From Malacoraja senta (Eukaryota): 64,000 nt of DNA. How positions within the stretch are numbered: position 1 is the first letter of the stretch; the number at the start of each line of letters is the position of its first letter. The notes beneath the pieces are model-generated. The model saw nothing but the letters and a program-made list of their open reading frames with translations, searched no databases and was not told the origin of the DNA. The stretch spans positions 9,114,001-9,178,000 of the forward strand of contig CM075994.1 in NCBI GenBank assembly GCA_038087875.1, in the 5' to 3' direction. The position numbers and the translations under genes are program-made. This document shows, piece after piece, positions 1 through 64,000 of this stretch.

Positions 1-1420
1 CGGGGAATTACAGACCAGTTAGTCTAACATCGGTAGTGGGGAAACTACTAGAGTCAGTTATTAAAGATGGGATAGCAGCACATTTGGAAAGTGGTGAAAT
101 CATTGGACAAAGTCAGCATGGATTTACGAAAGGTAAATCGTGTCTGACGCATCTTATATAATTTTTCGAGGATGTAACTAGTAGAGTGGATAGGGGAGAA
201 CCAGTGGATGTGTTGTATCTGGACTTTCAGAAGGCTTTCGACAAGGTACCACAAAAGAGATTAGGATACAAACTTAAATCACACGGTATTGGGAGTTCAG
301 TATTGATGTGGATAGAGAACTGGCTGGCAAACAGGAAGAAAAGAGTAGGAGTAAACGGATCCTTTTCACAATGGCAGGCAGTGACTAGTGGGGTACCGCA
401 AGGCTCAGTGCTGGGACCCCAGCTATTTACAATTTATATTAATGATCTGGACGAGGGAATTGAAAGCAACATCTCCAAGTTTGCGGATGACACTAAGCTG
501 GGGGGCAGTGTTAGCTGTGAGGAGGATGCTAGGAGACTGCAAGGTGACTTGGATAGGCTGGGTGAGTGGGCAGATGTTTGGCAGATGCAGTATAATGTGG
601 ATAAATGTGAGGTTATCCACTTTGGTGGCAAAAACGGGAAGGCAGACTATTATCTAAATGGTGGCCGATTAGGAAATGGGGAGATGCAGCGAGACCTGGG
701 TGTCATGGTACACCACTCATTGAAAGTAGGCATGCAGGTGGTATGTTGGCCTTCATAGCAAGCGAATGGTATGTTGGCCTTCAGAGCAAGAGGATTTGAG
801 TATAGGAGCAGGGAGGTTCCACTGCAGTTGTACAGGGTCTTGGTGAGACCACACCTGGAGTATTGCGTACAGTTTTGATCTCCAAATCTGAGGAAGGACA
901 TTATAGCCATAGAGGGAGTGCAAAGAAGGTTCACCAGACTGATTCCTGGGATGTCAGGACTTTCATATGAAGAAAGACTGGATAGACTTGGCTTATACTC
1001 GCTAGAATTTAGGAGATTGAGAGGGGATCTTATAGAAGCGTACACAATTCTTATGGGGTTGGACAGGCTAGATGCAGGAAGATTGTTCCCGGTGTTGGGG
1101 AAGTCCAGGACAAGGGGTCACAGCTTAAGGATAAGGGGGAAATCCTTTAAGACCGAGATGAGGAAAAACGTTTTCACACAGAGAGTGGTGAATCTCTGGA
1201 ACTCTCTGCCACAGAGGGTAGTTGAGGCCAGTTCATTGGCTATATTTAAGAGGGAGTTAGATGTGGCCCTTGTGGCTAAAGGGATCAGGGGGTATGGAGA
1301 GAAGGCAGGTACGGGATACTGAGTTGGATGATCAGCCATGATCATATTGAATGGCGGTGCAGGCTCGAAGGGCCGAATGGCCTACTCCTGCACCTATTTT
1401 CTACGTATCTATGTATCTAT
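1..1420 (+). mobile_element. CR1-clade LINE, young subfamily, 3' part (RT C-terminus and tail); continues left of the window
   Basis: LDFQKAFDKV, GVPQGSVLGP, FADDTKL and HLEYCVQFW motifs; ends in (ATCTATGT)n-type tail; near-identical to 34909-36323. Confidence 0.95.
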
Positions 1421-3455
1421 GTTAGGGATAGAATAAAACTAAAAGGAAAGATGTATAACACAGCAAAGTGTAGCCGGAAGCCAGTGGATTGGGAAAATTT
1501 CATATGACAACAGAAGGAAACAAAGCGGGCAATACGGGCTGAAAAGTTGAAGTACGAGGGAAAGCTGGCCAGGAATATAGAGAAGGACAGTAAAAGCTTC
1601 TTTACATATGTTAAGGGAAAAAGAATAGCAAAGTCAAATGTGGGTCCCTTGAAGGCAGACACGGGTGAAATTATTTGGGTAACAAGGAAATGGCAGAAGA
1701 ATTGAACAGGTACTTCGGATCTGTCTTCACTAAGGAAGACATAAACAATCTGCCAGATGTACTGGGGGACAGAGGATCTAAGGGGGTAGAGGAACTGAAA
1801 TAAATTTTCATTAGTCGAGAAATGCCATTTGGTAGGCTAAAGGGACTGAAGGATGATAAATCCCCTGCGCCTGTAGGTCTGCATCCCAGGGTCCTCAGGG
1901 AGGTGGCTGTAGAAATAGTAGACGCATTGGCGATCATTTTCCAATGTTCAAAAGATTCAGGATCAGTTCCTGTGGATTGGAGGATAGCTAATGTTATTCC
2001 ACTTTTCAAGAAAGGAGCGAGAGAGAAAACGGGGAATTACAGACCAGTTAGCCTGATTTCGGTGGTGGGAAAGATGCTGGAGTCAATTATTAAAGAGGTA
2101 ATAATGGGGCATTTGGATAGCAGTAAAATGATTAGTCCAAGTCAACATGGATTTATGAAACGGAAATCATGCTTGACCAATCTTCTGAATTTTTTAAGGA
2201 TGTGACAAGTAAAATGGATGAAGGGGAGCCTGTGGATGTAGTGTATCTAGACTTTCAGAAAGCCTTTGATGAGGTCCCGCACGGGAGACTGGTGACTAAA
2301 ATTAGAGCACATGGTATAGGGGGTAGGATGTTGACGTGGATAGAAACTTGGTTGACAGACAGGAAGCAAAGAGTAGGAGTGACAGGCAGAATGGCAGGCA
2401 GTGGAGAGTGGAGTGTCGCAAGGCTCGGTGTTGGGGCCGCAACTGTTTACCATATATATTAATGATTTGGAACAGGGAATTAGGAGCAACACTAGCAAGT
2501 TTGCGGATGACACAAAGCTGGGTGGCAGTGTGAACTGTGAAGAGGATGTCAGGAGGTTGCAGGGTGACATGGACAGGTTGAGTGAGTGGGCAGATGCGTG
2601 GCAGATGCGTGGCAGATGCGTGGCAGATGCAGTATAATATAGATAAAGTTGAGGTTATCCACTTTGGCGGCACAATAGAAGGGGGCAGAATATTATCTCA
2701 ATGTGGTTAGGGTAGGTAAGGGGGAGTTGCTGCGAGACCTGGGTGTCCTTGTACACCGGTCACTGAAAGATGGCGTGCATGTACAACAGGCAGTGAAGAA
2801 AGCTAATGGAATGTTGGCCTTCATAACAAGATGATTTCAATATAGAAAGAGGTTCTTCTGCAGTTGTACGGGGCTCTGGTAAGACCACATCTGGAGTATT
2901 GTGTACAGTTTTGGTCTCCGAATTTGAGGAAGGACATCCTTGTGATTGAGGTAGTGCAGCGTAGGTTCACGAGATTGATCCCTGGGATGGCGGGACTGTC
3001 ATATGAGGAAAAATTGAAACGACTAGGCTTGTATTCACTGGAGTTTAGAAGTATGGGGGGATCTTACAGAAACATATAAAATTATAAAAGGACTGGACAA
3101 GCTAGATGCAGGAAAAATGTTCCCAATGTAGGGCCAGTCCAGAACCAGGAACCACAGTCTTAGAATAGAGGGGAGGCCATTTAGGACTGGGGTGAGAAAA
3201 TAAAATTCACCCAGAAAGTTGTGAATTTGTGAAATTCCCTGCCACAGAGGGCAGTGGAGGGCAAATCACTGGATGAATTTAAGAGATAGTTAGATAGAGC
3301 TCTAGGTGTTAGTGGAATCAAGGGATATGGGGAGAAGGCAGGCACGGGTTATTGATTGGGGATGATCAACCATTATCACAATGAATGGCGGTGCTGGCTC
3401 GAACGGTCGAAAGGCCTCCTCCTGCACGTATTTTCTATGTTTCTATGTTTCTATG
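1421..3455 (+). mobile_element. Older degenerate CR1 LINE fragment
   Basis: Frameshifted RT ORFs (1822-2205, 2169-2462, 2401-2637, 2864-3079); (TTCTATGT)n tail. Paralogue at 32441-32628 plus 36324-37708. Confidence 0.9.
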
Positions 3456-3459
3456 GTTT

Positions 3460-3739
3460 GGAGAACAGCGCGGAAACAGGCCATTCGGCCCACCGAGTCC
3501 GAACAATACACTACACACATTAGGGGCAATTTACAGAAATAATGAGCCAATTAACCTACAAGCCTGTATGTCTTTGGAGTGTGGGATGAAACCGAAGATC
3601 TTGGAGCCATCCTACGCAGGTCACGTTGAGAACGTACAAACTCCGTACAGACAGTAACCGTAGTCGGGATTGAACCTGCGTTTCTGCCGCTGAAAGCGCT
3701 GTAAGCCAGCAACTCTACCGCAGCGCCACCCTGCCGCCC
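3460..3739 (-). mobile_element. HE1-like tRNA-derived V-SINE
   Basis: tRNA-like head with A/B boxes followed by V-domain core (GTACGTTCTC...TTCATCCCACACTCCAAAGAC on minus strand). Other copies near 11790-12082, 17925-18215, 19940-20160, 21660-22078, 41147-41440, 49930-50225, 51525-51820. Confidence 0.8.
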
Positions 3740-3984
3740 TAATGATAATTTATTCGCACATGTACCTTGGTGCAGTGAAATGTTTTGTTCTGCATACAAT
3801 CCGGTAATAACCATGTTATCCAGAGTTGCTGCTGCTCCTTTGGGATGTTGTGATCTTTTACTTGTATATATTCCTTGGGTTAATTTCAAACAATATTTCA
3901 GATTGTTTGTTAACACATTGCGGAGATTGGAAATGTTTTATCTGAGATCGGGTTGCAGTGAACGCCATGGAGAGGAGCTTTAGG

Positions 3985-4520
3985 ATTTACAAGACCAATA
4001 TCTGAGGAAGGATGTGCTGGCTCTGGAGAGGGTCCAGAGGAGATTTAAAAGAATGATCCCAGGATTGAGTGGGTTAACATATGATGAGTGTTTGACGGCA
4101 CTGGGCCTGTAACAGCAGGAATTTAGAAGGATGAGAGGGAATCTCATTGAAATTTACTGAATAGTGAACGGCTTGGATAGAGTGGATGTGGAGAGGATCA
4201 TTCCACTAACGAGAAAGTCTAGGACTCGAGGTCATAGTCTCAGAATTAAAGGACGTCCTTTTCGGGAGGAGATGGGGAGGAATTTATTTAGTCAGAGGGT
4301 GGTGAATCTGTGGAATTCTTTGCCACAGTAGGTTGTGGAAGCCAAACCAGTGGATATTTGTAAGGCAAAGATAGATACATAGATTCTTGATTAATACAAG
4401 TGTTAGAGGAAAGGGGAGAATGCAGGAGAATGGGGTTAGGAGGGAGAGATAGATCAGCCATGATTGAATGGCGGAGTAGAATTGATGGACCAATTCTGCT
4501 CCTATCACTTATGACCTATT
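3985..4520 (+). mobile_element. CR1 3' fragment (paralogues about 22320-22860 and 41690-42235)
   Basis: LALERVQRRFxRMIPG-type C-terminal ORF2 sequence and CR1 3' UTR. Confidence 0.8.
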
Positions 4521-6049
4521 GGCTTTATGATCTTATGACCTTATGAGACACATACGTGTATATGCCGGTAGAATGGACATCCATGTAACAGAAGAGACTT
4601 ATTAAAGTTTCGGATACCGCAGGACTTTTACTAACTTTCCAGCGCACATCATTCAGCGTTAAATTGTTGTCATTATTTAAAGAACATGAACAAGATCCTA
4701 TTAATAAAGCGTTCATTATTGGTCTATTATTACAACCTGTAATAATCACTGTCAAATCACACCATTGTGGCGCCATCTTGTGGCCGAGACACCTTGGTGT
4801 CGAAACTTTGTTTGTCGAGCTCGAACTATCGCCTGAACTGACGTGATCTGACATTAGAAAATTCAGAGTTCAATATTGGGTTCTAAGCTACCGAGATGGA
4901 GTATGAGGTCATGTTTATCCAATGGCCTCACTCAGGCAATGGAGGAAACCCAGGGCAGAGGGGTCGGTGTGGGAATGGGAAGGGGAGTTTAAATGGTTTG
5001 AAACCGGGAGATCCATCAGGCAAATGGAACGCAAGTGTACTGTCCGAAGATAGATACAAAAAGCTGGAGTAACTGCGCGGGTCAGGCAGCATCTCTGGAA
5101 AAAAGGAATGGTTGACGTTTCGGGTAAAGACGCTTCGTCAGAGGGTATCGTCGCTTGGGGAAGTGCATCAGGATCTGGGAGTCCTTGGTCATCAGTCAAT
5201 GAAAGTGGGCATGCAGGTGCAGTGGGCGGTGAAGAAAGCGAATGGCATGTTGGCCCTTATTACAAGAGGAGTTGAGTATTGGAGCAAAGAGGTCCTTCTG
5301 CAATTATATAGGGCCCTAGTGAGACCACACCTGGAGTATTGTGTACAGTTTTGGTCCCCTAATTTGAGGACGGACATTCTTGCTATTGAGGGAGTGCAGC
5401 GTAGGTTTACAAGGTTAGTTCCTGGGATTGCAGGACTGTCATATGCTGAGAGAATGGAGCAGCTGGGCTTGTATAATGTAGACCAAATATTGTCTATTGT
5501 TTATTGTCTATTGGCCTGCGTTTGAAATGTAACCACTCTGAGTTGAATCTGTTGTTGCCAGGAACGAACAAACAAGAAGGCGGTGTGGAGTTTTAATGAG
5601 TGTAAGATTTCAGAAATTACATTACCACAAATGGGTGTTGACCCACAACAGTATCAGCACAGCTGACTGAGCTAAAGTTGATTCGGTAATGGGTTTGCTT
5701 TTCTTGGTTTGATCTGCTGGATGAGTTGATTCAAATATGTAGGGAGTTCAACACTTATGGTCTGAGAAATTAAAATAGATACATTAGTATACCACAAGCA
5801 CATGCAGAAAAACATTAATAGCATTGAACACAATTCACTTCAATTATTGTTATTAAAGTTCATGTCAAGTATGTGTCCACATAGCTCCTAGTCATAGAGT
5901 CATCGAGTGATGCAGGGTGGAAACAGGCTCTTCAGGCCCACTTTCCCCACACCGACCAACATGTCCCAGCTAAACCCACCTGCCTATATCCCTCCAAATG
6001 TCCTATCCATGTACCATCCAACTTCTGTATGAGTTCCTTATTTCTGGCC

Positions 6050-6500
6050 AGGTTCGGTTTTCCCTGCCATGTTGCCGTTTTTGTTGTTGCAGCAAGTGTA
6101 CGTTGCAAGAGTGAAGAGGGTTTGCACTAGTTACAAATTTATTGTTGATTTTGTTTATAATATTTTATCTAAGTTTGTTGTACTGACAACCGGACAATGG
6201 AATTCTTACAGACAGCAGCGTAACAGGCCTGTACATACAACAAACTTTGATAAAATATAATAAACAAAACCAACAATAAATTTCTAACTGGTGCAAACAC
6301 GAAAATACAAGAACCTTGGTGCAACACAAGGAAGTGCATGGATGTTCATAGTTGAGCCTGGTCTTCTGTGGTGTTCACGAGCCTGATAGTTGCAGGGAAG
6401 AAGTTCCTGAACCTTGTGGTCACTGTGTTCAGACTCAGACATCTTCTTCTTGATGGTAGGAGTGAAATGAGAGGGTGGCAAAGGTAGTGTGGGATTTCAA
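6050..6500 (-). mobile_element. Rex1/Babar-type LINE 3' fragment (paralogue about 45400-45850)
   Basis: Minus strand reads as a degenerate HPLISLLPS-RR-RSL-TVTTRFRN-FFPATIRL C-terminus. Confidence 0.6.
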
Positions 6501-6529
6501 TGAAATGTATTTCAGATTAGTTCATTAAG

Positions 6530-6890
6530 ATAAGTTAATTTAAGTTAAGTTACGTTTAATTTAGTTTAGTTTAGTATAATTTCGTTTGCTTTGCTTTGGA
6601 TTGGTTTAGTTAAGTTTAGTTACGATTGTTCTAGTTTAGTTAAGTTTAGTTTTTAGTTTAGAGTATTTTAGTTTCGTTTAGAGTATTTAAGTTTTGTTTA
6701 GTTTAGGGTAGTTTAATTTTGTTTAGTTTGGTTTGGTTTGGTTAAGTTTAGTTACATTTAGTTGAGATTTTGTTGTTTAGTTAAGTTTAATTTAATTTAG
6801 TCTCGTAAGAGTTTCGTTTAGGGTATTTTATTTTATTTTAGTGTAGTTTTGTTTAGTTTAGTTTAGTTTAATTTAGTTTAGTTTGTAAGA
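6530..6890. repeat. Degenerate (TTTAG)n microsatellite (paralogue 45875-46228 and 47401-47557)
   Basis: Direct reading of pentamer repeats. Confidence 0.9.
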
Positions 6891-7012
6891 AACTATTTTC
6901 AATGTGGTAGCACCTCGCAGGTGACAATAAAGTGCACCATTGTCCAGTGACCTCAGCTGCTAAAACAACCCACACATGCAGCTGGCAATCGTCGTACCGT
7001 TTGACCAGCCTG

Positions 7013-7170
7013 TTAGGCTTCTTTTCTCCGACTGGCAAATCCACAAGACTCCCATGAGCAGATGATGAAGACTATTATAACGTTGATCACAATGAACGTT
7101 GCAAGTTTCACTCCCATTATCAGCAGCTGCCAACGTAATCTCCACGCGGGGCTTTCTAAAAAGCTCCGGG
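7013..7170 (-). CDS. NCR3: Exon 4: stalk, transmembrane segment with Lys, short cytoplasmic tail
   Basis: Acceptor ttttattcctgcag. Phase-1 reading (P)RSFLESPAWRLRWQLLIMGVKLATFIVINVIIVFIICSWESCGFASRRKEA-TAA. Confidence 0.85.
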
Positions 7171-10100
7171 CTGCAGGAATAAAACATCAAGTTCACAAAT
7201 TACATTCCCAGTTTCTTTCTGTTTCCATCCATTCTTATACACCAAAATGTTCCCACTATCATTCTAACCGAAGACAAATTCATTTGCCTGAAAAAGAACA
7301 ACAGTTGTGGGAACCTTTACACAGAATACAAAGTGCTGGAGTAAGTCAACGGGTCAGGCAGCATCTGTGGAGAACATGGATAGGCGACGTTTCAGGTCGG
7401 CACCCTTCTTCAGCATCTCACAATGTCACCTATCCATGTTCTCCAGACATGCTACCTCGCCCGCTGATTTACTCCAACACTTTGCGTATTTTTGTTTGAA
7501 ACCCGCATCTGCAGTTCCTTTTATCTCCACCCTGATTGCTTGAGGGAATAGCCGAAGCAGCAAATGCCTCTGAGAGCCAGTAGCCTGGCCTCAATGCTGA
7601 CTGCCGGTGTGGAGTTTGCACGTTCTCCATATGATTGCCTGCCTGCGTTTCCCCTGGGCGTTACAGCTTCCTCTCTCATCCCAAAGATAGGTAATGAACA
7701 GCTGTAAATTACCCCTGATATATGGAGGAGTCGGAGTGAGCTTATCGTGCATGTGAATTAAGAGGGAACTGGATTGCTCTTCGATTGAAAGAATGGTCGG
7801 TGTATGGAGCAAGCTGCCAGAGGAGGTCGTTGAGGCTGGGACTATCGCATCGGTTAAGAAGCAGTTGGACAGATACATGGATAGGACAGGTTTCGATGGA
7901 TATGGACCAAGCGCACGCAGGTGGGACTCGTATCGCCGGGACATGTTGGCCGGTGTGGGCAATAGACAATAGACAATAGGTGCAGGAGTAGGCCGTTCGG
8001 CCCTTCGAGCCAGAACCGCCATACACTGTGATCATAGCTGATCATCCCCAATCAGTTGCCCTTTCATTTCGTCTCCCCATATCTCTTGACTCCGCTATCT
8101 TTAAGAGCTCCATCTAACTCTCTCTTGAAAGCATCCAGCGAATAGGCCTCCACTGCCTTCTGAGGCAGATAATTCCAGAGATTCACAACTTACTGGGTGA
8201 AAAAGGGTTTCCTCCTAAGTCCTAAATGGCCTACCCCTTATTCTTAAACTGGGGCCCCTGGTTCCTACATATATAATGAATTTATATGCCTAAATCTGAA
8301 CTGACAAAGCTCCGTTGTTGAGGCGTGTGGTGGCCGGTGTTAAGTTTTTTTTTATAACAGTAAAGACAAAGTTAAGATAACGAAAATACTTACGTGTGAC
8401 TGTGATTTCTGTGCCGTTGCTATTATATATTTCCCCTGTGAAAACAACCACTCGGCAGTAATACTTTCCTGTATCGTTCATTTTGAGGTCAGTGATTTCG
8501 ATGGATTCTTTTAGAATTCCCGGTGAACTATTTTTCAGAACGCGACCATAATAGTCTCCGTTCGTGTTGGAAACGGCACGAGTTTCCACATCTTTGTACC
8601 AACTAATGTGCCCAATTGTCTTGCCAACAAATGTACAATTAATCCGCACAGTCCCGCCTTCAGTAACGTTGACATTAGACGGTGATTGTATAACAGTTCC
8701 TGAAACCAGAAATAATCTTTTAGTTTCGGCGCTGGCCTTTCGGCCACCCAGTCAATGCCATTCATTATACCTATCTTGACAATCTCATTTACTCGCGACA
8801 ATCCGGGTTCGATCCTGACCTCGGATGCTGTCTGTCTGTGTGCAGTTTGCACATATTGCCTGCGTTTTTCCTGTGCGCTCTTGCGTCCTCCCTCAACCCC
8901 TCTCATCCCAAAGACGTGCGTCCTAGATACACAGATACATAGAAAATAGGTGCAGGAGTAGGCCATTCGACCCTTCGAGCCTGCACCGCCATTCAATATG
9001 ATCTTGGCTGATCATCCAACTCAGTACCCCGTACCTGCCTTCTCTCCCTCTTAAATGTAGCCAATGAACTGGCCTCAACTGAGTTGGATGATACCCCCTG
9101 ATCCCTTTAGCCACAAGGGCCACATCTAACTCCCTCTTAAATATAGCCAATGAACTGGCCTCAACTACCCTCTGTCAGAGAGTTCCAGAGATTCACCACT
9201 CTCTGTGTGAAATGGTTTTTTCTCATCTCGGTCTTAAAGGATTTCCCCCTTATCCTTAAGCTGTGACCCCTTGTCCTGGACTTCCCCAACATCGCGAACA
9301 ATCTTCGTGCATCTAGCCTGTCCCACCCCATAAGAATATTGTACGTTTCTATAAGATCCCCTCTCAATCTCCTAAATTCTAGCGAGTATAAGCCAAGTCT
9401 ATCCAGTCTTTCTTCATATGAAAGTCATGACATCCCAGGAATCAGTGTGGTGAACCTTCTCTGCACTCCCTCTGTGGCTATAATGTCCTTCCTCAGATTT
9501 GGAGACCAAAACTGGACGCAATACTCCAGGTGTGGTCTCACCAAGACCCTGTAAAACTGTAGCAGAACCTCTCTGTTCCTATACACAAATTCTTTTTCTA
9601 TGAAAGCCAACATACCATGCGCTTTCTTCACAGCCTGCTGCACCTGCATGCCTACTTTCAATGACTGGTGTACCATGACACCCAGGTCTCGCTGCATCTC
9701 CCCTTTTCCTAATCGGCCACCATTTAGATAATAGTCTGCATTCCTGTTTTTGCCAGCAAAGTGGATAACCTCACATTTATCCACATTATACTGCATCTGC
9801 CAAACATTTGCCCACTCACCCAGCCTATCCAAGTCACCTTGCAGTCTCCTACCATCCTCCTCACAGCTAACACTGCCCTCCAGCTTAGTGTCATCCGCAA
9901 ACTTGGAGATGTTGCCTTCAATTCCCTCATCCAGTTCATTAATATAAATTGTAAATAGCTGGGGTCCCAGCACTGAGCCTTGCGGTACCCCACTAGTCAC
10001 TGCCTGCTATTGTGAAAAGGACCCGTTTACTCCTACTCTTTGCTTCCTGTTTGCCAGCCAGTTCTCTATCCACATCAATACTGAACCCCCAATACCGTGT

Positions 10101-13100
10101 GCTTTAAGTTTGTATACTAATCTCTTATGTGGGACCTTGTCGAAAGCCTTCTGAAAGTCCAGATACAACACATCCACTGGTTCTCCCCTATCCACTCTAC
10201 TAGTTACATCCTCCAAAAATTCTATAAGATTCGTCACACATGATTTACCTTTCGTAAATCCATGCTGACTTTGTCCAATGATTTCACCACTTTACAAATG
10301 TGCTGCTATCCCATCTTTAATAACTGACTCTAGCAGTTTCCCCCCCTACCGATGTTAGACTAACTGGTCTGTAATTCCCCGTTTTCTCTCTGCCTCCCTT
10401 CTTAAAAAGTGGGGTTACGTTTGCTACCCTCCAATCCTAAGGAACTACTCCAGAACCTAAAGAGTTTTGAAAAATTATCACTAATGCATCCACTATTTCT
10501 GGAGCTACTTCATTAACTACTCTGGGATGCAGCCTATCTGGCCCTGGTGATTTATCGACCTTTAATCCATTCAATTTACCCAACACCACTTCCCGACTAA
10601 CCTGGATTTCACTCAGTTCCTCCATCTCCTTTGACCCGCGGTCCCCTGCTATTTCCGGGTGATTATTTATGTCTTCCTTAGTGAAGACGGAACCAAAGTA
10701 GTTATTCAATTGGTCCGCCATATCCTTGTTCCCCATGATCAATTCACCTGTTTCTGACTGCAAGGGACCTACATTTGTTTTAACTAATCTCTTTCTCTTC
10801 ACATATCTATAAAACCGTTTGCAGTCAGTTTTTATGTTCCCTGCCAGTTTTCTTTCATAATCTATTTTCCCTTTCCTAATTAAGCCCTTTGTCCTCCTCT
10901 GCTGGTCTCTGAATATCTCCCAGTCCTCTGGTATGCTGCTTTTTCTGGCTAATTTGTATGCATCATCTTTTGCTTTGATACTATCCCTGATTTCCCTTGT
11001 TATCCACGGATGCACTACCTTCCCTGATTTATTCTTTTGCCAAACTGGGATGAACAATTTTTGTAGTTCATCCATGCAGTCTTTAAATGCCTTCCATTGC
11101 ATATCCACCGTCAACCCTTTTAGAACTAATTGCCAGTTAATCTTGGCCAATTCACGTCTCATACCCTCAAAGTTACCTTTCTCTAAGTTCAGAACCGTTG
11201 TTTCTGAATTAACAATGTCACTCTCCATCCTAATGAAGAACTCAACCATATTATGGTCACTCTTGCCCAAGGGGCACGCACAACAAGACTGCTAACTAAC
11301 CCTTCCTCATTACTCAATACCCAGTCTAGAATAGCCTGCTCTCTCGTTGGTTCCTCTACATGTTGGTTTAGATAACTATCCCGCATACATTCCAAGAAAT
11401 CCTCCTCCTCAGCACCCCTGCCAATTTGATTCACCCAATCTATATGTAGATTGAAGTCACCCATTATAACTGTTTTGCCTTTGTTGCACGCATTTCTAAT
11501 TTCCTGTTTGATGCCATCCCCAACTTCACTACTACTGCTAGGTGGCCTGTAAACAACACCCACCAGCGTTTTCTGCCCTTTAGTGTCTCGCAGCTCTACC
11601 CATACCTGATGGGTAATTAGCAGCTGAAAATTTCCCTTGGTATATGGAGGAGTCGGAGTGACCGTAGCGTAATTGTGAATTTAGAGGGAACTAGATTGCT
11701 CTTCGATGGAAAGAAATGTCTTCCTTGCCTCTTTCTATAAATAGGGGATTTCGCCCACAATGGACAATTGTCGTGTTGGGTTAGTTTAGTTTAGAGATAC
11801 AGTGCGGATACCGGCCCTTCGGCCCACCGAGTCCGCTGCGAGGAACGATACTCGCAAAATAACGCTAATCTGCGCACACCAGGGACAATGTACATTTTTC
11901 ACCGAGGCTAATTTCCCTACAAACCAGTACGTCTTTGGAGTGTGGGTGTAAAACGGAGCTCCCGCTGAAAACCCACGCAGGGAGAACGTAAACTCCGTAC
12001 AGACAGAACCCGTAGTCAGGATCGAACCCGGGATCCCTGGTGCTGTAAGGCAGCAAATCTACCGCCGCGCCACCGTGTTGCCCCTCTCTTCAGCTTTCCT
12101 GAACCCACTGTACTTTCCTTACAGTTCCTCCATCTTCCCCGCCAGGTTATGGTCTTATGTTTGTTATTCCGATTTGTGCTGAAAAATTCATGGATGTTGC
12201 TGCGTCGAAAGCGACCATGAAATCGGCACGGATTATTTCAAATTACGCACCGATCCTCTCTTTGTCCTGTGCACTGATGCACAGTCTCTTGCCCAGAGTA
12301 GGGGAATCGAGGATCAGAAGACAGCGGTTCAAGGTGAAGGGGAAAAGATTTAGTAGGAATCCGAGCGGTTTATTTTCCACAGAGAGAGCGCTCGATGTAT
12401 GGAGAAAGCGGTCAGAGGAGGTCGATGAGGCTCGGACTATCCCATCGTTTAAGAAGGACTTTGGACAGGTACATGGATAGGACAGGTTTCGAGGGATTAT
12501 GGAAAAAGCGCACGCAGGTGGGACTAGTGTCGCTGGGACATTGTTGGCCGGTGTGGGCAACAGACAATAGACAATAAATGCAGAGGTAGGCCACTCGGCC
12601 CTTCGAGCCAGTATCGCCATTCACTGTGATCATGGCAGATCATCCACAATCAGTACCCTGTTCCTGCCTTCTCGCCATATCCCTTGACTCCGCTATCTTT
12701 AAGAACTCTATCTAACTCTCTCTTGAAAGCATCCAGAAAATTGGCCGCCAATTGGTCTCTGAGGCAGAGAATTCCACAGATTTACAACTCTCTGGGTGAA
12801 AAAGTGTTTCCTCATTTCCGTTCTAAATGTCTTACCCCTTATTCTTAAACTGTGTTCCGTGGCTCCTACATATATAATGAATTTCGGTGCCTAAATCTGA
12901 TCTGAGAACGTTTCGTTGTTGAGGCGTGTGGTGGCCGGTGTTCAGAATGGTTTTTAGAACAGTAAAGATACAGTTAATATAACGCATACTTACGTGTGAC
13001 TGTGACTTCTGTGCCGTGGCCATTATATATTTCCGCTGTGAAAACAGTCACTCGGCAGTAATACTTTCCTGCCTCGTTCATTTTGAGGTCAGTGATTTCG

Positions 13101-13391
13101 ATGGATTGTTTTAGAATTCCCGGTGAACTGCTTGTCAGAACGCGGCCATAATAGTCGCCGCTCGTGTTGGAAACGGTACGAGATTCCACGTCTTTGTACC
13201 AACTAATGGCCCCAATTGTCATGCCAACAAATGCACAGTTGAGCCGCACAGTCCCGCCTTCAGTAACTGTGATCTGCGACGGTGATTGCATGATCGATTC
13301 ATCGGATCCAACAGCACCTGAAACCAGAAATCATCTTATAGTTTCGGCGCTGGCCTTTCGGCCCATCCAGTCAATGCCATCCATTACACAT

Positions 13392-13472
<81 letters not shown>

Positions 13473-13701
13473 CTCTCTCCCCTCACCCACCTCCACCTTT
13501 CNNNNNNNNNNNNNNNNNNNNNNNNNNNNNNNNNNNNNNNNNNNNNNNNNNNNNNNNNNNNNNNNNNNNNNNNNNNNNNNNNNNNNNNNNNNNNNNNNNN
13601 NNNNNNNNNNNNNNNNNNNNNNNNNNNNNNNNNNNNNNNTGCGTGTACGTGAACCTACCGGACAAAAACAGCAAGGACCAAGCGACCACACTCCACTGCA
13701 T
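7013..13701 (-). CDS. NCR3: NCR3/NKp30-like Ig-superfamily receptor with two V domains, 276 aa, join(13659-13701, 12994-13317, 8394-8699, 7013-7170)
   Basis: Exon lengths 43+324+306+158 = 831 nt, open to TAA. V domains show TIGAISWYKD, YYGRV, YYCRVTV and GHGTEVTV, paralleling human NKp30 AIGSVTWFRD, FRGRL, YVCRVEV and GNGTRLVV. Symbol means NCR3-like; orthology is not proven. Confidence 0.85.
8394..8699 (-). CDS. NCR3: Exon 3: membrane-proximal VJ-type Ig domain (V2)
   Basis: Acceptor ttctggtttcag, donor gtaagt. TVIQSPSNVNVTEGGTVRINC..W..DTGKYYC..NGTEITVT with canonical Cys-Trp-Cys. Confidence 0.95.
8925..11604 (-). mobile_element. Young CR1 LINE, 5'-truncated within the endonuclease, inserted in the V1-V2 intron
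   Basis: EN and RT ORFs (11189-11563, 10437-11270, 10007-10237, 9425-10000); flanked by CCT/CCT; absent at the paralogous site near 49740. Confidence 0.95.
12994..13317 (-). CDS. NCR3: Exon 2: membrane-distal VJ-type Ig domain (V1)
   Basis: Acceptor ttctggtttcag, donor gtaagt. AVGSDESIMQSPSQITVTEGGTVRLNC..W..EAGKYYC..NGHGTEVTVT. Confidence 0.95.
13396..13480. repeat. (TC)n microsatellite in intron 1
   Basis: Direct reading. Confidence 0.95.
13502..13639. other. Assembly gap (138 N) in intron 1
   Basis: Run of N. Confidence 1.
13659..13701 (-). CDS. NCR3: Exon 1: signal-peptide exon MQWSVVAWSLLFLS(G)
   Basis: AAG-ATG start with A at -3, hydrophobic 14 aa, phase-1 donor gtaggt; joins in frame to AVGS of V1. 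Confidence 0.8.
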
Positions 13702-14004
13702 CTTTGAACGGCTACCTTTAGGCGGAAACAAACACACAAAAAGAGGTCAGGCAGCATCTGCGGAAGACATGGGAAATCCGACTGAATTGAGGTCCAGACC
13801 CGAAACGTCGCCTGTCCATGTTGTCCAGAGATGCCTCCTGACCCGCTGATCTACTCAAGCACTTTTTGTTCTGATGTGCATCCACCAGCCTCTGCAGTTC
13901 CTTGTTCTCACCTCCAGATTCGCTGCCTGACCTGTTGAGTTACTCCAGCACTTTATGTTATTTTATACATCAACCAGCATCTGCAGTTCCTGGTTCTCAG
14001 CTCC

Positions 14005-14368
14005 ACAGTTCACAGATTCTGGTGTTTTGTACGTGGGAACTTATGTGTTTTGTGCGTCTGTCCCCGCGGCCCGGGTGAGGGTGAATGACCCGGTGTGGGT
14101 GTCAGAGTCCGGGGGTCGGAGGGGGGGGGGTGGGGGGGGGTGGGGTGGGCGACGGCTCGGGGCATAGTAATTCGCGTTTAAAACATGGCGGGGGGACACA
14201 CATTCCCTGGCGGGCCGATGACAAGCGTGCATGACAACGAACTATTTTATCTCCTCCCACTCCCCCCCCCCCTTTAACAACAGGAAGCACGTTTTATTTA
14301 TTACCGTCTGGTTGCTTGCGGAACGCACACACGCTCCTACGCACAAAACACCAGAATCTGTGAACTGT
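14005..14368. mobile_element. Unclassified MITE-like element with perfect 26-bp terminal inverted repeats
   Basis: ACAGTTCACAGATTCTGGTGTTTTGT at 14005-14030 and its exact reverse complement at 14343-14368; no clear TSD. Confidence 0.65.
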
Positions 14369-14686
14369 TTTAACCGAAGATGGACACAGAAAGCTGGAGT
14401 AACTTATCGGAACAGGCAGCAACTCTGTAGAGAAGGAATGGGTGACGTTTCGTGTCGAGACCCTTCTTCAGATCTGAAGACTAGATCTGAAGAGTCTTGA
14501 CCCGCAACGCCACCCATTACTTCTCTCCAGAGATGCTGCCTGTCCCACTGAGTCATTCCAGCATTTTGTGTCTATTTTTGGTGTCAGTCCCAGTTTTCTC
14601 AACTGCCGCTCTGGGGGAGAGAGAGAAGGGGGAGAGAGAGAGAGAAGGGAGAGAGAGAAGGGAGAGAGAGAGGGCGGGAGAGAGGG

Positions 14687-14830
14687 NNNNNNNNNNNNNN
14701 NNNNNNNNNNNNNNNNNNNNNNNNNNNNNNNNNNNNNNNNNNNNNNNNNNNNNNNNNNNNNNNNNNNNNNNNNNNNNNNNNNNNNNNNNNNNNNNNNNNN
14801 NNNNNNNNNNNNNNNNNNNNNNNNNNNNNN
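14687..14830. other. Assembly gap (144 N) inside a GA-rich low-complexity tract
   Basis: Run of N. Confidence 1.
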
Positions 14831-15172
14831 AGGGCGAGAAAGAGGGAAGAGGAGCAAGAGAAGGGAGAGAGAGGGGGAGAGAGAGAGGAGGGAGATAGAG
14901 AGGAGGGGGAGACGGGAGCGTGGGGATCATTTTCCCACACAAGCCATAGGTGACTGGGCAATCTGAACACAAGCAGATTGGAAGCGGCCGAAGGCTGTAA
15001 GCGGCCGAAGATGCGCATCGCTCGGGACAGCCCCCACTCTCCCACGGCTACCCTCAGCGGGCTGTGGGTCGGGTGAGTGGAGGTGTGGGACAATGTTCAT
15101 CCCTCTACAGTGATGTGATGGACGCGGGGGTCTGGACCAATCGCTGACAAGTCGCGCTTGTAGGCCACGCCG

Positions 15173-15383
15173 CCTTTCGGGTAGGTGGCGTTTCGGCAGA
15201 GCGGTCATTCGATGAGTTTGCTTTTAGGCGACGCAGCCTTTCGGGTAGTTGGCTTTTCGGCGTCCCGCCCTTTCGGCTAGTTTGCATTTAGGCGTCCCAC
15301 CCTTTCTGTTAGTTGGCGTTTCTGCTTTGTTTCCATTTGGTTATTTGGCTTTTCGACTTCGTTTCCATTCGGTTTTTGGCTTA
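15173..15383. repeat. Degenerate 32-bp minisatellite, about 6.5 units
   Basis: Units start at 15173, 15205, 15237, 15269, 15301, 15333, 15365, e.g. CCTTTCGGGTAGTTGGCTTTTCGGCGTCCCGC. Confidence 0.8.
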
Positions 15384-15869
15384 CACATTTTTGCTTCGGC
15401 TTCTCGTCGTCGGCGTCACGTCCGGGTACCATTGACACATATAAGATTATTCAGGGGTTGGACACGCCAGAGGCAGGAAACATGCTCCCGATGTTGGGGG
15501 AGACCAGAACCAGGGGCCACAGTTTAAGAATAAGGGATAAGCCATTTAGAACGGAGATGAGGAAAAACTTTTTCACACAGAGAGTTGTGAATCTGTGGTA
15601 TTCTCTGCCAGTTCTTTGGATGCTTTCAAGGGAGAGTTATATAGAGATATTAAAGATAGCAGGGTCAAGGGATATGAGGAGAAGGAAGGAACGGGGTACT
15701 GATTGTGGATGATCAGCCATGATCACATTGAATGGCGGTGCTGGCTCGAAGGGCCGAATGGCCTGCTCCTGCACCTATTGTCTATTGTCTATCGACTTTT
15801 GAGTCACTCCAGGTGTTTTTGTCTATCCGAGGTACAGTGAAAACCTTTTGTTACTGCTATCCAAATGTG

Positions 15870-16540
15870 CCGCTATTTCATCTTTTATGTTTGACTCCAG
15901 CATCTTCCCCACCACAGATGTCAGGCTAACTGGTCTATAATTCCCTGTTTTCTCTCTCCCGCCTTTCTTAAAAAGTGGGATAACATTAGCTACCCTCCAA
16001 TCCACAGGAATGGATCCTGAATCTATAAAACATTGGAAAATTATCACCTATGCATCAACGATTTCTAGAGCCAACTCCTGAAGTACCCTGGGATGCAGAC
16101 CATCAGGCCCTGGGGATTTATCAGCCTTCAGTCCCATCAGTCTACCCAACAACAATTCCTGCCTAATGTGGATTTCCTTCAGTTCCTCCGTCACCCCAGT
16201 TCCTCTGGCCACTACTACATCAGGAAGATTGTTTGTGTCCTCCTCAGTGAAGACGGATCCAAAGTACCTGTTCAATCCATCTGCCATTTCCCTGTTCCCC
16301 TTAATAAATTCACCCTTTTCAGTCTTCAAGGGACCAACTTTGGTCTTAAGTAATTGTTTTCCTCTTCACATACCTAAATAAGCTTTTACTATCCTCCTTT
16401 ATATTCTTGGCTAGCTTACCTTCGAAAAACTCATCTTTTCTCCCCGTATGGCCTTTTTAGTTATCTTCTGTTGCTCTTTAAATGTTACTCAATCCCCTGG
16501 CTTCCCGCTCATCTTTGCTACGTACTTCTTCTATTTTATT
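15870..16540 (-). mobile_element. Degenerate CR1 fragment (longer paralogue about 25640-27270)
   Basis: GNYRPVSLTSVVGKMLES and KADKSPGPDGLHPRVL on the minus strand. Confidence 0.85.
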
Positions 16541-16843
16541 TTTATAGTTCCTAGTTCACTTGGGACAAAATTACTTGCCAATTAGCCTTAAACCAGGATA
16601 CTGGAGCACACAAGTAACCCCAAGAAGTGCATTTGGAGATGTGCTAACTCTATTCAGACAACGCTCAGGGTCTGGATCAAACGTGGATAATCGTACCCCG
16701 TATCCCTAGTAACAGGGCCAATCATCACATCAACACAGGGGTACAGTGGACTTCAAGCAAGAGGAAGCAAGCTAAAGATATTCTGATCTTTCCTGATGAA
16801 ATTAAAAAAAACATTTTAAATTTCATCAAGATTGCTCACAGCT

Positions 16844-16857
16844 AGTTTCACTTCCTC
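16844..16857 (-). promoter_or_regulatory. Candidate ETS-IRF composite element, GAGGAAGTGAAACT (paralogue 27568-27581)
   Basis: Exact match to GGAAnnGAAA in non-repeat sequence about 3 kb 5' of the receptor ATG, retained in both duplicates; function untested. Confidence 0.45.
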
Positions 16858-18499
16858 ATAAGCAGGCGACTAAACTTCTTAAATTTTGTGATTACATTCT
16901 AAGAAAAGATGTGTATGATTAGTAACGACGTGTGGAAATTTATTTTGATAATACCGCATCTGCAGCCTGGTTAACGCCAAGTTGTTTAGTTCCTCTGGAT
17001 TTACCGCCCTTCTGCATTCACAGGGTTCACAAATGTGTCCACCTACTTGATATCTGGCGGAGTTGGGGGCTTACAGTGCATACTCTCCACTCTCCAACTA
17101 GAAGACACGATTGCGGGGGATTCAACATGGCGGATACGTCGGCAGGTGGGACTGGTGTAGATGGGACATGTTGGGCGGTGTGGGCAAGTTGGGCCGAAGG
17201 GCCTGATCCCATTCCGTATGCGTCCATAACTCTGTTAAAAGCAAAATGGGTAACCACGGCAAAGACACAAAAATCGAGGATAACTCAGCGGGACAGGCAG
17301 CATCTCTGGAGAAAAGGAATGGGTGACGTTTCGGGTCGAGTCCCTTCTTCAGACTGAAGGTCTGGGGAAAGGGATCGATGAGACGTGCAAAAAAAGTAAC
17401 GGTAATAAACGGAAACAGGCAATAGACAATGGACAACAGGTACAGGAGTAGGCCATTCGGCCCCTCGAACCAGCACCGCCATTCAATGTGATCATGGCAG
17501 AACATTCCCAATCAGTACCCCGTTCCTGCCATCTCCCCATATCCCCTGACTCCGCTATCTTTAAGAGTTTTTTTTCTCCGTACACAGCCTTTAATTCCCC
17601 TCGCTTCTCGATACACACACAAGAGAAGTTGAATATAAATAACGTGTAACAGTCTCTTCCCCTGCCTATCTCTCTCCCCCTCCCTCCTTCTCTCTCCCCC
17701 TATCTCCCCCCTTTCTCTCTCACAATCTCTCCCCCCTTCTCTCACCACCTCTCCCCCTCTCCTCCCTCTCCCTTCTCTCTCCCCTCTTTCATAGCCCCTT
17801 CACCCTTCTCTGCATCCACCTCTCCCCACCCCCCTTCCTCCTCTCCCTACCACCCCTTCCATCCACGAACCCCCTCCAGGGTAACTCATTCACCAACACT
17901 CAGTCTTCTACCGTATTAGACTGGCGGTCACGAAAGCGCAGCGGTATAGTTGCTGCCTTACAGCGCCTACAGCCGCCAGAGACCACGGGTGCTGTCTGTA
18001 CGGAGTTTACACGTTCTCCCCGTGACCCGAGTGGGTTTTCTCCGAGATATTCCGTTTCCTCCCACACTCCCAAACCGCGCAGGTTTGTAGTTCAATTGAC
18101 TTGGCACAAGTGTAAATTGTAGGATTGTGTTAATGTGTAGTGTTAATGTGCGGCGACCTCTGGTCGGTGCGTATTCGGTGAACCGAAGGGTCTGTTTTCG
18201 CACTGTATTTCTAAACTAAACTGGTTAGACCCACCAACATCCCACTGCATAAACACACAATATTCCCAACGCCATACCGAGGGCAACTCGATATTCCGGT
18301 ACTTACCGCCTCGCAATTGTCGCGCAATGGCAGCGTTGGATCTAAAGCAGCCCTTGGACTTCTTACAGGGAGCGAAGCACGGAGCTACAAAAATGAGAAG
18401 TCTTGTCAACATCCAGTCTTATCTGCATCCGGCAGAATTCTAGCTTCCGTAAACCATGTTGGGGACGCGGGCAAATTATGTGTGGTTGCCGTGACTTGG

Positions 18500-18715
18500 G
18501 TTTCTCCGGCTAAACCTCACCAGGAAGGCTGGCTCCGTCCTGGGGGCGGAGTTGGATTCATGGGAGGTGGCCTTGGAGGACAGGCAACAGACTGGTTCCA
18601 CCAAGATACAGCACAGAACGCCACAGGAGATCCTTCTTCCCTGTGGCTATCAAACTGTACAATTCCTCCCACTTCTGTCGTGGGGTAGACTGAGACTGAG
18701 ACTGAAAACAACCAA
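18500..18715 (+). mobile_element. Rex1/Babar-type LINE 3' fragment (paralogue about 29245-29455)
   Basis: NLTRKAGSVLGAELDSWEVALE...RLVPPRYSTERHRRSFFPVAIKLYNS, then (CTGAGA)n tail. Confidence 0.75.
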
Positions 18716-20159
18716 CCTAAACTGAACTAAACGAAACTAAACTAAACTAAACTTAAACTAAAAAGATTTAACAGGAACCTGAGGGGTAACTTTTTCAACG
18801 ACAGGGTGGTGGGTGTATGGAACAAGCTGCCAGATGAGGTAGTTGAGACAGGGACTATCGCAACGTTTACGATACAATTAGACAGGGACATGGATAGGAG
18901 GGGTGTGGAGTGATATGGGGCAAACGCACGCAGGTGGGACTAGTGTAGATGTATAGACACAAAATGCTGGAGTAACTCAGCGGGACAGGCAGCATCTCTG
19001 GCGAGAAGGAATGGGTGACGTTTCGGGTCGAGACCCTTCTTCCGAGTGATGTCAGGGGAGGGGGAGGGACAAAGAGAGAATGTAGGAGTGAGAGAGGATG
19101 TTGCTGAATTCTCGTCGGAGAGAGGAGGAAAACCTCTGCAAAGTAGACACACCTTGAGGAGGTTTACGCAGTGGAGTGGACAAAATGTGCAAGAAAGAAC
19201 TCCAGATGCTGGTTTAAATCGAAGGTAGACACAAAATGCTGGAGTCACTCAACGGGACAGGCAGCATATCGTGAGAGAAGGAATGGGCGACGTTTCAGGT
19301 CGAGACCCTTCTTCAGACTGATGTCAGGGGAGGGGGCGGGACAAAGATAGAATGTAGTGTATGGGATATATTGGTCGGTACGGACAAGTTGGGCCGAAGG
19401 GCCTGTTTCCACAGTGTATCACTCTAAGTCTTCGACTCTAACCCGTTTTCGGTTTCTCTAACTAAAATAGCAAAGCACTGGAACACTCTGGATCTGAACA
19501 GATGATGGGAATCGCTGCTTCACCTGGGACACGTGTCAATCCCTGGATAAGAAACTGTCTCCTTTGATGAGGACAGTACCAATGACGCCCTTTTGCAGAA
19601 ATGGGGACAGTTGATAAAATGCAGTAACCTGTGTTAGTGGGTCTTTAGACGTTAGTGGCTTTAGAGATACTGCGCGGAAACAGTCCCTTCGGCCCACAGA
19701 GTCCGCGCCGACCAACGATCATCCCATCCATTAGTTCTATCCTACAGGTAGATACAAAATGCTTGAGAAACTCAGCGGGTGAGGAGGCATCTCTGGTGAG
19801 AAGGAACGGGCGACGTCTCGACCCGAAACGTTGCCCATTCCTTCTCGCCAGAGATGCTGCCTCACCCCCTGAGTTACTCCAGCATTTTGTGTCTACCTTC
19901 GACTTTACCGGCATTTGCAGATCTTTCTTAATCATTTCTATCCTACACACTGGGGGCAGTTTTGCTATTTATACCGAAGCCAATTAACCTACAAACCTGT
20001 ACGTATTTGGAGTGTGGGAGCAAACCGGAGCACCAGGAGAAAATCCACGCGGTCTCAGGGATAACGTACAAACTCCGTAAAGACAGCAGCCGTAGTCAGG
20101 ATGGAACCCAGGTCACCTGGCGCTGTGAGGCAACAACTCTACCGTTGCGTCACTGTGCC

Positions 20160-20570
20160 GCGCTCGACGACTACTTTTCTATTAACCTTAACCTACCTGA
20201 CCTCCCGGTGGCTCAGCATTCCAACTCCTCCTCCCATTCCCAATCTGACCTTTCTGTCCATGGCCTCCTCGATTGTCAGAGTGAGGCCCAGTGTAAATTG
20301 GGGGAACAGCACCTCATATTTCACTTGGGTAATTTACACCCCAGTCGTATGAACATTGACTTCGCTAACTTCAGATAGCCCTTGGTTTCCCTCTCCATCC
20401 CCTCCCCCTTCCTAGTTCTTCCACTAGTCTTACTGTCTCCGCCTACATTCTATCTTTGTCCCGCCCCCTCCCCTGACATCAGTGTGAAGAAGGGTCTCGA
20501 CCAGAAACGTCGCCCATTCCTTCTCTCCAGAGATCCTGCCTGTCCCGCTGAGTTACTCTCGCATTCTGTG
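20160..20570 (+). mobile_element. Penelope-like element 3' fragment: GIY-YIG C-terminus plus terminal repeat (paralogue about 30830-31240)
   Basis: PDLPVAQH..SQSDLSVHGL..EQHLIFHLGNLHP..MNIDF, then CTGAAGAAGGG..GAAACGTC-type terminus. Confidence 0.85.
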
Positions 20571-23068
20571 TCTACTTATCTACTAACTTTTATGTTGGAC
20601 TTGAAATGTGTTGCAAAGCTACTTTCAGTTCAGTTCTGGGCCGGTTTCTTCCCATCTCTTATTAGGCAACTGAACCATCTTACCAGAACCATAGATCAGC
20701 GCTGAACTACTATCTACCTCATTGGTGTCCCGCGGACTATCATTGATCGGACTTTATTGGATCATACTTTGCACTAAACGTTATTCCCTTATCATGTATG
20801 TATACACTGTAAATGGCTCGATTGTAATCATGATTTGTTTTTCTGGTGAATGGTTAGCACGCAACAAAAGCTTTTCACTCTACCTCGGTACACGTGACAA
20901 TAAACTAAACTGATAACTGAAATCCTGCTGTTTGATCCGTGGTCATGCATTTCTTGGAACCCGTTAAGGAACGTGAGTGCAAAGCGTTGAAATTGCAAAA
21001 CCTTTGAACTGATATCAGTAGCAAAACCCGAAATGTTTCACAATGCAGGAAATGTCCACAAGTTAATTATTTCTGCTATTTCAGTGTTTGCACAACGGGA
21101 TTGAGACATGCCTCGACTGATGCTTGAGAACCACTTGAAACCTATTAGGGAAATTTATATGCAGGAAAAAAACCGGCCTTGTGGAAAAACAGTAGTGGAT
21201 AACGAAAAACAGGTTCCATGTAACCTCCCTGCAGCAATCAGCGATAATTGTTTCTTAAGAACTCAGGCTGTCGATTACGCTGCAAGTTGCCATTGAAATT
21301 TACAAGCAACCGCTTGAGCAATAATACTCGATTTAACAATGTAACATTAGTATATTAGCTTGCAGTACAGATATATATATATATTTTAGCTATGAAAAAA
21401 AATCATTACTTTGGAAAATAGTCTGGCGGTTAAGCGTTAAGTTCAGAAACACTCGAGCCCAAACCCTCGTATCCAATTGACATAATCGCGAGGTTGCTTC
21501 AAGAAGCAGATATCGAGTTATAGCAGAACCACCTGTATATATTGTAGAAACAAAGAACTGCAAATGCTCGTTTACAAGAAAAGACACAAAGTCTGAATTA
21601 ATGTTCTGACCTGAAACGTCACCTATTCAGAGATCCAACAATTGTTTTGTTCAGTTTAGTTGGGTTTAGAGAACAGCGCGGAAACAGGCCCTTCGGCCCA
21701 CCGAGTCCGCACCGACCAGCGAACCCCGCACATTAACACTACACTACACACACTAGGGGACATTTACAGATATATTGAGCCAATTCACCTACAAACCTGT
21801 ATGTCTTTGTAGTGTGGGATGAAACCGGAGATCTCGGAGCCATCCTACGCAGGTCCCGAGGAGAACGAACAAACTCCGTACAGACAGTACCCGTAGGAGG
21901 GATCGAACCTGCTTTTCTGCCGCTGAAAGTGCTGGGATGAAATCGAAGATCCATCCCACGCAAGTCACGGGGAGAACGTACAAACTCCGTACACACAGTA
22001 CCCGTAGTCGGGACCGAACCTGCCGCTGAAAGTGCTGTAAGGCAGGAAATCTACCGCTGCGCCACCGTGCCGCCCTAATGACCCTTTATTCTCACATGTA
22101 CCTTGATGCAGTGAAAAGCTTTGTTCTACATACAATCCGGTAATAATCATGTTTTCCAGAGCTGCTGCTGCTCGTTTGGGATGTTGTGATCTTTTACTTG
22201 TACATATTCCTTGGGTTTAATTTCAAACAATATTTCAGATTGTTTGTTAACACATTGCGGAGATTGGAAATGTTTTATCTGAGATCGGGTTGCAGTGAAC
22301 GCCAAGGAGAGGAGCTTTAGGATTCTACAAGACCAATATCTGAGGAAGGGTGAGCTGGCTCTTGAGAAGGTCCAGAGGAGGTTTACAAGAATGATCCCAG
22401 GAATGAATGGGTTAACATATGATGAGCGTTTGACGGCACTGGGCCTGTACCAGCAGGAGTTTAGAAGGATGAGAAGGACCCTCATTGAAACTTGCTGAAT
22501 AGTGAAAGGCCTGGATAGGGTGGATGTGGAGAGGATAATTCCATTAGCGGGAGAGTCTAGGACTCCAGGTCACAGCCTCAGAATGAAAGGACTTCTTTTT
22601 GAAAGGAGATGGGGAGGAATTTATTTAGTCAGGGGGCGGTGAATCTGTGGAATTCGTTGCCGCAGAAGGTTGTGGAGGCCAAGTCAGTATATATATGTAA
22701 GGAAACGTTATATAGATTATTGATTAGTGCAAGTGTTAGGGGAATGGGAAGAAGGCAGGAGAATGGGGTTAGGAGGGAGAGATAGATCAGCCATGATTGA
22801 ATGGCGGAGTAGACTTGATGGACCAAATGGCCCAATTCTGCTCCTCTCACGTATGACCTTATTATCACCTTATGAGACACATACGTGTATATACCGGTAG
22901 AATGGACATCCATGTAACAGAAGAGACTTATTAAAGTTTCGGATACAGCAGGACTTTTACTAACTTTCCAGCGCACATCATTCAGCGTTAAATTGGTGTC
23001 ATTATTTGAAGAACATGAACAAGATCCTATTAACAAAGTGTCCATTATTGGTCAATTATTACAACCTT

Positions 23069-24993
23069 TTCCAAACCTATTAAATTTATTAACTCAATTT
23101 GGTCAGTTTTCGGGATATAGAATTAATTGGAATAAAAGCGAAATCATGCCAATAACGGAACTCAATTTACATACACTACAACAATTTCCTATTAAAATAG
23201 TTAAGGAAAAATTTAAATATTTAGGAATTTATGTAACTAAGACATATACTGTTTTATTTAAATTAAACTTCCCACCTTTACTGAATAAACTACATTAAAA
23301 TATTCAGTATTGGAAAACACTTCCCATTTCAATGTTTGGTAGAATTAATGCTATAAAATGATTATTTTACCGCAATTACTGTACCTATTTCAATCAATTC
23401 CAACATATACAGTATCCCCAAAGTTTTTTTGTTTAAAGTCGATTCTATTGTTACAAGTTTCATCTGGGATTATAAGAATCATAGAATAAGCAAAAAACAT
23501 TTATGTAAATCAAATATAAATGGAGGTTTGTTGCCAAATTTTTGTTTTATTTTTGGGCAGTCCATATTAAAAACATGAGTTTCTGGCTGGAAGAAATGGA
23601 TGAGCAACCAGGTTGGCTAAGGGTGGAAAAGGAAGACTGTTTGCCTTTTGAAATTGGTGCGATTATGTTTGCTCCCACAAAATTGCATAACAATACCTAT
23701 AGGGAAAACCCTATAATACATGGTGGTATACGAATCTGGAAACAATTAAAAAAGGCTTTAAAATTGGATAATATATCACTTTCCTTTCCCATTATACACA
23801 ATCCTTTATTTAAACCTTCCATATTCGATAAAGGTTTCACACAATGGAAAAATTATGGAATTAAAAAGATAGGACATCTTTATAGGAAACGCACTTTTCT
23901 TTCATTTCAGGAGTAACAACAGATCTACGGACTAAACTCAAATATTTTTTTAGATATTTACAACTTAGAGATTATGTTAAATCTAATACACAAAATTATA
24001 GGACGAGGGAATCAGAAATCCTTGACGAATGTTTGAATAAACATCCTAATACAGAAAAATTAATAACTTATATTTATAACACCCTCTTAGATAATATGGT
24101 CCCATCGATGGAATCATATAGACACACATGGGAAAATGAATTAGGCCAACCTATAACGAAAGATATTTGGGACGAAAGTCTACAATATATACATCAATGC
24201 TCGTTAAATGCCAGACATGCTTTAATACAATTTAAAGTATTACACAGATTACATTATTCTAAAGCAAAACTAAATAGAATTTCCCCACATATCTCGCCTA
24301 TTTGTGATAAATGTCAGCATCTAGAAGCTAACTTACCACATACTTTTGCAAATTGTATAAAAATTAAACATTTCTGGATTGATATTTTTAGAATAATTTC
24401 TGAAGTTGTCAATACTAAATTGGATCCCGACAAAACTAATAATACTTGGAATATCAGAACAAAATCTAACACTCACAACAAGCCAAAGAAACTTCCTAGA
24501 CAACAGTAAAATAAATGGGAATAAATTAATATTTAAATTTTGGAAAGGTCCTATAACCCCCACAATTAAAGTGTGGATTATGGAAATATCGGAGACCCTA
24601 CACCTGGAAAGAATCAGACTAGTCTTAATGAACAAACAATAACTTTTTGTTAGAATATGGTCTCCATTCTTTGATTATTTGAAGGGGTAGATCGGTCCGG
24701 CACGGGAACCTAACTGAAGCTTAAACTTAGGATTAGATGAAAAGTTATACTTTATAACCTACGAACCTATCTCCAATGATGTATTATTAGTAAATTATTC
24801 CACTCTTTTTTTTATCTTGACATTTGTGTTTTTTTTTCTCTTCTCACTTTCTTTCTCACTTTCTATCTATAAAAAAAACTAGAAGCAGAATCATCCACAA
24901 TTGATAATATTAATAATGTATGATTGATATACATGAAATGTTTTTTTATTATAATATGTCTTTGCTTCTAATAAAAATATTATTTAAAAACAT
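23069..24993 (+). mobile_element. L1-clade LINE, 5'-truncated, with 15-bp TSD
   Basis: FGQFSGYRINWNKSE, FKYLGI and C-terminal CDKC..HTFANC; AATAAA and A-rich tail; TSD AATTATTACAACCTT at 23054-23068 and 24994-25008. Confidence 0.9.
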
Positions 24994-27900
24994 AATTATT
25001 ACAACCTTTAATAATCACTGTCACACCATTGTGGCGCCATCTTGTGGCCGAGACACTTTGGTCTCGAAGCTTCGTTTGTCGAGCTCGAACTCTCGCCTGA
25101 ACTGACGACACTCTGGTTGGTCAGATGAAGGGGTGCAGCAGACGACAGAGCTAGACTTCACGTGGCAGCCATCACTTTGGTACTAATATTAAGAATAAGG
25201 GACAAGCCTTTTAGAACGGAGATGAGGAAACACCTTTTTCACACAGAGAGTTGTGATTCTGTGGAATTCTCTGCCTCAGAGGGCGATGGAGGCCGGTTCT
25301 CTGGATACTATCAAGAGAGTGCTAGATAGGGCTCTTAAATATAGCGGAGTCAGGGGATATGCGGTGAAGGCAGGAACGGGGTATTTCGTTCATTGCCCGA
25401 ACGGATAACCTGGATCTGCACTCAGTTTAGTGTAGTGTCACATGTACCGAGGTACAGAGGACTGAAGAAGGGTCTCGACCCAAATCGTCACCAATTCCTT
25501 CTCTCCAGAGATGCTGCCTGTCCCGCTGAGTTAGATACAGTTCCGTAAGATAGCGGAGTTAAGGGATTTGGGGAGAAGGCAGGAACGGGTTACTGATTGT
25601 GGATAATCAGCCATGATCACAGCGAATGGCACTGCTGGCTCATATATGAAGCCATATCCGTTCTAAATGGCTTACATCTTATTCTTAAACTGTGGGCCCT
25701 GGTTCTGGACTTCCACAACATTGGGAACATGTTTCCTGCCTCTAGCGTGTCCAAACATTTAATAATCTTATATGTTTCAATAAGATATCCTCTCATCCTT
25801 CTAAATTCCAGAGTATACAAGCCCAGCCGATCCATTCTCTCAGCGTATGACAGTCCCACAATCCCGCGAATTAACCTTGTGAACCTACGCTGCACTCCCT
25901 CAATAGCAAGAATGCCCTTCCTCAAATTCGGAGACCATAACTGCACACAATACTCCAGGTGTGGTCTCAGTAGGACCCTGTACAACTGCAGAAGGACCTC
26001 TTTGCTCCTTTACTCATCTCCTCTTGTTATGAAGGCCAACATGCCATTCGCTTTCTTCACTGCCTGCTGTACCTGCATGCTTACTTTCATTGATGAACAA
26101 GGACCCCCAGATCCCGTTGTACTTCCACTTTTCCCAACTTGACACCATTTAGATAGTAATCTGCCATCCTGTTTTTGCTACCAAAGTGGATAACCTCACA
26201 TTTATTCACATGTTACTGCATTGGCCTTGCATCTACCCACTCCCCCAACCTGTCCAAGTCACCTTGCATTCTCATAGCAGCCTCCTCACAGTTCACACTG
26301 CCGCCCAGATTTGTGTCATCTGCAAATTTGCTAATGTCACTTGTAATCCCATTCATCTAAATCATTAATATATATTGTAAATAGCTGGGGTCCCAGCACC
26401 GAACCTTGCGATTCCCCACTAGTCACTGCCTGGCATTCTGAAAGGGACTTGTTAACCCTACTCTTTGTTTCCTGTCTCCCAACCAATTTTCTATCCATGT
26501 CAGCACTCTTTCCCCAATAACATGTGCCCTACTTTTGCCCACTAATCTCGTACCTGGGTCCTTGTCAAATGCTTTCTGAAAGTCCAGGTACACTACATCC
26601 ACTGGATCTCCCGTGTCCATTTTCCTAGTTACAATGCTCAAAAAATTCCAGAAGATTAGTCAAGCATAATTCCCCTTCGTAAATCCATGTGGACTCGGCC
26701 CGATCCTGTTACCGCTATCCAAATGTGTGGCTATTTCGTTAGCCACCCTCCAATCCACAGGAACTGATCCTGAATCTATAGAACAATGGAAAATTATCAC
26801 CAATGCATCCACGATTTTTAGAGCCACTTCGTTAAGTACCCTGGGCTGCCCTGGGGATTTATCAGTCTTCAGTCCCATCAGTCTGCCCAACACCATTTCC
26901 TAATGTGGATTTCCTTCAGTTCCTCTGTCACCCCAGATCCTCTGGCCACTACTATATCAGGAAGATTGTTTGTGTCCTACTTAGTGAAGACGGATCCAAA
27001 GTACCTGTTCAACTCATCTGCCATTTTCTTGTTCCCCATAATAAATTCATCCTTTTCATTCATCAATGGTCCAACTTTGGTCTAAAGTAATGTTTTCCTC
27101 TTCACATACCTAAAGAAGCTTTTACTATCCTCCTTTATATTCTTGGCTAGCTTACCTTCGTACCTCATCTTTTCTCCCCGTATTGCCTTTTTAGTTATAT
27201 TCTGTTGCTCTTTAAATGTTACTCAATCCCCTGGCTTCCCGCTCATCTTTGCTACGTTGTACCTCTCTTTTATTTTTATAGTTCCTAGTTCACTTGGGAC
27301 AAAATTACTAGCCATTTAGCCTTAAACCATGACACTGGAGCACACAAGTAACCCCAAGAAGTTCATTGGGAGATGAGCAAACTCTATTCAGACAGCGCCC
27401 AGGGTCTGGATCAAACGTGGAGAATTGGATCACGTATCCCTAGTAACAGGGCCGATCATCATATCAACACAGGGGTACAGTGGACTTCAAGCAAGAGGAA
27501 GGAAGCTAAAGATATTCTGATCTTTACTGATGAAATTTAAAAAAAATCATCAAGATTGCTCGCAGACAGTTTCACTTCCTCAAAAGCAGGCGACTGAACT
27601 TCCTAAATGTTGTAATTACATTCTAAGAAAATGTGTGTGTGCTTAGTAACGACGTGTGGAAATTTATTTTGAGAATACCGCATCTGCAGCCTGGTTAACG
27701 CCAAGTTGTTTGCTTCCTCTGGATTTACCGCCCTTCTGCATTCACAGGGTTCACAAATGTGTCCACCTGCTTGATATCTCGCGGATTTGGGGGGTTTAAA
27801 GTGCACACTCTCCACTCTCCACTCTCCATCTAGAACACACGAATTACGGGGGGGGGGGGGATTCAACATGGCGGATACGCAGGCAGTTGGGACTGGTGTA

Positions 27901-28064
27901 GATGGGACATGTTGGTCGGTGTGGGCAAGTTGGGCCGAAGGGCCTTATCCCATTCCATATGCGTCCATGACTGTAAAAAGCAAAAAGGGGTAACCACGGC
28001 AAAGACCAAAAAAGCGGGATGAACTCAGCGGGACAGGCAGCATCTCTGGAGAGAAGGAATGGAT

Positions 28065-28092
28065 GACGTTTCGGGTCGAGACCCTTCTTCAG
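28065..28092 (-). ncRNA. Minimal type-I hammerhead ribozyme core in a Penelope-type terminal repeat
   Basis: CUGAAGA-A-GGGU(CUCG)ACCC-GAAAC-GUC; intact catalytic consensus, helix I only about 2 bp. Other intact cores: 44817-44844 (-), 59285-59312 (+), 60065-60092 (-). Confidence 0.6.
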
Positions 28093-28647
28093 ACTGAAGG
28101 TCTGGGAAAGGGATCCGTGAGACGTGCAAAAAAGTTACAATGATAAACGGAAATAGGCAATAGACAATAGACAACAGGTACAGGAGTAGGCCATTTGGCC
28201 CCTCGAACCAGCACCGCCATTCACTGTGATCATGGCTGATCATCCCCAATCAGTACCCCGTTCCCGCCTTCTCCCCATACCCCGTAACTCCGCTATCTTT
28301 AAGAGTTTTTTTCCTCCGCACACATTCTTTAATCCCCGCGCTTTCCGATGCACAAACAAGATAATGTAAACACAGATAACGTGCAACAGTCTCTTCCCCT
28401 CCCTCCCTCTCTCTATCCCCCTTGCCCCCTTCCCCCCCTCTCTCCCCGTCTCTCTCACCACCTGTCTCCCCCTCTCCTCCCCCTCCCTTCACTCTCCCCT
28501 CTTTCTCCCCCTCCCTCCTCTTCTCTGACCACCTCTCCCAACCCCCCCCCCCTTCCTCCTCTCCCCACTCCCCCACCCACCTTCCATCCATGACCGCCCT
28601 CCAGGGTAACTCAGTCTCCAACATTCAGTCTTCTACCGTATTAGACT

Positions 28648-28945
28648 GGCAGCACGGTGGCGCAGCGGCAGAGTTGCTGCTTTACAGCGCTTACAGCGCC
28701 AGAGTCCCGGGTTCGATCCCGACCACGGGTGCTGTCTGTATGGAGTTTACACGTTCTCCTCGTGAACTGAGTGTGTTTTCTCCGAGATATTCGGTTTCCT
28801 CCCACACTCCCAAAGTGTGCAGGTTTGTATTTTAATTGACTCGGCACAGGTGTAAATTGTAGGATATTGTTAATGTGTAGTGTTAATGTGCGGCGATATC
28901 TGGTCGGTGCGTATTCAGTTAACCGAAGGGTATGTTTTCGCACTG
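28648..28945 (+). mobile_element. HE1-like V-SINE, near full length
   Basis: A box TGGCGCAGCGG, B box GGTTCGATCCC, V-domain core, (CTAAA)n tail. Confidence 0.85.
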
Positions 28946-31900
28946 AATTTCTAAACTAAACTAAACTGGTTAGACCCACCAACATCCCACTGCATAAACA
29001 CACAATATTCCCAACGCCCTACCGAGGGCAACTCGATAATCCGGTACTTACCGCCTCGCATTTGTCGCGCAATGGCAGCGTTGGATCTAAAGCAGCCCTT
29101 GAACTTCTTACAGGGAGCGAAGCACGGAGCTACAAAAATGAGAAGTCTCGTCAACATCCAGTCTTATCTGCATCCGGCAGAATTCTAGCTTCCGTAAACC
29201 ATGTTGGGGACGCGGGAAAATTATGTGTGGTTGCCGTGACTTGGGTTTCTCCGGCTAAACCTCACCAGGAAGGCTGGTTCCGTCCTGGGGGCGGAGTTGG
29301 CTTCATGGGAGGTGGCCTTGGAGGACAGGCAACAGAATGGTTCCACCAAGATGCAGCACAGAACGCCACAGGAGATCCTTCTTCCCTGTGGCTATCAAAC
29401 TGTACAACTCCTGCCCCTTCTGTCGTGGGGTAGACTGAGACTGAGACTGAACAAAACCAACCTAAACTGAACTAAACCAAACTAAACTAAACTAAACTTA
29501 AACTTAAAAGATTTAACAGGAACCTGAGGGGTAACTTTTTCAAACACAGGGTGGTGGGTGTATGGAACAAGCTGCCAGATGAGGCAGTTGAGACAGGGAC
29601 TATCGCAACGTTTACGATGCAATTAGACAGGTACATGGAGAGGACAGGTGTGGAGTGATATGGGGCAAACGCAGGCAGGTGGGACTAGTGTAGATGGTAG
29701 ACACAAAATGCTGGAGTAACTCAGCGGGACAGGCAGCATCTCTGGCGAGAAGGAATGGGTGACGTTTCGGGTCGAGACCCTTCTTCCGAGTGATGTCAGG
29801 GGAGGGTGAGGGACAAAGAGAGAATGTAGGAGTGAGAGAGGATGTTGCTGAATTCTCGTCGGAGAGAGGAGGAAAACTTCTGCAAAGTAGACACACACTT
29901 GAGGCGGTTTACGCAGTGGAGTGGACAAAATGTGCAAGAAAGAACTGCAGAAGCTGGTTTAAATCGAAGGTAGACACAAAATGCTGGAGTCACTCAACGG
30001 GACAGGCAGCATATCGTGAGAGAAGTAATGGGCGACGTTTCAGGTCGAGACCCTTCTTCAGACTGATGTCAGGGGAGGGGGCGGGACAAAGATAGAATGT
30101 AGTGTATGGGATATATTGGTCGGTACGGACAAGTTGGGCCGAAAGGCCTGTTTCACACTGTATCTGACTCTAAACCGTTTTCGGTTTCTCTAACTAAAAT
30201 AGCAAAGCACTGGAACACTCTGGATCTGAACAGATGATGGGAATCGCTGCTTCATCTGGGACACGTGTCAATCCCAGGATAAGAAACTGTCTCCTTTGAT
30301 GAGTACAGTACCAATGACGGCCTTTTGCAGAAATGGGGGCAGTTGATAAAATGTAGTAACCTGTTTTAGTGGGTCTTTAGACATTAGTGACTTCAGAGAT
30401 ACTACGCGGACACAGTCCCTTCGGCCCACAGAGTCCGCGCCGCCCAACGATCACCCCATCCATTAGTTCTATCCTACAATTAGATACAAAATGCTGGAGA
30501 AACTCAGCGGGCGAGGAGGCATCTCTGGCGAGAAGGAATGGGCGATGTCTCGACCCGAAACGTCGCCCATTCCTTCTCGCCAGAGACGCTGCCTCACCCC
30601 CTGAGTTACTCCAGCATTTTGTGTCTACCTTCGACTTTACCGGCATTTGCAGTTCTTTCTTAATCATTTCTATCCTACACACTGGGGGCAGTTTTCAATT
30701 TACACCGAAGCCAATTAACTCAGGGATAACGTACACACTCCGTACAGACAGCACCCGTAGTCAGGATGGAACCCAGGTCACCTGGCGTTGTAAGGCAGCA
30801 ACTCTACCGTTGCGCCACTGTGCCGCCATGAACGACTACTTTTCTATTAACCTTAACCTACCTGACCTTCCGGTGGCTCAGCACTTCAACTCCCCCTCCT
30901 ATTCCCAATCTGACCTTTCTGTCCATGGCCTCCTCCATTGTCAGAGTGGGGCCCAGTGCAAATTGGAGGAACAGCACCTCATATTTCACTTGGGTAATTT
31001 ACACCCCAGTCGTATGAGCATTGACTTCTCTAACTTCAGATAGCCCTTGGTTTCCCTCTCCATCCCCTCCCCTTCCTAGTCCTCCCACTAGTCTTACTGT
31101 CTCCGCCTACATTCTATCTTTGTCCCGCCCCCTCCCCTGACATCAGTCTGAAGAAGGGTCTCGACCAGAAACGTCGCCCATTCCTTCTCTCCAGAGATCC
31201 TGCCTGTCCCGCTGAGTTACTCCAACATTTTGTCTCTACTTATCTACTAACTTATATGTTGGACTTGGAATGTGTTGCAAAGCAACTTTCAGTTCAGTTC
31301 TGGGCCGGTTTCTTCCCATCTGTTATTAGGCAACTGAACCATCTTACCAGAACCATAGATCAGCGCTGAACTACTATCTACCTCATTGGTGACCCGCGGA
31401 CTATCATTGAGCGGACTTTACTGGATCTTACTTTGCACTAAACGTTATTCCCTTATCATGTATGTAAACACTGTAAATGGCTCGATTGTAATCATGATTT
31501 GTTTTTCTGCTGAATGGTTAGCACGCAACAAATGCTTTTCACTCTACCTCGGTACACGTGTCAATAAACTAAACTGATAACTGAAATCCTGCTGTTTGAT
31601 CCGGGGTCTTGCTTTTCTTGGAACGGTGTTTGGTTAGGAACGTGAGTGCAATGCATTGAAATTGCAAAACCTTTGTACCGATGTCAGTAGCAAAATCCAC
31701 GAAATGTTTCACAATGCAGGAAATCACCACAAGTTAATAATTCTGCTATTTCAGTGTTTCGACAACGCGATTGAGACATGACTCGACTGATGCTTGAGAA
31801 CCACTTGAAACCTATTATGCAAATTATGAAGAAAAACGGCCTTGTGGAAAAAAATTCGGGGATAACGATAAACTGCTTCCATGTAACCTCCCTGCAGTGA

Positions 31901-32032
31901 TCAGTGATAATTGTTTCTTAAGAACTCAGGCTGTCGATTTCGCTGCAAGTGGCCATTGAAATTTACAAGCAATCTCCTGTGCAATAATACTCGATTTAAC
32001 AATGTAACATTGGTATTTTAGCTTCCAGTAAT

Positions 32033-32036
<4 letters not shown>

Positions 32037-32114
<78 letters not shown>
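32037..32114. repeat. (AT)n microsatellite, much shorter in the paralogue near 21370
   Basis: Direct reading. Confidence 0.95.
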
Positions 32115-32117
<3 letters not shown>

Positions 32118-32628
32118 AGCTATTACAAAATCATTATTTTGTAAAAAATCTCTGGGGGTTAAGCGTTAAGTTCAGAAGCACTCGAGCCCAAACCCTCGTT
32201 TCCAATTGACATAATGGCGAGGTTGCTTCAAGAAGCAGATGTCGAGTTACAACAGAACCACCTGTATATATTGTAGAAACAAGGAACTGCAAATGTAGGT
32301 TTACAAAAAAAACACAAAGTCTGAATACGTGTTCTCACTCGAAACGTTACCTATACAGAGATTCAGCAATCTTTAGTTTAGTTCAGTTGACTTGAGTTTA
32401 GATCAGTTGTGTTTAGTTGGACCAAAAAGGAAGATAGATTCTAAGGGGAGTAGGAAGCAACCGTGGCTGACAGGATAAGTTAGGGATAGAATAAAACTAA
32501 AAGGAAAGATGTATAACACAGCAAAGAGTAGCCGGAAGCCAGAGGATTGGGAAACTTTCATAGGACAACAGAAGGAAACAAAACGGGCAATACGGGCTGA
32601 AAAAATGAAGTACGATGGAAAGCTGGCC

Positions 32629-35600
32629 TAGGGGGTCAGACAGGCGATTCTGTGGACGCAGTCGGGAGACCCGGATGGTAGTTTGCCTCCCTGGTGCCAG
32701 GGTCTGTGATGTGTCTCAACGTGTCCAAGACATCCTGAAAGGGCAGGGAGAGTTGCCCGAAGTCGTGATACATATAGGTACCAATGACATAGGTAAAAAA
32801 AGAGAAGAGGTCCTGAAAGGAGAATTTAGGGAGTTAGGAGGGGAGTTAAAGAGAAGGACAGCAAAGGTAACAATCTCGGGATTACTGCCTGTGCCACGCG
32901 ACAGTGAGAGTAGGAATGGAACGAGGTGGAGGATAAATGCGTGGCTGAAGGACTGGTGCAGAAGGCAGGGATTCAAATTTCTGGATCATTGGGACCTCTT
33001 TTGTGGAAGGTACGACATGTACAAAAAGGATGGGTTGCACTTGAACCTGAGGGGGACCGATATCCTGGCGGGGAGATCTGCAAAGGCTACTGGGGAGACT
33101 TTAAACTAGAATGGTTGGGGGGAGGGACTCAAATAGAGAATGCTATTAGACAGTGTGTGAGGCAGGAGGCAGAGAAGGAAAGCACACAGACCCAACATGT
33201 AGGGGGGAAAGAAGAAAACAATAATAAACAGAGAATAAGAGGTGGTGGGGTTCTTAAATGGGTGAGCAGAGAAACAGAGTGGTGCAAAATGCGGGCGGAA
33301 GCAATAGGTAGCAAGGTGAAAAGTAAAAGTGGCAGGCAGACAAATCCAGGGCAAAAATCAAAAAGAGCCACTTTCCAACATAATTGTATAAGGGGTAAGA
33401 GCGTTGTAAAAACAAGCCTGAAGGCTTTGTGTCTCAATGCAAGGAGCATTCGTAATAAGGTCGATGAGTTGAACGTGCAGATAGCAATTAATGATTATGA
33501 TATAGTTGGGATCACGGAGACATGGCTCCAGGGTGACCAAGGCTGGGAGCTGAACGTCCAGGGATATTCAATATTCAGGAGGGATAGAGAGAAAGGAAAA
33601 GGAGGTGGGGTAGCGTTGCTGGTTAGAGAGGAGATTAACGCAGTGGAAAGGAAGGACATTAGCTTGGAGGATGTGGAATCGGTATGGGTAGAGCTACGAA
33701 ATACTAAGGGGCAGAAAACGCTGGTGGGTGTTGTGTACAGGCCACCTAGCAGTAGTAGTGAAGTTGGGGATGGCATCAAACAGGAAATTAGAAATGCGTG
33801 CAACAAAGGCAAAACAGTTATAATGGGTGACTTCAATCTACATATAGATTGGGTGAATCAAATTGGCAGGGGTGCTGAGGAAGAGGATTTCTTGGAATGT
33901 ATGAGGGATAGTTATCTAAACCAACATGTAGAGGAACCAACGAGAGAGCAGGCTATTCTAGACTGGGTATTGAGTAATGAGGAAGGGTTAGTTAGCAGAC
34001 TTGTTGTGCGTGCCCCCTTGGGCAAGAGTGACCATAATATGGTTGAGTTCTTCATTAGGATGGAGAGTGACATTGTTAATTCAGAAACAACGGTTCTGAA
34101 CTTAAAGAAATGTAACTTTGAGGATATGAGACGTGAATTGGCCAAGATTGACTGGCAATTAGTTCTAAAAGGGTTGACGGTGGATATGCAATGGAAGGCA
34201 TTTAAAGACTGCATGGATGAACTACAAAAAATGTTCATCCCAGTTTGGCAAAATAATGAATCAGGGAAGGTAGTGCATCCGTGGATAACAAGGGAAATCA
34301 GGGATAGTATCAAAGCAAAAGATGTTGCGTACAAATTAGCCAGAAAAAGCAGCATACCAGAGGACTGGGAGAAATTCAGAGACCAGCAGAGGAGGACAGA
34401 GGGCTTAATTAGGAAAGGGAAAATAGATTATGAAAGGAAACTGGCAGGGAACATAAAAACTGACTGCAAAAGTTTTTATAGATATGTGAAGAGAAAGAGA
34501 TTAGTTAAAACAAATGTAGGTCCCTTGCAGTCAGAAACAGGTGAATTGATCATGGGGAACGAGGATATGGCGGACCAATTGAATAACTACTTTGGCTCCG
34601 TCTTCACTTAGGAAGACATAAATAATCTGCCGGAAATAGCAGGGGGCCGCGGGTCAAAGGAGATGGAGGAACTGAGTGAAATCCAGGTTAGTCGGGAAGT
34701 GGTGTTGGGTAAATTGAATGGATTAAAGGCCGATAAATCACTAGGGCCAGATAGGCTGCATCCCAGAGTACTTAAGGAAGTTGCTCCAGAAATAGTGGAT
34801 GCATTAGCGATAATTTTTCAAAACTCTTTGGATTCTGGAGTAGTTCCTGAGGATTGGAGGGTAGCAAACGTAACCCCACTTTTTAAGAAGGGAGGGAGAG
34901 AGAAAACGGGGAATTACAGACCAGTTAGTCTAACATCGGTAGTGGGGAAACTGCTAGAGTCAGTTATTAAAGATGGGATAGCAGCACATTTGGAAAGTGG
35001 TGAAATCATTGGACAAAGTCAGCATGGATTTACGAAAGGTAAATCGTGTCTGACGAACCTTATAGAATTTTTCGAGGATGTAACTAGTAGAGTGGATAGG
35101 GGAGAACCAGTGGATGTGTTGTATCTGGACTTTCAGAAGGCTTTCGACAAGGTACCACATAAGAGATTAGGATACAAACTTAAATCACACGGTATTGGGG
35201 GTTCAGTATTGATGTGGATAGAGAACTGGCTGGCAAACAGGAAGCAAAGAGTAGGAGTAAACAGGTCCTTTTCACAATGGCAGGCAGTGACTAGTGGGGT
35301 ACCGCAAGGCTCAGTGCTGGGACCCCAGCTATTTACAATTTATATTAATGATCTGAACGAGGGAATTGAAAGCAACATCTCCAAGTTTGCGGATGACACA
35401 AAGCTGGGGGGCAGTGTTAGCTGTGAGGAGGATGCTAGGAGACTGCAAGTTGACTTGGATAGGCTGGGTGAGTGGGCAAATGTTTGGCAGATGCAGTATA
35501 ATGTGGATAAATGTGAGGTTGTCCACTTTGGTGGCAAAAACGGGAAGGCAGACTATTATCTAAATGGTGGCCGATTAGGAAATGGGGAGGTGCAGCGAGA

Positions 35601-36323
35601 CCTGGGTGTCATGGTACACCAGTCATTGAAAGTAGGCATGCAGGTGCAGCAGGCAGTGAAGAAAGCGAATGGTATGTTGGCCTTCATAGCAAGAGGATTT
35701 GAGTATAGGAGCAGGGAGGTTCTACTGCAGTTGTACAGGGTCTTGGTGAGACCACACCTGGAGTATTGCGTACAGTTTTGGTCTCCAAATCTGAGGAAGG
35801 ACATTATAGCCATAGAGGGAGTGCAGAGAAGGTTCACCAGACTGATTCCTGGGATGTCAGGACTTTCATATGAAGAAAGACTGGATAGACTTGGCTTATA
35901 CTCGCTAGAATTTAGGAGATTGAGAGGGGATCTTATAGAAACGTACAAAATTCTTATGGGGTTGGACAGGCTAGATGCAGGAAGATTGTTCCCGATGTTG
36001 GGGAAGTCCAGGACAAGGGGTCACAGCTTAAGGATAAGGGGGAAATCCTTTAAGACCGAGATGAGGAAAAACTTTTTCACACAGAGAGTGGTGAATCTCT
36101 GGAACTCTCTGCCACAGAGGGTAGTTGACGCCAGTTCATTGGCTATATTTAAGAGGGAGTTAGATGTGGCCCTTGTGGCTAAAGGGATCAGGGGGTATGG
36201 AGAGAAGGCAGGTACGGGATACTGAGTTGGATGATCAGCCATGATCATATTGAATGGCGGTGCAGGCTCGAAGGGCCGAATGGCCTACTCCTGCACCTAT
36301 TTTCTATGTATCTATGTATCTAT
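32629..36323 (+). mobile_element. Near-complete CR1 LINE: partial ORF1 (SGNH esterase-like) plus ORF2 EN-RT with one nonsense codon
   Basis: ORF1 HIGTND..WCRRQGFKFLDHW..DGLHLN; EN LCLNARS, ITETWL, MGDFN, SDHN; TAG at 34609-34611; 520-aa open RT at 34663-36225; nested in an older CR1. Confidence 0.95.
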
Positions 36324-37708
36324 GAATATAGAGAAGGACAGTAAAAGCTTTTTACATATGTTAAGGGAAAAAGAATAGCAAAGTCAAATGTGAGTCACTT
36401 GAAGGAAGACTCGGGTGAAATTATTATGGGTAACAAGGAAATGGCAGAAGAGTTGTCTTCGGATCTGCCTTCACTAAGGAAGACATAAACAATCTGCCAG
36501 ATGTACTGGAGGACAGAGGATCTAAGGGGGTAGAGGAACTGAAATAAATTTTCATTAGGCGAGAAATGGAATTTGGTAGGCTAAAGGGACTGAAGGATGA
36601 TAAATCCCCTGCGCCTGATGGTCTGCATCCCAGGATCCTCAGGGAGGTGGCTGTAGAAATAGTGGACGCATTGGCGATCATTTTCCAATGTTCAAAAGAT
36701 TCAGGATCAGTGCCTGTGGATTGGAGAATAGCTAATGTTATCCCACTTTTCAAGAAAGGAGCGAGAGAGAAAACGGGGAATTACAGACCAGTTAGCCTGA
36801 CTTCGGTGGTGGGAAAGATGCTGGAGTCAATTATTAAAGAGGTAATAATGGGGCATTCGGATAGCAGTAAAAGATTTAGTTCAACTCAACATTGATTTAT
36901 GAAACGGAAATCATGCTTGACTAATCTTCTCAATTTGTTGAGGATGTGACAAGCCTTTGATAAAGTCCCGCACGGGAGACTGGTGACTAAAATTGGAGCG
37001 CATGGTATTGGGGGTGGGGTGTTGATATGGATAGAAAATTGGTTGGCAGACAGGAAGCAAAGAGTAGGAGTGAACGGGTCCTTTTCAGAATGGCAGGCAG
37101 TGGCGAGTGGAGTGCCGCAAGGCTCGGTGTTGGGGCCGCAACTGTTTACCATATATATTAATGATTTGGAAGAGGGCATTAGGAGCAACACTAGCAAGTT
37201 TGCGGATCACACAAAGCTGGGTGGCAGTGTGAACTGTGAAGAGGATGTTAGGAAGTTGGAGGGTGACCTGGAGAGGTTGCGTGAGTGGGCAGATGCGTGG
37301 CAGATGCAGTATACTATAGATAAATGTGAGGTTATCCACTTTGGCGGTAAAAACAAGGGGGCAGATTATTATTTCAATGGGGTTAGGTTAGGTAAGGGGG
37401 AGGTACAGAGAGACCTGGGTGTCCTTGTACACCAGTCACTGAAAGTTGGCGTGCAGGTACAACAGGCAGTGAAGAAAGCTAATGGAATGTTGGCCTTCAT
37501 AACAAGAGGTTTTCAGTATAGGAGTAAAGAGGTTCTTCTGCAGTTGTATAGGGCTCTGGTAAGACCACATCTGGAGTATTGTGTTCAGTTTTGGTCTCCG
37601 AATTTGAGGAAGGACATCCGTGTGATTGAGGCAGTGCAGCGTAGGTTCACGAGATTGATCCCTGGGATGGCGGGAATGTCATATTAAAAAAGGCAGGCAC
37701 GGGTTATT

Positions 37709-40700
37709 CAAGTCGAGTCAAGTCACAGGTATTTATATAGCACACTTAAAAAACATCACTCGTTTGCTAAAGTGCTTTACATTTGTTATAAGAATAGCAC
37801 AACAAAACAAACTACATACATATATACATGTAGCCCTCACTCAGAGGACATCAGGAAAGGCTTGGGAGTATAGATAAGTCTTTAGTCTTGACTTAAAAGA
37901 GTCGATGGAGGGGGCGGTTCTGATGGGAAAGGGGATGCTGTTCCACAGTCTAGGGGCTGCAACCGCAAAGGCGCGGTCGCCCCTGAACTTATGCCTGGAC
38001 CGTGGGATATTCAGCAACCCCAAGTCGGCCGATCTGAGGGGCCTGAAGGTGGAGTGGTGGGTGAGAAGATTTTTATGTAGGTGGGGGCAAGCCCATTGAG
38101 GGCTTTGTAGACATGGAGGAGGATCTTGAAGTTTATACGGAACCGCACAGGGAGACAGTGGAGAGAGGCCAGGATCGGGGTGATGTGGTCCCTTTTTCGA
38201 GTGTCCGTCAGGAGTCTCGCTGCGGCGTTTTCGACCAGTTGCAGGCGGGACTGGGAAGATTGGCTGATGCCAGTGTAAAGGGAGTTGCAGTAATCTAGGC
38301 GGGAGGAGATGAATGAATGGATGATCTTTTCCAGGTCATCAAACTGGAGGAATTGTTTTATTTTAGCTATCGTCCGAAGCTGAAAGAAGCTAGCTTTTAC
38401 CACGGCATTGACTTGTTTGTCAAATTTCAGTGCTGAGTCAAATATCACGCCAAGGATTTTGACGTGAGGTTTGAGTAGTGGTGTAAGGCTTCCAAGGCTG
38501 CCTGCTGTCAGTTTGATTGAGTCCGAGGAGCCGAGAAGGATGACCTCAGACTTACTCTCGTTTAGTTGGAGGACGTTCTGGGCCATCCAACCCTTTATAT
38601 CCTCGAGGCAGTGGGTAAGGTTAAACAGATTTGATTGTTTTTTGGGCTTCAGGGGGAGATAGAGTTGTGTATCGTCTGCGTAGCAATGGAAGGAAATGCC
38701 GTGCCTTTCAATGACTTGGCTAAGGAGAGCATATACAGGGAGAAGAGAATGGGGCCAAGGATGGAACCTTGTGGAATCCCACAGCAGAGATTAGCTAGGG
38801 AGGAGAATGAGTTGCCTATGTTAGTCGAGAAACTCCTACCTTTGCGGGAGGAGATGAACCAGCTCAGGGCAGTGCCATCAATACCAACCCCATACCGGAG
38901 ACGGTCAATTAGGATGGTGTGTGTGGTCGACAGTATTAAATGCTGCGCTGAGGTCAAGAAGGAGCAGAATTGTACAGTCACCGGAGTCAACGGTGAGCAG
39001 TAGGTCATTGTGTACCTTCAACAAGGCAGACTCTGTGCTATGGTGAGCCCTGAAACCTGATTTGAAAGTTTCCAAGATAGTGTTTTGGTGAAGGTAAGGT
39101 ATAAGTTGACTTAAAATTACCTTTTCAAGGGCTTTTGAGAGGAAAGGCAGTTTAGAAATAGGTCTGTAGTTGCTTGGCGAGGTGGGGTCGAGGTTAGGTT
39201 TTTTCGGGAGTGGTTGGACCACCGCATGCTTGAAGCAGGTCGGTACAGTGCCAGTGGCCAGAGAGCTGTTGAAGATGGCGAGGATGCTGGGACCAGCTGT
39301 TGTAATGACGTCCTTTAGGAGGGCAGAGGGGACAGTGTCGAGGGGGCAGGTAGTAGGTTTCATGGTGGTGATCAGTTTTACAAGGGAGGGTAGAGTAACG
39401 GGTTGGAAACAGTCTAATTTTGAAGAGCAGACCAACGAGACAGCTGGGTCACGGGTGGGAGGGGAAATATTCGTTCTTATGTTCTTTACCTTGCTGGTGA
39501 AAAATGTGGTAAATTCCTCGCACTTAACAGGGGACCCAGTTAGGCTGGTGCTGGTGGCAGGACAAATGATGGAGGTGATGGTGCTAAAGAAGACCTTGGA
39601 ATTTTGCGCGTTTTTGGAGATAAGGGTGGAAAAATATTTGGTTCTTGCAGATTTCACGGCTTCCTGGTAATTGACAAGATTATTTTTCAGGAGTTCAAAG
39701 GAAATTTGAAGCTTATCAGATTTGTACTTCAGTTCTGATTTTCTGCATTCTCTTCTTAGGGCTCTGGTGGTATCATTGAGCCTTTAGTCTTGGGCTTTTT
39801 CATTTTGAGGGGAGCAACAGAATCCAGGACGGAAGAGCAGGTATTATTCAATAAAGAAATTAGGTCGTCGGTACTGAGATGGGGGGTGGACGCCTCAATA
39901 GTGCAGATGTCGAGGGCGGCTATGAGAGCCTCAGAGAACTTACTGGCCGTCGTGGAGTTAACGTAGCGGGAGTACCGAGCAGGGAGATGGGATTTTGAGG
40001 GAGAGAAAGGCAGAGATATATAAAATATAATAGCACTATGGTCAGACAGGCAGGCATCAATAATATCTGTGTTACGAGTTGGGAGACCAGACGAAAGCAC
40101 TAGGTCTAGTGTATGGCCAAGCTTGTGCGTGGGTCCAGTGGTGAGTAGAGACAGATTGAAGGATGCAACCAGGTTCATAAATTCACTCACAAGAGGCTTC
40201 GTGGGACAGCAAACGTGAATGTTAAAGTCACCAAGAATCAGGACCTGGTCAAACTTGGGCAACAAGCTAGCAATAAGATCACCAAATTGTGAGATAAAGT
40301 CCTTATGCATCTTTGGTGGGCGATACACAAGAACAATTAAAAGCGGACAGATTAGACCAACTATGATTAGTTGATGTTCAAAACTGGAAACCTGATCAGT
40401 GTTCAGAAGGCGGCAGTTGAAATTCTTCTTCAACACAGTGGCTAGGCCCCCACCGCGACCTGAGAGCCTGGGCGAGCTGAAAAAGTTACAGGTATCAGGG
40501 CAGAGTTCCACGAGTGGAGCAAGCTCACCAGGATTAAGCCAGGTTTCAGTGATCAGTAGGAAGTCCAGTCCACGTGCGGTGAAGAAGTCATTGAGGACGT
40601 AGGTTTTATTCAGCACTGATCTCGCATTGATCAGGGCCACTTTTGCAGGGACTGTAGGTGAGTTTAGGGCCGGTAGCGGCTCCCACGCCAGCGGGCGGAG

Positions 40701-41034
40701 GTTCAGGGAGACCACGCCGCTGCGCTTCACACAGGGCCTGGCTGGGAGCCCGTGTGCCGACAGACCTGTGACCGGGAGGATAGACCGGAGAAAGGCATAC
40801 CTGGGCTCGAGGGACCGCCGGTGGATGGAGCGGTGGGGCCGACCAGGTCCGTCCTCACAGCTCTGGGCGAGGTAAGCAGATGTTAAACGGGCGCGGGCGA
40901 GGTTCTTCAGCCTTACCAGGGCGTCCGCCCATTTACTCCGCCTCCAGGCTCGGCGCGTGCGGCGGCCGCCACAAGGTCGAGCCCATATATCTATCGGGAG
41001 CCGAGCGAGGAGCGAACGGTAAGTGAAATCTTAC
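37709..41034 (-). mobile_element. L2-clade LINE, close to full length, frameshifted
   Basis: EN (LINARS, ITETWL, ILGDFN, LSDH) at 39756-40730; RT ([29 protein letters not shown]); (GACTT)n tail; absent in unit 1 near 3340. Confidence 0.9.
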
Positions 41035-42434
41035 TGATTGATTGGGGACGATCAGCCATGATCACAGTGAATGGCGGTGCTGGCTCGAAGGGCCGAATGG
41101 CCTCCTCCTGCACGTATTTTCTATGTTTCTATGTTTCTATGTTTCGGAGAACAGCGCGGAAACAGGCCATTCGGCCCATCGAAATCGCACCGAGCAGCGA
41201 CCGCCACACATTAACACTACACTACACACACATACATATATACTGAGCCAATTAACCTACAAACCTGTATGTCTTTGGAGTGTGGGATGAAATCGAAGAT
41301 CTCGGAGCTATCCCACGCACGTCACGGGGAGAACGTACAAACTCCGTACAGACAGTACCCGTAGTCGGCATCGAACCTGCCTTTCTGCCGCTGAAAGTGC
41401 TGTAAGGCAGCAAATCTACTGCTGCGCCACCGTGCCGCCCCAAATGATACTTTATTCTCACATGTACCATGTTGCAGTGAAATGCTTTGATCTACATACA
41501 ATCCGGTAATAACCATGTTTTCCAGAGTTGCTGCTGCTCCTTTGGGATGTTGTGATCTTTTACTTGTATATATTCCTTGGGTTTAAATTCAAACAATATT
41601 TCAGATTGTTTGTTAACACATTGCGGAGATTGGAAATGTTTTATCTGAGATCGGGTTGCAGTGAACGCCAAGGAGCGGAGCTATAGGATTCTACAAGACC
41701 AATATCTGAGGAAGGGTGTGCTGGCTCTTGAGAAGGTCCAGAGGAGGTTTACAAGAATGATCCCAGGAATGAATGGGTTAACATATGAAGAGCGTTTGAC
41801 GGCACTGGGCCTGTACCAGCAGGAGTTTAGAAGGATGAGAGGGTACCTCATTAAAACTTACTGAATAGTCTAAGGCCTGGATAGAGTGGATGTGGAGAGG
41901 ATAATTCCATTAGCGAGAGAGTCTAGGACTCGAGGTCACAGGCTCAGAATTAAAGGACTTCTTTTTGAAAGGAGATGGGGAGGAATTTATTTAGGCAGTG
42001 GGCGGTGAATCTGTGGAATTTTTTGCCACAGAAGGTTGTGGAGGCCAAGTCAGTAGATATATGTAAGGAAAAGTTATATAGATTATTGATTAATGCAAGT
42101 GTTAGGGGAATGGGAAGAGGGCAGGAGAATGGGGTTAGGAGGGAGAGATAGATCAGCCATGAATGAATGGCGGAGTAGACTTGATGGACCAAATGGCCTA
42201 TTTCTGCTCCTCTCACGTATGACCTTATTATCACCTTATGAGACACATACATGTATATACCGGTAGAATGGACATCCATGTAACAGAAGAGACTTATTAA
42301 AGTTTCGGATACAGCAGGACTTTTACTAACTTTCCAGCGCACATCATTCAGCGTTAAATTGTTGTCATTATTTGAAGAACATGAACAAGATCCTATTAAC
42401 AAAGTGTTCATTATTGGTCAATTATTACAACCTT

Positions 42435-44331
42435 ATCCAAACCTATTAAATTTAATAACTCAATTTGGTTAGTTTTCGGGATATAGAATTAATTGGAATA
42501 AAAGCGAAATCATGCCAATAACGGAACTCAATTTACATACACTACAACAATTTATTTTTAAAATAGTTAAGGAAAAATTTAAATATTTAGGAATTTATAT
42601 AACTAAGTCATATACTCTTTAATTTAAATTAAACTAACCACCTTTACTGAATAAACTACATAAGAATAGTCAGTATTGGAAAACACTTCCCATTTCAATG
42701 TTTGGTAGAATTAATGCTATAAAAATATATTTCAATCAATTCCGACATATATCCCAAAAGTTTTTTTTTTAAGGCGATTCTATTGTTACAAGTTTCATCT
42801 GGGATTATAAGAATCATAGAATAAGCAAAAAACATTTATGTAAATCAAAGATAAATGGAGGTTCAGCTTTGCCAATTTTTTTGTTTTTGAGCAGTCCATA
42901 TTAAAATCATGAATTTCTGGCTGGAAGAAATGGATGAGCTATCAGATTGGCTAAGGATGGAAAAGGAAGACTGTTTACCTTTTGAAATTGGTGCGATTAT
43001 GTTTGCTCCCACAAAATTGCACAAAAAAACCTATAGGGAAAACCCTATAATACACAGTGGTATACGAATCTGGAAACAATTAAAAAAGGCTTTAAAATTG
43101 GATAATATATCACTTTATTTTCCCATTGTAAATATCCTTTATTTAAACTTTCCATATTGGATAAAGGTTTCACACAATGGATAAATTATGGAATTAAAAA
43201 GATGGGACATCTTTATAGGAAAGGCACTTTTCTTTCATTTCAGAAGTTACAACAGATCTCCGGACTACACTCAAATATTTTTTTTAGATATCTACAACTT
43301 AGAGATTATGTTAAATCTAATACACAAAATTAGAGGACGAGGGAATCAGAAATCCTTGACGAATGTTTGAATAAACATCCTAATACAGAACAATTAATAA
43401 CTTATGTTTATAACACCCTCTTAGATAATGAGGTCCCATCGATGGAATCATATAGACACACATGGGGAAATGAATTAGGATAACCCATAACGAAAGATAT
43501 TTGGGACGAAAGTCTACAATATATACATCAATGCTCGTTAAATGCCAGACATGCTTTAATACAATTTAAAGTATTACACAGATCACATTATTCTAAAGCA
43601 AAACTACATAGAATGTTCCCACATATCTCTGCTATTTGTGATAAATGTCAGCATCTAGAAGCTAAATTAACACATACATTTGCAAATTGTATACAAATTA
43701 AAAATTTCTGGATTGATATTTTTAGAATAATTTCTGGTTGTCAATACTAAATTGGATCCCGACTCAAAACTAATAATACTTGGAATATCAGAACAAAGTC
43801 TAACACTCACAACAAGCCAAAGAAACTTCCTAGACTACAGTATAATAACTGGGAAAAAATTAATATTAAAATTTTGGAAAGGTCCTATAATCCCCACAAT
43901 TAAAATGTGGATTATGGAAATGTCGGAGACCCTACACCTGGTAAGAATCAGACTTGTCTTAATGGACAAACAAGAACTTTTTGTTTGAATATGGTCTCCA
44001 TTCTTTGATTATTTGAAGGGGTAGATCGGTTCGGCACGGGAACCTAACTGAAGCTTAAACTTAGGATTAGATGAAAAGTTATACTTTATAACCTACGAAC
44101 CTATCTCCAATGATGTATTATTAGTAAATTATTCCACTCTTTTTTTTATCTTGACATTTGTGGGTTTTTTTTCTTTTTTCTCTTCTCTCTTTCTTTCTAA
44201 CTTTCTATCTATAAAAAAAAACTAGAAGCAGAATCAATCCACAATTGATAATATTAATAATGTATGATTGATATACATGAAATGTTTTTACCATAATATC
44301 TTTGCTTCTAATAAAAATATTATTAAAAATA
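42435..44331 (+). mobile_element. L1-clade LINE, paralogue of 23069-24993 at the same insertion site
   Basis: Same 5' truncation point; TSD at 42420-42434 and a degenerate copy at 44332-44346. Confidence 0.9.
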
Positions 44332-46228
44332 AATTATTGCAACATTTGATAATCACTGTCACACCATTGTGGCGCCATCTTGTGGCCGAGACACATTGGT
44401 CTCGAAGCTTCGTTTGTCGAGCTCGAACTCTCGCTTGAACTGACGACACTCTGGTGAAGGGGTGCAGCAGACGACAGAGCTAGACTTCACGTGGCAGCCA
44501 TCACTTTGGTACTAATATTAAGAATAAGGGGCAAGCCATTTAGAACGGAGATGAGGAAACACCTTTTTCACACAGAGAGTTGTGATTCTGTGGAATTCTC
44601 TGCCTCAGAGGGCGATGGAGGCCGGTTCTCTGGAAACTTTCAAGAGAGAGCTAGATAGGGCTCTTAAAGATAGCGGAGTCAGGGGATATGCGGGGAAGGC
44701 AGGAACGGGATACTGATTGGGGATGATCAGCCATGATCACATTGAATGGCGGTGCTGGCCTGAAGAGCCGAATGGCCTACTCCTGCACCTATTGTCTATT
44801 GTCTATTTTATATAGTGACGTTTCGGGTGAAGACCCTTCTTCAGAGTGTATCATCGCTTGGTCTACGCTTGAAATGTAACCACTCTGACTTGAATCTGTT
44901 GTTGCCAGGAATGAACAATGTGGAGTTTTAATGAGTGTAAGAATTCACAAATTACATTATCTCTAATGGGTGTTGATCCACAACAGTATCAGCACAGCTG
45001 ACGGAGCTAATATAGATTCAGTAATGGGTTTGCTTTTCTTGGTTTGATCTGCTGGATGAGTTGAGTCAAATATGTAGGGAGTTCAACGCTTATGGTCTGA
45101 GAAAATAAAATAGATACATTAGTATACCACAAGCACAGGCACAAAAAACATTATTAGCATTGAACACAATTGACTGCTATTATTGTTATTAAAGTTCCTG
45201 TGAAGTATGTGTCCACATAACTCCTAGTCATAGAGACATAGAGCGATACAGCGTGGAAACAGGCTCTCAGGGCCCACTTTCCCCACACCGGCCAACATGT
45301 CCCAGCCGCACTAAACCCACCTGCCTATGTTTGGCCTATGTCACTCCAAACATATCCTATCCATGTACCATCCAAGTCCTGTATGAGTTCCTTATTTCTG
45401 GCCAGGTTCGGTTTTCCCTGCCATGTTGCCTTTGTTTTGTTGCAGCAAGTCTACGTTGCAAGATTCAAGAGGGTTTGCACTTGTTACAAATTTATTGTTG
45501 GATTTGTTTATTATATTTTCTCTAAGTTTGTTGTACCGACAACCGGACAATGGAATTCTTACTGGCAGCAACGTAACATGCCTGTACATACAACAAACTT
45601 GGATAAAATATAATAAACAAAACCAACAATAAATTTGTATCTAGTGCAAACATGAAAATACAAGATCCTTGGTGCAATCCAAGTCCATAGATGTTCATAG
45701 GTGAGCCTGGTCTTCTGTGATGTTCAAGTGCCTGATCGTTGCAGGGAAGAAGCTGTTCTTGAACCTTGTGGTCACTGTTTTCAGACTCAGATATCTTCTT
45801 CTTGAGAGTAGGACTGAAATGAGAGTGTGGCCAAGGTAGTGTGGGATTTCAATAGAACTGAATGTATTTCATATTAGTTTAGTTAATTTAAGTTAATTTA
45901 AGTTTAGTTTAGTTTAGTATAGTTTAGCTTAGTTTAGATTTGTTTAATTTTGTTTGGTTTGCTTTGGTTACGTTTAGTTAAGTTTAGTTAATTTGTTTTG
46001 TTTAGTTTTGTTTCATCTAGTTTAGTTTAATTTCGTTTGGATTGCTTTGGATTGGTTTCGATAAATTTAGCTAAATTTAGTTAAGTTTGTTTTAGTTTAG
46101 TTAAGTTAAGTTTAGTTTAGTTTAGTTTAGTTTAGAATATTTATGTTTAGTTTAGTTTATTTATTTTAGTTTAGTTTATGTTAGTTTAATTTTGTCTGGT
46201 TTTGTTTGGATGGTTAAGTTTAGTTAAG

Positions 46229-47400
46229 AATAGGAAGTAAAAGGATCGGTGATATGTATGAAATGGGAAACTTGTTATCATTCCAACAATTACAATTAAA
46301 ATTCAAACTGAAAAATAACCAATATTTTAAATATCTTCAGATTTGCGACTTCATGAAGAAATACATACAAAGATATCAAAACATAACTTTTGATCCACTG
46401 GAAGAAGCAATGAATATTAAGGCTCTCACAGAAATTAATATCATATTTATATAACAGTATATTAAATATAGACCTGCCATCGACAGAGGCACTTAGAGAA
46501 GAGTGGGAACGAGAATTAATGAAAAAAATTACGAAGGAAACATGGGAAAAGTATTTGATATATATACACAAATGTTCGATTAATGTAAGACATAATTTAA
46601 TTCAATTTAAAATTTTACGTAGATTATATTATTCAAAAAATAGATTGAATAAATTCTATCCAAATACGTCCCCCATTTGTGATAAATGCTTATCCCAAAA
46701 CGTAACTATAACACATTCTTTTGTTTCCTGCATAAAACTTTATGAATTTTGATGTGATATTTTTGAAATATTTACCAAATTATTCAAGATAAAAACGGAA
46801 CCTAAAACTGAAATGATTATATTTGGAGTAATGGAAGACGGGAATAAATTGAACTCATCTCAAAATTTATTTTTTAAATTATGGTTTAATAATGGCAAAA
46901 AAACTAATACTAACATTTTGGAAAAATACACCCATACCAACGCTTAAATTGTGGATTTCAAACATGTTGGACACCGCACATATTGAGGAAATGCGATTCC
47001 TCCTAATAGATAAATCAGACCAATTCTTAACGAGTTGGTCTCCATTTGTCGTCTTTTTGGAAGCATATGGTGCAACAGTATCGTAGAAGCAAACTGTTCC
47101 AGGACTGGGTGAGGGATGGTCAAGATTATAAATAACGATCTCCTTAATCTTTTACTTTCTACTCTTTTTCTTTCTAGCTTCTTTTCTGCACTTTTCTTCT
47201 TTCACCCTTTTTTCTTTCTCACACACTATATATCACACGTTTTCTATCTTTTATTATTCATTCTCTCTTTTTATTTTTCATTATAAAAAAAAAAATAAGA
47301 AGCTCTATATAAAATGTAATAAATCAATATATATTAGGCACTTTGGTGCCATATGATTGTACTTACTTTAATAAAATTAAAAAAAAAAAAATTACAAAAA
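46229..47400 (+). mobile_element. Second L1-clade 3' fragment inserted in the (TTTAG)n tract
   Basis: HNLIQFKILRRLYYSK..CDKC..HSFVSC; AATAAA and poly-A; AAGTTTAGTTAAG on both sides (46216-46228, 47401-47413); absent in unit 1. Confidence 0.85.
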
Positions 47401-47684
47401 AAGTTTAGTTAAGTTTAGTTACGTTTTTTTTAGTTTAGTTAACTTTAGTTTAGTTTCGTTTAGAGTATTTTATTTTATTTTATTTTATTTTATTTTGTTT
47501 TATTTTAGTTTAGTTTAGTTTAGTTTAGTTTAGTTCAGTTTAGTTTAGTTTAGTTTGTAAGGAAATATTTTCACTGTGGTAGCACCTCGCAGGTGACAAT
47601 AAAATGCACCATTGTCCAGTGACCTCAGCTGCTAATACAACCCACACATGTAACTGGCAATCTTCTTACCGTTTGACAAGCCTG

Positions 47685-50600
47685 CTAGGCTTCTTTTCTC
47701 CGGCTGGCAAATCCACAAGACTCCCATGAGCGGATGATGAAGACTATTATAACGTTGATCAGAATGAACGTTGCAAGTTTCACTCCCATTACAAGCAGCT
47801 GCCAACGTAATCCCCATGCAGGGCCTGTAGGAATAAAACACCGTTCACCAATTACCTTCCCAGTTTATTTCGGATTCCTTCCATTCTTATACAACGAAAT
47901 GTTCCCACTATCATTCTAAACGGAGACCAATTCGTACACTTCAGTTGCCTGAAAAGGAACAACAGATGTGGGAACCTTGCATAGAATTCAAAGTGCTGGA
48001 GTAAGTCAACGGGTCAGGCAGCATCTCTGGAGAACATGGATAGGCTTCTTCTTCTTGTTTATGGCGTGCACAGCCTAAAGTTGTAGGACAACTTGTTCTA
48101 TTTGATCTTATTTGATTGTGCACGCCGGGTTGATTGCATTCGTCGAAACAGGGCGGACCACGTGAAGGTTGCAATCTCCCACCCCCATGGATAGGGGACA
48201 TTTCAGGTCGGCACCCTTCTTCAGCATCCCACAATGTGACCTATCCATGTTCTCCAGAGATGCTGCCTTGGCCCGCCTGAGTTATTCCAGCACTTTGCGT
48301 CTTTTTGTTTGTAACCCTGCATCTGTTGTTCCTTTTGTCCACCTTGATTGCTTGAGGGAATAGCCGAAGTAGCTACTGCCTCTGAGGGCCAGTAGCCTGG
48401 CCTCAATGCTGACTGCCGGTGTGGAGTTTGCACATTCTCCATGTTATTGCCTGTGTTTCCCCTGGGCGTTACTGCTTCCTCTCTCATCCCAAAGACGTGC
48501 GTCCCGATAGGTAATTAACAGCTGTTATCTCACCCCTGATATATGGAGGAGTTGGGGTGAGCGTAGCGTGCATGTAAATTAAGAGGGAACTGGATTGCTC
48601 TTCGATGGAAAAAAATGATGGTGTATGGAGCAAGCTGCCAGAGGAGGTCGTTGAGGCTGGGACTATCCCATCGTTTAAGAAGCAGTTGGACAGGTACATG
48701 GATAGGACAGGTTTTGAGGGATATTTTCCAAGCGCACGAAGGTGGGACTAATGTCGCTGGGACATTGTTGGCCGGTGTGGGCAATGGACAATAGACAATA
48801 GATGCAGGAGTAGGCCATGCGGCCCTTCGAGCCAGCAACGCCATTCACTGTGATCATGGCTGACCATCCACAATCAGTGCCACCGTTCCTGCCGTCTCCC
48901 CATATCTCTTGACTCCGCTATCTTAAGAGCTCCATCTAACTCTCTCTTGAAAGCATCCAGCGAATTGGCCTCCACTGCCTTCTGAGGCAGATAATTCCAC
49001 AGATTCACAATCACTGGGTGAAAAAGGGTTTCCTCCTCAGTCCTAAATGGCCTATCCCTTATTCTTAAACTGGGGCCCCTGTTTTCTACATATATAATTA
49101 ATGTATGTGCCTAAATCTGAACTGACAAAGCTCCGTTGTTGAGGGCGTGTGGTGGCCGGTGTTAAGGATGTTTTTAGAACAGTAAAGACAAAGTTAAGAT
49201 AACGCAAACTTACGTGTGACTGTGACTTCTGTGCCGTGACCATTATATATTTCCCCTGTGAAAACAACCACTCGGCAGTAATACTTTCCTGTCTCGTTCA
49301 TTTTGAGGTCAGTGATTTCGATGGATTCTTTTAGAATTCCCGGTGAACTATTGTTCAGAACGCGGCCATAATAGTCGCCGCTCAGTGTTGGAAACGGCAC
49401 GAGTTTCCACGTCTTTGTACCAACTAAATGCCACAATTGTCTTGCCAACAAATGTACAATTAATCCGCACAGTCCCGCCTTCAGTAACGTTGACATTAGA
49501 CGGTAATTGTATAACAGTTCCTGAAACCAGAAATAATATTTTAGTTGCGGCGCTGGCCTTTCGGCCCACCCTGTCAATGCCATCCATTACACCTATCTTG
49601 ACAATCTCATTTACTCGCGACAATCCGGGTTCGATCCAGACCTCGGATGCTGTCTGTCTGTGTGCAGTTTGCACATATTGCCTGCGTTTTTCCTGTGCGG
49701 TCTTGTGTCCTCTCTCATCCCCTCTCATCCCAAAGACGTGCGCCCTGATAGGTAATTAGCAGCTGTAAATTACCCTTGGTATATGGAGGAGTTGGAGTGA
49801 CCGTAGCGTAAATGTGAATTTAGAGGGAACTAGATTGCTCTTCGATGGAAAGAAATGTCTTCCTTGCCTCTTTCTAGAAATGGGGGGATTTCGCCCACAA
49901 TGGACAATAATCGTGTTGGTTTGGGTTAGTTTAGCGATACAGCGCGGATACCGGCCCTTCGGCCCACCGAGACCGCTGCGACCTACGATCCCCGCAACAT
50001 AACGCTATTCTGCGCACACCAGGGTCAATATACATTTTTCACCGAGGCCAATTTCTCTACAAACCAGTACGCCTTTGGAGTGTGGGAGGAAAACGGAGCT
50101 CCCGGTGAAAACCCACGCTGGAGAACGTAAACTCCGTACAGACAGAACCCGTAGTCAGGATCGAGACCCGAGATCCCTGGCGCTGTAAGGCAGCAAGCTC
50201 TACCGCCGCGCCACCGTGTTGCCCCTCTCTTCAGCTTTCCTGAACCCACTGTACTTTCCTTACAGTTCCTCCATCTTCACCACCAGGTTATGGTCTTATG
50301 TTCGTTATTCCGATTTGAGCTGAAAAATTCATGGATGTTGCTGCGTCGAAAGCGACCATGAAATCGGCACGGATTATTTCAAATTACGCACCGATTCTCT
50401 CTTGGTCCTGTATACTGATGCACAGAGTCTCTAGCCCAGAGTAGGGGAATCGAGGATCAGAAGACAGCAGTTCAAGGTGAAGGGGAAAAGATTTAGTAGG
50501 AATCCGAGAGTTTTTTTTCCCACACAGAGAGCGCTCGATGTATGGAGAAAGCGGTCAGAGGAGGTCGATAAGGCTGGGACAATCCCGTCGTTTAAGAAGC

Positions 50601-51276
50601 ACTTTGGACAGGTACATGGATAGGAGAGGTTTCGAGGGATATGGACCAAGCGCACGCAGGTGGGACTAGTGTCGCTGGGACATTGTTGGCCGGTGTGAGC
50701 AACAGACAATAGACAATAAATGCAGAGGTAGGCCATTCGGCCCTTCGAGTCAGTACCGCCATTCACTGTGATCATGGCAGATCATCCACAATCAGTAGCC
50801 CGTCCCTGCCTCCCCATATCCCTTGACTCCGCTATCTTTAAGAGCTCTATCTAACTCTCTCTTGAAAGCATCCAGTAAATTGGCCTCCACCGCCTTCTGA
50901 GGCAGAGAATTCACAGATTTACAACTCTCTGGGTGAAAAAGTGTTTCCTCATCTCCGTTCTAAATATCTTACCCCTTATTCTTAAACGGTGTCCCCTGGC
51001 TCCTACATATATAATGAATTTCTGTGCCTAAATCTGATCTGACAACGTTTCGTTGTTGAGGCGTGTGGTGGCCGGTGTTAAGAATGGTTTTTAGAACAGT
51101 AAAGATAAAGTTAAAATAACGCAAACTTACGTGTGACTGTGACTTCTGTGCCGTGGCCATTATATATTTCCCCTGTGAAAGCAGTCACTCGGCAGTAATA
51201 CTTTCCTGTATTGTTCATTTTGAGGTCAGTGATTTCGATGGATTATTTTAGAATTCCCATTGGACTATTTTTCAAA
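47685..51276 (-). pseudogene. NCR3: Second NCR3-like two-V gene, apparently disabled: V1 partial 51131-51276, V2 49214-49520, TM 47685-47824; leader not visible
   Basis: V1 has in-frame TAA at 51243-51245. V2 is 307 nt with a 1-nt insertion at 49384. TM exon is open: (R)PAWGLRWQLLVMGVKLATFILINVIIVFIIRSWESCGFASRRKEA. Visible splice sites are intact. Confidence 0.75.
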
Positions 51277-51476
51277 NNNNNNNNNNNNNNNNNNNNNNNN
51301 NNNNNNNNNNNNNNNNNNNNNNNNNNNNNNNNNNNNNNNNNNNNNNNNNNNNNNNNNNNNNNNNNNNNNNNNNNNNNNNNNNNNNNNNNNNNNNNNNNNN
51401 NNNNNNNNNNNNNNNNNNNNNNNNNNNNNNNNNNNNNNNNNNNNNNNNNNNNNNNNNNNNNNNNNNNNNNNNNNNN
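51277..51476. other. Assembly gap (200 N) cutting V1 of the second gene
   Basis: Run of N. Confidence 1.
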
Positions 51477-52115
51477 ATGGGAAAACTCAGGAGAGTTCGT
51501 GAGTAACTCGGAAAGTGGGACAGGGCCTATACAGTGCAGAAACAGGCCCTTTGCCCACCGAGCCCGTGCCAACCGGCGATCCATGAACGCTAACGCCATC
51601 CTACGCTCGCTCGGATGATTTTACACTTATAACCAAGCCAATAAACTTACAAACCTGCACCACTTTGGAGTGTGGGGAGGAAACCGAAGATCTCGGAGGA
51701 ATCCCACGCAGGTCATGGGGAGAACGTCCAAACTCCGTACAGACAGCACCCATTGTCGGGATGGAACCCGGGTCTCTGGCACTGCGAGGCAGCAACTCTA
51801 CCGCTGCGCCACCGTGCTGCCTTAATGGCAGTAGGGCCAAGTTCTACTTGGGCCCCTTGTTCCATGGATGGGGCTAAAGTGCCTGTCTCACTTGCCGATT
51901 TTTTCGGCGACCCTTGGCATCATTGACTGACGTATCAGTTCACCTAAAAATTTGTGGCGTGACGGGGCGTGATGACGTATCCTTTAAGAATTGCCACCTT
52001 AAGAAATGTCGCCAGATATTTACTGCCCTGTCCTAACATCCCTTCGCTATGTTGGCCTCATGTCCCATTATGTTTGCCCAGTTTGAGAGCTCTTGAGCTT
52101 AAATCTAATACTTAC

Positions 52116-52787
52116 GGGCCTGTCCCACTTGCCCGTCATTTGCGCGCCATTTACTCGACCTGGTAGCGTGTGGGTAGCTTGCGGGTAGCGTGTGCATAGC
52201 CAGTGGGTAGCGCGGGACGGGTGCATGGAGGCGTGGAGGAGTGTGGAGTATCGCGCAGGCCTCCAGGATTTCGTTCTGAACGAAATCTTTGCGCGCCACC
52301 GGCCCGTCGCGTAACTGACGGCCAAAGTGGGACACCCTGGCGCGGCACAACGTCTCACCTCCAGCAGCAGCAGAAGCAGGCAGCGATCGCCGAGCTCGGC
52401 CTGGGGCTCACCGGCCGTCGCGGATCCAGATCCGGATCCGTCCCCCACTCCTACTCACAGAGCGGGGCCAAGACGATTGGAGATAGACACAAAATGCTGG
52501 AGTAACTCAGCGGGGCCGCAGCATCTCTGGAGAGAAGCAATGGGTGACGTTTCGGGTCGAGACCCTTCTTTCAGATTGAAGAAGAGTCTCGACACGAAAC
52601 ATCATCCATTCCTTCACTCCAGAGATGCTGCCGGCCCCGCTGAGTTACTCCAGCATTTTATGTCTATCTTCAAATGACGTCACGCGCTCCAGACGGGCTG
52701 CGCGGGCGCATGATGGACGCGCGCAAGCCGTCGCACGTCAGTCACTACCGGCCTGTCGCGTAAATGATGGCCAAGTGGGACAGGCCC
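52116..52787. mobile_element. MITE with GGGCCTGTCCCACTT TIRs; contains a nested inverted Penelope-terminus pair (about 52482-52670)
   Basis: GGGCCTGTCCCACTTG...CAAGTGGGACAGGCCC; flanks TTAC and TTAA. Confidence 0.75.
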
Positions 52788-54017
52788 TTAACTTCTCATC
52801 TTCCTTATAATTCTCAGAATTCCCTGACGTTAAACTCCCCCTCTCGGACACCTGGTACACCTAATGCCCCCGTCCCACATGGGTGATTTTTTAGACGACT
52901 CCAGGCGACTAGGTTGTCACCACCCTGGTCGCCGGGGTGTCGCCTGTATGGCCGCGAGTCGTCTCCTCAATCACGCAAAGAATCGGGTAAGCGTCTCCTC
53001 TGGTCGCCGCTGGGATTTTGAAATAGGCAACAGACAATAGACAATAGGTGCAGGAGTAGGCCATTCGGCCCTTCGAGCCAAGCACCGCCATTCAATGTGA
53101 TCATGGCTGATCATCCCCAATCAGTACCCCGTTCCCCATATCCCCATATCCCTGTCTCCACTATCTTTAAGAGCCCTATCTAGCTCCCTTGAAAGCATCC
53201 AGAGAACCTGCCTCCACCACCCTCTGAGGCAGAGAATTCCCACAGACTCACAACTCTCTGTGAGAAAAAGTGTTTCCTCGTCTCCGTTCTAAATGGCTTA
53301 CCCCTTATTCTTAAACTGTGTGTGGCCCCTGGTTCTGGACTCCCCCAACATCGGGAACATGTTTCCTTCCTCTAGCGTGTCGAAACCCTTAATAATCTAT
53401 ATGTTTCCACTCTCATCCTTCTAAACTCCAGAGTATACAAGCCCAGCCGCTCCATTCTCTCAGCATATGACAGTCCCGCCATCCCGGGAATTAACCTTGT
53501 AAACCTACGCTGCACTCCCTCAATAGCAATAATACTCTGCACTCCCTCAATAGCAAAAAAATCGCCAAGTGGGACAGGCACTCACTAGCTCAAATTCACG
53601 TCAAGCTTTTCACTGTGTGTCTCTGTACATGAGAATAACTTATGTGGAGCGATTGCCTAGGACCAGAGGGCACAGCTTCAGATAAAAATATGTAGCTTTA
53701 GAATGGAGACGAGGAGGAATTTCTTTATCCAGAGGGTTATGTATCTGTGGAATTCATTGCCACAGACGGCTGTGGAGCCGAGTTTTTTTAGTTTAATTTA
53801 GTTCAGAGATGCAGCCTCGGAAACAGGCCCCTTCGGCCCAGCGGGTCCGCGCCAACCAGCGATGCCCGCACACTTACACCATCCTACAACCCACTAGGGA
53901 CGATTTTCACATTTAACCAAGCCAATTAACCTACAAAACCTGCGCGTCTTTGGAGTGTGGGAGGAAACTCCCGAAGATCTCTGAGAAAACCCACGCAGGT
54001 CACAGGGAGAACGTAAA

Positions 54018-54504
54018 GGGCCTGTCCCATGGGCATGCGACTCCATGCGGCAAGCGCGACATAACCGCAAGCGGGGGCCGCGCGGAGGTCGCGGGGGCCG
54101 GTCCCACTTCGATCGGCGTAGCCGTATGGAGTTGTGCGGAGCTGGTCCCGACATCGCGCGGGGTCTCCGAAAAACTGACACTGTTCAAAAATTCCGTGAG
54201 GCAACGGCCTTCCGCCCCGCAGCCGCATCGAGGCCGTGCGCGCTGCATCGACGACGTACGCACCGCCTCGACGCCGACTCAGCCGTATCGAGGCCCTGCG
54301 CACCGCCTCGCCGCCGTACGCACCGTCTTGACGGCACTCGACCTCCGCGCGGCCCCCCGCTTCCGATTTGGTAGCGCTTGCCGCATGCAGCCGCATGCTG
54401 GTGGGACCGGCCCTGTACGGGGATCAATCGACCTCCGCGCGGCCCCCCCGCTTGCGGTTAGGTCGCGCTTGCTGCATGGAGTCACACGCCCATGGGGCAG
54501 GCCC
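54018..54504. mobile_element. GC-rich fold-back MITE of the same TIR family, inserted in an HE1 SINE
   Basis: GGGCCTGTCCCATGGGC...GCCCATGGGGCAGGCCC followed by TTAA; internal repeats CGACCTCCGCGCGGCCCCCCGCTT. Confidence 0.75.
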
Positions 54505-54965
54505 TTAAGACTCCGTACAGACAGAACCCGCAGTCGGGATGGAACCCGGGTCTCCGGCGCTGCATTCGCTGTGAGGCAGCAACTCTAACCGCTGCAACCA
54601 ACGTGACCGCCCCGAGTCATTGTCTAATTTTAATGCGGAAATTGATAGATTCTTGATTAGTGCGGGTGTCAGGGGGTCACGGGGAGAAGGCAGGAGCATG
54701 TGGCTAGGAGGGAGAGATACATCAGCCACGATTGAATGGCGGAGTAGACTTGATGGGCCAAATGGCCCAATTCTACTCCTATCAATTATGACCTTATGAA
54801 ACAGAGAGGCCAGCAGGGTCTCAGGTTTGGTTAATTCTATTTGAATTGCCAGGTCAGTTTTTCCCCCATTACCTACAGACAGCAATGTCCGTGCCAAATA
54901 AGACGGCCAAGAGCAACGTTGTTGTGTTGATGGAATGGCCAATAAATCACGCCAGCGTCTCTACT

Positions 54966-55255
54966 TTAAGGATAAGGGGGGAAGTCTTTTAGGACCGAGA
55001 TGAGAAAAACATTTTTCACACAGAGAGTGGTGAATCTGTGGAATTCTCTGCCACAGAAGGTAGTTGAGGCCAGTTTCATTGGCTATATTTAAGAGGGAGA
55101 TAGATGTGGCCCTTGTGGCTAAAGGGATCAGGGGGTATGGAGAGAAGGCAGGTACAGGATACTGAGTTGGATGATCAGCCATGATCATATTGAATGGCGG
55201 TGCAGGCTCGAAGGGCCGAATGGCCTACTCCTGCACCTATTTTCTATGTTTCTAT
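54966..55255 (+). mobile_element. Young CR1 3' tip
   Basis: Near-identical to 36030-36320. Confidence 0.85.
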
Positions 55256-55509
55256 GTTTACTTCCTTAATAGGCTTCGGAAGTTTGGCACGTCCCTTAAC
55301 AATTCCCACTAACTTCTGCCAGTGTGCCATGGAAAACATTTTATTGGAATGCATCACGGAATCAACCGCTCCAATCCAAAACCGCAAGAAATTGCAGAGC
55401 AAATGGACACAAATGCTGGAGTTACTCAGCGGGAGAGGCAGCACCGCTGGAGAGAAGGAAGGAATGCGTAATCGCAGAGAGTTGTGGACGCAGCCCAGAC
55501 CATCACACA

Positions 55510-56980
55510 TTAGGGCTCTGGTGAGAACATGTCTGGAGTATTGTATCCAGTTTTGGTCCCCTAGTTTGAGGAAGGACATCCTTGTGATTGAGGCAGTGCA
55601 GCGTAGGTTCACGAGATTGATCCCTGGGATGGCGGGACTGTCATATCGGGAAAGAATGAAAAGACTAGGCTTGTATTCACTGGAGTTTAGAAGGATGAGG
55701 GGGGGGAGGGATCTTATAGAAACATATAAAATTATAAAAGGACTGGACAAGCCAGAAGCAGGAAAAATGTTTCCCAATGTTGGGCGAGTCCAGAACCAGG
55801 GGCCACAGTCTTAGAAATAAAGGGGAGGCCATTTAAGACTGAGGTGAGAAAAAAAACGTTTTCACCCCAGAGAGTTGTGAATTTGAGGAATTCCCTGCCA
55901 CAGAGGGCAGTGGGAGGCCAAATCACTGGATAGATTTAAGAGAGAGTTAGTTAGAGCTCTAGGGGCTAGTGGAATTCCGGAAGTGGCGGCACCCTAACGG
56001 CAGCGGCTCGACTGCAGTCCGTCTGTCTTTTAAAAAAAATTTTGTCTAGTTAAATGTAGTTGTTTGTTTTTTTATATTGTTTTTAACTGTGTATATGTGG
56101 GGGGGGGGGGGGAGGGGGGAAACTTAAAAAATCTCTTCCCTGTATGGAGGACCCGACCTTTCTCTGTCGGGTCTCCGTTGTCGTTGGGCCTAGCATCGTG
56201 GAGAGGCCTCCAACCGGCACGACCTGGGGCTCCAGTCGCGGAGCCTGCGGCTGCTACTCACCATCGTGGAGCTGGCCGAGTTCGGAGCGTGGAGAGCTGC
56301 GGTGACGCGCGGCTGTGACCCGACCCCGGAGATTCGGAGGCTCCAGCCGCAGGTCTGGTGGACGGTGACATCGGGAGCTCGCGGGTCCCTGGTGGGAGAA
56401 CGCTTTTCAGAGCTCCACAACGGCGACTTCTCCCGCCCGAGTTGCGGGGTTGAAGATGACCTGGAGCTGGGTCTACCATCGCCCGGCGCGGCTTTAATGG
56501 CCGCGGGAGACTTGCTAGCGCTACCCGGGGGCTCCAACATCCAGACCCGGAGCGCGGCCTTGCATCGCCCGCGCGGCTTTAATGGCCGCGGGACTTATTT
56601 TCCATCGCCCGCCGGGGCTTTGACTCTGACATCGGGAGGAGAATGGGGAGTGCAGGGGAGAGATAAGGACTTTGCCTTCCATCACAGCGAGGAGGAGATT
56701 CGCTGTGATGGATGTTTGTGTAAATTGTGTTGTGTCTTGGGTTCTTTTACTTGTCTGTACGACTGCAGAAACCGAATTTCGTTTGAACCTCATTTGAGGT
56801 TCAAATGACAATAAATGGTATTGTATTGTATTGTATTGTATCAAGGGATATGGGGAGAAGGCAGGCACGGGTTATTGATTGGGGATGATCAGTCATGATC
56901 ACAATGAATGGCGGTGCTGGCTCGAAGGGCCGAATGGCCTCGCCCTGCACCTATTTTCTATGTTTCATGTCTATGTCTAA
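55510..56980 (+). mobile_element. CR1 3' fragment split by the 55976-56841 insert
   Basis: CLEYCIQFWSPSLRKDIL..; host reads GGAAT then CAAGGGATATGG across the insert. Confidence 0.8.
55976..56841 (+). mobile_element. Unclassified non-autonomous retroposon with 3' stem-loops and (TTGTA)n tail
   Basis: Interrupts a CR1 cleanly; hairpins at 56679-56711 and 56782-56805; ATGACAATAAA then (TTGTA)n; no recognisable ORF. Confidence 0.65.
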
Positions 56981-57589
56981 ACCAACCTCCCTTCCATTGA
57001 CACCATCTACACCTCGCGCTGCCTCGGCAAGGCCAGCAGCATAATCGAGGACCAGTCTCACCCCCGGCCACTCCCTCTTCTCCCCTCTCCCATCGGGCAA
57101 GAGGTACAGAAGTGTGAAAACGAACGCACACCTCCAGATTCAGGCACAGTTTCCCCCCACGCTGATATCAGGCAACCGGGCGTTTAATAAAGAACTGCAG
57201 ATGCTGGAAAATCTAAGGTGGACAAAAATGCTGGAGAAACTCAGCGTTTACCTCCTCATCCGCTGAGTTTCTCCAGCATTTCTGACTACCTCGGGACAGG
57301 CAGCATCTCTGGTGAGACCTCGGGACAGGCAGCATCTCTGGTGAGAAGGAATGAGTGACGTTTCGGGTCGAGACCCTTCTTTAGACTGAATCAGGGGAGA
57401 TGGAGATACAGAGATAAGGAAGTGTCAGGTGTGAAAAGGAGAAAAAGAGGATGTTTCGGGTCGAGATGACAATGGTCTATTCTGCATCTTCTTTCATCCC
57501 CACCTCGTTATCACACCTTACCCTTCCTTATCTCTGTACCACCCCCTCCCCTGACTCTCAGTGTGAAGAAGGGCCCTGACCCAATAGGC

Positions 57590-58130
57590 TAGACAAAAAT
57601 GCTGGAGAAACTCAGCAGGTGAGGCAGCATCGATGGAGCGAAGGAAATAGGCGACGTTTTGGGCTGAAACCCTTCTTCAGACTGATGTGAGGGGGGGGGC
57701 GGGAAGAAGAAAGGAAGAGGAGGAGACAGTGGGCTGAGGGAGTGCTGGGAAGGGGAGGGGAAGGAGGGAGAAAGCAGGGACTACCTGAAATTGGAGAAGT
57801 CAATGTTCATACCGCTGGGGTGTAAACTGCCCAAGCGAAATATGAGGTGCTGCTCCTCCAACTTACGGTGGTCCTCACTCTGGCCATGGAGGAGGCCGAG
57901 GACAGAAAGGTCGGTTTTGGAATGGGAGGGGGAGTTGAAGTGCTGAGCCACCGGGAGATCAGGTTGGTTAGTGCGAACCGAGCGGAGGTGTTGGGCGAAG
58001 CGATCGCCGAGCCTGCGCTTGGTCTCACCGATGTAGAGCAGCTGACACCCAGAGCAGCGGATGCAATAGATGAGGTTGGAGGAGGTGCAGGTGAACCTCC
58101 GCCGCACCTGGAAAGACTGCTTGGGTCCTC
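57590..58130 (-). mobile_element. Penelope-like element 3' end with GIY-YIG endonuclease fragment (another copy about 60297-60760)
   Basis: FTCTSSNLIYCIRCSGCQLLYIGETKRRLGDRFAQHLRSV...MNIDFSNFR-stop. Confidence 0.9.
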
Positions 58131-58180
58131 CAGAGAGGCTGCCTGTCCCGCTGAGCTTCTCCAGCATTCTGTGTGCACCC

Positions 58181-58575
58181 TGTTCGGTGTCATCATTACT
58201 AACATCGTGTGGGTCTTGTGATGAGAATATTAACTTGGCCTCCAGCCCAGAGGCTTATTATTATTCCAACTCAATTCCAACTCAATCTTAGTCATCTGGC
58301 AGTGGGTGTGGTTCCTGGGTATAAAAGGCACGGCACAATAGTAAATCTTCCCCTGCACGCCCTCTGGGTATCAGTCGCTGGGAGGTCGCCTCGACTCTCG
58401 GAGCTGTTGGGACACACCCAGCGTAATATAGATAGAAACTCCCAAAGGAAACAGGTGATTCATCGTATTGAGAGCTCTGACAGGGTGTTCCGTGTGGGAG
58501 TCTCAACATGGCCTATCCCCTTAATAGACGCAAAAAGCCCAACGAGTCCACGCCGACCAGCGACCACCCTGAACA
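58181..58575 (+). mobile_element. Possible solo LTR, 395 bp
   Basis: Begins TGTTC, ends GAACA; TATAAAAG at 58320-58327; no TSD recognised. Confidence 0.35.
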
Positions 58576-61500
58576 TCAATGTGTTGGAAGGAACTGCAGA
58601 TGCAGGACCACAAAATGCCAGAGTAACTCAGCGGGACAGGCAGCATTTCTGGACAATAGATAATAGGTGCAGGAGGAGGCCATTCGGCCCTTCGAGCCAG
58701 CGCCGCCATTCAATGTGATCATGGCTGATCATCCCCGATCAGTACCCCGTTCCTGCCTTCTCCCCATATCCCCTGACTACGCTGTCTTTAAGAGCCCTAT
58801 CTAGCTCTCTCTTGAAAGTATCCAGAGAACCGGCCCCCACCGCCCTCTGAGGCAGAGAATTCCACAGACTCACCACTCTCTGTGAGAAAATGTGTTTCCT
58901 CGTCTCCGTTCTAAATGGCTTACTCCTTATTCTTAAACTGTGGCCCTGGTTCTGGACTCCCCCAACATCGGGAACATGTTTCCTGCCTCTAGCGTGTCCA
59001 AGCCCTGAACAATCTTATATGTTTCAATGGGTGAAACATATGGGTGACGTTTTGGGCGGAGACCCTTCTTCAGACTTGTCACTACCCTTCCAAACCTTCC
59101 CTATCCACTTACTTGTTTAAGAAGGAACTGCAGATGCTGGAAAATCGAAGGTAGACAAAAATGCTGGAGGAACTCAGCAGGTGAGGCAGCATCTATGGAG
59201 CGAAGGAAATAGGCAACGTTTTGGGCTGAAACCCTTCTTCAGACTGATGAGAAGGGTCAGTCTGAAGAATGAATCTGAAGAAGTCTGAAGAAGGGTTTCA
59301 GCCCGAAACGTTGCCTATTTCCTTCGCTCCATAGATGCTGCCTCACCCGCTGAGTTTCTCCAGCATTTTTTTGTCTATCCACATACTTTTTGGGACGACT
59401 GTCCTACTCCTGCACCTATTGTCTGTTGTCTATTGACGATCCCAACGTTTAAGAACAGTTGGACAGGTACATGGATAGGACAGGTTTGGAGGGATATGGA
59501 CCAAGCGCGGGCAGGTGGGACTAGCGTAGCTGGGACATTGTTGGCCGGTGTGGGCGAGTTGGGCCGAAGGGCCTGTTTCCACACTGTATCACTCTATGGC
59601 TCCATATGGCTTCCTATTGTGCCAGAATAAGTGTGGCACTGTGGCGCAGCGGTAGAGTTGCTGCCTTACAGCGCCAGAGACCTGGGTCCTATCCCGCCTG
59701 CGAGTGCTGTCTCAGCTAAATCCTCAGCAATATTTACCTGAGCTAAACACTGTAGATTGCTCGTTACCATAATCACTTAATTGCTGCTTATTCTGCAGGT
59801 TTTCTCTTGACGCTGTTGATGTCGGGAGAAACGTATCTGATCATGGAGGATTCAAATGATGACGTAAAATGTGTGTGTAGGAGGGAGATCGATCGACCGA
59901 CCAAATGGTGGAAGAAACAACAACCTTGCTCTCAGCGTCAGTAAAACCAAGGGACTGACTGTGCGTGGGAAAGGACTGCAGATGCTGGTTTAAATCGAAG
60001 ATGGACACAAAATGCTGGAGTAACTCCGCGGGGCAGGCAGCGTCTCTGGAGAGAAGGAATGGTTGACGTTTCGGGTCGAGACCCTTCTTCAGACTGATGT
60101 CAGGGGAGAGGGAAACGAGAGATATAGACGGTGACGTGGGGAGATATAGGTTGGGGCCCTTCTTCAGGCTGAGAGTCAGGGGAGGGGGAGATACAGAGAT
60201 AAGGAAGGGTAAGGTGTGAAAACGAGAGATCAAAGGGGGTGGAGACCAAGGAGAATGGAGAACTGATCATTGTTATCAACATGGGTAGAAAAGAACTGCA
60301 GATGCGGGTTTAAATCGAAGGTAGGCACAAAGTGCTGGAGTAACTCAGCGGGACAGGCAGCATCTCTGGAGAGAAGGAATGGGTGACATTTCGGGTCGAG
60401 ACCCTTCTTCAGACAGATATTCAGACAGTCGGAAACAATCAGACTGGTGGGACAACTGGGAAGGGGGAGGGGATGGAGGGAGAGGGAAGGCAAGGGCTAC
60501 TTGAAGTTAGAGACGTCAATGTTCACACCACTGGGGTGTAAACTGCCCAAGCGAAATATGAGGTGCTGTTCCCCCAATGTGCGCTGGGCCTCACTCTGAC
60601 AATGGAGGAGGCCCAGGACAGAAATGTCAGTGTGGGAATGGGAAGGGTTGAGCCACCGGGAGATCAGGTAGGTTTAGGTGGACTGAGCGGTGAAGCGATC
60701 GCCGAGCCTGCGCTTGGTCTCGCCGATATACAGGAACTGATGGCTTTAGACGAGGAAGTCCAAGGTTCCACAACCTGTAAAAGGTGCAGGAGATAATCAT
60801 TCATATCGTAGCCTGAAAGGTGCATCGTCCAAGTTCAGGAGCAGCTTCTTACCGACAAATGTATGTATATAGCCACATATATGCTTTCCAGTATAAAACA
60901 TTTCCAATCTGGAAAAGGGTTCTGAATGTCTATCCTACATCTGCGTCAGAATTTTAAACATTTCCATTAGGTCACCCTCGGGACTGTCATATGAGGAAAG
61001 ATAGAAAAGATTAGGCTTGTATTCACTGGAGTTTAGAAGGATGAGGGGGCATCTTATAGAAACATATAAAATTATAAAAGGACTGGACAGGAAAAATGTG
61101 GGGCGAGTCCAGAACCAGGGGCCACAGTCTTAGAATAAACGGGAGGCCATTTAAGACGGAGGTGAGAAAAAACGTTTTCACCCAGAGAGTTGTGAATTTA
61201 TGGAATTCCCTGCCACAGAGGGCAGTGGAGGCCAAATCACTGGATGGATTTAAGAGAGAGTTAGATAGAGCTCTAGGGGCTGGTGGATTCAAGCGATACG
61301 GGGAGAAGGCAGGCACGGGTTATTGATTGGGGACGATCAGCCACGATCACATTGAATGGCGGTGCTGGCTCGAAGGCCGAATGGCCTCCTCCTGCACCTT
61401 TTTTCTATGTTTCTATGAACCGCAGCATGATGGTGCGATTTGATGCCTTACAGCGCCAGAGGCCCGGGTTCGATCCTGACCTCGGGTGCTGTCTGCACGC

Positions 61501-61587
61501 AGTTTGTACGTTCTCCTCGTGACTCGCGTGGGTTTCCTCCCACCCTCCAAAGGCGAGCAGGTCTGTAGGCAGGCTGGCTTCTGCAAA

Positions 61588-62002
61588 AATAAGCGAGTTC
61601 GGTGTTCCGACTGCGCGCGCCCAGGTCATAGGTCACAAGCGAGAAACGCTCTCGGCATGGACACAGACCTGCGCCTCATCAGCAGCCAGGATCGATCCCG
61701 GGTCTCCTGCAATCGCTGCCGAACCGCCACTGGACCATCCCCATCCCCTCCCGAGTGCTATCCCTGCCGGGAGACGTCGGGTGTCAGATGGGAGCGTCAC
61801 CCCCCCAGGCCCACAGCCAGCGCAGCGCTAAATCCAGCTCAACTCTGCCTGTCCCGCCAGGCTAACCTACCAGCCTGGACTGACGGGAACGACAGCCCGG
61901 GCTTACAGGCAGCGCTAATGGCTGCCGAGAGTGTTTATCCCTTGTGACCTTTGACAAATCCCATGATCCCTTGCGTTTTTCGGAATACTGAACTCGCTTA
62001 TT
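61588..62002. mobile_element. MITE with about 23-bp TIRs inserted in an HE1 SINE
   Basis: AATAAGCGAGTTCGGTGTTCCGA and TCGGAATACTGAACTCGCTTATT (2 mismatches); inner inverted GGTCACAAG/CTTGTGACC. Confidence 0.7.
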
Positions 62003-62269
62003 GTAAATTGACCACAGTGAGGAGGATAGTACTAGTGTACGGGGTGATTCCTGGTCGGCATGAAAACGGTGGGCCGAAGGGGCTTGTTTCCGAGCTGTAT
62101 CTCTGGAGTCTCAAGTCTAATTTTCAGCCTTGGATTTCAATGTTGCAAAAACACTGACTACTTTTCAAAGACAAACTATTTTGACAAGTGCGAACTAGTT
62201 TCTGCGGTTCCTGGCCGTGATATGATTGCAATTCTTTCATTCAAGACTTGCATCTTGTTATGTGTTGGA

Positions 62270-63043
62270 ATCATGTGTAGATTATTATCTAAATGGTGTC
62301 AAGTTGGGAAAAGGGGAAGTACAACGGGATCTGGGGGTTCTTTGTTCATCAGTCACTGAAAGTATGCATGCAGGTACAGCAGGCAGCGAAGAAAGCGAAT
62401 GGCATGTTGGCCTTTATAACACGAGGAGTTGAGTGTAGGAGCAAAGAGGTCCTTCTGCAGTTGTACAGGGCCCTGGTGAGACCACACCTGGAGTAATGTG
62501 CGCAGTTTTGGTCTCCAGATTTGAGGAAGGACATTCTTGCTATTGAGGGAGTGCAGCGTAGGTTCACAAGGTTAGTTCCCGGGATGGCGGGACTGTCATT
62601 TGCTAAGAGAACGGAGCGGCTGGGCTTGTATACTATGGAATTTGGAAGGATGAGAGGCTATCTTATTGAAACATATAAGATTATTACGGGTTTGGACACG
62701 CTAGAGGCAGGAAACATGTTCCCGATGTTGGGGGAGTCCAGAACCAGGGGCCACACAGTTTAAGAATGAGGGGTAAGCCATTTAGAACGGAGACGAGGAA
62801 ACACTTTTTCACACAGAGAGTTGTGAGTCTGTGGAATTCTCTGCCTCAGAGGGCGGTGGAGGCCGGTTCTCTGGATACTTTCAAGAGAGAGCTAGATAGG
62901 GCTCTTAAAGATAGCGGAGTCAGGGGATATGGGGAGAAGGCAGGAACGGGGTACTGATTGGGGATGATCAGTCATGATCACATTGAATGGCGGTGCTGGC
63001 TCGAAGGGCCGAATGGCCGACTCCTGCACCTATTGTCTATTGG
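62270..63043 (+). mobile_element. CR1 3' fragment
   Basis: QQAAKKANGMLAFI, LVRPHLE, RRFTRLVPG; (ATTGTCT) tail. Confidence 0.9.
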
Positions 63044-63187
63044 CTTTTGTGCCTGCTGTGAGTTCAAGGCATCATCCTGATTGATACAATTAACTATTTT
63101 GACAAGTGCGAACTAGTTTCTGCGGTCCCTGGGCGTGATATGATTGCAATTCTTTCATTCAAGGCTAGCATCTTATGATGTGTAGGA

Positions 63188-64000
63188 ATTGTGTGCCGGG
63201 CCAAGTGGCAGATCTCATCCTGGACTATTACAACCAGTTCAGCATGAGAGTCTCATCAGGGTCAGTAACATCAGAGTGGCACAGATTGGAGGTTGGGATC
63301 ATCCCAGGCTGTACCATCCCTGTGATCCTTTTTGCCTTGGCGATGAACATGATCGTCAAGTCCGCTGAGCCAGAGTGTCGGGGCCCTCGGACCAAGTCAG
63401 GAGTGCGCCAACCACCAATCAGAGCCTTCATGGACGACCTGACAGTCACCACTGAGTCAGTGCCAGGAGGCAGGTGGATCCTGCAGGGGTTGGAGAAACA
63501 GATTGGATGGGCAAGGATGAGGCTTAAGCCAGGAAAATCAAGGTGACTGGTGCTGAAGAAGGGCAAAGTCATGGACAGGTTCCGCTTCATCATCCAAGGG
63601 ACACCAATCCCAACTGTCTCCGAAAGGCCAGTGAAGAGTCTTGGCAAGGTGTTTAACAGCAGCCTGAAGGATACAGCATGTGTCCAGGCAACCTGTCAGG
63701 AGCTGGCGAGCTGGTTGAGAGCAGTGGACCGGTCGGGGCTTCCCGGCAAGTTCAAGGCATGGATCTACCAGCATGGGATCCTGCCAAGGATACTCTGGCC
63801 ACTGCTTGTCTACGAAGTCTCAACATCCATCGTAGAGAGATTGGAGAGGAAAGTCAGCAGCTTCCTCAGGAGGTGGCTGGGACTGCCCAGGAGCATTAGC
63901 AGCATCGCCCTATAGGGAAACAACACCAAGCTCCAGCTGCCCCTGAAGTCCCTGGAGGAGGAGTTTAAGGTGACTCGGGCCAGAGAGGTGATGCTGTACA
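63188..64000 (+). mobile_element. Hero-type (R2/NeSL superfamily) non-LTR RT fragment, runs off the window
   Basis: DLILDYYN, GIIPGCTIPVILFALAMNM, RAFMDDL, GLPGKFKAWIYQHGILPRILWP, RRWLGLP; stops at 63544-63546 and 63913-63915. Confidence 0.75.

Follow-up and report, generated by a model that had tools for sequence, protein, structure and literature searches.

A skate NCR3-like receptor gene with two tandem VJ-type V exons

NKp30 (NCR3) belongs to the very small number of NK-cell receptors retained between cartilaginous fish and humans, and it is used to illustrate the non-rearranging type of VJ domain that may have given rise to antigen receptors. A gene of the skate Malacoraja senta, here called gene A, carries two V exons in a single open reading frame within the 64-kb window (the whole stretch of DNA that was analyzed). 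Does this locus represent an NKp30-like receptor gene with a doubled ectodomain, and, if so, how did the second V exon arise and is it likely to be joined to the first in the mature transcript?

Exon structure and V domains of gene A

Direct reading of the exons and splice sites confirmed the model put forward in an earlier note on this DNA, in which four GT-AG exons on the minus strand, with every junction in phase 1, are spliced into an open reading frame of 831 nt (276 amino acids) predicted to encode a type-I membrane protein composed of leader, V1, V2, transmembrane (TM) helix and tail. Exon 1 (13659-13701) contains the start codon, the signal peptide MQWSVVAWSLLFLS and the first base of a glycine codon, and is followed by the donor GTAGGT. 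The membrane-distal V1 domain is encoded by the 108 codons of exon 2 (12994-13317) and the membrane-proximal V2 domain by the 102 codons of exon 3 (8394-8699), both of which are VJ-type V-set exons of phase 1-1 flanked by the acceptor TTTCAG and the donor GTAAGT. Between them lies the 4.3-kb intron 2 (8700-12993), which bears a repeat insertion of 2.7 kb at ~8929-11605; this insertion is absent from the colinear paralogue B described below and stands out in sequencing runs by its very high repeat depth. Exon 4 (7013-7170; acceptor CCTGCAG, stop TAA) encodes the stalk PRSFLESPAWRLRW, a lysine-containing TM helix (QLLIMGVKLATFIVINVIIVFIICSW) and the tail. The TM sequence reads QLLIMGVKLATFIV... 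and is followed by the tail ESCGFASRRKEA, which is about a dozen residues long and contains no tyrosine. This combination of a positive TM residue with a short tail free of signaling motifs is of the NKp30 type, with lysine occupying the position of the charge that in mammals is arginine. An alternative AG located 15 nt further into exon 4 (start 7155) would keep the frame and yield a protein of 271 amino acids; the acceptor at 7170 is likewise in frame, and its counterpart is the one used in contigs of run X4, which derives from a related species. All 276 codons, the four splice-site pairs, the disulfide cysteine and tryptophan cores of both V domains and the TM motif are intact.

Intron 1 contains an assembly gap (13502-13639) adjoining a (CT)n microsatellite at ~13396-13470. 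As this gap lies within the intron and is crossed by no reading frame or coding sequence, the in-frame continuity of the gene is not at issue, although the gap, whose length is nominal, could hide further sequence. The leader is situated on a 1,047-nt piece flanked by two gaps (13640-14686), and its linkage to V1 therefore rests on scaffolding and on homology to the leader-to-V junction of Rhinoraja, where MQWGVVAWYFLLLS is followed by GAVGSDES. The gene A leader is 71% identical to that of Rhinoraja XP_078271940.1, where splicing joins the leader to the same AVGSDES... V start. Two separate single-V genes, the alternative raised by the earlier note, were rejected, since tblastn found no leader-like or TM-like exon in the interval between V1 and V2. 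Exons of the inhibitory (ITIM) type were not found within the 64-kb window, whose content besides genes A and B consists only of LINE-type repeats.

Both V domains match the Pfam V-set model from end to end (V1, E 4.4e-11; V2, E 1e-12). They are about 88% identical in DNA (87.9%) and 77% identical in protein; the earlier count of 78 identical residues was correct, but the proper denominator is 101 rather than 98. As had been proposed, each exon encodes its own J-like G strand: that of V1 (...YNGHGTEVTVT) keeps the G-x-G bulge, and that of V2 (...YNSNGTEITVT) has serine in place of the first bulge glycine. The V region and G strand are thus contained in one exon in both exon 2 and exon 3, with no RSS-type split, as in other non-rearranging VJ-type domains. 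The two exons also differ in N-glycosylation sequons, of which V1 has one and V2 five, and at the 5′ end, where the V2 exon has lost 18 nt relative to V1. An AlphaFold model of V1 (pLDDT 84) predicts a V-type beta sandwich. The ratio dN/dS is about 1 (1.06 for V1 versus V2; 0.95 for V1 versus Rhinoraja), so that selection on V2 cannot be demonstrated.

Relationship to NCR3 and origin of the second V exon

Several observations support the assignment of gene A to a batoid and shark set of NCR3 (NKp30)-like receptors that includes activating members with a TM lysine and inhibitory members with ITIMs, in agreement with the family proposed in the earlier note. NCBI annotates close relatives as "natural cytotoxicity triggering receptor 3-like", and a profile of 11 family V domains searched against the PDB matched human NKp30 over a full-length stretch with 57 bits (E 1.4e-14). 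The next-best single V chains reached about 42-44 bits, so that NKp30, the best single-domain match, leads by at least 13 bits. A single-sequence PDB search, in which NKp30 (E 1.5e-7) appears among TCR and scFv matches, is less clear than the profile. Gene A carries the features of the activating subtype, namely the leader, the V framework (QSP..TVTEGGT..L.C, WYKD, GRV, DTGKYYC) and the TM motif WQLxxxGVKLAxF, which is common to proteins of Rhinoraja, Hemitrygon, Hypanus and Pristiophorus; where the NCR3/NKp30 family has a single extracellular V domain, however, it has two V exons in one reading frame. In a V-domain tree built without rows for mammalian NCR3, TCR or Ig, the gene A domains adjoin those of Rhinoraja within the batoid set, with V1 and V2 as sisters of single-V batoid NCR3-like genes. 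SIRP-beta-like and "turtle-like" tandem-VJ proteins form separate supported groups in this tree, the SIRP-like clade being long-branched, so that the phylogenetic check suggested earlier sets gene A apart from these groups. The gene A protein itself is absent from the protein word-index searches and from the database proteins searched; the word-index searches returned eight matches for the family alignment, none for the V2 exon alone, and for P0001 only itself and its neighbor.

As judged from the alignment of the two copies, V1 and V2 are the products of a tandem duplication of roughly 1 kb that included intron flanks, which bears out the domain duplication claimed in the earlier note. Copy 1 (12396-13396, minus strand) comprises the V1 exon with its flanks, and copy 2 (7797-8777, minus strand) comprises the V2 exon with ~600 bp of downstream and ~80 bp of upstream intron; they are 84-86% identical in the intron flanks and 88-90% identical in the exon. 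An assembly artefact or haplotig was rejected because the copies, intron flanks included, have diverged by 12-15%, and because the layout is repeated in paralogue B. The latter is a pseudogene of the same V-V-TM layout on the minus strand (47685-51276). A gap (51277-51476) truncates its V1′ exon (51131-51276), which also contains a TAA in frame; the V2′ exon (49214-49520) is frameshifted by a 1-nt insertion, the TM exon (47685-47824) is open, and no leader was found for this paralogue. Paralogue B is colinear with gene A over TM, V2 and V1 at 87-93% identity. The V2 exons of the two genes are 94-95% identical and the V1 exons 93% identical, versus 85-88% between V1 and V2. Given this greater divergence of V1 from V2 and the layout shared by the two genes, the V duplication is older than the gene duplication.

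The joining of one V exon to the next, which the earlier note had proposed to check in transcripts, was seen in contigs of run X4. One contig of 449 nt begins with the last 45 nt of a V exon, continues through a V2-type exon (corresponding to 8393-8699) and ends with the first 97 nt of a TM exon. In the 45-nt segment, 29 of the 30 letters shown match 12994-13023, and the joints between V, V2 and TM fall exactly on the predicted splice sites, with no depth in the flanking introns. The depth of this contig is similar to that of other contigs. In further X4 contigs the TM exon follows the 3′ end of a V exon, with the source V being ambiguous, and in another the 3′ end of a V exon is spliced to GTGCTGTTGGATCCGAT, the start of a V1-type exon. 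In the latter, 15 unaligned letters (GCTGTTGGATCCGAT) match the 5′ region of V1 at 15 of 15 positions (13301-13315), and the two letters preceding them fit 13316-13317, which puts the junction precisely where the V1 exon begins. In relatives there may thus be three V domains or a different order of exons. Runs X2 and X3 behave as DNA, and the search for RNA runs of M. senta itself found none. When reads were mapped over 7080-13079, intron repeats overwhelmed the picture and no exon joints were revealed; with the V2 exon alone as target, the loose ends were clean.

Proposed receptor and alternative readings

The reading we prefer, to which we assign a probability of roughly 60%, is that gene A is a real and apparently intact skate NCR3-like gene whose ectodomain was doubled by the ~1-kb V-exon duplication, an estimate that extends to the following proposals on adaptor, ligand and domain roles. 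Because both V exons are of phase 1-1 and have the strong acceptor TTTCTGGTTTCAG and the donor GTAAGT, both are expected to be spliced in. In the predicted product, the signal peptide would be followed by V1 and V2, a short stalk, a lysine-bearing TM helix and a short tail free of tyrosine. The TM lysine is predicted to recruit an ITAM adaptor resembling DAP12, FcR-gamma or CD3-zeta, through which the receptor would activate NK-like or other leukocytes. V1, which is distal and has one glycan site and an intact G-x-G bulge, would serve as the main ligand-binding domain, and V2, with five glycan sites and a degenerate bulge, may act mainly as a glycosylated spacer or as a second contact domain. 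By analogy with NKp30, the ligand would most likely be a B7H6-like molecule.

A broader proposal is tentative: repeated duplication of the V exon might give skates NKp30-like activating receptors that differ in V-domain number (two here and possibly three in a relative, with a parallel in primate KIR2D/KIR3D), and the two-V form might be a working, adaptor-coupled receptor with changed reach or valency toward B7H6-like ligands. The earlier suggestion of a bivalent receptor or one with extended reach is rated as speculation.

Other readings of the locus concern how its exons are used and how many there are. V1 and V2 might be cassette or mutually exclusive exons, giving mainly single-V isoforms with alternative binding domains and a minor two-V form. 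Such a scheme would be consistent with the frame surviving the skipping of either phase 1-1 exon, with the single V found in most family members, the nearest relative included, and with X4 contigs from V to TM that are silent on which V they contain. We consider it unlikely, as the splice sites of V1 and V2 are identical and strong, the X4 contig that runs from V through V2 to TM is about as deep as the others, and the two-V layout survived a whole-gene duplication. It is rather improbable that, conversely, the 276-residue model is incomplete and one or more further V exons between leader and V1 are concealed by the gap. Pointing this way are the X4 contig in which the 3′ end of a V exon is spliced exactly to the start of a V1-type exon, the placement of the leader on a short piece flanked by gaps on both sides, and the length of intron 1, which apart from the gap is only about 340 nt, versus 7 kb in Rhinoraja. 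Nevertheless, the Rhinoraja leader is spliced straight to a V1-type AVGSDES start, the readable part of paralogue B has only two V exons, and the X4 junction may stem from another paralogue.

The remaining readings question whether gene A is functional and whether it is NCR3 kin at all. We give long odds to the view that gene A, as one copy of a birth-and-death cluster, is silent and decaying, with a reading frame that is open only for want of time. A dN/dS of about 1, the stop and frameshift in the sister copy and the 2.7-kb repeat in intron 2 are what this view would predict. However, codons, splice sites, cysteine and tryptophan cores and the TM motif have all stayed intact despite 12% divergence, a relative expresses the V-V-TM layout in run X4, and a dN/dS near 1, as is usual for NK receptors, is found also when presumably functional genes are compared across species. 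Equally long odds apply to membership in another non-rearranging VJ family, such as the elasmobranch SIRP-like or tandem-VJ proteins. Foldseek searches of Swiss-Prot and the PDB ranked CD8-beta, TCR-alpha, NCR3 and Ig-kappa about equally, the ESM Atlas returned generic V-set clusters in which NCR3 is not separated from TCR, CD8 and Ig V domains, and the tree has the composition noted above. Against this stand the bit-score lead of NKp30 over every other single V chain in the profile search, the NCR3-like names that NCBI gives to close relatives, the separate, long-branched clade of the SIRP-like proteins, and a charged TM residue and short tail that fit the NKp30 design.

Comparison with known receptor systems

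The two-V layout of gene A is a genuine variation, if a modest one, in a receptor family that evolves rapidly. It provides a dated and recent case in which a single VJ exon was doubled in frame, passed through a gene duplication and is spliced V-to-V in a relative, illustrating how easily the NCR3-like family alters its ectodomain. The one-V Rhinoraja gene and the two-V gene A form a natural pair with regard to the effect of a second V on ligand binding. The practical value lies mainly in annotation, as multi-V relatives are filed under misleading names; the novelty is smaller than the earlier note implied, because predicted multi-V NKp30-like proteins are already present in public catalogues.

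Like gene A, mammalian NKp30/NCR3 (PDB 3NOI, 3PV6, 6YJP and 9FWW) is a type I protein with a V region and J-like G strand encoded in one exon, a positive TM residue and a short tail without signaling tyrosines. It differs in having one V domain rather than two and in the placement of the TM charge, which is an arginine near the outer leaflet in NKp30 and a lysine deeper in the helix in gene A, and its V domain is only about 23-31% identical to those of gene A. Much closer are the batoid and shark NCR3-like proteins of Rhinoraja (XP_078271940.1, LOC144602684), Hemitrygon (XP_072892294.1, XP_072920818.1, XP_072920858.1), Hypanus (XP_059827209.1) and Heterodontus (XP_067865303.1), which have the same leader and V domains 51-71% identical to those of gene A. 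Their activating forms share its lysine-bearing WQLxxxGVKLAxF TM, and their partners bear ITIM tails. All of these proteins have a single V, unlike gene A; in Rhinoraja, which supplies the nearest database protein (71% identical), one V exon lies between leader and TM.

Predicted multi-V proteins with NKp30-like VJ domains include sawshark Pristiophorus UPI00398F42BF, with two V domains and the same lysine-bearing TM motif as gene A, Chiloscyllium XP_043533794.1 (two V), Heterodontus XP_067865770-5 (three V) and two-V proteins of newt and gecko. Bichir (Polypterus) proteins with two to four V domains (XP_039626092.1, KAG2469052.1) are encoded beside AIF1 and PRRC2A, a neighborhood that corresponds to the position of NCR3 in the human MHC class III region. 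These relatives resemble gene A in having tandem germline VJ domains and no C domains, but all of them are predicted by computer and carry unrelated names (pIgR-like, SIRP-beta-like, turtle-like). Their identity to its V domains is only 31-38%, and, according to the tree, they arose mostly by independent, lineage-specific duplications.

Other receptor families differ from gene A in Ig domain type, with C2/I-set domains in KIR and LILR, V and C1 domains in SIRP, and V and I domains in NITR, and share no family-level homology with it. KIR2D/KIR3D, LILR, SIRP and NITR nonetheless constitute fast-evolving clusters of paired activating and inhibitory receptors in which domain number shifts by exon duplication and loss, and in which the activating forms bind an ITAM adaptor through a TM lysine or arginine.

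Organization of gene A and duplication of its V exon

Gene A, the NKp30/NCR3-like receptor gene on the minus strand (13701-7013), was modeled by reading the reverse complement directly and then splicing the exons by script. A leader exon (13701-13659; ATG at 13701, donor GTAGGT) is followed by the exon for the membrane-distal VJ-type V-set domain, V1 (13317-12994; acceptor TTTCTGGTTTCAG, donor GTAAGT), by that for the membrane-proximal domain, V2 (8699-8394), whose acceptor and donor are identical to those of V1, and by a TM/tail exon (7170-7013; acceptor TTATTCCTGCAG, stop codon TAA). All junctions are phase 1, and the spliced reading frame of 831 nt encodes 276 amino acids, which bears out the intact four-exon gene that the earlier note had read from the sequence alone. 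Use of an alternative AG 15 nt downstream in the TM exon (exon start 7155) would give 271 amino acids with the frame unchanged.

An assembly gap (13502-13639), adjoined by a (CT)n microsatellite, lies entirely within intron 1 and is crossed by no reading frame. The leader exon resides on a 1,047-nt piece flanked by this gap and another at 14687-14830, and its placement therefore depends on scaffolding. Homology to Rhinoraja longicauda XP_078271940.1, in which a homologous leader (MQWGVVAWYFLLLS) is spliced onto a matching V-exon start (AVGSDES...), supports the link from leader to V1. Directly upstream of the leader exon (13824-14001) are two adjoining 89-nt SINE-like copies, 78% alike, with related copies at 7328-7413 and 14386-14471. 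An AT-rich satellite directly 3′ of the gene (6515-6885) consists of units of roughly 5 nt (GTTTA/GTTAA-like) and is assigned a 10-nt periodicity by a repeat finder.

Both V exon translations match Pfam V-set end to end (E 4e-11 and 1e-12), and each exon encodes its own G strand, in agreement with the two complete VJ domains originally proposed; AlphaFold modeled V1 with confidence as a V-type sandwich (pLDDT 84). V1 ends in ...YNGHGTEVTVT and keeps the G-x-G bulge, whereas V2 ends in ...YNSNGTEITVT, in which the first bulge glycine is changed to serine, making an NGT sequon; the canonical motif in relatives is FG(K/N/T)GTEV. N-glycosylation sequons number one in V1 and five in V2. In the encoded type-I protein, the two V domains are followed by a 14-residue stalk, a transmembrane segment with a lysine and a short, tyrosine-free tail of roughly twelve residues.

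V1 and V2 are identical at 78 of 101 protein positions and at 87.9% of DNA positions, with an 18-nt deletion in V2, right after the homologous acceptor, that removes GSDESI. Their likeness extends into the introns for ~80 bp upstream and ~600 bp downstream, the flanks being 84-86% and the exons 88-90% identical at a spacing of ~4.6 kb, and the pair arose by tandem exon duplication. Divergence of this degree (84-90% identity) excludes a haplotig or a collapsed repeat as the source of the two copies. Sequencing run X3 contains DNA contigs that cover the V2 exon and its intron borders without a mismatch. The earlier note had also raised the alternative of two separate single-V genes with exons hidden in gaps; a search between V1 and V2 found no leader-like or TM-like exon, and this scenario therefore fails.

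Relatives of gene A and age of the duplication

When 1.84 billion representatives were searched exhaustively with HMMER and the hits named through cluster look-ups, the nearest proteins proved to be batoid and shark receptors. The closest, Rhinoraja XP_078271940.1 (71% identical, 196 aa), has one V domain and shares the leader and the lysine-bearing TM segment with gene A. Hemitrygon and Hypanus proteins, of which two bear the name "natural cytotoxicity triggering receptor 3-like", follow at 51-57% identity, and Heterodontus NCR3-like at 39-43%. This batoid and shark family occurs in two forms, an activating one with the motif WQLxxxGVKLAxF and an inhibitory one with long tails carrying ITIM-like tyrosines. 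A profile built from 11 V domains of the family, searched against all PDB sequences, placed human NKp30 first among single-domain chains (57 bits, E 1.4e-14, over a full-length stretch), compared with 42-44 bits for other single V chains (nanobody, TCR-alpha, SIRP-alpha); the rows ranked above NKp30 are multi-domain constructs, with per-domain scores of at most 28 bits where shown. Structure search and the ESM Atlas did not discriminate among VJ-type V domains. The NCR3-like relatives and the profile match to NKp30 uphold the family assignment made at first reading, and in a tree of 46 V domains both V1 and V2 fall within the batoid set, grouped with those of Rhinoraja.

The Rhinoraja locus contains one V exon between leader and TM, with an inhibitory partner gene on the opposite strand. 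At the nucleotide level V1 and V2 share 88% identity, whereas their identity to the V exons of Rhinoraja is lower (80-83%); together with the tree, this shows that the V duplication is recent, and it probably postdates the divergence from the Rhinoraja genes. At positions 17424-17468 of the Rhinoraja locus (L001, CM130181.1), the end of the V exon is a 33-nt tandem duplication of the last codons and donor; the NCBI model takes the second donor, by which the protein gains MSTAVTVTVTR, and the neighboring inhibitory gene has a similar additional ISTAVTVT.

Spliced transcripts of a related species and a decayed paralogue

Runs X2 and X3 contain gene A exons but extend into the introns, as is DNA-like. 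In run X4, from a related species (exon ~91% identical), the flanking introns have zero depth and contigs terminate precisely at the exon borders. A contig of 449 nt spans a V2-type exon (8393-8699). Upstream in the gene sense it carries 45 more letters, the 30 shown matching the 3′ end of V1 (12994-13023) at 29/30 and that of V2 at only 26/30; downstream, 97 more letters start as the TM exon does when spliced at the 7170-type acceptor. This contig is a V-to-V-to-TM molecule spliced at the predicted sites in a relative, and the V duplication is older than the split from that species. A second contig joins a V 3′ end straight to the TM-exon start. In a third, found by comparison with 8380-8715, a V 3′ end is spliced to GTGCTGTTGGATCCGAT; its 15 unaligned letters match the 5′ region of the V1 exon at 15/15 (13301-13315), and the two preceding letters fit 13316-13317, so that the junction is the exact exon start. 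A V1-type exon can therefore be internal in the X4 species, which may have three-V receptors or another exon arrangement. A further V exon could in principle be hidden in the intron-1 gap of gene A.

Paralogue B, a second copy on the minus strand (47685-51276), is colinear with gene A across TM, V2 and V1 at 87-93% identity and is a pseudogene. Its V1 counterpart, V1′ (51276-51131), is truncated by a gap (51277-51476) and carries an in-frame TAA where gene A has CAA or GAA; V2′ (49520-49214) is frameshifted by a 1-nt insertion; and the TM exon (47824-47685) is open, lacking the 15-18 nt present at the start of that of gene A. No leader was found for this copy. Counterparts in the two genes (94-95% for V2 and V2′; 93% with flanks for V1 and V1′) are closer than V1 is to V2 (85-88%), which indicates that the exon duplication came first, the whole two-V gene being duplicated afterwards. 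Intron 2 of gene A contains an extra 2.7-kb interspersed repeat (~8929-11605) that paralogue B lacks. Depth over this repeat is extremely high in every sequencing run, and a 277-aa ORF within it (10437-11270, minus) has no Pfam match. LINE-type retrotransposon remains with ORFs for endonuclease (Exo_endo_phos) and reverse transcriptase (RVT_1) and strong GC skew lie at 1-6000 and 32600-40800, and such remains occupy most of the space separating the two genes.

Predicted function and comparison with known receptors

The dN/dS ratio is ~1 in three comparisons (V1 versus V2, 1.06; V1 versus Rhinoraja, 0.95; V2 versus V2′, 0.78), which is typical of NK-receptor ectodomains and would fit a working V2 as well as a drifting one. 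Function of gene A is favored by its 276 of 276 intact codons, intact splice sites, both Cys-Trp-Cys cores and the conserved TM motif, together with expression of the layout in a relative. By analogy with NKp30, activating KIR and similar receptors, the TM lysine would pair with a TM aspartate of an ITAM adaptor, leading to cell activation. The distal, lightly glycosylated V1 is most likely the ligand binder, for which a B7H6-like protein is the obvious candidate partner, and V2, with its five sequons and degenerate bulge, is more likely a spacer or secondary contact.

Whereas mammalian NKp30 and the close batoid relatives found here have one VJ domain each, gene A has two. Public gene predictions already include multi-V proteins whose VJ domains are NKp30-like: a two-V sawshark protein that shares the Lys-TM motif of gene A, proteins with two or three V domains in bamboo shark, horn shark and catshark, others with two in newt and geckos, and genes with two to four V domains in bichir that adjoin AIF1 and PRRC2A, beside which NCR3 is located in the MHC class III region of humans. 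At the bichir locus (Polypterus senegalus GCA_016835505.1, KAG2469052.1), several multi-V V-set genes directly precede AIF1 and PRRC2A (BAT2_N), and one annotation fuses them to PRRC2A. According to the 46-domain tree, most multi-V duplications are independent and lineage-specific. The two-V form is not surprising, because such families often alter domain number; gene A appears to be a new architectural variant within an established receptor family that evolves rapidly, and it is of use to comparative immunology and to annotation.
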